Source: Candidatus Heimdallarchaeota archaeon (GTDB lineage Archaea; Asgardarchaeota; Heimdallarchaeia; Heimdallarchaeales; Heimdallarchaeaceae). From it: a stretch of DNA of 64,000 nucleotides. The stretch is from positions 1-64,000 of the forward strand of contig JAAFKI010000045.1 of the NCBI GenBank assembly GCA_021399345.1, read 5' to 3'. A program made the position numbers and the translations under genes. The notes beneath the pieces were generated by a model that ran no database searches, was not told where the DNA came from, and saw only the letters and a list, made by a program, of their open reading frames with translations. Of the stretch, positions 1 to 64,000 are shown piece by piece (the first letter of the stretch is position 1; the number at the start of each line of letters is the position of its first letter).

Positions 1-3000
1 CATAAAACTAAAGATGGAAGGGTGATAATTGTGGAAATTAGTTCTCACTTATTCACTCTTGGTGATGACTTAGTTAGTTTAGCTGTTGTAAGAGATATCA
101 CCGAAAGGAAAGAAGAACAAGATGAATTGATAGAAAGTGAAGAAAAGTTCAGACAAATAGTCCAGAATGTAGATGAAGCTATTTTCATGTCACCCTTAAC
201 AGCTGATAACATGATGGGGAAGTTTATAGAAGTAAATTATATAGCATGTGAATGGACTGGATTTTCAAGAGAAGAACTTCTTCAAATGGCACCAGTTGAT
301 TTACATACCCCAGAAGAAACTGTTGGACAATCAGAAATCGGTAAAAATCTATTAGAAAAAAGTAGAGTTACATTCGAAGGGTACATAATTCACAAAGACG
401 GTAGTAAGATTCCAGTTGAATATAACTCAAATATCTTCTTAATGAACAATGAAAAAGTTGTTTTAACAACAGCTAGAGATTTAAGAGAGAGAAGAAAAGC
501 AGAGGCGGAGATTACTAGTAGTGAAGAAAGGTTTAGACAGATATTCCATAATTCAAGTGATGCTATCTTCTTAACTTACCTAAGAGAAAATGGTTCTTCA
601 AGTAAATTTATTGAAGCAAATAATGTAGCACTACGATGGTTAGGTTTTTCTAAAGAAGAATTGCTTGATAAGTTTTCTAGTGATATTACAACTCCTGAAG
701 AGATAGATTACAATTCTGAGTATACAAAAAAGATTGTGGATACAGGTCATATGACTTTTGAGACTATTCTATTTTCTAAGGATAGAAAACGAATACCAGT
801 TGAAATTAATTCACATATCTTCGAATTACAATCTCAAAAAGTAATACTTTCAATAGCAAGGGATATTACTGAAAGGAAAAAAGCCCAAAGAGACTTAATG
901 GAAAGTGAGGAAAAATACAGAAAATTAGTTGAAACAATTCCCGCAGCAATTATACGTTCAGATTCATCTGGTAGAGTGACATTTGTCAATAAAAGAGCAG
1001 CTATTCTTCATGGTTATGAGAATGAAGATCAATTGCTTGGAAAGAAGACTGATGAACTAATCGCCTATGAGGATACTTTTACAGCTCAAGATGTTCAAAG
1101 AAGAACCATAGAAGATGGATTCATTCATGATATTGAAATTTCAATTTTAAGAAAAGACGAAACAACCATCCCAGGGGTGTTTCATGCAGCAGCTATAAAA
1201 GATAAAGAAGGAAGCGTTTTTGGTTTTATAGGTGTTGAAATTGATATTACTGAAAGGAAAAAAGCAGAAGAAGATCTTAAAGAAAGTGAACAAAAATTTA
1301 GACAAATATTCCAAAATGCAAAAGATGCAATTTTCATTCACAAAATAGATGAATATGACGAAATTGGGGATATGTTGGAAGTAAATGAAACAGCTTGTCA
1401 GTGGTTGGGGTACACTCGAAAAGAGCTTCTTAACTATGAAATTAATGCAAATAGTAATATTAGTAATCTTCAATTTTCGTTGGAAATTACAGAAGATCTA
1501 TTCGCAGCAGGAACAAAAACTTTCGAAACGCAAATAGAGAATAACAAAGGTGAATTGCGACCAGTGGAGCTCAGTTCCCATCTCTTTACACTGGGAGATC
1601 AACAAGTATTGCTGTCTGTAGCTAGAGATATAACCGAACAAAAGATAGCTGAACTTTCTATTAGGAAGAGTGAAGAAAGATATAGAACACTTATTGAAAC
1701 CTCTCCTGACGCTATTATTCTGATTGATCTAGATGGACGAGTTTCTTTTGCCAATCAACAGACTGCAAATATGTATGAATATGATGATATAGAAGATATG
1801 ATTGGTTTGACAACTGTTGATTTTATTGCTAGAGAGAATCTAGAATTTGCAAATAATCAACTAAAACTAGTTTTAACTGAAGGACGATTACAAAATACTC
1901 AATTTATGTCACTAAAGAGAGATGGAAGCAAATTTCCAATAGAACTAAGTGCTTCTCTAACTACAGATGAGGAAGGAAATCCTTCTGAAATAATGGCTGT
2001 TATTGGAGATATTGAGGAAAGAATGAAAGCTGAATCAGCACTAAAAGAAAGCGAAGAAAAATTCAGACAAACTTTTGATCAATCAAATGATGGAATATTC
2101 CTACATGATTTAAGAGGAAATATTTTGGATGTCAATCTTCGAGTTAAAGAGCTCTTTGGTTATTCTAAATCGGAATTTCTTCAATTAACTATAATGCAAT
2201 TGCACCCAATTACTGAGCAGGAAACATCTAAGAAAGCATTTGATACAATAGAGGAAAAAGGTTCTGTTAATTTTGAAACCAGATTCCGAAGAAAAGATGG
2301 TTCAGTCTTCCCAGCAGATGTATCTTCTAGTAGGTTTGAAATAGGAGGAATAGAGGTTGTTCAGGGAATTGTCAGGAATATAACTGACCGTAAAAAAGCT
2401 GAAGAAGAACTTATAGAGAGAGAAGAACAATATAGACAAATTTTCAATAATACAAATGATGCTATTTTCTTGACAAATGTCGATGAAGAAAGAAATAGTA
2501 CTAGTACATTCATAGAGGTTAATGACGTAGCTTGCACACTATTGGGATATGAAAGGGATGAACTTTTAAAAATGAAATCCTCTGAGATTACAGCTCCTGA
2601 AGACAGAGATGTACTTTCTGAAAACATTCATCAAATTATAAAGGAAAGAGTGACAACTTTCGAAAATACGCTAATATCAAAGGATGGAAAAAGAATTCCT
2701 ACTGAAATCAGTTCTCATGTTTTTGAGCTACGCGGTGAAATGTGTGTTCTATCAGTATCTAGAGATATTACTGAGAGAAAAAATGCAGAGAGAGAATTAA
2801 TGGAAAGTGAGGAAAGATATCGTAAGCTCTTCCATGAAGCAAATGATATTATTGCAATTCTGAGTATACCACGAGATGGTTCTATCGGTAATATTGTTGA
2901 AGCAAATGATCCAGCATTAGTAATGACCAAATATAAAAGAGAGGAACTAATTGGTTTGAGTCTTGTAGACCTTGTTAAGGATCTAACTGAGGAAGAGATA

Positions 3001-3471
3001 ATGGATTATTTCACTGAAATGATGGAAAAATATATCATTAGATTTGAACGAGAATTTATTCGAAAAGATGGAACAACTTTCCCAGTTGAAATCACTGCAA
3101 CACCCTTTACTCTAAAAGAAGAATTAACAATGTTAGTAACAGCAAGAGATATCACTGATAGAAAACGTGATAGGGAGCTACGAAGGCAAGCTTATGACCA
3201 AATTGCTCAAAATATTGAGGATTTCGCTGAACTGGTAGATAGAATTAGAAATCCTCTAATGGGAGTAATAGGTTATGCTGAACTTTCTGAAACCTTACAT
3301 TCAACAATTATAATCGAGGAAGCAAAGAAAATAGAAGAGATTACTCAAAAAATTTCAGACAGTTATCTAGAAACTGAAAAAGTAAGAAAAATCCTTAGAT
3401 TTGAGATTGATTCAAAAGAAAATAATGAAGCTGATTCAGAGACAGTGGAAGAAGGGGAAACAAAGGAGTAA
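1..3471 (+). CDS. Multi-PAS sensor protein (5'-partial; at least 8 complete PAS/PAC repeats) with C-terminal degenerate HisKA-like helix and no HATPase domain
   Basis: Frame is open from base 1 (HKTKDGRV...). Repeated units EE(K/R)(F/Y)R...DAIF...N...G...EEL...KDG..IPVE...RDITERK. The C-terminus LVDRIRNPL resembles the H-box HEIRNPL. Confidence 0.9.
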   Translation, partial: HKTKDGRVIIVEISSHLFTLGDDLVSLAVVRDITERKEEQDELIESEEKFRQIVQNVDEAIFMSPLTADNMMGKFIEVNYIACEWTGFSREELLQMAPVDLHTPEETVGQSEIGKNLLEKSRVTFEGYIIHKDGSKIPVEYNSNIFLMNNEKVVLTTARDLRERRKAEAEITSSEERFRQIFHNSSDAIFLTYLRENGSSSKFIEANNVALRWLGFSKEELLDKFSSDITTPEEIDYNSEYTKKIVDTGHMTFETILFSKDRKRIPVEINSHIFELQSQKVILSIARDITERKKAQRDLMESEEKYRKLVETIPAAIIRSDSSGRVTFVNKRAAILHGYENEDQLLGKKTDELIAYEDTFTAQDVQRRTIEDGFIHDIEISILRKDETTIPGVFHAAAIKDKEGSVFGFIGVEIDITERKKAEEDLKESEQKFRQIFQNAKDAIFIHKIDEYDEIGDMLEVNETACQWLGYTRKELLNYEINANSNISNLQFSLEITEDLFAAGTKTFETQIENNKGELRPVELSSHLFTLGDQQVLLSVARDITEQKIAELSIRKSEERYRTLIETSPDAIILIDLDGRVSFANQQTANMYEYDDIEDMIGLTTVDFIARENLEFANNQLKLVLTEGRLQNTQFMSLKRDGSKFPIELSASLTTDEEGNPSEIMAVIGDIEERMKAESALKESEEKFRQTFDQSNDGIFLHDLRGNILDVNLRVKELFGYSKSEFLQLTIMQLHPITEQETSKKAFDTIEEKGSVNFETRFRRKDGSVFPADVSSSRFEIGGIEVVQGIVRNITDRKKAEEELIEREEQYRQIFNNTNDAIFLTNVDEERNSTSTFIEVNDVACTLLGYERDELLKMKSSEITAPEDRDVLSENIHQIIKERVTTFENTLISKDGKRIPTEISSHVFELRGEMCVLSVSRDITERKNAERELMESEERYRKLFHEANDIIAILSIPRDGSIGNIVEANDPALVMTKYKREELIGLSLVDLVKDLTEEEIMDYFTEMMEKYIIRFEREFIRKDGTTFPVEITATPFTLKEELTMLVTARDITDRKRDRELRRQAYDQIAQNIEDFAELVDRIRNPLMGVIGYAELSETLHSTIIIEEAKKIEEITQKISDSYLETEKVRKILRFEIDSKENNEADSETVEEGETKE

Positions 3472-3507
3472 TGCCAATATTGGTTTATCCTAATTAACCT
3501 CCCAACA

Positions 3508-3515
3508 ATTTATAT
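3508..3515 (+). promoter_or_regulatory. Archaeal TATA box for a probably leaderless CaCA gene
   Basis: TTTATATA ending about 24 nt upstream of the ATG at 3539. Confidence 0.5.
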
Positions 3516-3538
3516 ATTACTCGAGAATATTTCTGAGT

Positions 3539-4786
3539 ATGAGTTTTCTCAAGAAATTCAAACATACATTTCACATAACAATTTGGGAGGCAATAATAGC
3601 TTTATCTATAATAATTACATATTTCATTTTAGCTAAAGCTGTTTATGCTGGTCATCCTCCTCTTTGGTTAACGATTTCAGGTTTTGTGGTAGGAACATGG
3701 TTAGCTTTTAGACCATCGGAGTGGGCTGTATCAGGATTGAAAAGTGGAGCAAAATATGTAGGTTTGTCAGAATATGTAGCAGGGGTATTATCAAGCATTG
3801 CTTCAAACTTACCAGAAGCTGTAATTGCAATTCTATTGATAATTAAAGGCCAACAACTAATTGCTGTGGTTACAGTTCTTTCGGCTGCAGGTTTCAATAC
3901 ACTAATTCTTGGGATTGCAATTCTAATTGCCACTTTAAAGAAAAAAGGTCATATTGCTGTTCCAGAAGAATTGGAAAAAAGAGAAGCACCGATAATTCGA
4001 TGGGCAATAGTTGCTCTATTAATGACAGTCCTTTTTGGAATCATTCAGTATACAGTACTTGGCTCTGAGGATGTAAATGTATTCGGATTCTTATATTTTG
4101 GTCATAGTACAACAGGTTTGCAAAAAGCTGTTTTAACAATACCAGTTGCTGCAATGCTGGCTCTTAGTTATATAATCTATCTAGTTTATCTTATTGCAGT
4201 TAAAGAAAACAATTCAAAGATGTCAAAGGGTTTGGAAGAGGAAGAAGAATCAAATCAAAACGACTCTCATGTTAAAGAAGAGGAAGAAGAAAATGAATCT
4301 CATGAAGATGGAAAACTTTCTGTACTTATGACAATAGTTTTACTAGTTTTAGGATTTGTAGGAATCTTCTTTGGAGGTGAAACCCTTACTGAGAGTGTTA
4401 GTCATCTTCTGGAAAACAGTTCGTTCTTCGCAACAACAAAAGGTCAGATCACAGCAGCATTAATTTTAGGTGCAGCAGGTGCAGTACCTGAACATAGTAT
4501 AGCGATCATATCAGCAGCAAAGGATGAAATTGAAGTCGGTATAGGTAATGCTATGGGTGGAATTTTACAATCAGCATTGTTGATTTTTGGTATTTTAGGA
4601 GTTATTGTTTCTATAACCCTGCATCCATTTGTTTTAATCCAACTAGGATCTATAGCTGGTACGCTTTGGTTTGTGAAACGTTGCATTCAAGATAAAAAGT
4701 TTGACACGTTTGAAGGAATTATGATTATAATTCTACAGATTCTGGTGTTTGTTATACTGTTTGAAGACATAGCAATACTTGTTTAA
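3539..4786 (+). CDS. Ca2+/cation antiporter (CaCA/CAX-like)
   Basis: About 11 hydrophobic segments, alpha-1 repeat SNLPE, alpha-2 repeat GAVPEH...GNAMG, acidic central loop. Confidence 0.85.
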   Translation: MSFLKKFKHTFHITIWEAIIALSIIITYFILAKAVYAGHPPLWLTISGFVVGTWLAFRPSEWAVSGLKSGAKYVGLSEYVAGVLSSIASNLPEAVIAILLIIKGQQLIAVVTVLSAAGFNTLILGIAILIATLKKKGHIAVPEELEKREAPIIRWAIVALLMTVLFGIIQYTVLGSEDVNVFGFLYFGHSTTGLQKAVLTIPVAAMLALSYIIYLVYLIAVKENNSKMSKGLEEEEESNQNDSHVKEEEEENESHEDGKLSVLMTIVLLVLGFVGIFFGGETLTESVSHLLENSSFFATTKGQITAALILGAAGAVPEHSIAIISAAKDEIEVGIGNAMGGILQSALLIFGILGVIVSITLHPFVLIQLGSIAGTLWFVKRCIQDKKFDTFEGIMIIILQILVFVILFEDIAILV

Positions 4787-4794
4787 TGAGAATC

Positions 4795-4814
4795 TCTCTT
4801 TTTTCTCTTTTTTT
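4795..4814 (+). terminator. Oligo-T archaeal terminator
   Basis: TCTCTTTTTTCTCTTTTTTT directly after the CaCA stop. Confidence 0.5.
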
Positions 4815-4886
4815 ATGAACATCATTGAAACTAATCTTCATCATTTTCCTTTCTGGGTTTAAATATTCTACACTAGACTTTATGTT

Positions 4887-5123
4887 ATGCATAGCCACCA
4901 GATTCTACCTGGTACGGATCAAACTGAGAAGGAGGTAATATTATTACACAAAAATGGGGAAATCATCTCTATAAACAGAACCGTCTATCAAGTTAGAATT
5001 TACAGGGAGCCAAATAGAAAAATTTTCACAACCTCAATTGAAAGAGCTTATCTAATTTTAAAAAAGAACGATTATGATTATTCAGAAGCAGACTTTTACT
5101 ATAATAATAAAAATGAAGGGTGA
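4887..5123 (+). CDS. Small hypothetical protein
   Basis: 78-aa ORF filling an intergenic gap, with TTTAAATA about 25 nt upstream. Confidence 0.5.
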   Translation: MHSHQILPGTDQTEKEVILLHKNGEIISINRTVYQVRIYREPNRKIFTTSIERAYLILKKNDYDYSEADFYYNNKNEG

Positions 5124-5127
5124 AGTA

Positions 5128-6360
5128 TCAATTTACTTCATCAAATACTCTCTCTATAACTCCTAAAGCCCATGTTAGTTCAGATTTTGTTACTACTAAG
5201 GGAGGTGCAAACCTAATTGAAAATTCATGTGTTTCTTTAGCAAGTAAACCTACAGGAGAATTATTCATCATTGCTTCAGTATAGGGTCGAGCTTTATCAT
5301 TTAGCTCAATAGCGACTAAAAGACCCTTTCCTCTAACTTCCTTAATTTTCTTTGGATATTTTTCTTGAATTCTCTTTAAACCATCAACAAAGAATTTACC
5401 AAGCTCTAGAGATATTGCAGAATAATCTACTTCTCTGATAAGATTGCACACAGCATCTAGTACAGCCATTCCTAAACTATTTCCTCCCCAGGTGGAACCG
5501 TGAGTTCCGGGAGTAAGAACATCCATTACATCCCAACTTGATAAAACACCAGATACTGGAAAAACTCCTCCACCTACTGCTTTAGCAACAAGAGTAATAT
5601 CAGGTTTGACACCTTCATGATCAGAAGCAAAAAGAGATCCTGTTCGACAGAGACCAGTTTGGATTTCATCAGCAATTGTAAGAATATTGTTTTTCTTACA
5701 AATTGCTTCTACCTCTTTCAGATATCCTTCAGGAGGAATTAAAACTCCTGCTTCTCCTTGAATTGGTTCAAACATGAAAGCCACTGTATTCTTATTAATT
5801 GCTTTCTCTAACGCTTTAGCCTCACCATATGGTATAACCTTAAAACCAGGTGTCTTTGGACCGAAACCAGAAACCGCATCAGGATCAGTTGAAAAACCAA
5901 CTATTGTAATTGTTCTTCCATGGAAGTTATTTTCACAAACAACAATTTCTGCTTTGTTTTCGTCTACTCCCTTCTTATCATAACCCCATTTTCTGGCTAT
6001 TTTCAGAGCGGATTCAACAGCTTCAGCACCTGTGTTCATTGGAAGAAAGACTTCATAGTTAGTCAATTCACACAAATTCTTTGCTGCTTCGCCCATAGTA
6101 TCATTGCAAAAAGCTCTAGATGTCAGAATGACCTTATTTGCTTGCTTCTTGAGCGCTTTTACTAATTTAGGATTGTTATGACCAAAATTCTGGCTTGAAT
6201 AAGCACTTAAACAATCCAAGTATTTTTTGCCATTGACATCCCAAACCCATGTTCCCTTAGCTTTCTTAATAACTACAGGAATTGGTTTGTAATTGTGAGC
6301 GGTCCATTTTTTGTCTAATTCTAAATAATATTTTGACTTATTCTTGATATTTTTAGGCAT
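5128..6360 (-). CDS. rocD: Ornithine--oxo-acid aminotransferase (class III PLP)
   Basis: AHNYKPIPVV, DCLSAYS, NTGAEAVE, NFHGRT, EPIQGEAG, DEIQTGLCRTG, PGTHGSTWGGN, IRFAPPL. Confidence 0.92.
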   Translation of the reverse strand: MPKNIKNKSKYYLELDKKWTAHNYKPIPVVIKKAKGTWVWDVNGKKYLDCLSAYSSQNFGHNNPKLVKALKKQANKVILTSRAFCNDTMGEAAKNLCELTNYEVFLPMNTGAEAVESALKIARKWGYDKKGVDENKAEIVVCENNFHGRTITIVGFSTDPDAVSGFGPKTPGFKVIPYGEAKALEKAINKNTVAFMFEPIQGEAGVLIPPEGYLKEVEAICKKNNILTIADEIQTGLCRTGSLFASDHEGVKPDITLVAKAVGGGVFPVSGVLSSWDVMDVLTPGTHGSTWGGNSLGMAVLDAVCNLIREVDYSAISLELGKFFVDGLKRIQEKYPKKIKEVRGKGLLVAIELNDKARPYTEAMMNNSPVGLLAKETHEFSIRFAPPLVVTKSELTWALGVIERVFDEVN

Positions 6361-6427
6361 ACAACCACAACTTTCAGTTCTCTGAAGGGGAGTTGATTTT
6401 TAAAATTTTAGATACAAAGAAGATAAA

Positions 6428-7435
6428 CTATGATCTTCTTTTCTTTCTGATGTAAATCAAACCTGAAAGTAGGGTAATGGCAGCTAATATTGATAAGATT
6501 GAGAAAGGGGTTTTTTCAATAGAGATATAGACTTCCATATCATTAATCACAAATAAGCTGTCTACTAAAAATATGAAAATATCGCCAAGAGCTTGTTCTC
6601 CTTCAATCCACTCAATAGAGCTAAAATCATACTCAAAATGCTGTATTATTGTTACAATAGATGTACCAAAATGAATAGCTGTTTCAAAACCAATCAGTGA
6701 TAATTTAACATTGGAAAAATCTAAGGTTATATTGCTGACAAGTGTATTAAATTCGATACTTTTATCTTCAATAGGTACTTCAGTAAAATAGATATCATCT
6801 GGATCGGTCCATGATAGCTCTTCACCTAAAACTATTGCATCCAATCTAATTGTTCCTTTCAGCAAAACAATAGGAGTAAGTTCTAGACCAAGTGATTGTA
6901 GCTCTGGTAATCCAGGAATTTCAAGACCATCTACTGTAAAGAGGATAGGACTGAAATTTATGGGAACCGTGATATTTTCTCCCAATAAAGTTTCAAAATC
7001 AGCAAAAGATTCAATTTCACCTTCCTTCACATCAATATAAACAGGTCCAGTACTTGGGGTTACTATAATTATTGTACCATTTAATCCGAGTGTGAAATTA
7101 CCTGGATTACTACTTATTTGTAACCCAAATTCTGTGGTACCATCTTTAACATCCTTGTTCAAGTATGAAGTAAAATTAAGAGGTACATGCATATTTGTGG
7201 TAAAGGATAGTCTTGGTGCAATTGCATATCCCAAAGTGTCATTTGCAATGTTAAAAAATAAGTTTATTTTATAATCTTGAGTGAAGTTTACTAAACTAGA
7301 AGAAGTAAACCAGTCTTCGATATTTTCGATTGTATCCTTTTGAAATTCAGCGGTAACATTACTGTTTAGTGATTGAAAACCTAAACTGAGTAGAATTGTT
7401 AATGTAATTATAGTAAATATTCGATTCTTCTTCAT
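6428..7435 (-). CDS. Secreted cell-surface protein with C-terminal TM anchor and basic tail
   Basis: Likely start MKKNRIF (ATG 7435) followed by a signal-peptide-like hydrophobic run; ends TPFSILSILAAITLLSGLIYIRKKRRS. Confidence 0.75.
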   Translation of the reverse strand: MKKNRIFTIITLTILLSLGFQSLNSNVTAEFQKDTIENIEDWFTSSSLVNFTQDYKINLFFNIANDTLGYAIAPRLSFTTNMHVPLNFTSYLNKDVKDGTTEFGLQISSNPGNFTLGLNGTIIIVTPSTGPVYIDVKEGEIESFADFETLLGENITVPINFSPILFTVDGLEIPGLPELQSLGLELTPIVLLKGTIRLDAIVLGEELSWTDPDDIYFTEVPIEDKSIEFNTLVSNITLDFSNVKLSLIGFETAIHFGTSIVTIIQHFEYDFSSIEWIEGEQALGDIFIFLVDSLFVINDMEVYISIEKTPFSILSILAAITLLSGLIYIRKKRRS

Positions 7436-7541
7436 TATCTTCAAAATAATAACGGGAACATAATCTATAAAAGCTTTGTATTTACAAAAATTGGTTAGAA
7501 AACCCAAAAGAATTTAATACAGCATACTCTAATAAAAAGAT

Positions 7542-8522
7542 ATGAATGAAAAATCCATGGAAATGGAAGATAAAAGTAAGCAAAGACGACTAAGAAAAGA
7601 AAAAAAACAGAAAGAAAAAAAAGTAAAAGTCAGAGAAAAAACCTTTTGGCAAATTGTCTGGTCAGGAGTACTTGTCTTTCTTAAGATTATCTGGAAAATT
7701 ATCAAATTCATTCTAAAATATATCCTATTTCCATTCTGGATTACAGGGGTTTTACTTGTTAAATGGTATAAATTCTTGCGATTCAGAAGCGACGATCCTT
7801 TATCGAAAGAAGATAGAAATTTCCTCTCCTTAATCCCTCATACTTTCTTTATGATTGGAATAACAATTGTTCTATTCTATCTATTGTTTTACTTAGATGT
7901 CTTTGAAGATACTAAGAACTTAATTGATCCAGGATTCTGGGCATCTATTGGCAGCTGGTTTGTTGATTTAGGTCAAGGGATAGGTTGGTTATTAAATCAA
8001 ATTTTTGTTATATTTCTTTGGGGAATGATTGTAGAACCTTTTTCTGAAATTCTTTCATCTCACCAATGGGTTTCAGCTGCAGTTCTTCTGGCTGTAGTAA
8101 TCGTTGGTGGAGGATTATTGATTCTACTATATAATCTAATAAAGAAAGGGAAGCTGATTATATGGTTGAAAAAGGTTTCCAGAGGATTAACTGACTGGGT
8201 TAAGAGTACTCATCAGAAGGTAAAAGACTTTATTCTGAAGTATCTCATTGGTGAAAAATATGTGAACCTAAGATCAAAGAATTTCTTCTGGACAAATGTT
8301 TTATTCCAGCTAATAGTAACAGTAGTCTTCTTTGTTTTTGCAATCTATATGGGAATTCAGAAATATTTCAACGATCCTGGAGCTCCTTGGGGAGAAGGAG
8401 ATGTTCTAAGATTTGCAGCCTATGCAGCAGCTATCCTATTCGTTGGTGTAGGAATATTTGCTACTTGGTTCTTTACACTCGTACATGGTGTTTCTTCAGA
8501 TCCTCCAGAAAAAACAGAATAA
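7542..8522 (+). CDS. Hypothetical multi-pass membrane protein
   Basis: Lys-rich N-terminus and about 6 hydrophobic segments. Confidence 0.75.
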   Translation: MNEKSMEMEDKSKQRRLRKEKKQKEKKVKVREKTFWQIVWSGVLVFLKIIWKIIKFILKYILFPFWITGVLLVKWYKFLRFRSDDPLSKEDRNFLSLIPHTFFMIGITIVLFYLLFYLDVFEDTKNLIDPGFWASIGSWFVDLGQGIGWLLNQIFVIFLWGMIVEPFSEILSSHQWVSAAVLLAVVIVGGGLLILLYNLIKKGKLIIWLKKVSRGLTDWVKSTHQKVKDFILKYLIGEKYVNLRSKNFFWTNVLFQLIVTVVFFVFAIYMGIQKYFNDPGAPWGEGDVLRFAAYAAAILFVGVGIFATWFFTLVHGVSSDPPEKTE

Positions 8523-8635
8523 TATTGAAAAAATTCTTCTTTTTTCCTCTATTTTTTAAAATTAAGCACTTATTTAATTGATGACAGAAACTTTAAAACC
8601 TAGTTTTTACAAGTTTGCACATTATTGGTGATGAA

Positions 8636-9649
8636 ATGGCAATTCGAATTGGTATAAATGGTTTTGGAAGAATTGGAAGAGGGATTTTTCGAGCAGGATT
8701 TAACAATCCAGATATTGAATTTGTTGGAATTAATGATATTGGTGATTCAAAAACTATGGCTCATTTACTGAAGTACGATAGTGTTCATGGTATTTTTAAT
8801 CACAAAATTGAAGCAACTGATTCATATCTAATTGTTGATGATGTAAAAATACCTATTTCAAAAGAAAGGGATCCAGTAAATATTCCTTGGAAGGATTGGG
8901 GAGTTGAGATAGTTTTCGAATGTGTAGGATTTTTTAGAACATTTGAGCTGGCGTATAAGCACATTGAAGGAGGAGCGAAAAAAGTAATTCTATCAGCACC
9001 AGATAAAGGCAAAGTAAAACCTATTCCCCCAATTGTGTTAGGGGTTAATGAAGACAAATTCAATCCCACAGATGATGATATTATCTCTAATGCTAGTTGC
9101 ACAACTAACTGCTATGCACCAGTAACCAAGGTTTTAGATGAAGCATTTGGTATTGAATCAGGATTTATGACTACTATTCATTCCTATACAACAGATCAAA
9201 GATTATTAGACTTACCTCATAGTGATTTACGTAGATCAAGATCAGCAGCTCTATCTATGATTCCAACATCTACAGGTGCTGCTACAGCAGTAGGAAAAGT
9301 ACTACCACATCTTCAAGGAAAACTTGATGCCATGTCAGTAAGGGTTCCAACTCCAAATGTTTCGCTAATAGATGCGGTTTATACTCTTGGAAAAGAAGTA
9401 ACTGCAGAAGAGGTTAATAACAAATTCATTGAAGCATCAAAAAGCAATTTAAAAGACATCTTAGCTGTTTCTGATGAACCTCTAGTTTCTATAGATTACA
9501 ACGGAAATCCGTTCTCTGCAACTGTTGATTTATCTTTAACAAAAGCAATTAAGAATCAAATCAAAGTTGTTGCTTGGTATGACAATGAAACTGGATACTC
9601 AACAAGAATGGTAGATTTAGCAAAATATATTGCAAGTAAGGGACTATAA
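8636..9649 (+). CDS. gap: Glyceraldehyde-3-phosphate dehydrogenase, class I (bacterial/eukaryotic type)
   Basis: INGFGRIGR, SNASCTTNC, RVPTPNVS, WYDNE; GGTGA RBS before ATG 8636. Confidence 0.95.
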   Translation: MAIRIGINGFGRIGRGIFRAGFNNPDIEFVGINDIGDSKTMAHLLKYDSVHGIFNHKIEATDSYLIVDDVKIPISKERDPVNIPWKDWGVEIVFECVGFFRTFELAYKHIEGGAKKVILSAPDKGKVKPIPPIVLGVNEDKFNPTDDDIISNASCTTNCYAPVTKVLDEAFGIESGFMTTIHSYTTDQRLLDLPHSDLRRSRSAALSMIPTSTGAATAVGKVLPHLQGKLDAMSVRVPTPNVSLIDAVYTLGKEVTAEEVNNKFIEASKSNLKDILAVSDEPLVSIDYNGNPFSATVDLSLTKAIKNQIKVVAWYDNETGYSTRMVDLAKYIASKGL

Positions 9650-9651
9650 TG

Positions 9652-10017
9652 CTACATCTCTTCTAGACTTTTTATCAAAGCAACTAAGGCTTTGTATAAA
9701 CAATCTGAGCATTCTTTAGCATCAGGATCCATGAAAAGTAGAGTTTCTCTTGTGTTTTCATAGACTTTTTGAGGTATTGATCTACCTCTGAGTTCTATTC
9801 TTTTCTTTTTAGTTGGACAATAAATTAAACCTTCATCATCCAAAACCACAGCGTTTAAACAGAATGTGGGGTTAGCAAACTCTTCCAAATCTGCAACAAG
9901 AAGCTCATCTGGATCATAAAAAGAGACTAATAGAATCATTTCAAGCTCATCTTCTAGAATACAATAAGTAGTATATTCAATCTCTCTATGCATTGGACAG
10001 GGTTGCATTATCCACAT
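9652..10017 (-). CDS. Small acidic Cys-containing hypothetical protein
   Basis: 121 aa with CPMH, CPTK and CSDC motifs; possibly metal-binding. Confidence 0.65.
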   Translation of the reverse strand: MWIMQPCPMHREIEYTTYCILEDELEMILLVSFYDPDELLVADLEEFANPTFCLNAVVLDDEGLIYCPTKKKRIELRGRSIPQKVYENTRETLLFMDPDAKECSDCLYKALVALIKSLEEM

Positions 10018-10121
10018 CAGAATCTACGCCTTGATATAGACATCTGCCAATGATAAATAAAAATCTTACATAATACCTAGGCGATATGAATCAAGTGAAA
10101 GAAAAAGGGAAAAAAGAGAGA

Positions 10122-13100
10122 TTATTGTCTTATAGGGGCCCTACTTCTGAAATCGTAGTAAATTTTGGTTATTTCCCTAACAATTTCTTCGTTAAAGGTT
10201 ACAATTAGAAGTGGATCTCCACTTGGAGCTTTGTGTCCTAAGAAACCTTCTTCAATACCATCTCTGGTTGCCATCATTACTGTTAGGTTTGTATCATCCT
10301 TTACAACTACATTCCCCATCCCAAGCATTTTACTTAAGATAGCTTTATCTTCATCTAAATGAGCTGTTGTATTTGTTACAATTTCTAGTTTTCTAGCAAA
10401 AGTTTCAAGGAATTCAGGATCTATCCAATTTAGTCTTGGGCAAATTACTGTAGCTGAAGACTTTGTATTTCTCAAGAGAGACATCATAGTTCCATTAACT
10501 TGTTCGTTACCTGTTACTATCCACATATCTTCAATTGGATTTGGTTCAATTCCTGATCCTAGTGATAAAACACTCTTAATTAATTTCATTGATTCCCCAG
10601 TTGCATCTAAAGCGCCACCAATCTTATCTGGAATTGAACTTAGTGTCCCTGAAATACTAGTGTCTACATTCTCAATTTCTTGTTGAGTTCCTTTAATTAT
10701 ATTCTCTTTAAAACTCATAAGTTTAGAGCTGTAATCATCTTTCTCAGTATCTACAATTTTTGAATCCTCTTGAGCTGCGTTCAATTTTTCTGTTAGAGAG
10801 TTCAAATTGGAATCAAATAGGTCAGTTAAAGTTTTTTCTAGATTACTGAGGTCCGCATTAACTGCATCATTTCCAGAAGTTATAGCCTCTGTAAGAGCAT
10901 CCTTTGTTCCTTGTATATTAGTTACAAGGGCAGATGAATTTGAATCTGAATTAGTAATAAAACTATTAACTTGATGAGACATGTTTAATTCATAATCATT
11001 CCTTTCTTTTTCAAACTCATTTTGGATTTCTGTGACATTATTAACAAAGTCAGTTGCCATGCTTTCATAGGATTTCTCAAGATCTCTTTGAACGCTAGTA
11101 AACATAGTATCAATTTCTGTCTGTGCACCTATTTGAAATTCTTTTATGGAAGAGTCCAAATTAGTTGCAAATGCATCAGAGTCAGTTTTAACCCATTTTG
11201 GATAATTTGCACCAAGCTTTTGAAGCTCTCCCTTAGTATTTGCAAGTGCTTCATCCAATAATGATGATTTCTCAGGAGAAACATTTAATTCCGCTAATAC
11301 TCCTTCAGTACCTTCAATAAACTGTTGGACTTCTTGCTCAATTAAATCATTAATCTCGGTTTCAACCTTTGCTGTTTGAGCACTATAGTTTGTAGCAGCC
11401 TCATCTAGAGTGACAGAAATGTCAGTATCAAGAGCCTCTTTCGCAGATTTGAATTCACTTTGCAAAGATTTCATTGTTACATCCATTGAGGAAGTAGCTT
11501 TGGTTACTAATTTGGAATGATCGTCAATGTTTGACTTGAGTAATTCTTGAAGGTTAGTTGTTACTTCGATATTGTTTTTCTTCATTACATCAAGAATTTC
11601 TTGTTTTGTTGTTTGCAGAGATTCTAGACCATCTTGAATTGTCAAATGAATTTCTGTTTGACCTTCATTATCTTCAGTTGAATCTGGAGCTTGGAGAAGT
11701 TCATCCAATGAACCACTTATGGATTTAGTAATGTCAGAAAATGCTTTAGATTCAGCTCCTATTACATCTGCTAATGATTTAGTGCTTGTTCCTTGTAGCT
11801 CGCTAAATTGCTCTTCATAAGTAGTATACGTTTCTTTAATAGTTCTTTTCATATCATCTGAAGAGGCTGTAAATTGACTACTGATTTCACTCCTTGAAAT
11901 TTCAAATGATTGGCTGGTTTTTTGAAGTGTATCTGTTGTGAATCTTGCTAAATCTTCTAATCTCATATTCATTTTTTCAAATATCTCATTAGACAAAGAA
12001 TTCATTGAATTTGTCAATGTTTGAATCATTTCCGCCATTTTATTTCCAACATTCTCCTTTACTAGCTCAATATCTCTATTCATACTTCCGATTAGTTGAG
12101 CCATTCGTGGTCCCTCTTCTTTTCCAAATACTTTTTGAAGCTGTTTCTCATCTAATCCTTGAAATGTTTGGTTAATCACTTCAATTTTTGCAACGGATGA
12201 TTTAAGCTGATCATCTAATTCTTGTAATCTTTCTATACTAGCTTGATAGTTAATCTGAACAACATTAGGTACTTCATCTCTAACATCTCTTCCTCTTTTA
12301 GAGAACTCATCTGAAAAAACTTCAACATCAGATTTGAATTTGTTTTCTTTTTCAGTTATTAGATTTTGAATTGTTTCGTTGTTATCCTTAACGTTTTTCT
12401 CAATATTAGAAATAACAGTGGTTTTTAATTCATTAATATGAGAAGTGAAGTTATCCTTGAATTCCTCATGGGAGATTGCAAACTTTTCTTTCCTTTCTTT
12501 CAAAGCTTTTTCATATTTAGTAGTTGTTTTTGATAATTTATCTAAATAAGCGTTAGTTGATTCTCTAAATGCAGTCATGATGTCTTCTACAAATAGTTTG
12601 ATTTGATTACTTACGTTTTCAATTGAAGAAGTCAGATTTTCTTCAAACAGATTGAAGCCAATTTCTATTCCTGAATTAAGTGAAGATAGTAGATTATCGC
12701 TATTCTTTTTGAAATCTTTAAGATAAGCGGTTAAGTCATTACTCAATTTAACTTTCATTTCCTCTGTTTTTGCTTCAGCTTGTGTAATTAAATCTCCCAG
12801 CTTCTCAACAGAATCAACTTTAGTTTTATTCAGTAAATCAACAAACTGATTTTCATTCCCTCTCAAAATATTTACTGCTGTTTCTTTTGATTTATCAATA
12901 GAAGTCCTTATTCTGTCTGTTGTTGCGTCTTCAAGTTTTTTAAATTCGTCATTTAATGAAATTAGAATCTGCTGTACTTTTAATTGATATTCGTCAAGCT
13001 TTTTCTCATAATTTGTGATAATTTTGTTTACTGTATCAGAAAGCTTCTTAGAGGAATCTCTTGTAACTACGCTTGAATCTGCTGAGATTTTTTTAACAGC

Positions 13101-13904
13101 TTCATCAGTAACAGTTATAATTACACTTTTTCGTTCCCCTGCTTCTTCTATGAATTCCTGAAGCTGTGCTGATAAGCTTTCTTTTATCCCTCCGACTTTT
13201 TCAAGAAGGGCATCAAGTTGTATTTGAGTTCTCTCATCATGCTCTTTTTGCAGAAAGCCTAATCTTTCCTCTATTTTTACTTTGAATGAATTATGATGTT
13301 CTCCTATTTTGTGAATCGTAGAATCAAAAGAACTAAGAACATTCTCTTTTACTCTTTGAGCAGTTTTTGCAATAGCATCACTGTTTGTCGTAGAAATATT
13401 GGAGGTTTCTGATTTTAGCCTTTCAATCACTTCTGCTGTTTCAGTTTTTCCTGATGAAACTATGTTTGTTAATGAATCCAAAAATTTAGTAGCAGTTGAT
13501 GCAATTTCAGAGGCATGATCATCAACATTTTCTGTGATTTTTACATGAAATGCTGATAATTGTGATCTAAAATTTGTCATAGTTTTATTCCAATCTTCTT
13601 TTACATCATCACTTAATGCCTTTAATTCAGTTTCTAAACGAATAGATACATCCTCTGTAAGCTTAATTTGTGGGGGGAGTGGAATGAAATATGAGGTTCC
13701 CTCTTGGTTTTTAGCTTTGATTTCTCTAATGTAACCTTTGCCAGCTAAGCTGTTTAAAGCACTTTGAATTATATTTGCGGGATGTTTGTAATATGTTTGA
13801 ATTTGACCGATGGTTCTATAACCATATTGAACAATTATTGAATAAACTTGAACTTCATCTTTCGATAAACCAATCTTTTCTAATGTTCCTTCCATTTTAA
13901 TCAC
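10122..13904 (-). CDS. Giant TrmB-like protein: N-terminal wHTH, about 1000-aa amphipathic helical/coiled-coil insert, C-terminal TrmB/PLD-like fold
   Basis: N-terminus LEKIGLSKDEVQVY...ALNSLAGKGYI...YFIPLPP (TrmB HTH pattern); C-terminus MWIVTGNEQV...LLRNTKSSATVICP...ATRDGIEE (TrmB sensor-like, no HKD motif). Confidence 0.75.
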   Translation of the reverse strand: MIKMEGTLEKIGLSKDEVQVYSIIVQYGYRTIGQIQTYYKHPANIIQSALNSLAGKGYIREIKAKNQEGTSYFIPLPPQIKLTEDVSIRLETELKALSDDVKEDWNKTMTNFRSQLSAFHVKITENVDDHASEIASTATKFLDSLTNIVSSGKTETAEVIERLKSETSNISTTNSDAIAKTAQRVKENVLSSFDSTIHKIGEHHNSFKVKIEERLGFLQKEHDERTQIQLDALLEKVGGIKESLSAQLQEFIEEAGERKSVIITVTDEAVKKISADSSVVTRDSSKKLSDTVNKIITNYEKKLDEYQLKVQQILISLNDEFKKLEDATTDRIRTSIDKSKETAVNILRGNENQFVDLLNKTKVDSVEKLGDLITQAEAKTEEMKVKLSNDLTAYLKDFKKNSDNLLSSLNSGIEIGFNLFEENLTSSIENVSNQIKLFVEDIMTAFRESTNAYLDKLSKTTTKYEKALKERKEKFAISHEEFKDNFTSHINELKTTVISNIEKNVKDNNETIQNLITEKENKFKSDVEVFSDEFSKRGRDVRDEVPNVVQINYQASIERLQELDDQLKSSVAKIEVINQTFQGLDEKQLQKVFGKEEGPRMAQLIGSMNRDIELVKENVGNKMAEMIQTLTNSMNSLSNEIFEKMNMRLEDLARFTTDTLQKTSQSFEISRSEISSQFTASSDDMKRTIKETYTTYEEQFSELQGTSTKSLADVIGAESKAFSDITKSISGSLDELLQAPDSTEDNEGQTEIHLTIQDGLESLQTTKQEILDVMKKNNIEVTTNLQELLKSNIDDHSKLVTKATSSMDVTMKSLQSEFKSAKEALDTDISVTLDEAATNYSAQTAKVETEINDLIEQEVQQFIEGTEGVLAELNVSPEKSSLLDEALANTKGELQKLGANYPKWVKTDSDAFATNLDSSIKEFQIGAQTEIDTMFTSVQRDLEKSYESMATDFVNNVTEIQNEFEKERNDYELNMSHQVNSFITNSDSNSSALVTNIQGTKDALTEAITSGNDAVNADLSNLEKTLTDLFDSNLNSLTEKLNAAQEDSKIVDTEKDDYSSKLMSFKENIIKGTQQEIENVDTSISGTLSSIPDKIGGALDATGESMKLIKSVLSLGSGIEPNPIEDMWIVTGNEQVNGTMMSLLRNTKSSATVICPRLNWIDPEFLETFARKLEIVTNTTAHLDEDKAILSKMLGMGNVVVKDDTNLTVMMATRDGIEEGFLGHKAPSGDPLLIVTFNEEIVREITKIYYDFRSRAPIRQ

Positions 13905-13909
13905 TTCTT

Positions 13910-15367
13910 TTATAATTGATCTTTTATTGTTTCAAGATTCCTTTCTAGTCTTTCTAATCGACTTATGAGATCTTTTCTCAATTTTTCTGTTTGTTCTGCT
14001 TTTTTGATATTGTCCTTTGCTTCAATTTCAAGATTAGCTACAGTGGAATCTTGTGTTTCAACAATCTTGCTTTTTGCATTCGAGGACATAGTTGAAATTT
14101 CAGCTATAGTATCTTTTTGAGCTGAATCTATTCTTGAGGTAATTTGTTGACTTGTTCTTTCTAAGGAATCTTTTGCATCAATAATTTCATTTTCAAGAAT
14201 AGATATTCTTTCTGCTACTGTTTTTGCAGCATTGCCTTGTAGAGTGTCAGATTTTTCAACAACGGTTGTTAAAATATCATCTAAATGATTTTTAACATCG
14301 TCCTGTTCCCTTGATACAAAGGATTTTATTTCTTGTTTAATTGAATCTGATTGTTCAGAGAGAGTTGATAAAATTCCATCCACTTTATTGTTGAAATCCC
14401 CCTCAAACTCTTTAAGTTCAGAATCATGTTCATTATATTGATTATTTGTTAAATCATCATAAGATCCTAGCATTGATTCCTTAGATGTATTGAAATTTGA
14501 CATAGCTACTTCATTAACATCAATCATTCCTGTTTCGTATTCCGCTAAAACATCTTGTACTTTTGCAATTTCATCAACAAGATACTTATCCATGGAATCG
14601 GTTACATCAGATAATTCAGATTGAATTCTTTGAACTGCGTTATTAACAAGCTGCCCTAATTCACTTTTTATTCGATTGAAGCTTTCAAAGACAGATTCCA
14701 TGTTTTCAGTTAATTTATCACCATACTCTGATCTTAAATGTTCTATGGATTCTTTCATGATGTTTTGAGCAATATTGATGTTAGATTCAAGCTTTGTTCT
14801 CATATCTTCTGAATTGTTCTTGAAGGTTGAAAGATTATTTCCCTTTATCGTACTGACATCTTCTTTTACACTATCAATTACTTTTCTAAAAGCACTAACT
14901 TGATTATTTGCTAATCGTTCTAAATCTTGTTCATGGTTTGTAAGAGTGGTTCTTATTTTTTCACCAAATGATGAAGAATACTCCACAAAGTTTGTTTTTC
15001 CTTCATCTAAAATAGAAGCAATAGATTCATGTATTTTAGATAATTCATTTTTTGTATTGTCTAACTTCGACACTACAGATTCTGATTGACTTTTAGTCCA
15101 TTCATCAATTAGTTTTTTATCTTCAGATACATTTGCTTCAATAATATCATCTAATGACTGTTTATTTGTGTCAATTAAATTGCGTAAATTCTCATTCAAG
15201 CCAATAAACTTGTTTTGAACTAAAGTTGCTAGAATTTGATAAAATTGATGTAATTCCTTCAAGTTTTCTAGAGATTCTTTAAAATTTACAATCTCTACAT
15301 CTAAATTTTCAATTTCTCTTTTTACTTTTTCTAAATCTTTTGTTATTCTTTCTGACATCTTACTCAC
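13910..15367 (-). CDS. All-helical coiled-coil / apolipoprotein-like protein
   Basis: 485 aa with no Pro and heptad-like hydrophobic periodicity throughout; abuts neighbours (0- and 5-bp gaps); alternative ATG 15358 with GGTGA RBS. Confidence 0.75.
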   Translation of the reverse strand: MSKMSERITKDLEKVKREIENLDVEIVNFKESLENLKELHQFYQILATLVQNKFIGLNENLRNLIDTNKQSLDDIIEANVSEDKKLIDEWTKSQSESVVSKLDNTKNELSKIHESIASILDEGKTNFVEYSSSFGEKIRTTLTNHEQDLERLANNQVSAFRKVIDSVKEDVSTIKGNNLSTFKNNSEDMRTKLESNINIAQNIMKESIEHLRSEYGDKLTENMESVFESFNRIKSELGQLVNNAVQRIQSELSDVTDSMDKYLVDEIAKVQDVLAEYETGMIDVNEVAMSNFNTSKESMLGSYDDLTNNQYNEHDSELKEFEGDFNNKVDGILSTLSEQSDSIKQEIKSFVSREQDDVKNHLDDILTTVVEKSDTLQGNAAKTVAERISILENEIIDAKDSLERTSQQITSRIDSAQKDTIAEISTMSSNAKSKIVETQDSTVANLEIEAKDNIKKAEQTEKLRKDLISRLERLERNLETIKDQL

Positions 15368-17131
15368 CTAAAAATCCAATTCTTTTTCAATATTTTCGAT
15401 AGAAATTTCTTCTACTTCTTTTGGTTCAGGTTCTTCTAAAGGAATCTGTATTTCCTCTTCTCTCCCGTAAATCATATTTGTAAAATAATTGTGATGTATG
15501 CTTTCCTTTTCAAACATCTCAACAGCTTTTTTCCTAATTCTTTCGAAGTTAGTTTTGTCCCCCATGTTTTTATAACAATCAAGGCTTGATTTCAAGTAAC
15601 CTCTAATAGCGTATTCACTTTTTTCCACAGGCAGTGTTACTGATAGTTTTTCAAATTGATCTGCAGCTCTTGCATATGATCTATTTGCTTTAAGTTCTTC
15701 TTCAACTGCTTTATAATAAGAGGCAGATTTTAGGTAAAGTCTAGCTGCAAAATAGAAGTTCTTTTCTTCGAATTCTCTTGCGATTTTTTCGCAGAATGCT
15801 CCTGCTTGCTCTAATTCATTAATCTGTTCAAATTGTTGAGTATTGATTAATGTTAAATCATATGCCTTTTGATACATTTTTCTCTCGATACAAATATTGG
15901 CGATTTTTTGAATCTTTGAAGCTACTGCAAAATCAGCAAGTCTGTCTCTAATTTTACCTGATAAATTCCCAACTTTTTCTATTATCTTATCTGTTGGAGA
16001 AATGTATTTGCTCAAATCCTCTAGAATTGAATCAAGTGTAACCATCAGTGAGGTAATAGGACTGAATAATCTCATTCGGAACTTCATTGCTGTTAATAAG
16101 GATTCTTGAACTAAACGAGCATGTGTTGAACCAATCCACAAAAACCCTTTTTCTTCAAGTGACTTGAGAGCTTCAAAGGGAACATATGCTGTCAATTGCT
16201 CAATCAAGAAAAGATTTTCATTGAATGAAGCCATTTCTGATAAGACAGACTCTTCTTCATCTGTTAGACTAAAGACCTTAGGAATATTTCTTTCCACAAA
16301 ATCATCGATTTCAAATCCAGATTTGATGAAGAAGTTACCTAGGTTTAAATCAAAGAAAGTTCTTTGACTATTATTAACAAGTTCTAGAACCCCCTTATTC
16401 ACAAGTTGAGGTGCAATACGTCGAAGATAAATCTCAGTATCTGAAACAGATAGAGGTTCTATACTGAAAATCTTTGAATTGTTGGTTAAATTCTTTTCAT
16501 AGTCAAAATCAAAAAGATATTGCTTTGTTAGAGCAGTGATTACTACAATGTTGTATCCTCTAATAGATAATTCCTTAATTATAGTTGAGAAAATTGAGTA
16601 AAACTCTTGAATATCCATCAATTTGAATAGATGAATATTATCTACAAAGAAATACAAAGTTGTTTGTGTCTCCTGTAGCTTTTGGTTAACTTTATCTAAA
16701 TTCTCGAAAAACAAATTGACATAAATCTCAGTATAAGTCTGGGATGTTTGTTTCTTGATGTTCTCCTTGAGGGCAGGAAGATCATCACCTAGTTTCTTTT
16801 TTCCTACTTTTTCAAGAACTGAACGCCAAGCTGGAGATATTTCATCAATCATATTTTTCCATTCTTTGAAGAACCCTAACAAATCTTTTTCTTCAGGCAC
16901 TAAATCAAACATGTGGAAAATATCTTTTCTTACCGATATAGAGGAAGATAATTTTCTTAAAAGAGAACTTTTTCCTGTTCCTTCATCACCAACTAGTAGT
17001 ATGGAATGAGTTTTTTCTCCTTCTTTCTTCATGTCTTCTTTTATCTGACTAAAGTCTTTGATAATGTCTCTCAATCCATAAAAATCATCAGGATTGCAAG
17101 GTTGGAAAAGGTTTGAATCTTGAGTACTCAT
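15368..17131 (-). CDS. Archaeal STAND-like P-loop ATPase with wHTH and C-terminal SNAP/TPR-like repeats
   Basis: DDFYG, Walker A GDEGTGKS, Walker B LYFFVDN, wHTH-like LKSLEEKGFL, repeats such as AARLYLKSASYY and ANRSYARAADQF. Confidence 0.75.
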   Translation of the reverse strand: MSTQDSNLFQPCNPDDFYGLRDIIKDFSQIKEDMKKEGEKTHSILLVGDEGTGKSSLLRKLSSSISVRKDIFHMFDLVPEEKDLLGFFKEWKNMIDEISPAWRSVLEKVGKKKLGDDLPALKENIKKQTSQTYTEIYVNLFFENLDKVNQKLQETQTTLYFFVDNIHLFKLMDIQEFYSIFSTIIKELSIRGYNIVVITALTKQYLFDFDYEKNLTNNSKIFSIEPLSVSDTEIYLRRIAPQLVNKGVLELVNNSQRTFFDLNLGNFFIKSGFEIDDFVERNIPKVFSLTDEEESVLSEMASFNENLFLIEQLTAYVPFEALKSLEEKGFLWIGSTHARLVQESLLTAMKFRMRLFSPITSLMVTLDSILEDLSKYISPTDKIIEKVGNLSGKIRDRLADFAVASKIQKIANICIERKMYQKAYDLTLINTQQFEQINELEQAGAFCEKIAREFEEKNFYFAARLYLKSASYYKAVEEELKANRSYARAADQFEKLSVTLPVEKSEYAIRGYLKSSLDCYKNMGDKTNFERIRKKAVEMFEKESIHHNYFTNMIYGREEEIQIPLEEPEPKEVEEISIENIEKELDF

Positions 17132-17344
17132 ATGACCTCACGTTATATTTCATTTTGATTATGTTAACCATATCTTATAAAATCTATGAATGTTCATAAT
17201 CTCCACTAACACTATAGATTTTTTTATCAAAAGTAACTCTGTTGAAATGCATTCTTAAAGTATATCTTACTTGTAAGTAGGAAACATTAAAAGTGTAAAT
17301 GATAGATATAGTATTACTCAAACGCAGAGGTGCAAATATGATAG

Positions 17345-17764
17345 GTGAACGTTTTGTTAAATCCAGCGGAACTGGAAAGCTTAGACTACTCAGAAGAAGG
17401 GATCGCCTTTGCTCAAGAGAGGATAAGGAAGCTTGAAAAAGATAATTTATTTTTGTTTGATTTACTTCATCAGAGTTTAATCATTCTGTTTGATCAATTA
17501 AATGATAAACAAAAAGGAATTTTCTTTGAAAGTTATATTCAAATAGATAGAAAAAAAATATCTCTAAACCGTTTAGCAGAAAAAATCTCAACAAAGTTGG
17601 ATATTTCCTTTTCAACAGCTAAATGGAATATAACTAAACTCAGAGATTTAGGTTTCTTTGAAACTATTGGCATGAGAGGTAACACAAAAACCACTTTAAT
17701 ATCAACAATTATAGGTGACACACTCTATTCCACTCTAGGGCAGATTAAAAACAAAAATCGGTAA
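17345..17764 (+). CDS. Winged-helix DNA-binding protein
   Basis: SLNRLAEKISTKLDISFSTAKWNITKLRDLGFF is HTH-wing-like; divergent from the ATPase operon. Confidence 0.65.
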   Translation: MNVLLNPAELESLDYSEEGIAFAQERIRKLEKDNLFLFDLLHQSLIILFDQLNDKQKGIFFESYIQIDRKKISLNRLAEKISTKLDISFSTAKWNITKLRDLGFFETIGMRGNTKTTLISTIIGDTLYSTLGQIKNKNR

Positions 17765-17821
17765 AAACACAAATAATAAATGAGAGATTCTTTTCTCTGA
17801 ATATAATAAGGTAGAGAAGCA

Positions 17822-18742
17822 ATGAATGAATCATTTGAGAAGTATAAAAAATCTGGACATATTTTAGCAAAGGCTCTCGAATATGCTAAGGGCTTAGTTA
17901 AACCCGGGGTAAAGCTACTGGACATTGCAGAAAAAACTGAAGACTATATCCGAGGACAATCTGCAGCTCCAGCTTTTCCTGTAAACATTTCTATAAATGA
18001 AATCGCTGCACATTATTCTCCAAGAATAGAAGACGATGGTAGTATACCAGAAGCATCTATTGTAAAAATTGATGCTGGTGTCTCTGTTGATGGATATCTT
18101 ACAGACGCAGCAAGAACCTTAGTTTTTGATAAGAAATGGCTACCAATGAAAAATCTTGCTAGAAAAGCTCTCAACTCTGCCTTAAATGCTGTTAAGGCTA
18201 ATGAAAGCGTTTTTAGAATCGGAGAAATTGTTCAAAAAACTATAGAAGAAGAAGGTTTCAAACCCATTGTGAATTTAAGTGGGCATTCACTCTCTCATTA
18301 TTCTTTACATGATGGTATTTCTATTCCCAATTACAGTGTATCTAAAGAAGCTAGAGATTCCACACATGTATTCAAAATAGGCAAAGCTTACGCAATTGAA
18401 CCTTTTGTTACTCCAGGAATAGGGAGAGTAGTTGATACTGATCAAGAAACAATTTTCAGACATTATAGAAAAATAGATGCATCATCTCTATCAAGCCAAT
18501 TCAGAGAAATTTACAAGTTTATTGATGAAAACTTCAAAGGATTACCTTTCAGTTGGAGATGGGTTTACAATGCTGGTTACTCAAAAGAAAAAATACATAA
18601 AACAAGGAATTTTCTACTAAAACGCAATATTGTTCATGGATATCCTGTTCTAATTGAAGCTACAGATGCTCCTGTTACACAAGAAGAAGAAACTGTGTAC
18701 ATAGGTGAAGACAAAATACATATCCTGACAAAAAATAATTAG
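17822..18742 (+). CDS. map: Methionine aminopeptidase type II
   Basis: AFPVNISINEIAAHY, KIDAGVSVDGYLTD, NLSGH, AIEPF, type II insert, EETV. Confidence 0.93.
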   Translation: MNESFEKYKKSGHILAKALEYAKGLVKPGVKLLDIAEKTEDYIRGQSAAPAFPVNISINEIAAHYSPRIEDDGSIPEASIVKIDAGVSVDGYLTDAARTLVFDKKWLPMKNLARKALNSALNAVKANESVFRIGEIVQKTIEEEGFKPIVNLSGHSLSHYSLHDGISIPNYSVSKEARDSTHVFKIGKAYAIEPFVTPGIGRVVDTDQETIFRHYRKIDASSLSSQFREIYKFIDENFKGLPFSWRWVYNAGYSKEKIHKTRNFLLKRNIVHGYPVLIEATDAPVTQEEETVYIGEDKIHILTKNN

Positions 18743-18757
18743 AAAAAGAAATGAACT

Positions 18758-19942
18758 TTAAATTATCAGCTCTTCAAGCTCTCTTGGATAAGGAGTTATT
18801 AATTCAGAACCATCTTCAGTTATGATAACTGTGTCAGAGTGTCTAAAACCACCAAATTTATACTCATATATTCCAGGTTCGCATGTAAAAACCATTCCTG
18901 GTTTCATTATCTCTTCTACTCCTATATCTAAGAAAGGTGCTTCATGTCCTTCAAGTCCTATAGCATGTCCTGTGTGATGCTGAACAAGATGGAAAACACC
19001 TTCATCCTTGAGGACTTTTCTTGCAGCTTTATCTACTTCACTACACGGAATGTGGGGTTTAAATGCATCTAACGCAGCATCTTGTGATTTTTTCATCACA
19101 TCATAGTATCTTTTTTGTTTCTCGTTAGGTGGACCAATAAACATAGTTCTTTCCAATTCAGAATGATATCCAGAAACATTTGCAGATGCACCAGTAACTA
19201 GAACATCTCCCTTTTTGAATATGGTTTTTTGAATTACTGAATGTGGTATAGCTGACCATTCTCCAATTTGTCCCCTGTATCCAGCTCCAGCTGGAAGTAA
19301 CCCTCTAGGAATGAATCCTTCCAAATCTTCAAGCATTTTTTCTGATGCTTCCATGCAAGCTTGTAAAGAAACTTCTACTTCATTTTTACCTTCAGCAGTA
19401 TAATCCTGCAACAAATGGTGAGCTAAATCTCCATACTTGGCTGAAATCTTAATTAAACGGAGCTCTTCTTCGTCCTTTATTTTTCTCATATCTCTGATTA
19501 GATTAGAGTGTAACTCTGTTGTAGCTTTACCTTCAAGAAGATCAGTTATTTTTGGTCCTTCGTATCCCCAATAACTTGAAAATGTTGGGGATTCCATCCC
19601 AATTTTTGCATTTGTAACTTTTCTTTCATCGAGTTTATCAATAAAGACATTTGCTGGATGTTTTTCATCAGGATATTCAAAATAAATCTCTCTTTCTACC
19701 CAAGGAATTTTCTCAATAAGATGTTCTTTTTCCAATCGAGGTACGTAAAACCAAGGTTCTTGAGAACGAGGGAGAACTAAACAGATTGGTCTTTCAGTTG
19801 GAATAAAGTGATAACCAGTCAAATAATAAATTGATAATGGACTAAAGAAAATCATTGAATCTAGTTCTTTTTTATCCATGAAATTCTTGACTCTATCAAT
19901 TCGTCTAAGATGGTTTTCTTTTGATATAGAGTACTTATTCAT
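18758..19942 (-). CDS. M24 (pita-bread) hydrolase, Xaa-Pro peptidase/creatinase-like, with altered metal ligands
   Basis: Creatinase_N-like N-terminal domain, HHTGHAIGLEGHE, EPG; GYHSELERT and GFRHSDT replace canonical D/E ligands. Confidence 0.85.
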   Translation of the reverse strand: MNKYSISKENHLRRIDRVKNFMDKKELDSMIFFSPLSIYYLTGYHFIPTERPICLVLPRSQEPWFYVPRLEKEHLIEKIPWVEREIYFEYPDEKHPANVFIDKLDERKVTNAKIGMESPTFSSYWGYEGPKITDLLEGKATTELHSNLIRDMRKIKDEEELRLIKISAKYGDLAHHLLQDYTAEGKNEVEVSLQACMEASEKMLEDLEGFIPRGLLPAGAGYRGQIGEWSAIPHSVIQKTIFKKGDVLVTGASANVSGYHSELERTMFIGPPNEKQKRYYDVMKKSQDAALDAFKPHIPCSEVDKAARKVLKDEGVFHLVQHHTGHAIGLEGHEAPFLDIGVEEIMKPGMVFTCEPGIYEYKFGGFRHSDTVIITEDGSELITPYPRELEELII

Positions 19943-20018
19943 GTTTATATTTTTTCTTTAGAATGTTAAAACCTTTCTCCAAATCCAAATGGACTTGAGT
20001 TAAAAACTTCTGTTTGTT

Positions 20019-20468
20019 TCAAGAAAATCCAATAACCGTACCTGTGGGAAGTCGTTTTCTTATTTGAATCAAATCTGGTTTATAAAGGTAAAATTCTTTT
20101 GAGGTTAATTGTTCTTCTAGAAATTTATCCCAATCAATTTCTATCTTCTCTAATGTTTTAAGAACTAAATATTGTTCAATTAATTCCCCAGAAATAACAT
20201 AAGTTCCTTGCCCAATATCTCTCCTTCTTATAATTAAAATTGGTAAACGAACTGATGAAACCATGTCTTGAGGACATAGAGACTGTAATAGATTTATTTC
20301 TTCCTTATCTATGTAAAGTTGATTATTTTCTCGACTTACGTAATAATTGAATCCTTTAAGGGCATGTTCAAGAGTAACTCTCTTCTTCGGAAGATGCATA
20401 TTAATAGAGTCAATTTCATGCTTAAGGAAATTGGATAATTTATCATCAAATCCCAAGAAATTCACCAT
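20019..20468 (-). CDS. DUF61/UPF0216 family protein
   Basis: EIDSINMHLPKKRVTL...VRLPILI...YKPDL..IRKRLPT pattern. Confidence 0.7.
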   Translation of the reverse strand: MVNFLGFDDKLSNFLKHEIDSINMHLPKKRVTLEHALKGFNYYVSRENNQLYIDKEEINLLQSLCPQDMVSSVRLPILIIRRRDIGQGTYVISGELIEQYLVLKTLEKIEIDWDKFLEEQLTSKEFYLYKPDLIQIRKRLPTGTVIGFS

Positions 20469-20471
20469 TTA

Positions 20472-21284
20472 TTACTTTGCATGTTTGCGTCGGAAGAACA
20501 CTTTGTCAATATTGCTAAAAAGGAAGAAGGATCCTGAAATCATTGGAATGAACAAAGTTATCACTAGCGTTATTAAGAAAATGAAAACAGCACCAGTTAT
20601 CCATGCAAATAAAATATCCTTCTCATCTAATGCATTTGTTAGGAACACTAAGGCTACAGCATATGCTACATTAAGAACTACATCTAAAATGAAAGAAAAA
20701 GCTACCCATTTCATAGTACTCTTCCTATTACTTGTAAATTTCCTTACAATTTTTCCAAGAATATATCCTATTAGAATAGCAAATGGAATACCAAGCAAGA
20801 ATGAAATACCTCGGATTTGTAGAAAATCCAATATATTTGCTGGAAAAGGAATGATATTCAAGTTCTGATCGATTATGTCTATTGAAGCTAATGCAATAAG
20901 GAAGTTCAAAGTATAGTGAATGAGAGACACTAATACTGTGAAAAGTGAAATGAACAACAGTTTTTGTCCAAAATTGTATTTTTTCCCTACAGAATCTATG
21001 ATTGAAATATCTTTTTCTTTTATTTTCTTCTTTTTTGCAACTGGTTTGTCAATTTTATCAAAATCTGGTAACTTAGGAGAAGAAGCATCTTCTATAGATT
21101 CTAGTTCAGGAGAAATGGTAGCAGGAATTTCATCAGGCTGAGCTACAGCGATTTCAGGAGGAGCTTCAACCTCATGAGTTACAACTTCAGCTTCTGATAC
21201 ATCTGTATCACAGAAGACACATTTTTTAGTCCCTTTTATATTTAGATTTCCGCATTCTGGACAACGAACAAATTCTTCACTCAT
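20472..21284 (-). CDS. Zinc-ribbon-containing membrane protein
   Basis: N-terminal CPEC...CVFC, acidic/Pro linker, 4 TM segments. Confidence 0.75.
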   Translation of the reverse strand: MSEEFVRCPECGNLNIKGTKKCVFCDTDVSEAEVVTHEVEAPPEIAVAQPDEIPATISPELESIEDASSPKLPDFDKIDKPVAKKKKIKEKDISIIDSVGKKYNFGQKLLFISLFTVLVSLIHYTLNFLIALASIDIIDQNLNIIPFPANILDFLQIRGISFLLGIPFAILIGYILGKIVRKFTSNRKSTMKWVAFSFILDVVLNVAYAVALVFLTNALDEKDILFAWITGAVFIFLITLVITLFIPMISGSFFLFSNIDKVFFRRKHAK

Positions 21285-21335
21285 TAGTAAATAATAGAAA
21301 TTTTGAAATTAAAAAAGTATCTAAAAGGGGAATGC

Positions 21336-22508
21336 CTAGTAGTCTACTTTGTTTTCCTTTGACTCTTTAATCAGTTCATCAAAAAGCTTTGATTGCTTCG
21401 AAGGCATTTTCATAATTTTATTCAGTTCTATTAACTGGTTCTTTTCTTCCTCAGATATTCTTTCAGGAACTGAATAATGGACTACAATTAAGAAATCACC
21501 ATAATTCATTCCATATTGAGTTTTTCGTTGAATACCCTTTCTTTGTAATCGGAGTACGCTTCCTTCCCTTGTCTTCTTAGGAATTTTTACTTTTTCTGGT
21601 CCATAAAGTGTTGGAATAACAAGTTCTCCTCCAAGAATAGCTAGAGGAAAGGAAATTTCTATTTCCACAATGATATTATCCCCTTGTCTCTTGTAAAACG
21701 AATGGGGCTCAACTATCAATCTTATTTGAAGATCCCCTCTTGGTCCTCCTAATCTACCCTCTTCTCCTTTGTTTCGAATTCTTAGACGGAAACCTGAATC
21801 AACACCAGGAGGTATTACTAATTTTAATTTTTCATTTTCTTTAGATCTACCTGACCCTTTGCATTCCTTACAAGGTTTATCAATTTTCTCCCCTTTACCC
21901 TGGCATTTACTGCAGTTCTGTTGTGAGATATATCTTGTAAAGCCCATTTGTCTGGTTACGGTTTCAATTCCAGACCCTTGACAATTGTCACATTTCTTTG
22001 GTTGTGTTCCTTCTTGGGCTCCACTTCCCTTGCACCTTTCACATTCTTTCTTTATAGGAACTTCTAATATTTTTTGCGTTCCATATATTGCTTCTGTAAA
22101 AGAAATTTGGTAATTCATCAATAAATCTGAACCTTTTTGTGGTCCTGAAGATCTAGCCCTACGTCTTCCTCCAAAGAATTGACTAAAGAGGTCATCACCC
22201 ATGAAGTCATCTCTAAAGAGGGATGAAAACAAATCTGAAATTGTTGAGAAATCTCCTGAATTTACTGAAGAGAAATCGGAATGAACTCCACCGAATCCAA
22301 ATCTATCATAAGCAGTTCTTTTCTCTGAATTAGAAAGTATATCATAAGCTTCTGTAGCTTCTTTGAATTTTTCAGCTGCATCTGGATCATCAGGGTTTTT
22401 GTCAGGATGGTGTTGCATAGCTAGTTTTCGAAAAGCTTTTTTAATATCTGAATCTGAGGCAGCTTTTGATATACCAAGGACTTCGTAGTAATCTCGTTTT
22501 TGTGACAT
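21336..22508 (-). CDS. dnaJ: Chaperone DnaJ
   Basis: J domain with HPD, G/F region, four CxxCxGxG repeats. Confidence 0.96.
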   Translation of the reverse strand: MSQKRDYYEVLGISKAASDSDIKKAFRKLAMQHHPDKNPDDPDAAEKFKEATEAYDILSNSEKRTAYDRFGFGGVHSDFSSVNSGDFSTISDLFSSLFRDDFMGDDLFSQFFGGRRRARSSGPQKGSDLLMNYQISFTEAIYGTQKILEVPIKKECERCKGSGAQEGTQPKKCDNCQGSGIETVTRQMGFTRYISQQNCSKCQGKGEKIDKPCKECKGSGRSKENEKLKLVIPPGVDSGFRLRIRNKGEEGRLGGPRGDLQIRLIVEPHSFYKRQGDNIIVEIEISFPLAILGGELVIPTLYGPEKVKIPKKTREGSVLRLQRKGIQRKTQYGMNYGDFLIVVHYSVPERISEEEKNQLIELNKIMKMPSKQSKLFDELIKESKENKVDY

Positions 22509-22591
22509 GGTTTGACCTCATCTATTTTAGAAGCTAACAAAATAGAAAATAAAAAGGGAATAAAAATGTTATCGATTAGAGTGTGATGAAT

Positions 22592-24487
22592 TTACTCATC
22601 ATCCTCTACGGGTTCATAATCCACATCGATAACTTGTTCTTCATCAATATCATGTTGAGTTGGAGCACCAGGAGCACCAGGAGCACCAGGAGCACTAGGA
22701 CCATATTGGCCTTCTGGTTGAGCTTCACCAGGAGTTTGACCTGTTTCCTGATAGATTCGTTGAGATATTTGCATCATAATTTGCATAAGTTCATCAGTTT
22801 TTGCTTTAATTTTCTCAGCATCCTCAGTTTCAGTTTCTTTCTTCAGTTCTTCCATCTTTTCTTCTAAAGATTTCTTCTCAGAATCAGATATTTTTTCTCC
22901 TAATTCTTCGATGGTTTGCTCGGTAGAATATACTGCTTGTTCTGCAGCATTTTTAGCTTCGATGATTAATTTTCGTTTCTCATCTTCTTCTCTATATTTT
23001 TCAGAATCATTTTTCATTTTACCAATGTCTTCATCTGATAGATGTGATGATTGAATTGTTATTTTCTGTTCCTTACTTGTCCCTAAATCTTTGGCTGATA
23101 CCTGCAGAATTCCATTTGCATCAATATCAAATGCAACTTCAATCTGAGGAATATTTCTGCGAGCAGGGGGGATTCCAACTAGTTGAAATTGTCCTAGAGT
23201 AATATTATCTGGAGCCATGGTTCTTTCTCCTTGAAGAACATGAACTTCGACAGATGTTTGCATATCTGCAGCTGTTGTGAAGACTTTCTTCTTTGTAACT
23301 GGAATGGTAGTATTTCTATCTATTAAAGGAGTCATTACTCCACCCAAGGTTTCAACGCCCAATGTTAAAGGAGTCACATCAAGAAGTAAGATATCTTTAA
23401 CTTCTCCGGCTAGAACAGCAGCTTGAACAGCTGCACCTAAAGCAACAACTTCCTCAGGAGCAACCCCTTTATGTGGTTCTTTACCAAATAACTCCTTGGT
23501 CATTTTTCTAATCATAGGCATTCTTGTAGCTCCACCAACTAAGATTACTTGGTCTAAATCACCAGGTTTGATTTTTCCATCTTTCAATGCTTGTCTAGAA
23601 GGACCAGCACATTTCTCTACTAAATCCTTAGTCATATCTTCAAATTTAGCTCGAGATAATTCCATATCAAGATGTTTTGGCCCTGAAGCATCAGCTGTAA
23701 TGTAAGGTAAACTGATTTGTGTTTTCAATTTAGATGTTAGTTCCATTTTAGCTTCTTCTGCTGCATCTTTTAATCTTTGAACAACTTTAGAATCTTTGGA
23801 TAAATCTATACCTTCTTTCTTCTTGAATTCTTCACTAATCCAATCAATTATTCTTTGATCCCAATCATCCCCACCTAATAGATTATTTCCAGAAGTAGCA
23901 ATTACTCTAAATAATCCATCATCGAGTTCTAGAATTGAAATATCGAAAGTTCCTCCACCAAGATCAAAAACCAAAACTCTTTCTGCACCTTCTTTGTCTA
24001 GCCCATAAGCCAGAGCACTGGCAGTAGGTTCATTTACAATTCTCAAAACCTCTAAACCAGCAATTTCTCCAGCATCTTTTGTAGCTTGCCTTTGAGAATC
24101 ACTGAAATAAGCAGGAACAGTTATAACAGCTTTCAGAATTTTTTGGTTGAGATATGCTTCAGCATCTTCTTTTAGTTTAGATAAAATCATAGCAGAAATT
24201 TCTTCAGGGCGAAATTCTTTATCATCTACTTTAAATCTAAAATCAGTACCCATTTTTCTCTTAATACTTCGAATAGTTCTATCAGGCAAGACTATAGCCT
24301 GTCTTTTTGCTTGTATTCCAACAGTACGAGTTCCGTCCTCATTGAATGTAACAACACTAGGAGTGATTCTTCCTCCTTCAATATTTGGAATAATCTCTGG
24401 TTTACCTGCAACCATATATGCGATACCTGAGTTAGTTGTACCTAAATCAATTCCAACGACAAGTTCTTTTTTTGTTTCGTTACTCAT
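22592..24487 (-). CDS. dnaK: Chaperone DnaK (Hsp70), short archaeal/Gram-positive type
   Basis: [37 protein letters not shown]. Confidence 0.97.
22662..22697. repeat. 9-bp tandem repeat (GGAGCACCA x3 plus GGAGCACTA) encoding the APG repeats of the DnaK tail
   Basis: Read directly; in frame with [12 protein letters not shown]. Confidence 0.85.
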
Positions 24488-24596
24488 TTTATCACCATTA
24501 AGGTACTTTGTTAATGTAAAATATTTGCTTTACTTAAACAAGTGTTTTGATTTAGATGTCAAATAGTGATATATATATCTTATCATTGGAAAAAAA

Positions 24597-25619
24597 TTAT
24601 CCAAAGGTAGGTTTCCCTTTGGAGCTATGACGAGTTCGTTTCTTTTTCTGTGTTTTATAATAGGGTGATTTATTGAGTAAAATACCTCTGACCGTTGGTT
24701 TGAATAGTTTAATTAGGAATCTCCTAAAGATAATTTTCTTCTTGAATACTTTGATGAAATCTTCAAAAGAATATCTTTGAAATTTCAGTAATTTCTGTGC
24801 TTCAACTGTGTTCATCCAATCACAGTGATAATAATCATCAATATTTTTTACAGGCTTAAATGCTTCTTCAGGTAACATCCCTATCCCCAAAGCTTCAAGC
24901 AGTTTTGAAACATAGTCGGATTGGTATAATTGATTTCCCTCTCCACCTCCGATGAAAAGAATCTTTCCTTCAGTGTCAGCTTCAACAGCATTTGCGCAAG
25001 CTAATCCAACATCTCTAGTATCTGCAATCTCTATTCTTTGTTTCAAAGGTATTTCATACATTATATTAGGGATATTCCAACCTAGTTCAAATGGTGTAAT
25101 TGCGGCAAATCGTAAAATTGTCCAGGGAATTTTACTATCAATTAGTTTCTTTTCCATCTCAACTTTATGTTTAGCATAATTATCATATTCCAGAGGATTT
25201 ATTGGATCAGATATCCTTGTAGGAGGAATATGACCCATTCTGTTACCATGAACTGCGATAGAGGATGCGTAAATAATTTTAGGAGGTGATTCCATCCTCT
25301 CTACTGCACGTAATATGTTAGTTGCACCAGTTACATTAACATCATATGCTAAATCTGGTTTATCGTATGCTAAAGGAGGAATTATTGCGGCTAGATGAAT
25401 TATAACATCAACATCTTTGACTAAATCTTCTGTTACTCCTTGATCCCTGATATCTCCCCAAATAGTATCAAAATATCCAAGCTTTTTCAACTTTCTTCTA
25501 GTCTTTAGATTTCTAGGATTCTCTAAGTCAAAACATTTTACAGAATACCCTTTCTTAAGCAAAACCTCTAAGGTACTTTGTCCCACATTTCCAAATGCCC
25601 CAGTGAGTAAGACTCTCAT
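24597..25619 (-). CDS. Extended SDR / NAD-dependent epimerase-dehydratase
   Basis: TGAFGNVG, HLAA, SS, YAKHK catalytic motif. Confidence 0.88.
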   Translation of the reverse strand: MRVLLTGAFGNVGQSTLEVLLKKGYSVKCFDLENPRNLKTRRKLKKLGYFDTIWGDIRDQGVTEDLVKDVDVIIHLAAIIPPLAYDKPDLAYDVNVTGATNILRAVERMESPPKIIYASSIAVHGNRMGHIPPTRISDPINPLEYDNYAKHKVEMEKKLIDSKIPWTILRFAAITPFELGWNIPNIMYEIPLKQRIEIADTRDVGLACANAVEADTEGKILFIGGGEGNQLYQSDYVSKLLEALGIGMLPEEAFKPVKNIDDYYHCDWMNTVEAQKLLKFQRYSFEDFIKVFKKKIIFRRFLIKLFKPTVRGILLNKSPYYKTQKKKRTRHSSKGKPTFG

Positions 25620-25877
25620 AAGTTATATTGCACACCGACAGTTATATACAGTTCAGTGAAACGAATTTATGTAAATAAATAAATGTAATTCTGTTTTTAT
25701 GGAAATGTTTTAAGCTCCTCCATTAAGCCTTGTAAAGCCATATTAAGGGATCAATTTTTCTTTGGTTAATCTTTTATAAATCCATAAATAATCAGTTTTC
25801 AACACGCTTATATCTAATTGTTTCACTCAGAGATTTATAAAGAAAAATTAGGGAGCAGTTTATGTTCAATAAGATTC

Positions 25878-26720
25878 CTAGAGGAATAAATTACCTTTAA
25901 TAACTAAAGTTGCATCGCCTTCTATTTCAACTCTATTCTCCTTAGTTGCTCTTACAGTTAACTCTCCGCTTCTACTAGAAACTTGCTTGGCTTTCATTTC
26001 ATTTTTGTCTAAAAGCTTAGACCAGTAAGGTTGAAGCTGTGTATGAGCAGAACCTGTTACTGGGTCTTCGTTAATTCCTACCCAAGGAGCAAAAAACCGG
26101 GATACAAAATCATACTGATTATCTCCTTTTGCAGTTACCATTACCCCTCTTATAGTTCTGCTTGAATCAATCATCTTCATTGCATTGAAATCTGGTGATA
26201 ACCGCTCCACAGATTCTACGTTTTTCAATCTGATTAATAGGTCTTGACTTACCTCGGAATATACATAGTCTTCAAATTCATGAATCCCCAATGCGTCGAG
26301 CAGTTTCTCGTCAGGTTCACAAGTGTTTGATTCAGTCAATGGAAAGTTTAATTGAATTTTCTCATCTGCTTCTTTAGCCAATAATTGACCGCTCAAGGTT
26401 TCAAATTTAATTACATCAGTGATCAAGTGATATTCATTAAAAAGAACTGCAGCTGCAGCCAAGGTTGCATGCCCGCACAGATTAACTTCTACTTGAGGAG
26501 TGAACCATCTCAATCGAAAAGTATCTACATTCCTAATGGTTTTGAAATCGTCAACATAGATAAAAGCTGTTTCTGAAAGATTCATTTCAGCTGCTATTTT
26601 CTGAAGAGTTACATCATCAAACTCTCGAACGATTAAACAAACTGCTGCAGGATTTCCCTTGAATGCTTCACTGCTAAAAGAATCTAGCTGGTAAAGGGGA
26701 ATATATTGATTATTTGTCAT
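25878..26720 (-). CDS. PhzF family isomerase
   Basis: FKGNPAAV, NLSETAF, EVNLCGHATLA, EDPVTGSAH. Confidence 0.92.
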   Translation of the reverse strand: MTNNQYIPLYQLDSFSSEAFKGNPAAVCLIVREFDDVTLQKIAAEMNLSETAFIYVDDFKTIRNVDTFRLRWFTPQVEVNLCGHATLAAAAVLFNEYHLITDVIKFETLSGQLLAKEADEKIQLNFPLTESNTCEPDEKLLDALGIHEFEDYVYSEVSQDLLIRLKNVESVERLSPDFNAMKMIDSSRTIRGVMVTAKGDNQYDFVSRFFAPWVGINEDPVTGSAHTQLQPYWSKLLDKNEMKAKQVSSRSGELTVRATKENRVEIEGDATLVIKGNLFL

Positions 26721-26875
26721 TTTTTAGCGCCTTTAAAGATTATTTGTTTAGAAGAGTGTTTAAGATTTTATAAAAATTGCAGTATCAACAGCTGAAATAG
26801 ATCCACATCTTTTCAGCTATTTTGAAAGACTGATGTTCAATAAAATTTATGAAGGTAATGATACAATGGTGACTT

Positions 26876-29800
26876 ATGAAACGAAAAGCAATAATTGTTA
26901 CAACTATTTTTCTACTTTCTTTGTTTATGTTTCAAATGAGTTCGATGATGATTATGACATCAGCTGCTCAAAATGACACTAATGTAGAAATAGAAATAAT
27001 TACACAACTATCTTCTCTTCCAGAACAACCCTTTGTTGATTCGATTAGAACTTTTGTTTTACATTTTGATAAGAAAGCAATGTTCAACAACTTTGTTGAT
27101 TCTTACAATCCAGTAGAAGAATTAACATTTTCTAATCTCAAAATGGTTGCTTTGGAGGATTATTTAAGTAAAAAGGATGAATATAGAAAAATAGACGGAG
27201 TAGATGCCGTTTTAGATATTACAGATTCCAAATTTTACTTCTATGAACAACCAGAAGAAACTGAATATATACTGCTAGATGATTCAGGTGTGAAACAAAC
27301 TATTCAAACAAGTGATTTACTCAATATAGATGCTCTTTGGTCACTAGGTTATACAGGCAGTAATACTGTAATTTATGACATAGATTCTGGGATATTTGAA
27401 GATCATGTCGATTTTGAGGATAGAATATTGGGTACTAGCCAATCATTCCTTTTGACAATATATGGAGCTCCACTCAATGATTATTCAATCAACGATTTGA
27501 ACAGTCATGGAACTCATACTGCAGGAATAGCAGCTGGCGCAGGAATCGCTAATGGAGATTATATTGGAATGGCTCCAGATGCAGACATTCTAGTTGCAAA
27601 AATAGGTGGCGCTGGTCCCACAGTCTATGCTTTAGCTGGAATTGCCGCAATGGATTATGGTCTAACTATAGGTGTAGATGTTGTCAACCTCAGTTGGGGT
27701 GGAGGAGACAGCGAAGGAATGGATTTAACCGAAATTGCAGTAGAAGAAATGATCGCTCAAGGAGTGGTCGTTGCTGCAGCAGCAGGTAATGCGGGTGACA
27801 GTGGTTTTTATTCATTAGATTCTCCGGGATCTGCACCAAATGCATTAAGCGTTGCAGGAACAACAGTAACTGGTGGCAGATATGCAGTTAGTTCAAATGG
27901 ACCCACAGCGGAGGGTTACATTAAACCCGATATTGCAGCTCCAGGTATGGATATAATGAGTTGTGGAATAAGTAATCCTTCTGAATATGTTATGAAAAGC
28001 GGAACTTCAATGGCAACTCCACATATTGCAGGTGGTGTAGCAGTCTTAATTGAAGCATTGAAAGATCAAGGAATACAATATGATGCTGGTTTAATTAAAG
28101 CAGCTCTTATGGGATCAGCTAATCTTGGAACTAACAGTTACCTCAGCAATGGTGCAGGGCTCGCAAACTTTGGTACTGCTTATGCTGATATTCAATCTGC
28201 GCCAACTAATGGTTCTGGTTTCCCAATTATTCTTTATGCACACCCATACTTCCCAACAATTGATTATCAGATCGTTCCTCAAGGATTTCATGCTGAATTA
28301 TTTGTCCAATCAGTATCTTCAACTCCTTGGGAAGATTTAGATCCTGTTATTAGTGGAAACATTACTACTATTCTGGGTATGAACACTACTGCAGTTACAG
28401 GACCATGGACAAAGAATTTTTATTTGGCAATCAATATTCCTGACGATGCAGCTTTAGGTCTTTATACAGGTATCATCACTTATGAGACTGCTGCAGGTGT
28501 AACAGCTAATACTCCAATAGAAATCACTGTTATGGAAGGTAAAGGAAAAATACTTTATGCAAGATTATTTACTGATTATGGAATAGATAATCTACTTGGT
28601 CAGTATTACTATGCAATTGAAGACCTTTTATCAAAAGGAATTGCTGTTAATGAGTATAGATTGCTTAACATAACTGGTGAAGAAAACGTCATTACTGAAG
28701 ATTTGTTAAATCAACATGATGCTATTTGGATACCAGATCCCTTTGAGTTAAGACTTGATGAAACTTATGCCATTTCTGGTTATACAGAAATAACGGACAG
28801 TGAAATTACGGCTATTCAAAATTACGTATCAGGTGGAGGAGGTTTATTTATAGACTTCTTAGGATTATCTTCACAGGAAACACCTTCTGGAGATAGAAAT
28901 CTTGGAACCAACATTACAAGATTAAATGAACTCACTTCTATTTATGGAATGGAAGCTTCATATGACTTGCACGATTTTGGTTCTCCAGTAAAAATACCTG
29001 TTACCAAGACTCATGCTGTTACTGAAGGTGTTGATTTCATAGATCATTATGGTACAACATTAACTGTTGCAGGCGATGCTATTGCTCTAGCAAAATATGA
29101 AAACAAACCAACAGTAGCTCTCTGGGAGAATTTAGCTGGAGGAAGAGTATTAGTAACTTCAACTAATTTCCATATAGATACATCAGGATATCGTGATTTA
29201 TACAATTCCGGAACACAAAATCAGATTTTTGCAATAAATGCATTCAACTGGTTAACTGCTAGAGAAAAAATTACAGCAGATTATCTTGAAGATGAAACAG
29301 GTGTAGATTTTGACATATTCTCACTTGATCCACTTGCAAATATTGATGCCAGTGTTAGACTTGTTGATCCAACTGGAACTTCATTCCAATATGTATCGTT
29401 AACTGATGATGGTGGTGGACTATATAGCTATAGACTTGATTATACAGACGAAGGTATCTACACATTTATTCTTGAATCTGCTGACGATAAATGGATAGCT
29501 GAGTTTCTATTTGATTCAAGCCCACCAGTAATTACCAGTGGAACTTGGGCAAATTATACAGTCCCAGAAACTGCTAGATTGGATTTCAAGATTCAAGATA
29601 CGACTACAGACATTGTTTCAACTACTGTAGAACTTAATGGTGGAAGTGTCAGCATTTCTGGAACCGGAAAAGTGAGAACCTTTGTTGTATTTGAATCTTC
29701 TCTAATTGAAGGAGATAACACATTGTATGTCTATGCAAGAGATGCAGCTGGTAATATAATTGAAGCTACATATATTATTCCAACAAAGAAGCCAAAAGGA

Positions 29801-29884
29801 AGCCCAGTGAACACATTTTATGTAATAATAGGGTTGTTATCTATAACCGCTCTAACTACTTTCTTAAGGAAAAGGAAAAACTAG
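26876..29884 (+). CDS. Membrane-anchored S8 subtilase with Site-1-protease-like C-terminal GATase-like domain
   Basis: Signal peptide; catalytic motifs DSG, HGTHTAG, AAGN, GTSMA; C-terminal TM+basic tail; post-catalytic segments EITAIQNYVSGGGGLF, GTNITRLNEL, GRVLV. Confidence 0.88.
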   Translation: MKRKAIIVTTIFLLSLFMFQMSSMMIMTSAAQNDTNVEIEIITQLSSLPEQPFVDSIRTFVLHFDKKAMFNNFVDSYNPVEELTFSNLKMVALEDYLSKKDEYRKIDGVDAVLDITDSKFYFYEQPEETEYILLDDSGVKQTIQTSDLLNIDALWSLGYTGSNTVIYDIDSGIFEDHVDFEDRILGTSQSFLLTIYGAPLNDYSINDLNSHGTHTAGIAAGAGIANGDYIGMAPDADILVAKIGGAGPTVYALAGIAAMDYGLTIGVDVVNLSWGGGDSEGMDLTEIAVEEMIAQGVVVAAAAGNAGDSGFYSLDSPGSAPNALSVAGTTVTGGRYAVSSNGPTAEGYIKPDIAAPGMDIMSCGISNPSEYVMKSGTSMATPHIAGGVAVLIEALKDQGIQYDAGLIKAALMGSANLGTNSYLSNGAGLANFGTAYADIQSAPTNGSGFPIILYAHPYFPTIDYQIVPQGFHAELFVQSVSSTPWEDLDPVISGNITTILGMNTTAVTGPWTKNFYLAINIPDDAALGLYTGIITYETAAGVTANTPIEITVMEGKGKILYARLFTDYGIDNLLGQYYYAIEDLLSKGIAVNEYRLLNITGEENVITEDLLNQHDAIWIPDPFELRLDETYAISGYTEITDSEITAIQNYVSGGGGLFIDFLGLSSQETPSGDRNLGTNITRLNELTSIYGMEASYDLHDFGSPVKIPVTKTHAVTEGVDFIDHYGTTLTVAGDAIALAKYENKPTVALWENLAGGRVLVTSTNFHIDTSGYRDLYNSGTQNQIFAINAFNWLTAREKITADYLEDETGVDFDIFSLDPLANIDASVRLVDPTGTSFQYVSLTDDGGGLYSYRLDYTDEGIYTFILESADDKWIAEFLFDSSPPVITSGTWANYTVPETARLDFKIQDTTTDIVSTTVELNGGSVSISGTGKVRTFVVFESSLIEGDNTLYVYARDAAGNIIEATYIIPTKKPKGSPVNTFYVIIGLLSITALTTFLRKRKN

Positions 29885-29979
29885 TTTTTTCCCTCTTTTT
29901 CTTCCTTTGGCAAACATTTTTAACACTGTTTTCTTTAGTTCTCTTGAGATTCTCACGAGATTAATTACACAAGGGAAGT

Positions 29980-30642
29980 ATGAGGATTCAAATGGCTATA
30001 GCAAAGGGAACAAAATTCATTGTTTTATTTTTACTCGCCTTTTCAGCTCTATGTTTCATATTATCATTCGTAATATGGTATCTAACCAGCTTCTTTTGGC
30101 ATTTCATTATACTCGGTTTAATTGTAATAGCTAGCTCTTTCTTGATTTGGTCTTTTAGAAATCCTGAAAGATCCGTTAGTATTGACATCAATAAAATTCT
30201 AGCTCCAGCTGATGGAAGAATTATGGAAGTTGAAGAGAAAGAAGGCATAATCTACTGCTTGATTAGAATGTCGCCATTTGATGTTCATATGACAAGAAGT
30301 CCAATCAAAGGAAAAGTAACAAAAACAGCATTTAAGAAGGGGGCTCATTGGCCAGCATATTTTCCAAATTATGCAAAGAAAAACCAGAGGAATAAGATAG
30401 AAATTATTGATGAAGTAGGAAACATTAATGCAGTTGTTACTCAGATTTCGGGTATCTTTGCAAGAAGAACAGTTGCTTATGTTAAGGGTGGAGATATCAT
30501 AAGACAAGGGGAAATAATAGGCACCATCAGGTTTGGTTCACTAACAAGTTTAGAAATCAAAAGTGATAAAAAGTTTAAATTTAAGATAGGTATATCTGAT
30601 GTAGTAAGAGCTGGGAAGACAGTGTTAGCTGAATGTGATTAA
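29980..30642 (+). CDS. psd: Phosphatidylserine/archaetidylserine decarboxylase proenzyme
   Basis: FRNPER, APADG, MSPFDVH, ARR, RFGS self-cleavage motif. Confidence 0.9.
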   Translation: MRIQMAIAKGTKFIVLFLLAFSALCFILSFVIWYLTSFFWHFIILGLIVIASSFLIWSFRNPERSVSIDINKILAPADGRIMEVEEKEGIIYCLIRMSPFDVHMTRSPIKGKVTKTAFKKGAHWPAYFPNYAKKNQRNKIEIIDEVGNINAVVTQISGIFARRTVAYVKGGDIIRQGEIIGTIRFGSLTSLEIKSDKKFKFKIGISDVVRAGKTVLAECD

Positions 30643-31443
30643 ATGGAATGGCAAGATGTAACATTTTTACAAAAAAACTGGATAAAAAAGACAGCTTGGA
30701 TTTTGGCAAATTTCCTAACTTTTTCAAGCCTGATTCTGGCAATTATTGGAATTGTTTTCACTTTTATAAATCCAACAAATTTTAACTATTGGTTTGCAAA
30801 AATAATAGCATTATGTTCCATATTTGATTTTGCAGATGGAAAATTAGCAAGAATAAGCGGTAGTAGAAAACTGGCAGTTGATATTGATACAATTGTGGAT
30901 TCTATTGCTTTTGGAATCTTTCCAGCTATATACTTGGGTTACACAGTTGCTTCTTGGCCTATACAAACTTGGAATATTGTTGCAGGTATTTTCACAGGAT
31001 TAGTCTATTTAGGTGCAGTATGGTTTAGACTTTATCGTTTCATTAAGCGAGATCCACTTTATACTCCTTATTTTAATGGACTGCCTAGTCCATTTGCAGG
31101 GATGGTCGTTGCTTGTTTAGTTATTTTTCCATACACAGAACAATGGGTAATTATGTTATCGACAGTAATAATTTCAGGATTCATGTTATCAAAAATTCCA
31201 TTTCCCTCCTTTAAGGGAGTCCCTACAAAATTTGACATGTTTTGGATAATATCTACTACACTGTGTGTTGTTCTTTTTGCCGTACTTCCTTTCGATCCAA
31301 ATTGGATGGTTTACCCTGCATATGGAATTGCAGTTCTAATGATAATTTATCTCATCGTGGGTCCAGGTTATGCTATGAAACTTGATGAAAAATTAAAATT
31401 AGGACCTAAAGAAGATACAGAAAAAATGAAAAGTAAAAAATAA
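30643..31443 (+). CDS. pssA: CDP-alcohol phosphatidyltransferase (phosphatidyl-/archaetidylserine synthase)
   Basis: DFADGKLAR...DIDTIVDSIAFG, RLYRF, FNGLPSP; directly after psd. Confidence 0.85.
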   Translation: MEWQDVTFLQKNWIKKTAWILANFLTFSSLILAIIGIVFTFINPTNFNYWFAKIIALCSIFDFADGKLARISGSRKLAVDIDTIVDSIAFGIFPAIYLGYTVASWPIQTWNIVAGIFTGLVYLGAVWFRLYRFIKRDPLYTPYFNGLPSPFAGMVVACLVIFPYTEQWVIMLSTVIISGFMLSKIPFPSFKGVPTKFDMFWIISTTLCVVLFAVLPFDPNWMVYPAYGIAVLMIIYLIVGPGYAMKLDEKLKLGPKEDTEKMKSKK

Positions 31444-31455
31444 GCTTGATGCTTA

Positions 31456-32505
31456 TTATTTCTTTAATTTTGTTAGAGCGATTTGCTCAAAACCTAAAGC
31501 ATTTGACATCACAGCATCATCTGGTTGTAATACTTCATTGGTGTTCTTAACTATGTTAGCTTCAAAGAAGGCTTGTTTTAGATAATCACCAAAGATATAA
31601 GCTCCTCCACCACAAACAATAACTTTCTCAATCCAAGCATCAGGCGGAAGATTGTTGAGCAGTCGATTGCTTTCATCAACAATCACGTCGGCAATAGAAG
31701 TAACTGCTTGATCCATTGCTGACCCAATATCTAGGGCTTTTCCACCAACTAGAATATTTTTTTTACCTTGTTCAATAGCTGTCATCAGGTCAAATGGTCT
31801 TATGATTTTGCCAGCTTTTTCTTGAATTGCTCTAGATAAAGCATTTGTTAAACTGTCAACAGCTTCTTCTAAAGAACCTGATGCAGCTCTCATCATATTA
31901 CCTTTATACATACATAGAATGTCAGTAGTTCCATGACCAACATCTACAATTATAGAATCTACTGCAGTTTGAACACCACTTGTTTTTAGTGTATGCCAGT
32001 AAGTTCCGTAAGGTTCTGGTGCGATAAATACTTGTTCAATCAAGATTTTCATCTGTTTTGATTCACCAGTAGCATCATTTCGAACCTTAATTTCGTGAGT
32101 TCCTTTGAGACCTCTACTTAATTCCTTACTCTCATCAACACCAGTTGCGATGGGAACACCTGTAGCGACTACAAATTGTTCATAACTGGATTTCATAATA
32201 AGACTCAAAATAGCTTTCAAAGCTAGAAGACTATTTTGAATTGATTTCATCTTCCCTTCTGAAGCTAAAGGCTTTCTGATCTCACTCTGCAATCTAGCTA
32301 ATTCACCTATGTAAATTTCATGTCCCTTTGCATCTTCTATGATAAGATTGTTTAGCCAACTTTTATCAGAAGACATACCTTGCCAACCAGGATTAGGTGT
32401 TCCTATAACAGAAGGAATCCTATACTTCAAATCTCCTGAAGTAAGTTTTATTGTGCTTGTTCCTAAATCAATTCCAACAGCATTTGTCATTGGTGCGATA
32501 GGCAT
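31456..32505 (-). CDS. Actin-like ATPase, ParM/StbA-like
   Basis: Phosphate-1 GIDLGTSTIK, IPSVIG, YIGELAR, TGVP, connect-1 APEPYG, phosphate-2 VDVGHGTTD, adenosine CGGGA, SNALGF; GGTGA RBS before ATG 32505. Confidence 0.85.
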   Translation of the reverse strand: MPIAPMTNAVGIDLGTSTIKLTSGDLKYRIPSVIGTPNPGWQGMSSDKSWLNNLIIEDAKGHEIYIGELARLQSEIRKPLASEGKMKSIQNSLLALKAILSLIMKSSYEQFVVATGVPIATGVDESKELSRGLKGTHEIKVRNDATGESKQMKILIEQVFIAPEPYGTYWHTLKTSGVQTAVDSIIVDVGHGTTDILCMYKGNMMRAASGSLEEAVDSLTNALSRAIQEKAGKIIRPFDLMTAIEQGKKNILVGGKALDIGSAMDQAVTSIADVIVDESNRLLNNLPPDAWIEKVIVCGGGAYIFGDYLKQAFFEANIVKNTNEVLQPDDAVMSNALGFEQIALTKLKK

Positions 32506-32802
32506 ATTTTTCACCACAGTTTTTATCTCATGATTTCATTATTTAAACCATTTGTAAGTTCACAAGCAAAGTTAATCACCAAGCTCTTTGCACTTACTGT
32601 ATTTCATTCTAATATACTTAAATTACTATAAAAGCTCGAGGTTCAATTCCATAGTTTTTTATTCCAATTATTAAAATGTAAAAAGCATAAATTTAAAGGT
32701 TTCAACGCTTTAAAGTTAATCATAAGATTATATACCACTGGAAAAAGTATATAAATGCATGTGCTATTTTACGGCTAGCACACGTAAACCCAGGTGATAA
32801 TT

Positions 32803-33366
32803 ATGGGCATATTTCAGCAAGATATGGACGAACTAGAGGTGAGGGCCCAGATTGATCGTGTCCTACGACAATCAGCTCAACTATTTACAACTGAGAATGG
32901 TAAAAGAGTTCGTTTAAACGAAGCAATTCGTTTGCGAGAATTTAATGCAGTTATGGGGTTGATTATAGCTTATAGTGCAGGTGCTTTCTTAAGCGTCGAC
33001 CGATTTAGAATCGAAGATGCACATCCCATCCGCTATAAAAGAATCATAAACAGATTAAACTGTTATAGTGGTCAAGTAAACTCAGCTTTAATGCTTGAGT
33101 TATTACGTCTAAGGGATCAAACTAAGATAAGCAAATATGAACTAATTAGAGTAGTTCAGAGCAAATACTTTAATCACAAACCTGTTGGGACTAGAGATAT
33201 CACTGAATCTCTTAACAGAATGTTAAGAAAAACAATGGACGAATATTTCAGCTTTGAGAATAGATATTTCAGAAGAGGCCCATTCGAACTTCGTATAGTT
33301 GAAGTTCCACGCAACACCCCATACGAATTAGCAAAAATTAGCGTAGATAACGTAATTCAATTCTAA
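32803..33366 (+). CDS. Basic (Arg-rich) hypothetical protein
   Basis: AGGTGA RBS, TATA (TATAAA) upstream, divergent from the actin-like gene. Confidence 0.7.
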   Translation: MGIFQQDMDELEVRAQIDRVLRQSAQLFTTENGKRVRLNEAIRLREFNAVMGLIIAYSAGAFLSVDRFRIEDAHPIRYKRIINRLNCYSGQVNSALMLELLRLRDQTKISKYELIRVVQSKYFNHKPVGTRDITESLNRMLRKTMDEYFSFENRYFRRGPFELRIVEVPRNTPYELAKISVDNVIQF

Positions 33367-33472
33367 ACACTCATCTCTTTTGTAAGGAAGTTGTCTTATC
33401 TTTTTTTGCTATTCAATGTTTAAAATCAATCTAATTATTATAATGGATTTAAAACTGGAAAAGAAAGGAGTT

Positions 33473-34231
33473 TCAGATGTTCTGGACGTATTCCAATCTT
33501 TGTTCTACAGCTAATTGAGTGAGTTTTTGAATAGGTTTAACAATCAACCAAACTGAATCTGGTCTCTTATCTATTCGTAATCTATTACTATCATCAAAAT
33601 GCTCATCTCTTTTTGGAGATGTTAGGATAGAAAGTAATTCATTCCTTGCATTTAAACAGCTTCCAGTTAATACTAAGTTTGCGGCTTTATCACTATGAAT
33701 AGCACCTTCATCAAGTAGATTTTGGATAATATCTCTTTTATCAAGTCTTTCCTCAGTGGGTAAATCAGATTTGTTGATATAAGCAACTACAGGAATCTCA
33801 GATCCAAATTTCTCACCTACTATTTCCTTAGCTTCCTTAATAATCGCTTCATTTTGCTCCTTTGCTGTTTTTTCGAAGTTCAAAAATAGAATTACTGCAT
33901 CGACACCTTTCATGACAATATCTCTCTGAACCTTGTGTCTTTCTTCTCCAGGAACTGTCCAGAGTTGGTATCGCAATCTATCAAAATTATTTCCTTTAAA
34001 TGGAGGTGTTTGAAAGACACCTTGATCAAAAAATACTGTACGACCTGAATCATCTTGTATTTTTGTTAATGACGAAACAATAGTTTTTGGATTCTCCATT
34101 CTTCTGAGTGCATTAAAAACTGTCAACATGCTTGTTTTACCACTCATCGGAGGTCCAAACAGAACTATCTTAATTGTTGGTTTTCCTTCCCTATCAACTG
34201 AAAAAAGGTTAGATAACTCTAGTTGACTCAT
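33473..34231 (-). CDS. MglA/Arf-like small GTPase (paralog 1)
   Basis: KIVLFGPPMSGKTS, GRTVFFD, QLWTVPGE, NKSD. Confidence 0.85.
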   Translation of the reverse strand: MSQLELSNLFSVDREGKPTIKIVLFGPPMSGKTSMLTVFNALRRMENPKTIVSSLTKIQDDSGRTVFFDQGVFQTPPFKGNNFDRLRYQLWTVPGEERHKVQRDIVMKGVDAVILFLNFEKTAKEQNEAIIKEAKEIVGEKFGSEIPVVAYINKSDLPTEERLDKRDIIQNLLDEGAIHSDKAANLVLTGSCLNARNELLSILTSPKRDEHFDDSNRLRIDKRPDSVWLIVKPIQKLTQLAVEQRLEYVQNI

Positions 34232-34324
34232 ATGTATTTGTTTAGAGAATTAGTATATAAAATTATACATAATTTTGTACATTTTTTTGGTGTTTAAATA
34301 TAGTGATGTAATTACTAATCTGAA

Positions 34325-34490
34325 GGATTGTAGACATGCACCAACTTTATGGTGATCCTCGGGTTTACATCCAACAATCATCCAAAAGCGAACTGTAAGC
34401 ATCTTTGCGTAAAGATGTGGGCGGGGTAGGAGGGGATGTGGCGTCCCCATGATTTGCCTTAAGCACTTCTAAAGAATTTGTACAAAATTC
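34325..34490 (+). ncRNA. Candidate structured ncRNA of unknown class
   Basis: GC-rich island with four hairpins whose G-U pairs favour the + strand; TTTAAATA at 34293-34300 about 25 nt upstream. Confidence 0.5.
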
Positions 34491-34547
34491 ATGTCATAGT
34501 AAATGGTAGTTTAATAAATGAAAAAAACGAGATTAGAAGAGGAAGTT

Positions 34548-36746
34548 CTATCTTTTACTTCTTCTTTTAATTGTTACAATTGATATACCAATACTGATAA
34601 TGATTAATCCCATCCAGAATGAAAAATCTAATGAAGCTGTTGGAAGTGGATTACCTTCAATAGCAAATGTAGCCGAATCTACAGATTTTACAGTTCGACC
34701 CGCATATCTGAAGCTTACTTTAATATGATAGTCTCCGAAATACATACTGAGATCGATTAATCCACTTTCCCAGTCATTTGTAGATGGATTATAAAGCATT
34801 GAAAATGCATCTACAGTTACTCCTTGTGAATTATATAAGAGAATCATTACAAGAACATTTTCTGAGAATGAACTCCACGCATCAAGTTGAGTGTAGCTTG
34901 CATTTCCCCTTACATAAATTCCCGTTGATTCACCGTTCAAAGTAAAAGAAGGTTCTTCAACAGCTAGAATGTGATCAATATTAATCAGATCTACAGCTGA
35001 TTCACCATATTGTGATGATCCAGATGCGATAATTGATACATCATATATTTCTTCATCAAAGGATTGCAAGGATAGTGTAATGTACCAATCAAGAGATACC
35101 GAATAATTCATAGCAAGAATTGTATAAATTGTTGAGGACCCATCAATCTGAAATTGAACATACACATCTACTCCACTTGAATCAGTAATAGGTGTTGAAT
35201 TTTCATCTAGAATAACTACATTATACAACGAAAAATTCCAATTTCCACTTACATAATTATAGCTAAGAGAATCTACTGTAAGAGGGCTACCTGGTAATAA
35301 CGTAAAATCAATATAATCTGTAGTTCCCAAACCAAATTGACTTCCAACTGAGATTATAGGTGTTGATGATGACATCAAACTAGTTATTATATATACCTCA
35401 TCTACAAGCGTTCCATTCAAGAATTCAACGATATTCACATCTTGAATGCTTTTAGTTACCGTCCATCCATTTATATCATGAACAGCGAAAGACATTCCCA
35501 AATAAGTTGAAGCTGGATCAGTTGGTTCAAACATAAGGTAATCAGGAGGTGAATTCAGTTTTGCAACATAAAGCCCATAAAAACGATTTAATTTATTAAA
35601 TTCAGATGTTGGAACTGTTGAAATTAATTCATAGTCCATCGGAATATCGAGATTATTAAAACCATATAGTCCTCCTCCGAAAGATGTATCATCTACATAT
35701 AATGCCGTAGCCCAATTTAAGAATAGATCATTAAACTCAATAGAATATCCGACACTAGCAAGAGCATTTTCAATACCAGGTGCTCCACCAGCTGTTTCAT
35801 TGACTAAGAAGGTAACAGCATCAACCCCATATTTCTCAGCTAAATAGAAAATAAAGAGATACGCGCTTCCATAATCAATACGTACATCCTTTCCACCAGA
35901 ACTCTCGTAATTCCAATATAATAATGAGTCATCAATATTATGGGCAAAATAATCTCGAGCAAAAACTGTCAAATTATTAATGACATCGTATCCATTGAGA
36001 TATTTGGCAAGTTCAGCACAACCTTCATCAACCCACCAAAATTCATCAGTATCATAATTAAAATGAATTAAATGTTGAAACTCATGAGCTAAAACTCCAT
36101 AAGTTGTAAAATAATCAACATAAACCATTTCTCTACTGTTTGATGTCAGTCCAGGTGATTCATTATTTGGATCAAAATATCCTGCAACTCCACCATCTAG
36201 ATCAGATATTAAAATTGTTACATGAAAATCACCATCGATATCTCCAAGATATCCATCAGGATCACCAAAGTAGAGAATATCATTAGGGTATATCTTTGTT
36301 TCAAATTCATCTCTCCAAGATTCTGCTTTTGTTCTTGCATTAGATAGTCCTTCTGAAGAAACTAAGCTGCTCAAAATATACACATAACTGTTTGCACCTA
36401 TAGCTAGTAATTGAGCTTCTTTCAGCACATATGTATAAGGAGCTGAGAGAAAGGAATCAATTATCCAGAAATCTCGTTTTTCATCTATAACATCTGCTTT
36501 GATTGGAACACTGATTTTTGGCAAATCATAAACAGGTTGAGGATTTTCTGACAAATATTTGTATTTCAGAACTTGTGTGGGATTTGTAGGATCACTTTTG
36601 AATAAATCGTAAGCAATCTTTGCATATTCATTTTGCTCTGAATCAAATTCAGTGTCAATTCCTAAAGTGGTATAAGAGTTCCCTAAGAGAACTATAAATG
36701 CCAAACTAATACTAAAATAAGTTATCTTTCTCGTTCTCTTATTCAT
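34548..36746 (-). CDS. Surface-anchored zinc metalloprotease (gluzincin, M30/M6-like)
   Basis: AHEFQHLIH...WVDEGCAE; signal peptide after MNKRTRK (ATG 36746, GAGGT RBS); C-terminal TM+KRRSKR. Confidence 0.82.
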   Translation of the reverse strand: MNKRTRKITYFSISLAFIVLLGNSYTTLGIDTEFDSEQNEYAKIAYDLFKSDPTNPTQVLKYKYLSENPQPVYDLPKISVPIKADVIDEKRDFWIIDSFLSAPYTYVLKEAQLLAIGANSYVYILSSLVSSEGLSNARTKAESWRDEFETKIYPNDILYFGDPDGYLGDIDGDFHVTILISDLDGGVAGYFDPNNESPGLTSNSREMVYVDYFTTYGVLAHEFQHLIHFNYDTDEFWWVDEGCAELAKYLNGYDVINNLTVFARDYFAHNIDDSLLYWNYESSGGKDVRIDYGSAYLFIFYLAEKYGVDAVTFLVNETAGGAPGIENALASVGYSIEFNDLFLNWATALYVDDTSFGGGLYGFNNLDIPMDYELISTVPTSEFNKLNRFYGLYVAKLNSPPDYLMFEPTDPASTYLGMSFAVHDINGWTVTKSIQDVNIVEFLNGTLVDEVYIITSLMSSSTPIISVGSQFGLGTTDYIDFTLLPGSPLTVDSLSYNYVSGNWNFSLYNVVILDENSTPITDSSGVDVYVQFQIDGSSTIYTILAMNYSVSLDWYITLSLQSFDEEIYDVSIIASGSSQYGESAVDLINIDHILAVEEPSFTLNGESTGIYVRGNASYTQLDAWSSFSENVLVMILLYNSQGVTVDAFSMLYNPSTNDWESGLIDLSMYFGDYHIKVSFRYAGRTVKSVDSATFAIEGNPLPTASLDFSFWMGLIIISIGISIVTIKRRSKR

Positions 36747-36817
36747 TAAAAGTGACCTCTTTAGACTATATGTGACAAATATCATTAAAAATGTTGACAA
36801 TCAAGCAATAATTCTAT

Positions 36818-37648
36818 CTATAATTTCAGTGAGATTGCTCTAACTATAATGCTTAACAGATAATTAGCTCCAATCAATACAACAGCTAAAATTACCAGTT
36901 TTACTGCTGTTAGATTTCTTTTGGCATGTTTGTTTGCAGCTGTCATCTCTTTTCCCCAGAAGGTTTCATCTTCTCTCTTGAATTCCCAATAATCAAGATA
37001 ATCCTCTCTATCTGATTCAGGATCACAAATCACTCGGATTTTGTCTTTAATTTCTTTTCCTTTTGCATCATGAGTTATAGCACTGATAAATAAAGATACA
37101 GCTTTTTTTGGAGGAGTTTTGAAGACTTTGGGAATATAGATTATTTTTTTTTCTTTGTTAATTTTACTTGGAATAGCTTTATCATTGACATATACAGAAA
37201 TGGTTTCAGGATCTATTCTGATCTCATCATATCTAATTCTGATTTGAAACTCAGATGGCGTAACTGCCTGATCATCTGGTTCAATAATTCTCATTTTTGG
37301 AGGCACATTATATCTACTCAAACCCCCCATACACCCTCCAAGTATCAGAGATGCAGCAGGGAGATAAAGAAGGGTTGTTTCGAAGATTGCTCCACCATTA
37401 AATGCAATAAGTTCACCTGAATAGAAGTATCCTCCCATAACTACGAAAACAGAGGTTTCGAAAAAGAAACCACCAACAGTTACTTCTAGAAGTACCCAGA
37501 CAAGGATTTCTATTACAATAACTATGCCACCCCATTTCAAACAAAAAAGAGCTATTAGTTTTATTTTTTCTTTCAGAGTAAGACTCAAGAAATCTATTTC
37601 TACCTTTTCTGTTTTATCTTTTCTAAATGGAAACCGCATTTCAATCAC
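36818..37648 (-). CDS. Hypothetical membrane protein with a central Ig-like/beta domain
   Basis: N- and C-terminal TMs; PPKMRIIEP...ISVYVND beta-rich segment. Confidence 0.65.
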   Translation of the reverse strand: MIEMRFPFRKDKTEKVEIDFLSLTLKEKIKLIALFCLKWGGIVIVIEILVWVLLEVTVGGFFFETSVFVVMGGYFYSGELIAFNGGAIFETTLLYLPAASLILGGCMGGLSRYNVPPKMRIIEPDDQAVTPSEFQIRIRYDEIRIDPETISVYVNDKAIPSKINKEKKIIYIPKVFKTPPKKAVSLFISAITHDAKGKEIKDKIRVICDPESDREDYLDYWEFKREDETFWGKEMTAANKHAKRNLTAVKLVILAVVLIGANYLLSIIVRAISLKL

Positions 37649-37940
37649 TTACAATGTACTTAAACAGAGCAAAAGCATAAAAGAACATCAGTAAAGCTAT
37701 GTGAACTCCGAAAATTGTCCCAACTGAACTATCATATGAACCAACAGCAATGTTTCCTGCAACAGCATAAATAAAGACAGTTCCCCCGCCAAATAATAAC
37801 GCTACACTCATTGCAAGAGCAGCCATCATTTTTATAACAACTAGATCAAATAATCTGTCTGGTTTTAGTTTATCTGGTGATGGCTTTCTTTCGGCCTTTC
37901 TTATCCTTGAGAGTGACTTCTTTTTATTCATTCTTATCAC
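37641..37940 (-). CDS. Small 2-TM membrane protein
   Basis: Basic N-terminus, two hydrophobic helices, overlaps the next gene. Confidence 0.65.
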   Translation of the reverse strand: MIRMNKKKSLSRIRKAERKPSPDKLKPDRLFDLVVIKMMAALAMSVALLFGGGTVFIYAVAGNIAVGSYDSSVGTIFGVHIALLMFFYAFALFKYIVSD

Positions 37941-38035
37941 TAATTTGGGTACATCTGCTTTGTTTGGTATATTTTATTTTCAGTTATGAAAATTTGAATT
38001 TCACTTACCACAAGATATAACTGTACTCTCTTTTT

Positions 38036-38911
38036 TTATTTCTTTGCTTTTTTCACATCATTAGAATTGTTTTGATGTAAAACGACTTTACCATCTTCTT
38101 CATCAATAAAAATCTCTTGTTGAACTTTTAATTTATCAATTACATGTCTTGGTAGCTGAATCCCGCCATAACGGTCAAGATACACATGATGCATATCACG
38201 GATTGTTTTTAGTTTTTCAGTAGGTGAATAACCAGAGATTCTACCATCTACAATTTGAATCAATCTATCTGTTGATTTAGCAACATCGAAATCATGAGTA
38301 ACCATAATCGCGGTAATTCCATGGGTTTCATTTAGGTGTTTAAAGTATTTTAAAAGCTCTCCTGCAGTTTTAGAATCAAGTTCTCCAGTTGGTTCATCTG
38401 CAAGCAAAAGTATTGGATTATGGGCGAGAGCACAAGCCAAACCTGCTCTTTGTACTTCTCCACCAGATAACTGGCTAGGTTTATGTTTTAGCCTTTTCGC
38501 TAAACCAACTTCACCTAGTAGTTCTTTTGCATCTTTTATTCGCTGTTCTCGCGGAATACCAAGTAATCGCATAGGAATTTCCACGTTTTCTAGGATATTG
38601 ATCTCCCAAATTAAGTTTCTATTAGGAATTTGCCACAAAGTTCCTACTTTAAATCGTCTATAAAGGCTTCTTGAATCCTCAGTTAGTTGGTCCAAACGAA
38701 CACCCCCCACACTAATTTGACCAGCAGAAGGATCAGTCATCCCTGCTAGAACAAGCAGAAGAGTGGTTTTTCCGCTTCCTGAAGGACCAATGATTGAAAT
38801 GAATTCTCCTTGATTAATTTCAAGTTCTATCCCTCTTAAAGCAGGAACTCTTACATTGAATTCTTTAGTGTAGTAGATTTTTATCAAGTCTCGTACTTCT
38901 ATAAATGCCAT
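38036..38911 (-). CDS. ABC transporter ATPase (LolD/MacB type) with C-terminal AbrB-like domain
   Basis: GPSGSGKT, LSGGE, LLADEPTG, H-loop VTHD; tail LDRYGGIQLP. Confidence 0.9.
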   Translation of the reverse strand: MAFIEVRDLIKIYYTKEFNVRVPALRGIELEINQGEFISIIGPSGSGKTTLLLVLAGMTDPSAGQISVGGVRLDQLTEDSRSLYRRFKVGTLWQIPNRNLIWEINILENVEIPMRLLGIPREQRIKDAKELLGEVGLAKRLKHKPSQLSGGEVQRAGLACALAHNPILLLADEPTGELDSKTAGELLKYFKHLNETHGITAIMVTHDFDVAKSTDRLIQIVDGRISGYSPTEKLKTIRDMHHVYLDRYGGIQLPRHVIDKLKVQQEIFIDEEDGKVVLHQNNSNDVKKAKK

Positions 38912-38919
38912 TTTATCAC

Positions 38920-41838
38920 CTAAGCAGATTGTCTTAATTCAGTTCCAATTTCTTGTTTTGAAGAACTTATAGTGGGTATTGCTGCTCCAACCAAAGCAGT
39001 TACAAACAGGATTGATAATACTAATGCTATTTGCCCAACTGGAAATGCCATTGAATACGGTGGAATTGTTCTATTAATTGCTAATACTGCCATAAGCATT
39101 GTTGAAGAAATATACCCAACAATTAGACCTATAATTGTTGTGAAAGCGAGTAAGGAGACATACACTGAGATATAATACTTCATCAGTTGTCTGGAAGAAA
39201 TACCTATGGCTTTCATTGTAGCTATTTCTTTTGATTTATCGATTAATTGAATGGAAGCGAACAATGCTAGAATTATTGCATTAATAGTGAAAGACATTAG
39301 GAGTGTTGAGTTAATAGCTGAGTAAAGAATTGATGATCTGGGGCTATCGGGGCTCACGAATACTTCGCCTTCAACATCAAATATGAAACCAGTACTAAAG
39401 GAGGCGATCTCAACAGCAACATCAGATATAATTGCTCCATCAGCGACTTTAACAAGAAGATAACTTATCACATCGAAAGGAGCTACTTGAATGTAGTTCA
39501 AGAAATTGATTGGTGCTACAAAGTGAAAAACCTGTGATCGGACATTAGTAGTTAATATGTCATTAACAAGAATTGGCCAGTACTTGAAAGTATCCATGAT
39601 TCTAAGAGTTATATTCTCATCCCAATAAGGAGTACCGAGTATAGGACGCATGCTTTCATTATAAGCTCTATATGTTATTGGTTTATCTTCCCATTGTTCG
39701 ATATTGTAAGCAGCTATTTCGTCCTCTTGAGCAAGTACAGATTTTGGTTCTAGATCATTAGAAGTACTAAGCTCATTCATAAGTTCAGTAAACTCAAATT
39801 TACTAAAATCATCTCTAAAATATGCCGTTTTATTATAACTAATTGGATCAACAATTAAGACCGAATATGTTAAGGCAAGATCGCCTTGAACATTATCTAA
39901 GTTAATCAAACGAACAATTGAAGTAGATTCAACAGAAGTAAGATTATCTATTGTTGCTTTTAGCGTGTGATCATCTATAGGAAAATCTCGTATCATTATA
40001 TCTGACCCAACATCATAATAAGCACTATTCAGGTTGTAATTTTGATAAGTGAAAGGAACAACAATTGATGCAACAACGAGAGAAAATGATAAACTGAGAA
40101 TTATTGAAGACCTAGCAAAACTTTTCTGATATCTACTTATCTCTCTTACACTGAGAGAAGAAATGTCCATTTTCAATTTAGTAGTTAATTTAATCAATAA
40201 GCGAGAAAATAATGGTAAAAATCTTTGGAATAAGAGTATTAAACCAAATATCATTAAAATTGTTGCAGGAATGCCTATATATCGTGCAGTAGATTCCTTA
40301 TGGGATGTTAATATTGGTAATTGATAAACTATCCATACTGTACCTGCTAAGAGTAATAGAACAATATCTACAAAGTACTTATAGAAGCGAGGTAGTGACT
40401 TCTCTACTTTACCATAATCATCAATATTCCTCTTTCTCAGTAGCGTCATCGTATTGAAAAGTTGAATAAACAATATTGCTCCAATACTGCCTAAGACGGC
40501 TACGAATACCGAAGAGAGCTCTATTTTCAAAGGAGAAGAAGTGTTTGAAAATTTCAAGAAACCTGAGCTTCTAGTTAATAAGGATGCAATAGGCGTTCCT
40601 AGAAAAATACCCACAAACAAAGAAACTCCTCCTACAATTAGCGATTCTAAGGCCAAATAAGAACCGATTTCTCCTCTATTACTTCCTCTTTCAGTTAAGA
40701 TTGTTAATTGTCTATCTCTTTTCTTTCTTACCAGATTGGCAGCATACACTGTCAGTATAATAGTTAAAGCCATAATGGGAGCAAGAAAAGCAAACATGAA
40801 AGTTTGATATAATCCATATTCATCTTTGAAACTTTCCATTAAATCGACGAGATAAGAATTAATCCGAGCATTATTAATTCCACTTAAAGTTTGATACCAT
40901 TCTTTTAGTTGGATTCCTATTGTTTTGAGAATAGTTATTTCTGTATCAATTTGAAAAGCATCAATTAAGGATACATCATAAAATAAATTTTCATAAACAG
41001 TTCCTTGACTATATGTTAGTGCAATATCATTGTTGATATTTGCAGCTGGTATCCATCGGGTAAACAAAGCTAAATTATCTTCTAATTCCAGCACATATTC
41101 AATTGGGATACCAATTGAAGATTCAATCACATTATACACAGGAAGATCGTCCAAAAAGACAATACCTGTAATATTGACAGTTGTTTGAGCTGAAGGAACT
41201 GTAAGAGAAGCACTTTTGTCTAAAGCAACAGGGATAAAGAGTGGAATTATAGAACCATTTCTAAAAGTTGTATGGTTATAAAAATCTCTAGTCATTAGAG
41301 CCAAAGCCTCATTATCACTCTCAGGTGCATGACCGTATGCAATATTACTCTCAATGAAATACCTCAATTTGAGATCGGATCCATACAATTGCATATTCGG
41401 TAAACTCGTGATATTAGTTGTAGGGTCAGTTGATTGCGTGAACGATGCTAATTTAAAAAACAAATCTCTTTGTGGAACCCGGTGAGTCATATCAATGAAT
41501 TCCATAGCATATTTAGCAACATTATCAATACTGTTGTATTGATGATATGATGCTTCAATTGGTATACCTGCTATTTCAACTTGGATGAATCTTCGAGGTT
41601 CATCAGCCAAATAAAGATCAAAAGCTTGGAATTGATAAGAATAAATAAAGAAAACATATTGTGTTATCACAGATACTGCAAGAGTTACACCTATTGCCGA
41701 AATAAGTGCATATTTCCACCCAGCTTTAAAGAGTGGTTTGAAGAGATGAAGACCAGGAGAGAACAGGAGAAGAAAAACATCTACTATAAGGAGAACTATG
41801 ACTAAAACGGGTAATAGAAGCCATAAAATAACATCCAT
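38920..41838 (-). CDS. ABC transporter permease, duplicated FtsX/MacB-type
   Basis: Two FtsX-like blocks (RQLTILTERG..., KEIATMKAIG...) with large extracellular loops; likely start MDVILW at 41838 (ORF open to 42042). Confidence 0.85.
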   Translation of the reverse strand: MDVILWLLLPVLVIVLLIVDVFLLLFSPGLHLFKPLFKAGWKYALISAIGVTLAVSVITQYVFFIYSYQFQAFDLYLADEPRRFIQVEIAGIPIEASYHQYNSIDNVAKYAMEFIDMTHRVPQRDLFFKLASFTQSTDPTTNITSLPNMQLYGSDLKLRYFIESNIAYGHAPESDNEALALMTRDFYNHTTFRNGSIIPLFIPVALDKSASLTVPSAQTTVNITGIVFLDDLPVYNVIESSIGIPIEYVLELEDNLALFTRWIPAANINNDIALTYSQGTVYENLFYDVSLIDAFQIDTEITILKTIGIQLKEWYQTLSGINNARINSYLVDLMESFKDEYGLYQTFMFAFLAPIMALTIILTVYAANLVRKKRDRQLTILTERGSNRGEIGSYLALESLIVGGVSLFVGIFLGTPIASLLTRSSGFLKFSNTSSPLKIELSSVFVAVLGSIGAILFIQLFNTMTLLRKRNIDDYGKVEKSLPRFYKYFVDIVLLLLAGTVWIVYQLPILTSHKESTARYIGIPATILMIFGLILLFQRFLPLFSRLLIKLTTKLKMDISSLSVREISRYQKSFARSSIILSLSFSLVVASIVVPFTYQNYNLNSAYYDVGSDIMIRDFPIDDHTLKATIDNLTSVESTSIVRLINLDNVQGDLALTYSVLIVDPISYNKTAYFRDDFSKFEFTELMNELSTSNDLEPKSVLAQEDEIAAYNIEQWEDKPITYRAYNESMRPILGTPYWDENITLRIMDTFKYWPILVNDILTTNVRSQVFHFVAPINFLNYIQVAPFDVISYLLVKVADGAIISDVAVEIASFSTGFIFDVEGEVFVSPDSPRSSILYSAINSTLLMSFTINAIILALFASIQLIDKSKEIATMKAIGISSRQLMKYYISVYVSLLAFTTIIGLIVGYISSTMLMAVLAINRTIPPYSMAFPVGQIALVLSILFVTALVGAAIPTISSSKQEIGTELRQSA

Positions 41839-42072
41839 GACAATCTGAAAATCAGGTTTTCCACTTAATTTTGCCTCGGATAAGTTTCGAAAATAAGTCT
41901 TAGTTAAAATGAAGAAGTTTTGTAAAATGTAACGTCGTGAATTTCTAGGTATGTCATTCGCTCGCTTCATTATCCTCAAACAATTATAAACACCTATAAG
42001 CCTTTTTCTTTCACCAGTTACGCACTTATAATTCTTACTCACATCTTGCTAGAAAGTTTATTGTCGGAATCA

Positions 42073-42130
42073 TTTGAAAATTCGAATAATTCGAATGTTA
42101 CGAAAGGTTCAAATATTCGAATAATTCAGA
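42073..42130. repeat. Iterated TTCGAA palindrome array with 8-9-bp period (putative operator/iterons)
   Basis: TTTGAA 42073, TTCGAA 42081, TTCGAA 42090, TACGAA 42099, TTCAAA 42108, TTCGAA 42116, TTCAGA 42125. Confidence 0.75.
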
Positions 42131-42159
42131 TGTTGTCTAGATAATATTTTGTGATCATC

Positions 42160-43383
42160 ATGGATAAATTTGAGAAGCTGGCTTTGGAGGCAATAGAAGA
42201 GAGTAAAAGCAGTTCTTATACTCCTCAAGACCCTTTTGTCTCTTTTGGCTTTGATGCCAACCCGTTTCTTGAAACATCTATAGAAGATCTGCAGAATGAA
42301 GAATGTATTGAATCTCGTTTTAGAATGGTCATTAAATACATCAACAAGGTTCACAATAGCTTTCTTGAAAATCATAATAAAAAGAAAAAAGATTCTGATA
42401 CCGTGATAATGGATGGTGTTTTGTATGGCTCAAGTCAGTCAGGTGTTAGTACATTAATTTCCTTAGTTCATCAATACTTGATAAAAGTTCACAAAGAATT
42501 AGCGAACACTGTTTTCTCAGATGCTAAAGAATTAGTTGAATTTGAAGACAACCAATATTCTATCGCAAAAACAATCCAGAATTTTAGAAATTTCATAGGA
42601 AGTCAGAATACAGGAGGAGATACTATTTCACTACTCATCATAGATCATGCTGATTTCTTAATTGATTTCTTTGAAGACTTCAGATACGCACTAGATAGAG
42701 ATTTTCAGAATACACCCATAGTATTTATTTTCTCTCAAGGTGGTTGGACCCGATTAAAGAATCAGCTTGCGTTTTCTGATTATGATTTAATCAATAGTAT
42801 GGTACCAAGTCAACAAATTAATTCCCTAAATAAAGACGAGATATTCGAGATATTAAGTTTAAAATTAAGCAAGAATAAGCAAATTCAAAATCCTTTCACT
42901 AAAGAAATACTTCAAACAATTTCAAAGAAAGCTAGTGGAAGTCTGTTAAATGCCATAAAAATTTGCACTAAAGTTTGTGAAGAATGTTTCTACAATGGTC
43001 TGGATATCTCTTCTTTGTCCCTAATTAATGACGTCACATCATTTCTAGCCATTGACGTGAACAAGGAGTTCTTTGATCTTGTGACACTTAATGATAATAC
43101 TCAAACATTTATTCTTGCTCTAATTACGATGAAGTCTACAGCTTATGATTTTGGTGTAACGTATGATGACATTGTTAATAATTTAGGGATACAAAAAACT
43201 TCAGCAGCCCACCATTTAAAGCAACTTCAAGAAAGACGGTATGTCATAAAAAGGACAGTGAACAGAAAAGCTTTCTACAGATTGAGAGAGGAACTTAAAA
43301 CCATATCTGATACATACTTAATGAAAAGTTTCGAACAGAAAGAAACTCATGTAAGGCTCGAAAGTATTTCTAATTTGGTTTAA
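42160..43383 (+). CDS. Degenerate AAA+ (Cdc6/ExeA-like) protein with C-terminal ArsR-like wHTH
   Basis: FGFDANPF, Walker A GSSQSGVST (Lys lost), Walker B LLIIDHAD, lid ASGSLLNA; wHTH YDDIVNNLGIQKTSAAHHLKQL. Confidence 0.75.
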   Translation: MDKFEKLALEAIEESKSSSYTPQDPFVSFGFDANPFLETSIEDLQNEECIESRFRMVIKYINKVHNSFLENHNKKKKDSDTVIMDGVLYGSSQSGVSTLISLVHQYLIKVHKELANTVFSDAKELVEFEDNQYSIAKTIQNFRNFIGSQNTGGDTISLLIIDHADFLIDFFEDFRYALDRDFQNTPIVFIFSQGGWTRLKNQLAFSDYDLINSMVPSQQINSLNKDEIFEILSLKLSKNKQIQNPFTKEILQTISKKASGSLLNAIKICTKVCEECFYNGLDISSLSLINDVTSFLAIDVNKEFFDLVTLNDNTQTFILALITMKSTAYDFGVTYDDIVNNLGIQKTSAAHHLKQLQERRYVIKRTVNRKAFYRLREELKTISDTYLMKSFEQKETHVRLESISNLV

Positions 43384-43458
43384 CTGGTTATTCTAAAGTA
43401 TAAGCAATATTAGACTCACTTGTATCACAATTAAAAAATAAGAAAATGGAAGGAGATT

Positions 43459-45093
43459 TTACTCGGATTCTTTTTCCGCTTCTTCTTCATCATACGAAAG
43501 AGGAGGTGTTAGAAGTGCTGTTGATTCAATGAATGTTTTTCCTGCATCGATATTCTGTCGAATGTAACCAAAGTAATCCAATTCAAAGATATACTTGGAT
43601 GCAACTTCCTCAGGTACATTAAGCATTTTAGAAAGTTCTTCTTTAGCTAAAGGTCTCTGGAAATCATTGAGTAAATATAGAACTCTGTATTTAGGATCTG
43701 TATTTAGGAATGCTTCAACTGACTTTAGGGTTTTGTTTAGATTGTCAATTTTCTTTCTTAATTTTTGTATATTGAGTTCATACTGATACTTCTCTTCAGA
43801 AGAAATTGTTCCTTGTTTCTCCATTGTGAGTAAAGTGTTTTTTGTTTCTGTTAATTCTTTAATTGATTCTTCAAGTCTTGCTTTCAAATCTTCTATAGAA
43901 TCTTGTTTTTCCAAAATTTGCTCCTCAACCTTTTCTCTTTCGGTTGCAGTTTTATCAGCGATATCTCTAAGTTCCTTTATCTCAGCTTCTTTTTCAGCAA
44001 ATTGTAACATCATTTCATCAGTGGTTGTCTGTAAGTTATGTGCTTCTTGTTCCTTTGAACTGATATCTTGTTGAAGCTCAACCATAGTTTCAGCAAGTCT
44101 TTCCATATCCTCATCTCTTTGATGAATTTGTTTTCTAAGCTCTTCTACTTGACTTGAATCTTCAGCTTGATCAGCAGCTTGATCTTGAATATCTTCCATC
44201 TGTTTCTTTAATGAATCAATTTGAGATGATTTCTGTTGAATGTCGATTTTTTGATTTCTTACAGTATCTTCATGTTCAGCAATTTGATTTCTAAGATTGA
44301 AAACTGTCTGTCTTGTGCTATCAAGTTGTTTTTGTAGTTCATCGAATAATTGATCCTCTTTGGATAAAGCATCTGAAGACACAGATCTTAAACGTGTTTC
44401 CATCTCTTCAACATGTGTAGACATAGCATCTCTTTCGATTTTTAATCTATTAAATTCAGATTGGAGGTTATTCTTTTCTAGAGATAACTGATGAACGGTT
44501 CTGTCTTTGTCCATTATCACTTGGTCTCTAGCTTCAATTATAGTTTGATCCACGCCCATTGTAGTTGCTTTTTCAGATAGTTCTCCAATGGCTTGGTCTT
44601 TGCTTTTGAGAACTGACTGAATATCTGTCAATTCATTTTGTATAGAGATTGTCTCAGCTTTGAGATTTCCAATTTGATCATTTAATTCATCGATTTTCAA
44701 AGCATCGTCTTGAATTTTCGTTTCATACCCAGGAATTTTTGCAGCTTCAACCCTTAATTTCTCAAGCTCACCAAGCATTTCTTTAGTAATCATTTTCGCA
44801 TCAACATATCCCTGTTCTATACCTTGACGAATCTTACTAGTGCTTTCTGTAACAACCATTAGGTGGATATCCCGTAAAAGACCCACATAACTATCTTTGA
44901 AATTTCGAATAATTTTATCAACTTCGGATACAGAATATTGGGCTTTTCCAGGTGCTAAAGAATTACTTTTAATTTCTTCAGCCCTAGCTTTTACTTGTTC
45001 TTCTGAAGTTGTACGAATAACTCTCATTTCACCTAGAAATTTCTTTACTAGAGAGCGCACAACACCGAAAGGACTTTGCGTTTCTACAGCCAT
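43459..45093 (-). CDS. Long coiled-coil protein with C-terminal wHTH
   Basis: About 350 aa of heptad E/Q/K-rich sequence; tail DPKYRVLYLL...KEELSKML...ELDYFGYI. Confidence 0.75.
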   Translation of the reverse strand: MAVETQSPFGVVRSLVKKFLGEMRVIRTTSEEQVKARAEEIKSNSLAPGKAQYSVSEVDKIIRNFKDSYVGLLRDIHLMVVTESTSKIRQGIEQGYVDAKMITKEMLGELEKLRVEAAKIPGYETKIQDDALKIDELNDQIGNLKAETISIQNELTDIQSVLKSKDQAIGELSEKATTMGVDQTIIEARDQVIMDKDRTVHQLSLEKNNLQSEFNRLKIERDAMSTHVEEMETRLRSVSSDALSKEDQLFDELQKQLDSTRQTVFNLRNQIAEHEDTVRNQKIDIQQKSSQIDSLKKQMEDIQDQAADQAEDSSQVEELRKQIHQRDEDMERLAETMVELQQDISSKEQEAHNLQTTTDEMMLQFAEKEAEIKELRDIADKTATEREKVEEQILEKQDSIEDLKARLEESIKELTETKNTLLTMEKQGTISSEEKYQYELNIQKLRKKIDNLNKTLKSVEAFLNTDPKYRVLYLLNDFQRPLAKEELSKMLNVPEEVASKYIFELDYFGYIRQNIDAGKTFIESTALLTPPLSYDEEEAEKESE

Positions 45094-45191
45094 TTATTTC
45101 AGCTCATAGCTTACCTATACAAATTATTAAGTTAATGATATATATGAGTTTTTCAGTTGTTTTCACTCAAAACATGTCATTAAGTTGATTT

Positions 45192-45869
45192 TCAGTTCAG
45201 ATATAATGGAATGTAAAATAAACCATCTCTTAACTCATCAATTTCTTGAAGAAAGCCTGATAGTTGACTAAAGGGAATTATTGGAATTTCTGAAGAGAAC
45301 TGAATATTATGATCTCGCCAAGAGAGTATTAATGGATAAAGCTTCACTTCCCTCTTTAAAGGTAAAGCAAGTTTTGAAATAAGTTCTTCTGAAACGACAG
45401 GAAATATTTCATAAAGTACTTCTGTTCTTTCCTTTTGCTTAATAGCTGCGTCTTTCATGATAGAGGGCGAAGGATGCCTATAATGTTTGCAATCTATCAA
45501 AAATAAGTAAGGATATTTGAATGCTAGAACATCAATTTCATACTTTGTAAACTCATCCTTAAATCGAAAATTAGACAGAACTGAATAACCTAACTCATCA
45601 AAAAGAGCAGAAATAACATTCTCAAATCCTTTCCAATCAATTAACTCGAGTATGTTTTTCACACTAATACCTTGCATAAGAAGAGAAAGTAGAATTTGAC
45701 CCTTTTCTTCATCTGTGAAATCAATCTTATTGAAGAATTCTTCTAATGAATAATTCAAAGAAGTAAGAAGGGATATACACCCATCTTTTTCCACCGCTTT
45801 AAGATTAGCTACATCTACTTTATTGCGATTGAATATGTGATTCAATATAGTAACGATTGAGCTATCCAT
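45192..45869 (-). CDS. PD-(D/E)xK nuclease, Mrr/NERD-like
   Basis: WKGFENVISALF...EIDVLA...IDCKHY. Confidence 0.75.
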   Translation of the reverse strand: MDSSIVTILNHIFNRNKVDVANLKAVEKDGCISLLTSLNYSLEEFFNKIDFTDEEKGQILLSLLMQGISVKNILELIDWKGFENVISALFDELGYSVLSNFRFKDEFTKYEIDVLAFKYPYLFLIDCKHYRHPSPSIMKDAAIKQKERTEVLYEIFPVVSEELISKLALPLKREVKLYPLILSWRDHNIQFSSEIPIIPFSQLSGFLQEIDELRDGLFYIPLYLN

Positions 45870-45901
45870 TCTCTATTCAACAGAAAATAAAAATGAGATT
45901 A

Positions 45902-46669
45902 TTAAGATTCGCTTTTAGCAGATTTAACTCGATGAATAATTATTTCTCGTGTTAATTGCTCAATTGGCTGAGCAGTTTTTTGAACACTTAAAGGTCTAGC
46001 TCCTTTCTTAAGACGTCCATATTCATCAAGCATTGATTTTATGTCAGGACTTCTCAAAAGAGTCATCAATTCGTTTCTAGCTTGAAGACAAGATGTTTCA
46101 ATTACTCGCATGTAGGCTTCTCCCTTATTAGCTGCAAGTTTCTTTTCAATTAATAAATCAAGAAACTTATCGGTAGGAGTACGCTCTTCAGGAGGAAGAT
46201 CTATCTTATTCAGAACGATTAAGAATGGCAAGGATTTCCCTAAGATATCTCCCTTAAGGGCAATGAGCTCAACAAGGCTTTCTACATTGTCATCCCACAT
46301 ATTTTTGCTAGGATCGAACATAAATATCAATCCGTCAGCACCCTCAAGAACAACTTTTCTTTGAATATAATGTCTTTTCTGACCAGCTACTGTCCAAACT
46401 TGGTATCTTAGCTTTGGAACACTTACACCTTGTCCTTTTGGTAATTCAAAGGTACTTTGATCATAAAAGATTGTTCTACCACTAGGGTCATCTATCTTCT
46501 TTAAGGAAGAATAGATTGTTTCAGGATCTTCAACTTTCCTTAAAACATTATAGACTGTTAACATACTTGTTTTACCTGATAATGAAGGGCCATATATAAC
46601 CAATTTTAGATACGGTACTCCAGAACCATCTACTTTGAAAATATCTTTGATTTTTAAACTGCTTGACAT
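45902..46669 (-). CDS. MglA/Arf-like small GTPase (paralog 2)
   Basis: KLVIYGPSLSGKTS, GRTIFYD, QVWTVAGQ, GADG, NKID. Confidence 0.85.
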   Translation of the reverse strand: MSSSLKIKDIFKVDGSGVPYLKLVIYGPSLSGKTSMLTVYNVLRKVEDPETIYSSLKKIDDPSGRTIFYDQSTFELPKGQGVSVPKLRYQVWTVAGQKRHYIQRKVVLEGADGLIFMFDPSKNMWDDNVESLVELIALKGDILGKSLPFLIVLNKIDLPPEERTPTDKFLDLLIEKKLAANKGEAYMRVIETSCLQARNELMTLLRSPDIKSMLDEYGRLKKGARPLSVQKTAQPIEQLTREIIIHRVKSAKSES

Positions 46670-46840
46670 CGTATATCTAGCCGCCAAGATTTTTACTTAT
46701 TTAGGTTTTTAGGTGCGAATTCTAAAACCTTTTCTTGATTTATATATGTCCTCATTATAATGAAATTCTATTAAACTTTGCTATAATTTCACTATAAACG
46801 ATTATTCTCTAAATTCTGAACCTCAGAGGTATAAAATGGA

Positions 46841-47533
46841 TTATAGACCTTGATTATGTAGATCTAAAAGGCTTTTTTCATCTCTATGAAGGGAAACAGC
46901 TAATTCGGCAACAATTCCATCCAAAAAAGCTAAAGCAGCTTGTTCAAAAGCTGTTCCTTCAGGTGCCAATGTACTATCCAACCCCTGGTCTCTTCTTTCT
47001 AAATCAGATTTAGTTCTACCTTTGAGTTTCACGGTAACATCCCCTAATCGCCCAATAACACTCAAAGGATAACTTGTAATGACTATCACAAACGGATTAT
47101 ATATCAAATAAGTTTCTAACATAGCTTTAACTATAGGAGTTGTTCCAGATCCACTAATTACTATAATGGTATCATCTTCCCTTAAACGAGGGACAGATCT
47201 AGTGTTTGTGATAAAACGGCTTTCAACACCAAAATGCTCTAATCTTGTTTGAAACATCTGACCTACATATGCACTTCTTCCACTTGCTAGAATATAGATT
47301 CTTTTTTTGTTTTGTATATCAACCATTAACCTATCCCTAACTTGTTGAACATACTCATAATGATCAGCCATATGTTTGATATTCTCTTGTAAATTTGATA
47401 CCATCAATTCCATTGCTCTAAAAATAGCTGGTTGCTCGGTGTAACTAGCAAGATTTTTAATTTGCTCATCTGGCATGATAGGCTTCTTATTTTTTGCATT
47501 ATTTTTTTTAACCATTTTCTCACAACTTGCCAC
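46841..47533 (-). CDS. hxlB: SIS-domain 6-phospho-3-hexuloisomerase-like protein
   Basis: SGRSAYVG, ISGSGTT, LAPEGTAFEQ, terminal HN. Confidence 0.75.
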   Translation of the reverse strand: MASCEKMVKKNNAKNKKPIMPDEQIKNLASYTEQPAIFRAMELMVSNLQENIKHMADHYEYVQQVRDRLMVDIQNKKRIYILASGRSAYVGQMFQTRLEHFGVESRFITNTRSVPRLREDDTIIVISGSGTTPIVKAMLETYLIYNPFVIVITSYPLSVIGRLGDVTVKLKGRTKSDLERRDQGLDSTLAPEGTAFEQAALAFLDGIVAELAVSLHRDEKSLLDLHNQGL

Positions 47534-47763
47534 AGGTTAACTCTCAAATGATAACTCAGAAATTATCACTTACTTCTCTTTTAAGAACACTATTGGATAG
47601 TGTTTTTAAATTACTCGGTTTTCTGAAAGAACCTCATTTGTTAATATTGTTTCACTTAAGTAAATAACAGACCCATTATTACTTAATACGATTTTTTTAT
47701 ATAAATCCCAAGAATATAAGAAATAGAGATATAAGGAGGAAAATACGATATTCATCTGATGAT

Positions 47764-50685
47764 ATGAAATTATGGGACAAGTTATGGAAAAGACCAAAAA
47801 TAGTTGCAGCTGCAATATTGTTATTTTGGATTTTACTTGTCTCAATTAATATCAACAAAATATTGAATATTTCCGATTACATAAGTGATGAAGGTAATAA
47901 TCTTTCTACAACTAGTCAATCTGAATCTTCGATTGGTACAGACATTTTATCCACATTTAGTGAAGTAAATAGTTCATTTCAAATTATAGTGAGGAATCCT
48001 AATGGTAGTATAGTTTCGGAATCCATGCATCAGAAGGTAGAAAGTTTAGTATATAATATAACGCATAATCCAAAAATTGGTCCATATTTATCTCCAAGTA
48101 AACCTTATTCTTCGATATATGCTGATGCAGATAATCTTCTCAGAACAATATTAAGTCTTCAATGGTACGCTACTCAATTATCTTTTGCTTCAATTCATTA
48201 TGTTTGGGGGGGTATAGAGTATTTTAGCTTAACTTGGATTGATCAATATAATAGCACAAATAGCACTTCTTTAGCAACAACTGTCACTAAACAATTAACG
48301 ACTAACTATCTTGAAACACTTCTGGATTCGTTTAATGAATCGAGATATTATAGTTTTGTAGATGTTTTTTATGATGAATTGTCAAAGAGTTTTAACTATT
48401 TTGCGAATTTATCCACACCAACTAGTGAAGAAGACGTTTTCAATTTGTTAAGTAACATAATAAAGGCAAATTCTACTTTTATCTCTGAGGTTTCAGCAGA
48501 TACGAGACAAACACAACTTCTTGGGTTACTTTCTGATAATTTCAATTCTAGCGAATGGCAAAATGCAACATATTCCTACGAAAAAATTGCTGAATTTTTA
48601 TTTGACTCAAATAATTCTTTTGAAGTTGATTTTATAAGAGAAGTTTATGATGACGGTAATATTCAAGGATTCATTGATGCTAAAAACAAATATCTTTTAC
48701 CAGTCTTAACAATGGAATCCACAATTCCCCCAATTACTGATGATATAATTCTTACATTTCTAAGGCAATACACAAATTATAAAGAAAATATAGATGATGC
48801 AGATACCACGATTGTAACGTTTAATATGGCACTTAATCATTTGAATGAAGAAGGAAAAGCAGCTTATCTAGAAATACTAGACATTTTACCAACAATAAAA
48901 GAAGAAAATGAACCCTTAGAAATTTATGCAACAGGGATTGATTTATTCATAATTGAGATTTCGCTGGACTATCAAAATCAAGCAAAAAAAACAGATTTGA
49001 TTGTTCTTATTACAATAGTAGTAATTCTTCTGTTAGTTTATAGATCTCCTATCATGCCACTAATTCAACTCTTTGTTCTAGCAATTTCCTTTGGGGTTTC
49101 TCGTCTTCTCTTCATTGGAATAGGATCTTTAACAGGAGGTTTAGATTCAACGAGTCTTATTATCTTGAGTGTAACGCTTCTAGGAGCAACAACTGATTAC
49201 TGTGTATTTCTAATGGGTGATTATCTACTTAATTTAAAGAAAACAAATTCCAAGTATAGCGCTCTTAGAACCACTCTTAGACGCACTTCTAAAAGTATAA
49301 TCATTGCATCAATTTCCTTATCCTTTGGTTTTGGTGGATTAGTTTTGAGCAGCTTTGCTTTAGCAACTGGAATGGGTATAGCAGGCATAATTGGTTTTCT
49401 AACAAGCATGGTTGTTTCCTTAACTTTGGTTCCAGCAATACTTACTCTACTGAATCAAAATATTCTTACCAAGTGGAAAGTTAATTTAAAAATATTTCAG
49501 AAAAGAAAGGGCTCAATTATTAAATATGTAAAAAAAGCAGTTCAAAAACCTAAAAAAGTCTTAATTGTTTTTGTAATCATTAGTTTGGTTGGACTAGGCA
49601 TTTTCATTGCAGTACCAACAGATTATGCTCAAATCTCATCAGCCCCACAATCATATCAATCAAGACAAGGATTGGATGCAATTACTCAACATATGGGAAC
49701 AGAATATATTTCTCAAATTTCTCTTCTTTTCAAGACTACAGACGTGGATCCATTTATTTTCAGTAATAACAGTTTGAATTATAAATCTATAAATGAAGTT
49801 TTAATTATAATTGAAGCAATTAGGATTGAAACGAATATAACGGTTCTTGCAGGGCTAAGTCATCCTTTTGGTAGACCATATTATGAGCATTTACAGAACA
49901 CTTCTTTGTTTGTAGCAGAAGAAATACAGATTCTAATGAAGAATTTTGTTTTTTCCGATGAAACTTATGCTATTGTTTATTGTGGTTCCCAATATATGGA
50001 AGGGGACAAAAGATTAGATGAACAGATTAAAACTATCAGAAAGACAATTTCAGAAATTATTGAACAGAGAGAGCTTACAGAATGGCAAACATATGCAACG
50101 GGCTTTGCACCAGTTCTGTATGATTCCAAAACAGGAATTTCATTTGATTTTAACTTAATTTTCCTATTTGTTTCAGTTACGATTACGTTATTATTATTCT
50201 TATTTTTAAGAAATTTCTTTATGTCTGTAAGGGTTCTAGTAACCATACTCTTGTCTCTAGGAATAAGCTTGGGCTTGTTTAGTTTGTGCGCTTTAATTTT
50301 CTTAGGTGGTTCAATATATTGGATTGTGCCTTTACTAGCATATGCTGTTTTAACTGCATTGGGATTGGATTTTGATGTATTGTTTCTAGGCATTTTCCAA
50401 GATATTTACAAAGATGTTAAAGATTCAAAAGAAGCAATTGTAGAAGCAGTAGATCAAACAATGAACAATATTTCAGTTGCAGGAATAATTATGGCAGCAA
50501 CTTATTTCAGTCTATTATTCACTTCATCTATTCACATGCAACAATTAGGATTAGGCCTGGGAATCGGAATACTGATCGATGTTTTTGTCTCGCGGTTATT
50601 TATTGTTCCTCCAGCTATAGTACTAACTTTCAAAGGGGAGAAAACAAAAAAGAAAAGTAGAAGAGGTACTAAGGATGAAAAATAA
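47764..50685 (+). CDS. MMPL/RND family transporter
   Basis: Two repeats of 1+5 TMs with large loops; GATTDY and GLDFD TM4/TM10-type motifs. Confidence 0.85.
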   Translation: MKLWDKLWKRPKIVAAAILLFWILLVSININKILNISDYISDEGNNLSTTSQSESSIGTDILSTFSEVNSSFQIIVRNPNGSIVSESMHQKVESLVYNITHNPKIGPYLSPSKPYSSIYADADNLLRTILSLQWYATQLSFASIHYVWGGIEYFSLTWIDQYNSTNSTSLATTVTKQLTTNYLETLLDSFNESRYYSFVDVFYDELSKSFNYFANLSTPTSEEDVFNLLSNIIKANSTFISEVSADTRQTQLLGLLSDNFNSSEWQNATYSYEKIAEFLFDSNNSFEVDFIREVYDDGNIQGFIDAKNKYLLPVLTMESTIPPITDDIILTFLRQYTNYKENIDDADTTIVTFNMALNHLNEEGKAAYLEILDILPTIKEENEPLEIYATGIDLFIIEISLDYQNQAKKTDLIVLITIVVILLLVYRSPIMPLIQLFVLAISFGVSRLLFIGIGSLTGGLDSTSLIILSVTLLGATTDYCVFLMGDYLLNLKKTNSKYSALRTTLRRTSKSIIIASISLSFGFGGLVLSSFALATGMGIAGIIGFLTSMVVSLTLVPAILTLLNQNILTKWKVNLKIFQKRKGSIIKYVKKAVQKPKKVLIVFVIISLVGLGIFIAVPTDYAQISSAPQSYQSRQGLDAITQHMGTEYISQISLLFKTTDVDPFIFSNNSLNYKSINEVLIIIEAIRIETNITVLAGLSHPFGRPYYEHLQNTSLFVAEEIQILMKNFVFSDETYAIVYCGSQYMEGDKRLDEQIKTIRKTISEIIEQRELTEWQTYATGFAPVLYDSKTGISFDFNLIFLFVSVTITLLLFLFLRNFFMSVRVLVTILLSLGISLGLFSLCALIFLGGSIYWIVPLLAYAVLTALGLDFDVLFLGIFQDIYKDVKDSKEAIVEAVDQTMNNISVAGIIMAATYFSLLFTSSIHMQQLGLGLGIGILIDVFVSRLFIVPPAIVLTFKGEKTKKKSRRGTKDEK

Positions 50686-52288
50686 CAAATTGGTATCAGT
50701 TTTCTTTGTATTCATACTACTTAGTCTTTCTGTCTCAAGAATAGAAGCTGAACATTCTGAAAATTTTCGAGAAATTAGTTTTGAAGATAAGGGATATCTT
50801 ATTAGTTATAGGATTGCTCAAGGTGAAAATCTAGATAACATGTTTGAAGAATTAGGATTTGATTTACATGGATCATTCTCTAATGGAGTAATGAATGTTT
50901 TACTAAGGGAAAGGTACACAGAATTTAGAGACATATATTATATTGAATCTGATAAATTCATACTAACTCAGGAAACAGTATATTCAATCGAAAGTTACTT
51001 AGTTCTAGAAGAACCTTTAACTGCTGAAATTAACACAGGAAGTGACTTTATAGCAGAGTTCATTGGTTTTAATTTTGAACCAGTAGAATCAGAGATTATA
51101 CATGCTGAACTACCCAAAGAAACAGCTATAATTATACCAAAAATCTTCACTAACATAACTAGACCAAATTTTGGAGCAATGATTAAAGATGCTAATTATT
51201 TTGATTTCTTACCTCTAATTATTGGGGAAGATTTTGATAGATATGAAGCTGAATTTACATCTTTGCTTCTAGATGAATCTTTTTCAGTCAATATTTACAA
51301 TAGAGGAGATGAAGAATTTACAATTTCATTAGATATTAAACTAGAAACTTCCATATCGATGCGTGCAACTTGGAATAAGTATAGTGGTCTGTTAACTGCT
51401 CTCTCTGTTCATCTCATATATGGTGACAAGAGTAGCGTTCTGGTCATCTCACTAGAAAGTTATGAAGAGATTCTCTCCCCATTAGATTCACATTTTATGC
51501 AATTCTTTATTACGAATAGTTCTTCTAGACATGAAATCTACCAACTAAGGAATTCTACTAAAGAACAACTAGAGCTGTGGGATCATTGGATTAACCAATT
51601 GAATCAAACATATGGTCTAAGATATTTATTTTCCAAATCTGGCCTAAATTTCCAAAAAACACTTTATGTATATGACAAACTTCTCGATTCTTATTTCTCA
51701 TCAACGCCAGTTCACGGATCATGGATTGCACAAATCCCTCCTGTCCTCATACCAACATGGGATAAATATTCAGGAATGGCAATACTGGCAGAAAAATTAT
51801 GGGAACAACTACATCAAGTGTTTCACGGGTTTCAATTTACACTTACAGGCGTTACAAGCTCTTTATTTACCATTAGAGAAATAGATTTTCACATTGAGTA
51901 TCAAAAAAGGGATAATCTTCACCACATCCTGTGGGAATTTTCATTTGATTACCAATCAAATAATACCCAAACTGTTGTTCCAAGATTATTTATTCAAGAT
52001 ACAGAAGTCTACATGAATGGATGGTTGGCATATACCGAAGGTGGTCAACTTCAATCATTTTCTCTTGAGTTTCAAGAATTATATCACTCATATTACGACC
52101 CACCTGAATTAGATTTTGGGAATAATTACTACTTTGAATACTATATTGAATCCGTATCAGAAAATATTACTAAACCTGAGTTTGTGAGTATAACTGAAAC
52201 ACCTCACCCATTCCATTTTGAGCAGATAATTTTTTATTGTATTCTTGCTTATTCAATTATTAAGAAAAAACGCAGAAGAAGGAATTGA
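50675..52288 (+). CDS. Secreted protein with C-terminal TM anchor and basic tail
   Basis: Signal peptide MKNNKLVSVFFVFILLSL; ends TPHPF...YSIIKKKRRRRN; overlaps the MMPL stop. Confidence 0.75.
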   Translation: MKNNKLVSVFFVFILLSLSVSRIEAEHSENFREISFEDKGYLISYRIAQGENLDNMFEELGFDLHGSFSNGVMNVLLRERYTEFRDIYYIESDKFILTQETVYSIESYLVLEEPLTAEINTGSDFIAEFIGFNFEPVESEIIHAELPKETAIIIPKIFTNITRPNFGAMIKDANYFDFLPLIIGEDFDRYEAEFTSLLLDESFSVNIYNRGDEEFTISLDIKLETSISMRATWNKYSGLLTALSVHLIYGDKSSVLVISLESYEEILSPLDSHFMQFFITNSSSRHEIYQLRNSTKEQLELWDHWINQLNQTYGLRYLFSKSGLNFQKTLYVYDKLLDSYFSSTPVHGSWIAQIPPVLIPTWDKYSGMAILAEKLWEQLHQVFHGFQFTLTGVTSSLFTIREIDFHIEYQKRDNLHHILWEFSFDYQSNNTQTVVPRLFIQDTEVYMNGWLAYTEGGQLQSFSLEFQELYHSYYDPPELDFGNNYYFEYYIESVSENITKPEFVSITETPHPFHFEQIIFYCILAYSIIKKKRRRRN

Positions 52289-52289
52289 T

Positions 52290-54080
52290 ATGAAATCCAC
52301 AAATAAAGTACAAAATAATAAATTTGTATTAGATACTAATTTCTTTATCAGTGGATTTGAAACAAATCCTTCAGAATTTGCGTTATTCCTAGAAATAATA
52401 ACAGAAATGGGGATTGAACTTTTTGTTACAAATAATATACTGCAGGAAATTCGCTGGTATCTCCGCAGAAGAATCAAGCCCCCAATTCAAATCATAAAAA
52501 TCCCAATCAAAGAGATTAGAGATTACAGAGAGAATTTAGACAAAGAAGAGCTTTCATCACCTCAAATTAATGATTTATCAAATATAGTAGCAGCAAAACA
52601 AGTCAATGCAGTTGTGGTATCAAGTGATTTAAAGCTTGTAAAAACTTGTGAAACATTAAATGTTCCTGTTTTGATTAGCTCTTCGTTTGTATTCTTACTA
52701 AGAAACACTTGTTCTCATGAAGCTCATAATGAGGTTTTAGAAAAACTCCATGATATTGTTCTATCAGATGAGATAAGACATTCTGTTGAAAAAAGGCAAA
52801 TGTTTGATCCTGTAACCAGAATTAAAAAAATCCAAGAGCATGCAATCAATGTGCTACAGAATATTATTACTGCAAATCAAATATCTCCAGAAAGGGAGAC
52901 TTCGAAATATCATACCTTAGTAGAAGAGAATAATCTTATCGAACTAATGAATGAATTGGAATTTGAGTTTCCAAATTACATAGAAGAAATGGAGAAGGGG
53001 AATCTTGAAGTTTTAAGGTTAGAACTTGAAGAGGCTTATATTGAACTATCTGATCAATCTTTAGAACTTCGAATTGCACTTCTAGAAAAGGAAAGTTACA
53101 TTGAGGAGTTATCTATTCGGTTAAAAGCTAGAATACTTTACCTGCTTAGTGTAGTTGAGTTTACACTTCTGGATTTTGAAAAATTAGATGGTCATCTGAA
53201 TATTATTACTGAAGTTTCTATAATTTTCCCTAATCTTGTTTCAGACATTTTCATGGACCTGCATTTCCTAAGAATGGTTTATTTTCTAGTCACAGATAAT
53301 CACGAAAGATTGAAAGGATATTATACTGAAAAATTCCTATTTCTATGTGAAAAACAAAATCGCTTAGACTTACTAGGTCTAACTAGAGCTGTTATTTTAG
53401 CATCAACCATAATGGAAAGTGGTTTAATAGATAAAAGGGCAGTAATTGAAGAAAAAGATGAAATTTCCTTACTCATTCAAATTGGTTATATTTTACTGCA
53501 AAAGGAGCAATTTGAACATGCCTTATTGATACTTCTCCAATCACATTACCTTGCTTTAAATCTTGAAGATCAAGTTCTTTCAAAAGATACTTTGGAATTA
53601 CTTGTAGTTCTTCATTATGCGATAAAGGAGCGATGTACAGAAGAAATTTATCAAGGAATTGAAGATTTACAAGAATTAGGAATTTATGAACTTCCAGTAA
53701 TTAGTATAGCAAATATTAATGAATTACAAAGATTAATCTCTCATGAATATGTCCTTAAAGAGGAGTTAGATATCTTTTTGCAAGATTGGTTTTATATCTA
53801 CCAAAGTGGTACTCTCATTAGAGAAGGTGAAGTTTACTCCTTTATACTTCTTAAAAATCCATATTATTCTCCAAGAATAGGTTTAATCCGAAAAACACCA
53901 TTTTCTACTTATGATACGAGTCCTGGAAGACAAGTCAAACTATATGAGGGAAAGGTCAAAGTTGTAATTCCTAAAGAATCTACAATTGGTGGCTTTCCAA
54001 TAGATCTCATTATGCAAGTTGAAGAGAAAGAAGCAAAATTTATTTTCAGAGGACCATTTGGAATGAAAATAATCCTATGA
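52290..54080 (+). CDS. PIN-domain protein with helical-repeat middle and beta-rich C-terminus
   Basis: FVLDTNF, LQEI, NDLS, VSSDLKL acidic PIN residues; ATG 52290 is 1 bp after the upstream stop. Confidence 0.75.
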   Translation: MKSTNKVQNNKFVLDTNFFISGFETNPSEFALFLEIITEMGIELFVTNNILQEIRWYLRRRIKPPIQIIKIPIKEIRDYRENLDKEELSSPQINDLSNIVAAKQVNAVVVSSDLKLVKTCETLNVPVLISSSFVFLLRNTCSHEAHNEVLEKLHDIVLSDEIRHSVEKRQMFDPVTRIKKIQEHAINVLQNIITANQISPERETSKYHTLVEENNLIELMNELEFEFPNYIEEMEKGNLEVLRLELEEAYIELSDQSLELRIALLEKESYIEELSIRLKARILYLLSVVEFTLLDFEKLDGHLNIITEVSIIFPNLVSDIFMDLHFLRMVYFLVTDNHERLKGYYTEKFLFLCEKQNRLDLLGLTRAVILASTIMESGLIDKRAVIEEKDEISLLIQIGYILLQKEQFEHALLILLQSHYLALNLEDQVLSKDTLELLVVLHYAIKERCTEEIYQGIEDLQELGIYELPVISIANINELQRLISHEYVLKEELDIFLQDWFYIYQSGTLIREGEVYSFILLKNPYYSPRIGLIRKTPFSTYDTSPGRQVKLYEGKVKVVIPKESTIGGFPIDLIMQVEEKEAKFIFRGPFGMKIIL

Positions 54081-55052
54081 TTCTAACCATGATTTGATTG
54101 TTTCAGTTAGTTCTTTATTTGTAAAAGGATGTCGTTTGATTTTTTCAATTATTTGACTTATATCATGTCTTCTTTGAGTTGCAAGGACACCCATTTCCAT
54201 TAATGCATCTCTGGCTTTTGTAAAAGCTTGTATTAGCTCATCTTTATCAGACTCAACATAGACAACTGACATCAAATTTTCATATACTTGCTCTGGGGTA
54301 AGACTCCCCCAGTTCTTTGATATATCTGTCATTTCAGCAAACTCTGATGAGATAACAGCAAAACCCCTTCCAACCTTCTTAATGAAATTCTTTTGCATTA
54401 ACCTAAAAATTGCTCTTGAAATATCTTGAGGTTCAATTTTTAATTTTTGGTTTATTTCATCTTCAGTCAAAGGCATTTCTGCTTTGAGAAGAAGTCCTAG
54501 AATTTGCTGATCTGGTGTTCCACTTTCACTACAATGAATAGCTAAATCTCTTAGTGAAGAAACAAAGACATCATCTGTTGGTTTTTTGTAATAGGCCATT
54601 AAAGTATCAACAAAATTGTTAACTGGGCCTAAATCTAACTCAGGAATATTTGAAACACTTGATTCGCTAGGAGGTTCATGAAGTGGGGTTGGAGGACTAG
54701 AAGTTGTTTGTGATGAGCTTTCTTGAAGAGTATTAATTTCCATTTCTTTCTGCTGAACAGTTTTTTGTAGTTCATGTTCTCGATCGCTTCTTGCTTTCTT
54801 GTCTTGCTCAAAGAACATTCTTTCTTCTTCTACTCTCTTAGAATATTCTTGTAATTCCAAATCTTTGTTTTGTATAACTTGATTAAATTTTGAAATTTCT
54901 ACTTGCAGTTCTTCAATTCTATTGGACTGAGTAGCAATTCTTTGTTGCAATTGCTGTATAAACTGCTGTTGAGCTTGAGTTCTTAACTTTGCTTTCTTTG
55001 GATCGTCTTTAGAATTTTCGTCATCAAATGGATTATGAACCATCCCATTCAC
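54075..55052 (-). CDS. Coiled-coil protein with wHTH
   Basis: Q-rich coiled coil, Pro/Ser linker, QILGLLL...LTEDEI...ISRAIFRLMQKNFI. Confidence 0.7.
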   Translation of the reverse strand: MNGMVHNPFDDENSKDDPKKAKLRTQAQQQFIQQLQQRIATQSNRIEELQVEISKFNQVIQNKDLELQEYSKRVEEERMFFEQDKKARSDREHELQKTVQQKEMEINTLQESSSQTTSSPPTPLHEPPSESSVSNIPELDLGPVNNFVDTLMAYYKKPTDDVFVSSLRDLAIHCSESGTPDQQILGLLLKAEMPLTEDEINQKLKIEPQDISRAIFRLMQKNFIKKVGRGFAVISSEFAEMTDISKNWGSLTPEQVYENLMSVVYVESDKDELIQAFTKARDALMEMGVLATQRRHDISQIIEKIKRHPFTNKELTETIKSWLES

Positions 55053-55145
55053 CTAACTTTTCTTAAGAACCGTATCAAATAAAGTTATTCATTTAGTGCT
55101 TAGGAGTTAACAAAAGAAGCAATAAAAATTGCCACTCTGGATTGT

Positions 55146-55766
55146 TTACTCAAGGTTCAATATCTCTTTGATAATCGTTTCAAAGCTTGTCTGATTTTCA
55201 TCCAAAGTAACATAGGGCCAGATTCTATTTTCAGTACTCATCACATATTCAGCTAGAGCTATTACGTCTCCAACACCATAACCAAGTTCTTTCTTGTTTC
55301 TAGCCAAGAAATTGTCGAAGTTTCTTAGTAACTCATCTTCTTTTGCCTTGGCACCTTTTGTTTCTTCAAGACGATCTGGATTGTCAAGCCTTTTGAACCT
55401 AGTTTTCATAGAAGTATGAAAAGCAATTACAAATACATTATCATTACCATAATGTTTTCTTAATATTTCAACCTCTGAAACAGCTCTTATTCCTGAGATA
55501 AAAACACCAGGGATTTCACTTGAAAGTTTATCTATTTTTTTCATTAACCTTTCTGTAAAAAAGCTATCTGAAATCTGCTTACATTCATCAGTAACCTTCT
55601 TAATATTTTCAGGTGTGAATTCAAAACCTCTACTTGTCACTTCTTCTAGAACTTCAGTACCGGTTTCATACAAGGGCATACTATATTTAGGCCCAATTAC
55701 TTTAGCATTTGTTGTTTTACCACTTAAAGGCAACCCAGAGAGAACTACTATTTTCACCAATTTCAC
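55146..55766 (-). CDS. Archaeal P-loop kinase (UPF0200 / dephospho-CoA kinase-like)
   Basis: SGLPLSGKT, SGIRAVSEV, ELGYGVGDVIALA. Confidence 0.75.
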   Translation of the reverse strand: MKLVKIVVLSGLPLSGKTTNAKVIGPKYSMPLYETGTEVLEEVTSRGFEFTPENIKKVTDECKQISDSFFTERLMKKIDKLSSEIPGVFISGIRAVSEVEILRKHYGNDNVFVIAFHTSMKTRFKRLDNPDRLEETKGAKAKEDELLRNFDNFLARNKKELGYGVGDVIALAEYVMSTENRIWPYVTLDENQTSFETIIKEILNLE

Positions 55767-55774
55767 CTACAGAT

Positions 55775-55851
55775 ATTTTGGCCAGAGAGCTCACTCTCGT
55801 CACCGCTAGCCATAACATTGCTCAGAGAGGTCTATGATAAGCTCTGGCCAT
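55775..55851 (-). ncRNA. Candidate archaeal H/ACA-like guide sRNA (single hairpin with K-turn)
   Basis: Minus strand: basal stem TGGCCAGAG/CTCTGGCCA, internal loop, upper stem CTCTC/GAGAG carrying CTGA and GTGACGA (K-turn), A-rich ANA-type box about 14 nt from the upper stem; TTTTAAA TATA just upstream. Confidence 0.55.
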
Positions 55852-55911
55852 ATATACTAAAAAAAGGACATTTAAAAAATCAGTGGTTGAACGTTAAAAG
55901 AGAAAAAGTGA

Positions 55912-57135
55912 TTAAAGGAGTCTCTTTTCACCTTCAATTTTCCTTATATCAGTTATATCTTGTGTAACTTCTAGAACGCCCAAGTATTCTCCAGTTTTGT
56001 TTCTAACAGGAAAATATCGAATGAGAATAAATCTATCTCCTAACTCTAACCAGAATTCAGCTTTGTCAAGAGTTTTGTTTTTAAATTTATCAATGATTTC
56101 CATCACTTTGTCTACACTTCTGGAAGGATGACAGTTTTCAACTAATCTACCTATTACACTTGGTGTTCGAATAAATACTCTATCTGGACCTTCACTGTAA
56201 AATTTCACAACATCATCTTTATCAACAAATGTTGTATCTATTGGGAGTGTTTTGAAAATCTGTTGGACAATTTCCAAATCCAAGATTCCATTACCTAAAT
56301 CAACCTGTTTTTCATCAACCATAACAGGTTTAGATACCTCTTCTACTTCATCCTTTACAGGTGTAACTTCAGGAGAAAGGAAGAAATATCCAATATCATC
56401 AAATTGCTTTCTTACATCAACCCAATCTGATTCTTTTAGGAGTTTCATAGCTGTTGGGAACAACACTTTGTTCTCTTTTGGGAAATGACTTGCTAGCATT
56501 TCAGCTAAACCATGAGCATAAAGATGGAATTTTTCAAGAAAAATTGGAAATTCAAGTTCATTTTTGTTCTTAACTAAACTGATCAGATTTTTCTCCAAAT
56601 CTCGTATTCGATCATGGTCAATCCACATGATTTTGGGGGGTTGTGTTACACCATATTTTTCTAAGTATGGAAATAGAACATTTTCTTCTCTGAGATAATG
56701 ATCTTCAGATTTTTGAATCATATCAACTATACTCTCAATCTCAATTAATTCATTGATAATTTCGGGAAACCTATTTTTCTTGCTGATTTCTTTGTAAATA
56801 TCTCTCAATCTATTGACTTTTTCTAAGAGTATTGTGTGTTCTTGCATAAGAATATTAATTGGATGCCCTTCAGGGGCCAAATCTTGTTCTTCTTCAAGTG
56901 TTTCTTGGAGAATTGCTAAATGAACATCACACATATGATGTATTTCTTCAATAGGCATACCTTCCTTTATGAGTTGTTCCTCAGCTTGAGCAATTTCATA
57001 AGAAGAGAGATTTTTAATAACATCTTTAAACTCTTCTTTTACCTTTTTAGGATCTACTCCCTCGTGTAATTTCTTGATGAGTTTTTTAATAGCTTCTTTA
57101 TTCTTTATAGATTTTTCACTTACTTTCTCGTGCAT
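55912..57135 (-). CDS. DUF438 + hemerythrin + PAS domain protein
   Basis: LHEG...EQLIKEG...MCDVH, GHPI...EH, HYLREENVLFP, HFPKE..LFP, C-terminal PAS (ENCHP...QDIT). Confidence 0.88.
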   Translation of the reverse strand: MHEKVSEKSIKNKEAIKKLIKKLHEGVDPKKVKEEFKDVIKNLSSYEIAQAEEQLIKEGMPIEEIHHMCDVHLAILQETLEEEQDLAPEGHPINILMQEHTILLEKVNRLRDIYKEISKKNRFPEIINELIEIESIVDMIQKSEDHYLREENVLFPYLEKYGVTQPPKIMWIDHDRIRDLEKNLISLVKNKNELEFPIFLEKFHLYAHGLAEMLASHFPKENKVLFPTAMKLLKESDWVDVRKQFDDIGYFFLSPEVTPVKDEVEEVSKPVMVDEKQVDLGNGILDLEIVQQIFKTLPIDTTFVDKDDVVKFYSEGPDRVFIRTPSVIGRLVENCHPSRSVDKVMEIIDKFKNKTLDKAEFWLELGDRFILIRYFPVRNKTGEYLGVLEVTQDITDIRKIEGEKRLL

Positions 57136-57160
57136 TTCTAGTCAATCCAATGTTTTTTAC

Positions 57161-57208
57161 AGTTTGAGAGAGCTTTATAGCCCCTATACGAGCTCTCTTT
57201 AGCAAACT
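57161..57208. promoter_or_regulatory. Long inverted repeat/hairpin between the divergent DUF438 gene and grpE
   Basis: AGTTTG-AGAGAGCT-T-TATAG ccc CTATA-CG-AGCTCTCT-TTAG-CAAACT. Confidence 0.6.
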
Positions 57209-57343
57209 CTAAATAAATATTTAGTTGGACCCAAACTTATGTTTATCGAAATAAAACAAAGAGAGATTTTTTATTGGTCGAATAGAAGATTTTAAATGTC
57301 AGTAATTGGGCTGAAAAACGAGATTCAAAGGTGGGTTTTTCCT

Positions 57344-58030
57344 ATGTTTGAAAAAGCTGATAATCCCGATAAAGAAAAAGAATTCATTGAAGTAGATGTA
57401 GATAGTGAGCCTGAGGAACAAGTTTCTCAAGAGGAAATAAAGCTCATTCCAGAAGAGGTTGAAAAAAATCATCTATCTGTTGAAATACTAAATCTTGTAA
57501 ATAACAATCAAGTTGATGAATTAACTGAAATAATCTGGACTTTAAAACAAGAATTAAGGGAAGCGAAAATCAAGCAAGACGAGTTTCTTTATACAGCTCA
57601 AAGGGTTCAAGCAGATTTTGAAAATTTCAAAAAGAGAATACAAAAAGATCAAGAATTCTCCAATTATCGCGTTAAAAGTAGCATTTTGCTAAAACTTACA
57701 ACCCTATATGATGATTTAGAGAGAACTCTCACAGTTTTGAATGAGAATGATGATTTGAAATCTTCTAAAGAAGCAATTAAGATGATTTTTAACAATACAA
57801 AATCCACTTTCGAAACTTTAGGAATTGAACCCATAAATCCAATTGATGAGATATTTGATTCAAAATATCATGAAGCTCTTTACACAGTTGAAGATGCTAA
57901 AAAAACTAAAAACCGAATAATAGAAGTTGTGTCAAAGGGATTTATGTTAGAGGGGATTTTACTAAAACCTGCAAAAGTTGTTATTGCTAAACCTCCTCAA
58001 GAGAAGAAAGAGGACGAGGATAGTAGTTAA
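57344..58030 (+). CDS. grpE: Nucleotide exchange factor GrpE
   Basis: QRVQADFENFKKR, DDLERT, FDSKYHEAL, KGFML...LKPAKVVIA. Confidence 0.92.
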   Translation: MFEKADNPDKEKEFIEVDVDSEPEEQVSQEEIKLIPEEVEKNHLSVEILNLVNNNQVDELTEIIWTLKQELREAKIKQDEFLYTAQRVQADFENFKKRIQKDQEFSNYRVKSSILLKLTTLYDDLERTLTVLNENDDLKSSKEAIKMIFNNTKSTFETLGIEPINPIDEIFDSKYHEALYTVEDAKKTKNRIIEVVSKGFMLEGILLKPAKVVIAKPPQEKKEDEDSS

Positions 58031-58155
58031 GTTTTATTTCATATCTTTGTAGGAAATTTTAATTAATGGATTGATTATCAATATGATAATAAGATTAGAA
58101 TTAACTTATAGTTTCTATTACAACTATAATAAATAAACTCTTTCAAGGTATTATC

Positions 58156-59196
58156 ATGAGTAAATTAGGTATTGTATCCTATGGTTCGTATATCCCCAAA
58201 TATCGTATATCTATTGAAGAAATAGCTAAGGTTTGGGATGACGATCCTAATGAAATTATCTCACAGTTACAGGTTTTTAGTAAATCAGTTCCTGGACCAG
58301 ATGAAGATGTAGCTACGATGTCTGTTGAAGCAGCAAGAAATACAATAAGTCGATGGAAGGGGAATCCTCAAGACGTAGGTGCAATCTATGTTGGGAGCGA
58401 ATCTCACCCTTATGCAGTTAAACCTACAGCTACAATTGTCGCAGCAGCTATTGATGCTGAAAAGGAATTAACTGCTGCAGATTTGGAATTTGCATGTAAA
58501 GCTGGAACTGCTGGGATGCAAATGTGTTTCGGATTAGTTAAGTCTGAAATGATAAAATTTGGTTTAGCTATAGGTTCAGATGACAGCCAAGCTAAACCAA
58601 GAGATCCTCTAGAATATACAGCTGGAGCTGGAAGTGCAGCTTTTCTAATTGGTAAGGAGAGAGTTGTAGCAGAGCTAGAAGGGACGTATTCAATTACTAC
58701 AGATACACCAGATTTTTGGAGAAGAGAAGGAGCAGTATTTCCTTCTCATGGAAATAGATTTACAGGACAACCAGCATACTTTCAACATACTGTTGATGCT
58801 TCCAAAGGATTAATGGAAAAACTTGGAACCAAACCTTCAGATTATAATCATGTCACGTTTCATCAACCTAATACTAAGTTTCCTCTTACAGTTGCAAAAA
58901 TGCTAGGCTTTACAACTGACCAAATTGATATTAGTTTAATATGCAAAAACATTGGAAATGCATATTCCGCTTCATCAATGCTAGGATTAGCACATATCCT
59001 TAACAATTCTAATCCAGGAGATAGAATATTTATGACTTCATATGGCAGTGGAGCTGGAAGTGATGCGTTTTCATTTTCAATTACTGATGAGATTGAAGAA
59101 CTCAAATCATATCCACTAACAGTTGAACATTATTTGAACAACAAGGAACAAATTAACTATGGTAAGTATTCTAGATACAAGGGGATATTGAGGTGA
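58156..59196 (+). CDS. Hydroxymethylglutaryl-CoA synthase (archaeal)
   Basis: GSESHPYAVKP, EFACKAGT (catalytic Cys), HQPN, SYGSGAGSD. Confidence 0.93.
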   Translation: MSKLGIVSYGSYIPKYRISIEEIAKVWDDDPNEIISQLQVFSKSVPGPDEDVATMSVEAARNTISRWKGNPQDVGAIYVGSESHPYAVKPTATIVAAAIDAEKELTAADLEFACKAGTAGMQMCFGLVKSEMIKFGLAIGSDDSQAKPRDPLEYTAGAGSAAFLIGKERVVAELEGTYSITTDTPDFWRREGAVFPSHGNRFTGQPAYFQHTVDASKGLMEKLGTKPSDYNHVTFHQPNTKFPLTVAKMLGFTTDQIDISLICKNIGNAYSASSMLGLAHILNNSNPGDRIFMTSYGSGAGSDAFSFSITDEIEELKSYPLTVEHYLNNKEQINYGKYSRYKGILR

Positions 59197-59200
59197 TGAT

Positions 59201-60382
59201 ATGAGTAAAAGAGAAGTCTATATTATAGGATATGGTATAACTAAATTTGGTGAGCACTATGAACTGAATCCAAGTTCTAGCGCATCACAAGCTCTATCTA
59301 AAGCTATTCAAGATGCAAAGATTAGTAAGGATCTGATTCAAAGTTTATATTTTGGTTCAATGGTTTCAAATAGGAACAATCAGTCTTACATAGGAGGAAA
59401 AGCTTGTAGAGAGTGTAATTTGAACATACCAATAACTAAAGTTGATGTAGGAAATGCAAGTGGAGCTGGAGCTTTTCATCAAGCTTTCATAGCTATAAAA
59501 AGTGGTCTTCTAGAATGTATTGCAATACTAGGTACAGAGAAATTAAGTGATTTTGTCAATAGTAGTACACTGGAAAAAATTCTTGGAGGTACAATTGATT
59601 ATCAATGGGAATTTGAGCAAGGGGCCACTTTAACAAGTCTGTATGCTTGGATGTCTCAAGCTCATATGAAGGAGTTCAATACAACCATGGAACAATTAGC
59701 GTCAGTTCCAGTCAAAAACCACAAGAATGGAGTGAATAATCCAATCGCTCAATTCAGACGTGAAATCTCATTAAAACGATTTCTCAGTGCAAAGAGAATT
59801 TCACCCCCTATAGGAAGATTTGATCCTGCAACCCACTGTGATGGTAGCGCTGCAGTAATAATAGCTTCCAAGGAATTCGTGGAAAACCACTCAGAAATTG
59901 AAAGAAAGGTTAAAGTTGTGGGTTCAGCTCAAAGCTCGGATAAAATATCATTACACCATAGGGAAACCTTATCATCACTTCTAGCAACCCAAATTACCTC
60001 AAAAAAAGCTTATGAAATGGCTCAGATTTCGTCGAAGGATATTAGTATTGCCGAAGTACATGATTCATATCCGATAGGAGAGATTCTAGCCATAGAAGAT
60101 TTGGGATTCTTCCAAAAAGGAGAGGGCGGCAAAGCTACAGTTGAAGGAAAAACTCAACTTAACTCAGATATTAGTATAAATACCAGTGGAGGTCTCAAAG
60201 CAAGAGGGGATCCTTTCGGTGCAACAGGAATCGCTCAAATTATTGAAATTGTCCAGCAAATGAGAAGAGAAGCTGATAAGAGACAAGTTGATGATATAAA
60301 GTATGGTCTAACACAGAATGTAATGGGGACTGGAGCAAGTGTTTTAGTGCATATACTTTCAAATATGGAGGATGATAAATAA
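59201..60382 (+). CDS. Thiolase-fold protein (acetoacetyl-CoA thiolase position), canonical catalytic residues substituted
   Basis: Thiolase fold (TKFGEH, KNH, CDGSAA, NTSGGLKARG) but GNASG, HDSY and GDP instead of ACASG, HDCF and GHP. Confidence 0.85.
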   Translation: MSKREVYIIGYGITKFGEHYELNPSSSASQALSKAIQDAKISKDLIQSLYFGSMVSNRNNQSYIGGKACRECNLNIPITKVDVGNASGAGAFHQAFIAIKSGLLECIAILGTEKLSDFVNSSTLEKILGGTIDYQWEFEQGATLTSLYAWMSQAHMKEFNTTMEQLASVPVKNHKNGVNNPIAQFRREISLKRFLSAKRISPPIGRFDPATHCDGSAAVIIASKEFVENHSEIERKVKVVGSAQSSDKISLHHRETLSSLLATQITSKKAYEMAQISSKDISIAEVHDSYPIGEILAIEDLGFFQKGEGGKATVEGKTQLNSDISINTSGGLKARGDPFGATGIAQIIEIVQQMRREADKRQVDDIKYGLTQNVMGTGASVLVHILSNMEDDK

Positions 60383-60771
60383 TGGAACCACCCAAAATAT
60401 GGAGAGAGAGAAGAGAGAAATATCTAGCTTTGGGAATCTTATGTCAGGAATGTAAAAGGAAGAGTTTTCCAATCACTCTATATTGTCCTCACTGCTCTAG
60501 TGAAAATATTTCAGAACTGAAACTTGCACAAACAGGGAAAATTCTTCATTTTACAAGAGTAACTCAGACCGCAGAAGAATTGATGTTGTATGCGCCTTAC
60601 ATAATTGGTCTTGTTGAATTAGACGATGGCATCAAAGTAACTGGACAAATTACTGATACCAAACTTGAGGATCTTACAGAAGGAATGAAAGTTCGAATGG
60701 TTTTCAGAATTTTATCAAAAAATGGTGAAGAAGGATTAATCGGATATGGATTTAAGTTTGTACTTATCTAA
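60382..60771 (+). CDS. DUF35 Zn-ribbon/OB-fold scaffold protein
   Basis: CQEC...CPHC, APYIIGLVEL, GMKV.MVFR, YGFKF; follows HMGCS-thiolase. Confidence 0.9.
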   Translation: MEPPKIWRERREKYLALGILCQECKRKSFPITLYCPHCSSENISELKLAQTGKILHFTRVTQTAEELMLYAPYIIGLVELDDGIKVTGQITDTKLEDLTEGMKVRMVFRILSKNGEEGLIGYGFKFVLI

Positions 60772-62181
60772 TCACTGCTTAATATGTACAAAAGATTGTG
60801 CCTTCAATCCTATTGACTGAATTTGCAGTCTAGCATTATCAACTTCATGTGCATATTGTTGGTCTCCTCCAACAAAAAATCCATGAACACCACCTTGAAA
60901 CTTATCCTTTACTACAATGAATCCTAAGCCACACCCATTTCTCTTATCATCACAATAAACTACATATGAATTTTCTTTTGTTAGTTTGAGATCAAGATTA
61001 AGATGTGATACAGCGTAATTTGGGACTTGATGTACAATACTAGTATTAGAACAATAGGGGCATTTTGGTGAATAGAAACCTTTTAACCTTTTCTTAGCTT
61101 CATTGAAAACTTTAGTAAACCAGTATCCAGATGATGTCTTCAATAAACCGCTCATTTCAAGATTTGAAATAGAACTTAATTGTGGAAGTGCAGATAATTC
61201 TTCAATTGTGGCAACTTCTAGAAGCAACCTAAAACCCTTGGTTGTTGTCTTTATGACTATTGGATGTTCAAAATGATCCTCTACAAATTTGTTATCTTTA
61301 GGAACATAAGGATTCATGTAACTTTTATCCTTATCAATTATTGAAATATTGAAGAATATAGCTTTAACTGTAGTTGGGAACTTATCTATTTTTGTCCCAA
61401 AATGATAAACTGCAAAGTCCATAAGTTTGGGATGAACACTGTCATCTGGTTCATCTACAACAAAAACCATCATTTGATCATTTTGAGTAAGAGTGAGAGC
61501 TAATGGTGGAAGAGTAGGTTTATCTAAATGGACAGATTTCATTATTCCAATTCTTCTAGATGCCAATACTTCTTCTATTTCAGTTATTGCTTGTTTGATA
61601 TGGATCTCTGGTTCATGATCAATTGGTTCTGAAACCTCATATCCTTGATCCATTAACGATAGTTTAAAATCCTCATTCCAGAATTCCTGTAGCCAATCCC
61701 AAGGAAGATAAACTACGTTCTTCTTCTTATACCATGTTTTAGATTCTCTAGCATCCCCATCAAAATAATAGTAAAGCGGATGATTTCTAGAAGATTTTTC
61801 CATTATAATAACAGGAACAGCTTTCATTCCTTTGAATTTGTCACAATAAATTGGATCCATTCCTGAATTTAAAGATAAAACACAGCTTAATAGCTTTAGA
61901 GCTGGTTCTTGAAGTTTAGCTTCAATTTGATCATCTGTTCCTTTAAATGGATCAGATGCTTCTCCACTTCTAGCGCGAATAGTTAAGAGTAAATCATCTT
62001 TGTACGCACACATGATTACTCTCTTGTAGCTTTCATAAAAATCAACGTTTCTTGTATAAATATTACACATCTCAACAGTAAAGCCTTTGTCTTGAAGATA
62101 TGCTTCAACGAGCTTCATAAAATTTGTTTTAAACAAGCTCATGGAGGTATATCTGTAATTGTTACAGATAAAGTTTATCAT
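60772..62181 (-). CDS. Hypothetical protein with C-terminal Zn ribbon
   Basis: 469-aa ORF; CPYC...CDDKRNGC. Confidence 0.65.
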   Translation of the reverse strand: MINFICNNYRYTSMSLFKTNFMKLVEAYLQDKGFTVEMCNIYTRNVDFYESYKRVIMCAYKDDLLLTIRARSGEASDPFKGTDDQIEAKLQEPALKLLSCVLSLNSGMDPIYCDKFKGMKAVPVIIMEKSSRNHPLYYYFDGDARESKTWYKKKNVVYLPWDWLQEFWNEDFKLSLMDQGYEVSEPIDHEPEIHIKQAITEIEEVLASRRIGIMKSVHLDKPTLPPLALTLTQNDQMMVFVVDEPDDSVHPKLMDFAVYHFGTKIDKFPTTVKAIFFNISIIDKDKSYMNPYVPKDNKFVEDHFEHPIVIKTTTKGFRLLLEVATIEELSALPQLSSISNLEMSGLLKTSSGYWFTKVFNEAKKRLKGFYSPKCPYCSNTSIVHQVPNYAVSHLNLDLKLTKENSYVVYCDDKRNGCGLGFIVVKDKFQGGVHGFFVGGDQQYAHEVDNARLQIQSIGLKAQSFVHIKQ

Positions 62182-62183
62182 TA

Positions 62184-62738
62184 CTATGTTTGTTTCTTAC
62201 CAAAGAGAGCTGTTAATAGTTCCTCTGTTATCTCAATAGTATTTGATCTTGATTCTTCAACATCCAGTTCGATAAATTCGCAGATATTTTTTGGATGAAC
62301 TATAACACAAAGCTTGTTTTCATCTTTCTTGACTGAAAAAGGATAAAGCTGACATGTCAGTGGTTTGAATTTATGTACTTTACACAAACCTTTCTCATCA
62401 ACAAAAACACACTCATTCACAAATGGTTTTTTTCTTAAGATGTAAGCTTTAATAAAACCATTTTTTTCAAGGTTTTTGTTTGCGATAAGAACAGGACTTA
62501 ATTCTTCTAACATCTGATCAATTTCAATGCCATGATCTTGCATAAGTCTAATATCTGGTTCAGTTACTGGAATGTTATTCAACCTACAACATTCAGTACA
62601 GCTTGTACATTCAAAATAGATATGTCTAACTACATCAATTTCACCATGTTCATTCACAGTAGCAATTATAGTTCCACTAATATCCATTTTTTTCCTGAAT
62701 TGACCAAAAAGCTGAACATAAAAAGCTTGTCTATTCAT
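62184..62738 (-). CDS. YkgJ family Cys-cluster (putative Fe-S/Zn) protein
   Basis: FECTSCTECC...CVF...CKVH..KPLTCQLYPF. Confidence 0.85.
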   Translation of the reverse strand: MNRQAFYVQLFGQFRKKMDISGTIIATVNEHGEIDVVRHIYFECTSCTECCRLNNIPVTEPDIRLMQDHGIEIDQMLEELSPVLIANKNLEKNGFIKAYILRKKPFVNECVFVDEKGLCKVHKFKPLTCQLYPFSVKKDENKLCVIVHPKNICEFIELDVEESRSNTIEITEELLTALFGKKQT

Positions 62739-62907
62739 GGTCTAGTATATTTCAAATTCTAAAAACACATAACATACACTGAATCAAGTAAAATGTGAGT
62801 ATGGTTACCCGTGAATGGATAAGGCGTTATTTATGCAATCTTTTGTAACTTCAGAGATTTTAAATACTTTCACGCACATAGTAATAGATGGAAATTAATT
62901 TTTCAAA

Positions 62908-63330
62908 GTGATTTTAATGAGTGAAATGAATGAAATGATTAAAATGTTGGCTGATGCTTCTGAGGAGCAAAGACAACAAATGTTAACTCAAAGGTTGAAA
63001 ATGATTGCAGGGCAACCAGAAGAACAAAGAGTTAAATCTCTAGCGGGCCTGATAACAGCTGTTACAGAACTGAAAGAGAAGAAAATGAAACCTTTTATTG
63101 CAACACGAACAAAAATACTTATGGGATTAAGCCCAGAAGAGAAGGAAGCTCTTCTTCTAGGACGTATGAAAGCTGGTAAAATGGTTGGAGACAAAATTCA
63201 TATGACAGACATGAAAGTAACACTAGAAGTTGCTAAACAAATGGGTGAAGAAAAACTCAAAATGCTAACTGGTCTTATGAAGCAAATTGCAGAGAAGCAT
63301 GGGTTACCTACTCCTGAGTTCGGTTATTGA
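62908..63330 (+). CDS. Small Met-rich helical hypothetical protein
   Basis: 140-aa ORF with repeated (S/P)EEQR-type helices; T-rich terminator-like tract downstream. Confidence 0.65.
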   Translation: MILMSEMNEMIKMLADASEEQRQQMLTQRLKMIAGQPEEQRVKSLAGLITAVTELKEKKMKPFIATRTKILMGLSPEEKEALLLGRMKAGKMVGDKIHMTDMKVTLEVAKQMGEEKLKMLTGLMKQIAEKHGLPTPEFGY

Positions 63331-63433
63331 TCTGAAGAAGTAGATAATTAATATCTATTCTTTCTCTCTATCTTTTTCTCAAAGATTCGGAGTTAGAAAA
63401 AATTGTTTTATGTTTAAATTAAGGATGATTAAA

Positions 63434-64000
63434 ATGATGGAAAATATATTCAAAAGGTACAAAGAAATTCTCTTTTTTGGTTTTTCTCTTGTGCTTATTT
63501 CATTGGGATTGGGGATTTGGAGAACTATAAATGAAGCTACAATACAAGGTACAGTAGTAGAAATAGTATTGAAAAGATTCTTAGAAATAATCCCACTATT
63601 AGGTTTAGGGTTTCTGAAGCTAGGAATTGGTTTTGCCATTGTAACTATTGTAAAAAGTATTAAATCTACAGGAGAAAATGCAACTGGAAGTTTCAAGAAA
63701 GCAGGCTTAAAATTAGAAAACTATAAAGCACCATTCTTTGCTAAGAGTTTCCCAATTATGCTAATTGCAGGAATACTCTCTGAATTAGTTGCAGCAGTTT
63801 TAATGATATTTTGGATAATAGCTGGTGTTAATGGTAATGAATTTGCTAATCATATATATGAAATAATTACTGTTCCAATTGAAGGATTGGGTGTTGCTTT
63901 ACTGATAGGAGGTATAGCTTTTGGTTTAACCACTATAGTGCTCAATTTGGGTGTTCAAGTTAATGAATTACCTAAAAGACTGAAAGCACTGGTTAAAGGA
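63434..64000 (+). CDS. Membrane protein (3'-partial; absent from the ORF track)
   Basis: Open frame MMENIFKRYKEILFFGFSLVLISLGLGIW...GIAFGLTTIVLNLG to the window end; about 4 TMs. Confidence 0.7.
   Translation, partial: MMENIFKRYKEILFFGFSLVLISLGLGIWRTINEATIQGTVVEIVLKRFLEIIPLLGLGFLKLGIGFAIVTIVKSIKSTGENATGSFKKAGLKLENYKAPFFAKSFPIMLIAGILSELVAAVLMIFWIIAGVNGNEFANHIYEIITVPIEGLGVALLIGGIAFGLTTIVLNLGVQVNELPKRLKALVKG

Follow-up and report, generated by a model that had tools for sequence, protein, structure and literature searches.

A conserved three-gene Asgard operon of a STAND-like ATPase and two hendecad rod proteins, possibly a DNA-anchored scaffold

What might an archaeal cell do with an ATPase encoded directly beside two very long helical rods, one of them built into a TrmB-type protein? 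The question is raised by three adjacent minus-strand genes in a 64,000-nucleotide stretch of a Candidatus Heimdallarchaeota contig, the whole of which we call the window. An initial annotation, made from the DNA letters alone, read the genes as a candidate undescribed machine in which an ATPase, in a loose parallel to NSF/SNAP, may remodel heteromeric bundles that link DNA to a distant sensor or membrane. The observation itself is confirmed here, and the interpretation is partly supported.

The locus and its distribution in Asgard archaea

As longest open reading frames, gene 1 (15368..17131, minus strand; 587 amino acids) encodes a STAND-like ATPase without a fused effector, gene 2 (13910..15367, minus strand; 485 amino acids) a proline-free hendecad helix, and gene 3 (10122..13904, minus strand; 1,260 amino acids) a TrmBL2-like protein with a predicted fold-back hendecad arm. 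The gaps between them are 0 and 5 bp, as initially annotated, and become 9 and 14 bp with the ATG codons at 15358 (gene 2) and 13895 (gene 3), which are likely the real starts. Met4 of gene 2 is conserved, and an AGGTGA ribosome-binding-like site overlaps the stop of gene 1. A promoter scan of the locus with bacterial-type models gave results at chance level. The divergent winged-helix gene that had been proposed as a regulator (17345..17764, plus strand; 139 amino acids) exists but is present in two genera only, so it is accessory and not a core part of the operon.

Genes 1 to 3 are a real, single-copy, linked unit conserved across Asgard lineages. Of 400 Asgard genomes, 85 have the gene 1 ATPase; they span 16 families that include Heimdall-, Wukong-, Freya- and Helarchaeota, and strong gene 2 matches were found in ATPase-positive genomes in 71 of 71 cases. 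Wherever the contig extended far enough to look, a rod gene adjoined gene 1. The full triad is present in the Heimdall order, in f13, f14, f28, f29, f32 and f33, and on divergent contigs; one genome (G227) has a rearranged gene order with the members still together. Helarchaeota have the ATPase and a TrmB-rod without gene 2, and they stand apart in both the ATPase and gene 3 trees, the ATPase tree grouping by family. No close gene 3 was found in two genomes that are 91-94% complete and have genes 1 and 2 (G049 and G070). Most Asgard TrmB-rod proteins are solitary, without ATPase or gene 2, suggesting that this rod is able to work alone.

The operon genes are strictly single copy, and their distribution is patchy but ancient. 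In its own family the operon has kept its place amid gap, map, dnaJ and dnaK; elsewhere its neighbors vary, with no recurring regulon and no conserved membrane or cytoskeletal gene. Canonical Smc occurs alongside the operon in three genomes (G077, G116 and G127), and none was found in this family. A literature search, in which subscription journals were thinly covered, found no published description of the three-gene operon, in keeping with the initial view of an undescribed unit.

A STAND-type ATPase without a fused effector

Gene 1 is predicted to have the STAND architecture (NBD-HD-WHD-TPR) without a fused effector, a domain that STAND NTPases usually carry (PMC6468293). In the AF2 model (pLDDT 86), the NBD (residues ~1-225) begins at about residue 10 with nothing N-terminal to it. 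A helical domain (229-286) and a WHD (291-355) follow, then a TPR-like arm or sensor of helical repeats (358-551; 15479..16060, minus strand) with conserved surface residues E441, E448, K481 and R510, and past the repeats just an acidic tail (558-587). The winged helix and the absence of an N-terminal effector had been noted initially, together with intact Walker A and B motifs. Walker A (GxxGxGKS) is indeed intact, but Walker B reads FFVDNIH and lacks the second, catalytic acid. Most of the gene 1 family has an acid (E/D) three positions past the Walker B Asp, where members from this genus have H or Q. The family motif is mostly D-x-x-[ED]-R, compared with DNIH here and no Arg after the sensor-1 strand. 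The helical-domain GxP site reads G-[IV]-P in Freya, Hel and f28 members and R-x-P in most others; its Pro has been lost in this genus.

The top Foldseek and VIA matches of gene 1 are Avs3, PH0952, MalT, SSO1545 and NLRs, and PH0952 aligns to residues 10-554. Cdc6/Orc1 scores similarly to the STAND matches over the core, and NSF D2 ranks 29th, amid generic AAA+ folds. PDB sequence searches returned P-loop matches only. In a search of representative proteins, gene 1 belongs to a closed family of ~25 clusters at 50% identity, far from other matches, and all named members are Asgard.

The repeats had been described as alpha-SNAP/TPR-like. Pfam SNAP is the commonest repeat match in the family (9 of 26 members), though the matches are weak and partial, covering about half of the profile, and exceed the cut-off in one member; a profile search of this gene 1 protein gave no SNAP match. 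Atlas feature hits under 0.9 for the repeats are generic TPR. The helical repeats stand, and their likeness to SNAP appears to be at the TPR level only.

These results bear on the NSF/SNAP-like machine originally envisaged, in which a processive ATPase with SNAP-like repeats dismantles heteromeric bundles of genes 2 and 3. The lead of SNAP among the family's repeat matches and the helical bundles encoded next door speak for it. The core of gene 1, however, is of the STAND/AP-ATPase type with a WHD and not an NSF-type double AAA+, and the length of gene 2 is independent of gene 3 (see below). Because the Walker B motif here is without its second acid, a slow switch fits gene 1 better than an NSF-like motor, and we regard dismantling of this kind as highly improbable.

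Avs3 heads the Foldseek list, which recalls an NLR/Avs-like antiviral system: gene 1 would sense a viral protein, and the rods, which match ZorA tail profiles, would be the effectors. Those matches are confined to the helical tail, however, without the MotA-like membrane domain, and the operon has no nuclease, other toxic effector or HKD motif. Its stable housekeeping context and vertical inheritance, with strictly single-copy genes and a family-congruent tree, also argue against defense. An immune role, which the initial annotation had offered as an alternative, is a poor fit and appears very unlikely.

Two rods with a common period

Both halves of TrmB reported initially are present in gene 3. 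The TrmB winged-helix domain (residues 8-75; 13680..13883, minus strand) matches PF01978 over the cut-off (E 2.8e-9). The C-terminal TrmBL2/PLD-like domain (residues ~1121-1260; 10125..10544, minus strand) has a conserved RDxxE, and a sequence scan found no HxK motif in it, consistent with the lack of HKD. Foldseek places TrmBL2 at ranks 1-8 for this domain (E 5e-8), followed by PLD/Nuc folds; a PDB sequence search with the domain returned no match. TrmBL2 is a chromosomal protein (PMC4158304; PMC11840125).

Many TrmB proteins are regulators (PMC4158304), and the nearest structures over the whole of gene 1 are the STAND-TPR regulators PH0952 and MalT. The operon might therefore be a split transcription regulator: ligand sensing by the TPR region would be passed along the rods to the TrmB head, which would act at specific promoters, possibly with DNA looping. 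The wHTH effector that PH0952 carries on its own chain (PMC6468293) could here come from gene 3, in trans. On the other hand, TrmBL2, the match of the gene 3 C-terminal domain, is without the sugar-binding part (PMC4158304), no regulon recurs among the varying neighbors, and promoter control needs no 75-nm arm under strict length matching. We give this reading a small but real chance.

Between its two domains gene 3 has an N arm (residues 78-581) and a C arm (598-1121), separated by a midpoint hinge at residues ~582-597 with an FGK motif (12114..12161, minus strand), a helix break in the model. The rod has an 11-residue repeat and contains five prolines. Its period of 3.67 equals that of gene 2, as expected from the initial remark that the two rods are similar, and compares with 3.49 for a control coiled coil inside the window. 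Across 20 proteins of 715-1812 amino acids, N-arm and C-arm lengths correlate (r=0.996), with the hinge at the midpoint. Deletions in separate lineages are matched in both arms (106/104, about 120/120, 231/241, 73/66 and 30/29 residues). A charge signal lies at the predicted register i+j ~1195 (z -3.4 and -3.7; -3.8 in a further analysis); neither small subsets nor anchoring at the hinge reproduced the register. These patterns identify gene 3, by prediction, as a TrmBL2-like head, made of the wHTH and the PLD-like domain, with a self-paired antiparallel hendecad arm of ~520 residues and ~75 nm. Since such an arm folds back, it would bring the two TrmB halves together, contrary to the earlier picture of a rod holding a sensor far from the DNA.

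Gene 2 is, as first described, an amphipathic helix throughout. It has no Pro, Cys or transmembrane segment, its hendecad phase is unbroken over residues 34-440, and neither Pro nor Gly makes a turn at the center. A conserved core (residues ~200-290; 14498..14770, minus strand) lies at the protein midpoint in 16 proteins of 425-773 amino acids (r=0.995), with a predicted two-fold axis near residue 248. In the pooled set, antiparallel charges complement each other best at offsets 0, +4 and -3 (z -4.7, -4.4 and -3.0; 501 offsets), and peaks at +4 and 0 (z -3.9 and -3.6) occur in lineages outside the order that fixed the center. The charge statistics, here as for gene 3, come from shallow, related samples (Neff ~19). 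The midpoint core, charge symmetry and unbroken helix together suggest that gene 2 is probably an antiparallel, bipolar homo-oligomer, a continuous helix pairing about its own midpoint. A pair would probably make a rod of roughly 70 nm with its copies head-to-tail. A paired 11/7-residue indel in gene 2 was dropped, as its position shifted with the choice of aligner.

Do the two rods pair with each other, as initially proposed? Gene 2 length is unchanged where gene 3 loses 210-630 residues, and this independence makes a full-length, in-register bundle of the two unlikely. Charge and volume covariation between the genes gave no consistent register; a parallel peak at offset 159 (z -3.5) is expected from ~800 trials and was not reproduced. 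We rejected gene 2 as a copy of the gene 3 N arm, since the full-length profile score was 119, compared with 113-117 in reversed controls. Only the gene 2 core aligned with the N arm a little better than controls did (75% versus 13-37%; widening the alignment gave 93%, at offset 150), so homology of this core to the N arm is plausible, if unproven. Binding among the three products is inferred from gene linkage.

The amphipathic rods also suggest a tether of the chromosome to membrane or cytoskeleton, serving segregation, division or shape. In such a tether the rods would attach either to lipid, by apolipoprotein-like faces, or to a filament, and would be set free by the ATPase. Pfam Apolipoprotein matches below the cut-off, the acidic outer face of the 11-mer helices and the patchy, ancient, single-copy distribution are compatible with this. 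Yet only three core positions make up the hydrophobic stripe, a narrow face that self-pairing explains; transmembrane segments are absent, and a membrane or cytoskeletal gene is never a conserved neighbor. We consider a tether unlikely.

A possible DNA-anchored scaffold and its known relatives

A regulated, DNA-anchored Asgard scaffold is in our judgment the best explanation of the operon, and we hold it at about even confidence. Gene 3 would sit on DNA as a dimer or tetramer in the manner of TrmBL2, with binding by its wHTH expected from the family only. Two copies of gene 2 would form a symmetric bipolar rod of ~70 nm. The equal halves of this rod, or its conserved center, may contact gene 3 arms at local sites and thereby cross-link, or set the spacing of, gene 3 molecules on DNA. 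Gene 1 would be an on/off switch that depends on nucleotide: by holding a conserved patch on a rod, its TPR region would control the assembly, and the rods would stand in as a trans-acting effector. The system would then probably organize or position the chromosome rather than sense sugars, fuse membranes or kill the cell.

More tentatively, and with somewhat less than even confidence, the operon may be an ancient Asgard chromosome-architecture machine, in which bipolar gene 2 rods bridge TrmBL2-headed arms into a STAND-controlled network. If so, an SMC-like geometry would have been built from unrelated parts, with an NLR-type switch governing a structural assembly. The known roles of NLR-like switches would widen if a STAND protein acts on a structural rod and not via a fused effector. 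The operon bears on how Asgard archaea organize and segregate their chromosomes, and eukaryotic cells are marked by long coiled-coil scaffolds that ATPases control. For the three proteins, which are soluble, the structural predictions are sharp: a gene 3 hinge at ~590 with register i+j ~1195, and a gene 2 two-fold axis at ~248.

Each part comes from a known family, and our searches turned up no known system that combines them in this way. NSF/alpha-SNAP likewise sets an ATPase and TPR-like repeats beside helical bundles, and the gene 1 family gives the weak, partial Pfam SNAP matches noted above. The operon differs in its ATPase class, in a single NBD instead of N-D1-D2, in repeats that are fused rather than a separate adaptor, and in having neither SNARE nor membrane anchor. 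Zorya has the MotA-like membrane domain of ZorA, and Avs a toxic effector; neither is in the operon. Exchangeable apolipoproteins have Pro-punctuated 22-mer lipid-binding helices, whereas gene 2 has no Pro and the gene 3 rod five, and Pfam scores stay below cut-off. The kinesin-5 BASS stalk is a bipolar antiparallel rod, and gene 2 resembles it in its predicted symmetry about a conserved central antiparallel overlap, without motor or globular domains and without shown homology.

The STAND-TPR proteins PH0952 (6mfv), MalT (8bob) and Avs3 (8dgc) and the AP-ATPases SSO1545 (2fna) and PAB2304 (2qen) have, like gene 1, NBD-HD-WHD followed by TPR-like repeats. Gene 1 departs from them in its lack of a fused effector, short repeat region, missing sensor-1 Arg, degenerate Walker B in the genus and closed family. 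SMC, Rad50 and MukB are DNA-related and share with gene 3 the intramolecular antiparallel fold-back arm of tens of nanometers that reunites N- and C-terminal domains. Gene 3, however, is hendecad instead of heptad, has a TrmB head instead of an ABC ATPase, and turns at a short helix-turn rather than an SMC hinge domain; TIGR02169 does not list it. The ATPase is separate and of STAND type, and there is no kleisin in the locus. Closest to gene 3 are TrmBL2 of Thermococcales (5bpd, 5bqt, 5bpi and 5box) and TrmB (3qph and 2f5t), which share its TrmB wHTH, amphipathic helix and PLD-like domain without HKD. In the TrmB family a short dimerization helix joins the two domains; at that place gene 3, with 1,260 amino acids to the 264 of TrmBL2, carries an inserted fold-back hendecad arm of ~1040 residues and, unlike TrmBL2, is encoded beside an ATPase and a second rod.

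Locus layout and distribution

The three genes are minus-strand ORFs lying where the initial annotation placed them: gene 1 (15368-17131, 587 aa), gene 2 (13910-15367, 485 aa), and gene 3 (10122-13904, 1260 aa), with gaps of 0 and 5 bp between the longest frames. The true starts of genes 2 and 3 are probably three codons downstream of those frames' starts, and an AGGTGA site overlaps the stop of gene 1. GC content is 31.7% versus 33.5% genome-wide, and close homologues are assigned to Heimdallarchaeaceae. The locus is flanked by gap/ornithine aminotransferase on one side and map/dnaJ/dnaK on the other, a neighbourhood conserved family-wide. The divergent wHTH gene beside gene 1 (17345-17764, +) occurs in two genera only. 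A 121-aa Cys-containing ORF (9652-10017, -), without a match in Pfam, lies 105 bp downstream of gene 3 in the same orientation; its position is conserved in several genera of the family, and it is absent there in other families.

Of 400 Asgard genomes, 85 carry the ATPase encoded by gene 1, each in a single copy; they span 16 of 33 families and include Heimdall-, Wukong-, Freya-, and Helarchaeota; one further match, to the core only, falls outside the 85. Gene order is the same in most ATPase-carrying lineages, and all strong gene 2 matches (71/71) fall within ATPase-positive genomes. The order is rearranged to gene 3, gene 1, gene 2 in G227 (L048:5485-12661), the sole carrier of the triad among 135 genomes of its family, possibly through transfer or misbinning. 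Another family, f5, has gene 1 adjoining gene 2 and gene 3 ~8-18 kb away; in two of its genomes, G049 and G070, genes 1 and 2 were present and a search for gene 3 found none. In G128 (L051:1-2295), the TrmB-rod gene after the ATPase is apparently broken in two, a 503-aa ORF with a helical ORF after it, through a frameshift or a real split.

In Helarchaeota, the ATPase immediately precedes a TrmB-rod gene, and gene 2 was not found there. ATPase and gene 3 trees both separate Helarchaeota from the triad lineages (L041 is a linked locus). The ancestor may plausibly have had two genes, with gene 2 acquired later. Because the profile of the gene 3 C-terminal domain matches in 376/400 genomes and the non-linked loci examined (~18) are stand-alone TrmB-rods, the operon represents one specialised offshoot of a pan-Asgard family of proteins. 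Two stand-alone TrmB-hendecad paralogues lie in the genome of the window (C184:9269-11581, +, 765 aa; C184:58088-60337, +, 747 aa); the first adjoins a small-GTPase gene cluster, as in G030.

The STAND-like ATPase

Gene 1 matches AAA_16 in Pfam, and its predicted structure (pLDDT 86) comprises an NBD, a helical domain, a WHD, ~9 repeat helices, and a disordered acidic tail. Its domains follow the NOD-arm-sensor plan on which STAND proteins are built (PMC6468293), without a fused effector. Full-length relatives group into ~25 clusters as a closed family, beyond which matches drop steeply to ordinary AP-ATPases. Both Walker motifs had been called intact. Walker A is conserved (K in 102/110 rows, duplicates included), whereas Walker B, mostly D-x-x-[ED]-R in the family, reads DNIH in the genus of the window protein. 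Gene 1 has the architecture of a STAND protein and, in this genus, lacks the catalytic and effector features.

Structure comparison places gene 1 near Avs3, PH0952 (a STAND-TPR protein), SSO1545, PAB2304, MalT, NLRs, and Cdc6/Orc1. We consider a defence system very unlikely. The repeats, previously described as alpha-SNAP/TPR-like, hold up at the TPR level: Pfam SNAP matches occur in 9/26 members, cover about half of the profile, and are absent from the window protein, and Atlas leads are generic TPR with scores <0.9. An NSF-like disassembly machine is the least probable reading we weighed.

Two helical rods

Gene 3 carries a TrmB wHTH (Pfam) and a C-terminal domain whose top structural match is TrmBL2, with PLD/Nuc enzymes ranking lower; a search of this domain for the HKD motif found none. 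Gene 3 thereby has two features of TrmBL2. We consider a split transcription regulator an unlikely reading.

The rod between the two TrmB halves has a hendecad period of 3.67 in all homologues tested (control coiled coil, 3.49). Length variants show matched losses in both arms, 106/104 for the window form versus 1471-aa forms and ~120/120, 231/241, 73/66, and 30/29 in other lineages. A hinge motif sits at the midpoint (20 proteins, 715-1812 aa long; r=0.996, with a median difference of 5.5 residues), the predicted helix is interrupted at 582-597, and both charge covariation and charge complementarity are strongest at i+j=1195 (1194 in a second analysis; absent in small subsets). Because of these paired deletions, midpoint hinge, helix break, and charge register, we conclude that the arm folds back over ~75 nm (0.15 nm per residue), placing both TrmB halves at the same end. 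Within the genus (L092, L093 versus L039, L089, L091), the 1474-aa form nests among 1260-aa forms with a common deletion, which suggests recombination or repeated loss.

Gene 2 orthologues form a genuine family, 425-773 aa long, with a conserved core at the midpoint in 16/16 proteins tested (halves, r=0.995). With the centre chosen from the Heimdall order, charge complementarity about the midpoint peaks at offsets 0, +4, and -3 in pooled lineages (z -4.7, -4.4, -3.0) and again at +4 and 0 outside that order (z -3.9, -3.6), values that serve as guides rather than probabilities since related genomes are not independent. This pattern would be expected from two antiparallel helices. The hendecad phase is continuous from residue 34 to 440, and at the centre there is no Pro or Gly turn of the kind that a hairpin would require; antiparallel pairing between two molecules, into a bipolar rod of ~70 nm, therefore appears likelier than a hairpin. 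Gene 2 length is unchanged where gene 3 has lost 210 or ~630 residues, which argues against a full-length, in-register gene 2/gene 3 bundle and allows local docking on gene 3.

Elsewhere in the window, a converging pair encodes a 410-aa protein with a C-terminal wHTH, resembling a degenerate Cdc6/ORC-type P-loop (42151-43383, +), and a 544-aa heptad coiled coil of period 3.49 with a weak crescentin-rod match and a wHTH-like end (43459-45093, -). An actin-like protein (ALP_N, MreB-like_C) lies near two small-GTPase-like P-loop proteins (31456-32517, 33473-34231, and 45902-46687, all -).

Proposed mechanism and known systems

Sequence comparison establishes the operon architecture, the gene linkage, and the predicted self-pairing of gene 2 and of gene 3; from linkage we infer that the three products touch. 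We give about even chances to a model in which DNA-anchored gene 3 arms are bridged by the gene 2 rod and toggled by the STAND protein. Gene 3 would bind DNA in the manner of TrmBL2, a fibre-forming chromosomal protein by which Smc-ScpAB is positioned (PMC4158304; PMC11840125). Two gene 3 arms would be bridged by the bipolar rod of gene 2, suited to the task by its two equal halves; the best-conserved rod patches are the centre of gene 2 and the middle of the gene 3 N arm. The STAND protein would most likely toggle this assembly, since its own effector is absent, as is the catalytic acid in the window's genus. The rods might instead tether DNA to a membrane or cytoskeleton, a reading we doubt more than that of a split regulator.

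A search of five genomes for full-length canonical Smc (TIGR02169) found it in G077, G116, and G127 and not in the genome of the window (89% complete) or G027 (closed). The literature searched holds no description of the three-gene system, which is real, conserved, and undescribed there, its function being our reconstruction. It falls outside NSF/SNAP, Zorya/Avs, and the apolipoproteins. Its gene 3 arm is like SMC in geometry, though the system is not an SMC member, and its likeness to a STAND switch lies in control.

Follow-up and report, generated by a model that had tools for sequence, protein, structure and literature searches.

The locus and its genes

The stretch of DNA analysed here (the window), 64,000 nucleotides of contig JAAFKI010000045.1 from Candidatus Heimdallarchaeota archaeon, carries a gene for a 1002-residue subtilase followed on the same strand by psd and pssA (table 1). 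The three open reading frames and their order are as described in an earlier sequence-only reading, and all the protein stretches quoted there are found in the translation. The psd product fits the generic psd models of NCBIfam, while the pssA-like one matches arch_ser_synth and pssA, both under the model cut-offs, and the two genes abut (30642/30643). Pfam assigns the flanking ORFs (22592-26720 and 29980-36800) to Hsp70, an epimerase, PhzF, psd, pssA, an actin-like protein and a small GTPase, with two ORFs of no family and no ABC transporter genes among those scanned.

Table 1. Features of the subtilase-psd-pssA locus, in window coordinates.
Feature	Position	Strand	Evidence
S8-GIFT subtilase gene (P0001; S8 / beta-sandwich / GIFT / 2x Ig / TM)	26876..29884	+	1002-aa ORF; Pfam; AF2 model
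Signal peptide or anchor, aa 1-31 (KRK, hydrophobic core, TSAA/Q)	26876..26968	+	Read from sequence; model helix 2-30
Propeptide, I9-like fold, aa 57-121	27044..27238	+	VIA-align to 3whi_A and 3afg_A
S8 catalytic domain, aa 142-441	27299..28198	+	Pfam and PDB matches; invariant residues
D170 codon	27383-27385	+	
H211 codon	27506-27508	+	
Oxyanion N305 codon	27788-27790	+	
S378 codon	28007-28009	+	
Beta-sandwich, aa 445-555, counterpart of S1P P-like subdomain	28208..28540	+	Model strands 453-553
GIFT domain, aa 557-797	28544..29266	+	A2 profile vs PDB; VIA-align; Pfam
Two Ig-like domains, aa 799-879 and 885-969 (stalk)	29270..29782	+	All-beta in model; Big_13
C-terminal TM helix and RKRKN tail, aa 976-1002, then stop codon	29801..29884	+	Sequence; helix 980-1001 in model
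S8-psd spacer, 95 nt (T-runs and TATA-like element)	29885..29979	+	Sequence
psd, phosphatidyl-/archaetidylserine decarboxylase	29980..30642	+	Pfam PS_Dcarbxylase E 3e-30
pssA-like CDP-alcohol phosphatidyltransferase, serine synthase type	30643..31443	+	Pfam CDP-OH_P_transf E 7e-9

Catalysis, maturation and topology of the subtilase

The Pfam Peptidase_S8 model matches residues 162-421 (E 1e-43), and D170, H211, N305 and S378 are invariant in 43/43 aligned homologues, the same catalytic residues being intact also in a paralogue of the protein. In the AF2 model (pLDDT 84.9, pTM 0.74), VIA-align superposes residues 56..437 on pro-subtilisin E (3whi_A, 6..365), and residues 50..545 on ProN-Tk-SP (3afg_A; Z 44.9, 394 residues), with the propeptide, the S8 domain and the beta-sandwich all aligned. 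The linker that follows the propeptide (aa 121-141) is modelled with low confidence (pLDDT <50), and Big_13 matches aa 898-965 at 24.6-27.2 bits (cut-off 27). Both the MKRKAI... start and the C-terminal TM helix with its basic tail are kept across the protein family; the cleavage site of the signal peptide is a presumed one.

Read from its sequence, the gene product is apparently an active, type-I membrane-anchored and outward-facing protease of the subtilisin family, synthesised as a zymogen. Export would rely on a Sec-type signal peptide, and the I9-like propeptide (aa 57-121) would aid its folding, to be then cleaved off within the flexible linker; catalysis would proceed via D170, H211 and S378, with N305 as the oxyanion residue. 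The beta-sandwich and the GIFT domain are predicted to pack on the S8 domain, giving the rigid body of three domains known from the site-1 protease of eukaryotes (S1P; MBTPS1 / SKI-1). In S1P the GIFT domain buttresses the oxyanion-Asn loops and shapes access to the cleft, and it may do likewise here. The stalk of two Ig-like domains would lead to the C-terminal TM helix, the basic tail being cytoplasmic. Such an anchored, outward-facing three-domain protease on an Ig stalk would most likely serve to cleave proteins on the cell surface or close to it.

Structural likeness to site-1 protease

The likeness to S1P had been proposed on the basis of S1P strings, which are indeed present in HMMER alignments to PDB S1P chains, on both the S8 side (DVLWQMGYTGAN, PASMKQALIASA) and the GIFT side (RVLWD, EEIAKLRRDVDNGLSLVI, GANIPALNEL, GGRIVLYGDSNCLD). 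When the whole model is searched with Foldseek, S1P is the best match, with 9csd_A at E 3.3e-37 over 745 columns (744-residue chain) and a second chain, 8uw8_A, at 4e-35, the next entry after S1P being at 1.4e-25. Residues 140..797 of the model superpose on residues 190..873 of S1P (VIA-align; 586 residues, 2.9 Å, 22% identity), the beta-sandwich and GIFT domains included; S1P is the only solved chain to span S8, sandwich and GIFT, all other VIA-align rows covering at most 394 residues. When the sandwich-GIFT fragment is modelled alone (pLDDT 92.1), Foldseek again ranks S1P at the top (E 1.3e-15 over 416 columns; IFT52, 8.8e-11), and it is only with S1P that both domains are aligned (model 5..353 with S1P 478..874; 310 residues, 3.3 Å, Z 18.9). 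By language-model features of residues 140-800, nine eukaryotic MBTPS1 clusters are found among the matches listed, such clusters ranking first, and the best of them scores 0.96 with 191/256 features in common. The likeness is far above chance, and the model supports an order of S8, beta-sandwich, GIFT, TM and short basic tail that is the order of S1P.

Compared with the S1P structures (PDB 8UW8, 8UWC, 9CSD; PMC11231238), the archaeal protein shares the signal peptide, the N-terminal prodomain, the S8A D/H/S residues with the oxyanion Asn, the beta-sandwich, the GIFT domain, the C-terminal TM and the short basic tail. It differs in that it alone has two Ig-like domains between GIFT and TM; moreover, its GIFT domain is compact (~240 aa, whereas that of S1P spans 617-998), its S8 domain is without the S1P indels, it has one Cys only, and no SPRING, SREBP or ATF6 context is known for it. 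The C-terminal TM and basic tail, also put forward as an S1P trait, are present but carry little weight as such, because an ending of this kind is generic in the genome (127/2392 ORFs of at least 150 aa in a crude screen).

Common descent or independent fusion

An S1P-like domain arrangement in a Heimdall-group archaeon hints at an archaeal root of eukaryotic S1P. Taken as a whole, the observations are quite probably best explained by a surface membrane protease whose body shares its origin with S1P, and to which psd-pssA are mere neighbours; for true common descent of the three-domain fusion in the Asgard family and S1P, specifically, the chances come close to even.

A possible alternative, to be taken seriously though we would not favour it, is that an ordinary Asgard surface subtilase gained a common beta-sandwich and a prokaryotic GIFT/GATase1-like module, while S1P acquired its GIFT domain separately, the likeness being architectural only and the role one of protein scavenging or surface-protein turnover. 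Indeed, S1P is no closer a relative of the S8 domain than are Tk-SP or the subtilisins. The top sequence match of the S8 domain is Tk-SP of Thermococcus kodakarensis (PDB 3AFG, 9UES), which together with pyrolysin-like archaeal subtilases is among the closest known systems, and the S8 profile of the family scores 199.9 bits with Tk-SP, 170.2 with Vpr, 156.3 with S1P and 147 with subtilisin BPN'. In the printed S8 alignment S1P differs from both the Asgard family and Tk-SP by two gaps, of 10 and 4 residues, and by an insert of 6 residues. The beta-sandwich after S8 is likewise common, Tk-SP and Vpr aligning there too by VIA-align; the solved Tk-SP chains are without GIFT domain, Ig stalk and membrane anchor. 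The view of the archaeal protein as an intermediate form, drawn from its generic catalytic motifs, is not supported by them, because S1P itself is classed as pyrolysin-like (PMC8551645); in the printed alignments, moreover, the archaeal S8 domain lacks S1P-specific indels.

The GIFT domain also speaks for separate acquisition, being nearer IFT52 than S1P in sequence as well as in fold: the A2 (sandwich and GIFT) profile finds IFT52 in the PDB at E 2.9e-14 and S1P, in its GIFT region, at E 8e-8, and VIA-align of the fragment gives Z 23.1 for IFT52 (2.2 Å, 198 residues) and 19.8 for OST48, vs 18.9 for S1P. Pfam IFT52_GIFT matches 13/32 family fragments. The nearest kin of the GIFT domain alone are those of IFT52, OST48 and GldG-type proteins (PDB 5FMS, 5FMR, 6S7O; Pfam IFT52_GIFT, ABC_transp_aux), which, unlike that of the Asgard protein, are not joined to a protease and have scaffolding roles in intraflagellar transport, in the oligosaccharyltransferase, and in gliding or ABC systems. 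GIFT modules are, furthermore, plentiful and promiscuous, with 6044 library matches at E<=1e-3, including giant proteins with 4-10 copies. Finally, the S1P-specific Pfam models MBTPS1_4th and MBTPS1_3rd find no match at E<=10 in the 1002-aa protein or its genome; MBTPS1_4th exceeds its cut-off in only 19/400 Asgard genomes, and neither the window's own genome nor any of the 30 others of its family (f1) matches.

Against independent fusion stand the superposition of the three domains on S1P as one rigid body, the top Foldseek rank of S1P with the two-domain fragment and the first rank of the eukaryotic S1P clusters by language-model features. A further argument is that the named carriers of the build are all Asgard archaea, the prokaryotes usually placed nearest eukaryotes. 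The S8-GIFT build is common among them: matches to the subtilase occur in 184/400 Asgard genomes (E<=1e-30), many over query residues 140-800, and in the library 114 of the 150 best representatives have S8 followed directly by the sandwich-GIFT module (of 20 looked up, four have names, 4/4 Asgard). The form of ~1000 aa with a two-Ig stalk is of the Heimdallarchaeaceae type and is the one form found upstream of psd-pssA, while other Asgard lineages have forms of ~660 aa without stalk, or of 1213-1274 aa, two of the three scanned among the latter (L046, L048) ending in a zinc ribbon.

The psd-pssA neighbourhood

The order S8, psd, pssA is found at 19/22 informative family-f1 loci and at 0/22 loci of other Asgard families with the same build; within family f1, the loci of genera g2-g5 keep psd-pssA in 4/4 cases and the upstream PhzF in 0/4. 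The spacer between S8 and psd measures 95-141 nt across loci; in the window it has T-runs directly 3' of the S8 stop and a TATA-like TTTTTAACA ~60 nt upstream of the psd ATG. In the 20 printed spacers (window and 19 loci, family f1 genera), T-rich tracts after the stop recur and the TATA-like element, judged by eye, is present in most. The T-runs may be a terminator and the TATA-like element a promoter, so that psd-pssA probably have a promoter of their own.

It has been considered whether the short C-terminal motif, TM and basic cluster could form a sorting signal for archaeosortase-type cleavage and subsequent lipid anchoring, psd-pssA supplying the ethanolamine lipid as HvPssA/HvPssD do for ArtA substrates in Haloferax, which we regard as improbable. 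Although psd and pssA weakly resemble the NCBIfam 'protein sorting system' models, they score 106.9 vs a cut-off of 240 and 49.4 vs 200, and generic models fit better; the genome does have an exosortase/archaeosortase-family gene (46 bits, above cut-off; C53), but on a different contig, amid glycosyltransferases. LPXTG_anchor, in its TM-plus-basic part, aligns with the tail when a fragment is scanned (16.5 bits vs cut-off 15.9), against which it must be set that such endings are generic here, that none of the archaeosortase signal models matched and that a strictly conserved motif before the TM helix is absent in the family.

Even less probable, and indeed very unlikely, is a protease that works as S1P does and, jointly with S2P (M50), frees a regulator tethered to the membrane, thereby controlling phospholipid head-group synthesis through psd-pssA, as implied by the lipid-homeostasis link formerly suggested. 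The S1P-like build, the same-strand adjacency kept across genera while the upstream neighbour changes, and an M50 homologue in the genome would agree with it. The adjacency, however, is confined to one family, and the spacer with its terminator- and TATA-like elements separates S8 from psd, whereas psd and pssA abut; psd, with one match in the genome, the single copy found, is probably housekeeping for that reason. The search for S2P proposed earlier did return a homologue, which is uninformative because M50 matches occur in 14/14 control genomes too. No candidate substrate has been identified, and the active site would face outwards on a two-Ig stalk. The link between protease and lipid genes, a weak one, appears to be mere neighbourhood rather than a lipid-sensing circuit, psd-pssA being, in the preferred reading of a surface membrane protease, presumably long-standing neighbours of the S8 gene within one Asgard family.

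That the protein is a catalytically dead scaffold is scarcely credible, given the invariance of its four catalytic residues, their integrity in the paralogue and the lack of ABC-2 transporter genes among the flanking ORFs scanned. For the S8 gene as well as for psd there are RNA-library contigs with 100% identity, a weak hint that the two are expressed.

Locus and domain organization of P0001

The reading that fits P0001, a membrane subtilase, best is that of an active S8 zymogen, anchored in the membrane and facing outward, in which a predicted three-domain body of the type known from the eukaryotic site-1 protease (S1P, MBTPS1/SKI-1) is carried on a stalk of two Ig-like domains, and which belongs to a family found across the Asgard archaea. 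Its gene and those of a PS decarboxylase (psd) and a CDP-alcohol phosphatidyltransferase (pssA) are open reading frames lying exactly where the sequence-only reading had placed them, with the protease directly upstream of psd-pssA on the same strand (table). The genome (G000) comprises 3.27 Mb and is 88.6% complete. The Hsp70, actin-like and small GTPase genes that flank the locus are typical Asgard gene content; among the flanking ORFs scanned, no ABC transporter gene was found.

Features of the P0001 locus (positions in the window) and of the encoded protein (residues)
Feature	Position	Strand	Description
Hsp70 gene	22592-24487	-	Flanks the P0001 locus
P0001 gene	26876..29884	+	1002 aa; Pfam Peptidase_S8 (PF00082), residues 162-421, E 1e-43
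Protease-psd spacer	29885-29979		Matching spacers in loci L006-L030
psd	29980..30642	+	220 aa; Pfam PS_Dcarbxylase, E 3e-30
pssA	30643..31443	+	266 aa; Pfam CDP-OH_P_transf, E 7e-9
Archaeal actin-like (MreB-like_C / ALP_N) gene	31456-32517	-	Flanks the P0001 locus
Roc/Ras/Arf-like small GTPase gene	33473-34231	-	Flanks the P0001 locus
N-terminal helix	residues 2-30		Reads as a signal peptide; AF2 model
Alpha/beta propeptide	residues 57-121		AF2 model
Disordered linker	residues 121-141		AF2 model
S8 domain	about residues 142-441		AF2 model
Beta-sandwich	residues 453-553		Strands of the AF2 model
Alpha/beta (GIFT) domain	residues 557-794		AF2 model
Two all-beta (Ig-like) domains	residues 799-879 and 885-969		AF2 model
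Terminal helix	residues 980-1001		Ends in RKRKN; AF2 model and sequence
Kept sequon, residue 271	27686-27694		
Kept sequon, residue 445	28208-28216		
Kept sequon, residue 679	28910-28918		
Kept sequon, residue 893	29552-29560		

Residues D170, H211, N305 and S378 are unchanged in 43/43 homologues, 25-93% identical to P0001, of the full-length alignment (A1), from which a confident AlphaFold2 (AF2) model of P0001 was obtained (pLDDT 84.9, pTM 0.74). The modelled S8 domain fits that of subtilisin BPN' over 273-279 residues at 2.0 A (VIA-align). Its propeptide and S8 domain align with pro-subtilisin E (model residues 56..437; VIA-align) and with ProN-Tk-SP (50..545), which argues for a zymogen with a propeptide of the I9 type. 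S1P cuts after R-X-aliphatic-Z and autoprocesses at such sites (extract of PMC8551645); arginine is absent from the propeptide linker of P0001. Sequons (N-X-S/T) are not enriched, 8 being present versus 7.3 expected from shuffles, and four of them are kept in 38-42 of the 43 homologues (table). One of these, N445, lies at the junction of the S8 domain and the sandwich, and recalls the N515 glycan of S1P, which is structural and sits between the protease and P-like subdomains (extract of PMC11231238).

Likeness to site-1 protease beyond the S8 core

According to the extract of PMC11231238, residues 187-478 of mature S1P form a Peptidase S8 domain, residues 479-616 a P-like beta-sandwich and residues 617-998 a GIFT subdomain, after which come a TM helix and a short tail, the GIFT subdomain being distinct to S1P among the proprotein convertases. 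That P0001 resembles S1P beyond the S8 core had been proposed in the sequence-only reading, and fold and profile comparisons bear this out. When the whole model was submitted to Foldseek, S1P came first (9csd_A, E 3.3e-37 over 745 columns, for a chain of 744 residues; 8uw8_A, E 4e-35), the next entry being Tk-SP (E 1.4e-25). With VIA-align, about 50 S8 entries are tied at Z ~40-45 and S1P is placed 35th (Z 40.2), and S1P provides the only row that runs from the S8 domain through the sandwich to the GIFT domain (586 residues at 2.9 A, chain 190..873 on model 140..797), the other rows all comprising at most 394 residues.

The sandwich and GIFT part (residues 445-797) was also modelled alone from an alignment of 32 fragments from many Asgard families (A2), with a pLDDT of 92.1 and a pTM of 0.90. 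Superposition of the C-terminal domains on those of S1P had been suggested as a check, and they do superpose: S1P is again first in Foldseek (E 1.3e-15, 416 columns), the values for IFT52 and OST48 being 8.8e-11 and 1.4e-8. In a VIA all-against-all comparison with 48,161 chains, IFT52 (Z 23.1, 198 residues, 2.2 A) precedes OST48 (Z 19.8) and S1P (Z 18.9), and both domains are aligned by S1P only (310 residues, 3.3 A; model 5..353 versus 478..874). Searched against PDB, the A2 profile meets the GIFT domain of IFT52 (E 2.9e-14, 1.2e-13 and 1.4e-9) and S1P (E 8e-8), profile positions 94-313 pairing with residues 606-858 of 8uwc_A, i.e. the GIFT region of S1P. The matches of the P0001 GIFT domain to solved GIFT domains (IFT52, OST48, S1P) are, thus, significant by profile and by fold. 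Such methods were required for the C-terminal half because, as a single sequence, it gave no PDB match at E<=10, and Pfam gave Big_13 only.

By language-model features, nine of the matches listed for residues 140-800 are eukaryotic MBTPS1 clusters (best 0.96, 191/256 features), followed by an S8 cluster from Thorarchaeota (0.90) and by GIFT-less bacterial S8 clusters (0.84); for residues 445-797 alone, the ESM Atlas returned scores of at most 0.85, which are leads only. The S1P strings that had been quoted in the sequence-only reading are present in the printed alignments and are paired with the stretches of P0001 named there.

As in S1P, the beta-sandwich directly follows the S8 domain, where Tk-SP and Vpr also align; in the predicted model the S8, sandwich and GIFT domains are packed into one body as in 8UW8, and the type-I build of S1P is found again in the signal peptide, C-terminal TM helix and short basic tail of P0001 (from the sequence and the model helices). 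As modelled, P0001 works like S1P in build. The suggestion that generic S8A motifs mark P0001 as an intermediate form carries no weight either way, since S1P itself is classed as pyrolysin-like (extract of PMC8551645).

Differences from site-1 protease

Several observations speak against simple orthology of P0001 and S1P. The A1 profile scores Tk-SP (199.9 bits), Vpr (170.2) and an intracellular protease (158.4) above S1P (156.3), with subtilisin BPN' at about 147. This profile meets S1P in the S8 part only, a second stretch (GANIPALNEL) having an i-Evalue of 3.8e+03. In the printed S8 alignment, S1P is set apart from the P0001 family by gaps of 10 and 4 residues and by an insert of 6, whereas Tk-SP has none of them. 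Furthermore, the GIFT domain of P0001 is nearer to IFT52 than to S1P, both by sequence and by fold, and the two Ig-like domains are without counterpart in S1P.

The S1P-specific Pfam models, MBTPS1_3rd (PF23094) and MBTPS1_4th (PF23090), give no match at E<=10 in the C-terminal part of P0001 or in the whole of G000, and thus do not place P0001 in the S1P family. When Pfam was run on the 32 A2 fragments, MBTPS1_4th was reached by 8 (best 8e-7), IFT52_GIFT by 13 and ABC_transp_aux by 12, the fragment of P0001 itself reaching only IFT52_GIFT (E 0.021). Across Asgard genomes, PF23090 matches 32 of 400, exceeds its cut-off in 19 of 400, and is found in 0/30 genomes of the family that contains the window's genome (f1). 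A shared descent of P0001 and S1P is suggested by the conserved packing of the three domains, as it appears in the predicted model.

The C-terminal tail

A hydrophobic helix followed by an R/K cluster ends 127 of the 2392 ORFs of at least 150 aa in G000, as counted by script, and because it is so common this ending is taken as the usual anchor of the organism. Such endings are also found within the window, e.g. at 34548-36800 (-) and 6428-7507 (-). Recurrent strings just before the helix in many of these ORFs (DPYPL..., ..KTS[FY]..) might be sorting signals.

P0001 could instead be a substrate of an archaeosortase and carry a lipid anchor: in Haloferax, HvPssA as well as HvPssD is necessary for archaeosortase-dependent lipid anchoring (extract of PMC7157517), and G000 does carry an archaeosortase-family gene, located among glycosyltransferases (C53:38581-39279). 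This is improbable, however, as psd and pssA score far under the cut-offs of the 'sorting system' models, no known sorting-signal model matched the tail of P0001, and no conserved motif precedes its C-terminal helix. The single NCBIfam match of the tail at E<=1 was to LPXTG_anchor, in its TM-plus-basic half (16.5 bits), in a search whose filters may lose short models.

The psd-pssA neighbourhood

From the position of the protease gene and the role of S1P in lipid homeostasis, the sequence-only reading had proposed a functional link of P0001 to lipid synthesis. Among the 27 f1 loci examined (L006-L032), 22 offer at least 760 nt of downstream flank; psd is directly downstream on the same strand in 19 of these, followed by pssA in 18 of the 19 (the flank of L025 ends inside psd), and in the remaining three another copy of the S8-GIFT gene takes up the flank. 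Upstream, PhzF is retained at 17 of the 27 loci. In other genera (L027-L030), PhzF is kept in 0/4 and psd-pssA in 4/4, so that the downstream linkage outlasts the upstream one. The linkage ends at the family border: in 22 loci of other Asgard families, with 114 flanking ORFs scanned, no PS decarboxylase or CDP-alcohol transferase was found. In another family, f31, a gene for a form of about 660 aa adjoins a P-type cation ATPase (Cation_ATPase_N, _C) at five loci (L043, L044, L045, L051, L052), with an MFS transporter at four of the five and none at L044; this neighbourhood is conserved, and unlike that of the window.

The protease and psd are separated by 95-141 nt in 18/19 f1 loci, while psd and pssA abut. 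In the 20 spacers printed and inspected by eye (the window and 19 loci), T-runs begin right after the protease stop, and a TTTTTAACA-like element is found about 55-75 nt before the psd ATG in most, divergent genera included. To judge from these spacers, the T-runs are probably a terminator of the protease gene, and the TTTTTAACA-like element is probably the TATA box of a psd-pssA promoter. G000 yielded no PS decarboxylase besides psd, so that psd-pssA is probably the housekeeping route to ethanolamine lipid. A search of the genome for S2P (M50), the partner of S1P in processing membrane-tethered transcription factors, had also been advised; it did yield one gene (67 bits), but the same model rings in 14/14 control genomes, and the hit is not distinctive. 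With the adjacency at 0/22 outside f1, T-runs and a TATA-like element in the spacer, and a single copy of psd, the data do not support the idea that P0001 controls lipid synthesis.

Contigs of one metatranscriptome library agree without mismatch with 27673-27873, for the S8 gene, and with 29968-30118 and 30199-30394, for psd, a weak hint that both are expressed. None of the RNA-library contigs bridges the spacer, and one X20 contig, from a library labelled as probably DNA, spans the protease stop (29682-29900); since contigs cannot reveal transcript ends, they allow no inference on co-transcription either way.

Distribution in Asgard archaea and possible origin of S1P

Matches to P0001 at E<=1e-30 are found in 184 of 400 genomes of the Asgard phylum, and those homologues that carry names are labelled Heimdallarchaeota, Heimdallarchaeaceae or Asgard group. 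Full-length homologues are present in 28 of 30 f1 genomes (41-94% identity), with tandem pairs in several, and forms of about 985-1005 aa in 11 of 12 genomes of family f7 (33-40% identity). In families f4 and f5 the forms measure about 820-1070 aa; those of f31, a large family, have a length of about 660 aa, correspond to query residues 166-795 and are without the stalk, one being named Thorarchaeota; and the forms of 1213-1274 aa in f9, f11 and f26 are matched directly by Pfam IFT52_GIFT and ABC_transp_aux. A zinc ribbon, presumably cytoplasmic, occupies the extreme C-terminus at L046 (f11) and L048 (f26), and none was found at E<=1e-5 in the f9 form (L047).

Among 1.84 billion representatives, A2 found 6044 matches at E<=1e-3, of which 1572 remain with a threshold of E<=1e-10 and 205 with one of E<=1e-30. 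In the best 150 of the 6044, all at E<=1e-38, an S8 domain is present in 116, directly before the sandwich and GIFT part in 114, the other 34 being either fragments or proteins with multiple GIFT domains, which reach 4823 aa. Names are carried by 4 of 20 representatives looked up, all of them Asgard (Heimdallarchaeota LC_2, Ranarchaeia, Thorarchaeota, Odinarchaeota). Giants without S8 were also seen, 2000-4800 aa long, in which our own HMM marks 3-8 GIFT stretches (P0056, P0060, P0061, P0088, P0133, P0158, P0193 and others).

That S1P is an Asgard inheritance is a possibility that we entertain without favouring it: Asgard archaea may be where the S8/beta-sandwich/GIFT fusion arose, as a surface protease anchored in the membrane, and the first eukaryotes may have received it from them. 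It would then have moved to the lumen of the eukaryotic endomembranes, which is topologically outside, and would have been recruited there to regulated intramembrane proteolysis. Membrane-bound factors, SREBP and ATF6 among them, depend on S1P for the first step of their activation by proteolysis (extract of PMC11231238). If such an inheritance were true, S1P would count as a new 'eukaryotic signature protein' rooted in archaea, next to the other eukaryotic GIFT proteins, IFT52 and OST48. Were the three-domain body native to Asgard archaea, trees and recombinant archaeal enzymes would make it possible to test how a key signalling enzyme of the eukaryotic secretory pathway originated, and the archaeal forms would offer simpler, cysteine-poor models of how a GIFT domain tunes a subtilase. 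Full-text searches, which reached few subscription journals, gave no account of S1P-like proteases or S8-linked GIFT domains in archaea.

Paralogues

A second S8/beta-sandwich/GIFT gene is located in G000 about 6 kb past the end of the window (C169:70157-73096; 1042-3981 of locus L004). Its product, of 979 aa and 26% identical to P0001, has an intact triad, a C-terminal TM helix and a basic tail; considered as a closer relative of S1P, it was rejected, S1P ranking 14th with 75.7 bits versus 84.8 for Tk-SP. At L015 and L020-L024 (genomes G040, G037, G031, G024, G023 and G030) the S8-GIFT gene is duplicated in tandem, with 42-50% identity to the query. At L021 and L024, where the flank is long enough, the copy nearest to psd-pssA keeps the adjacency, and one in-frame TGA interrupts the G040 copy that resembles the query most.
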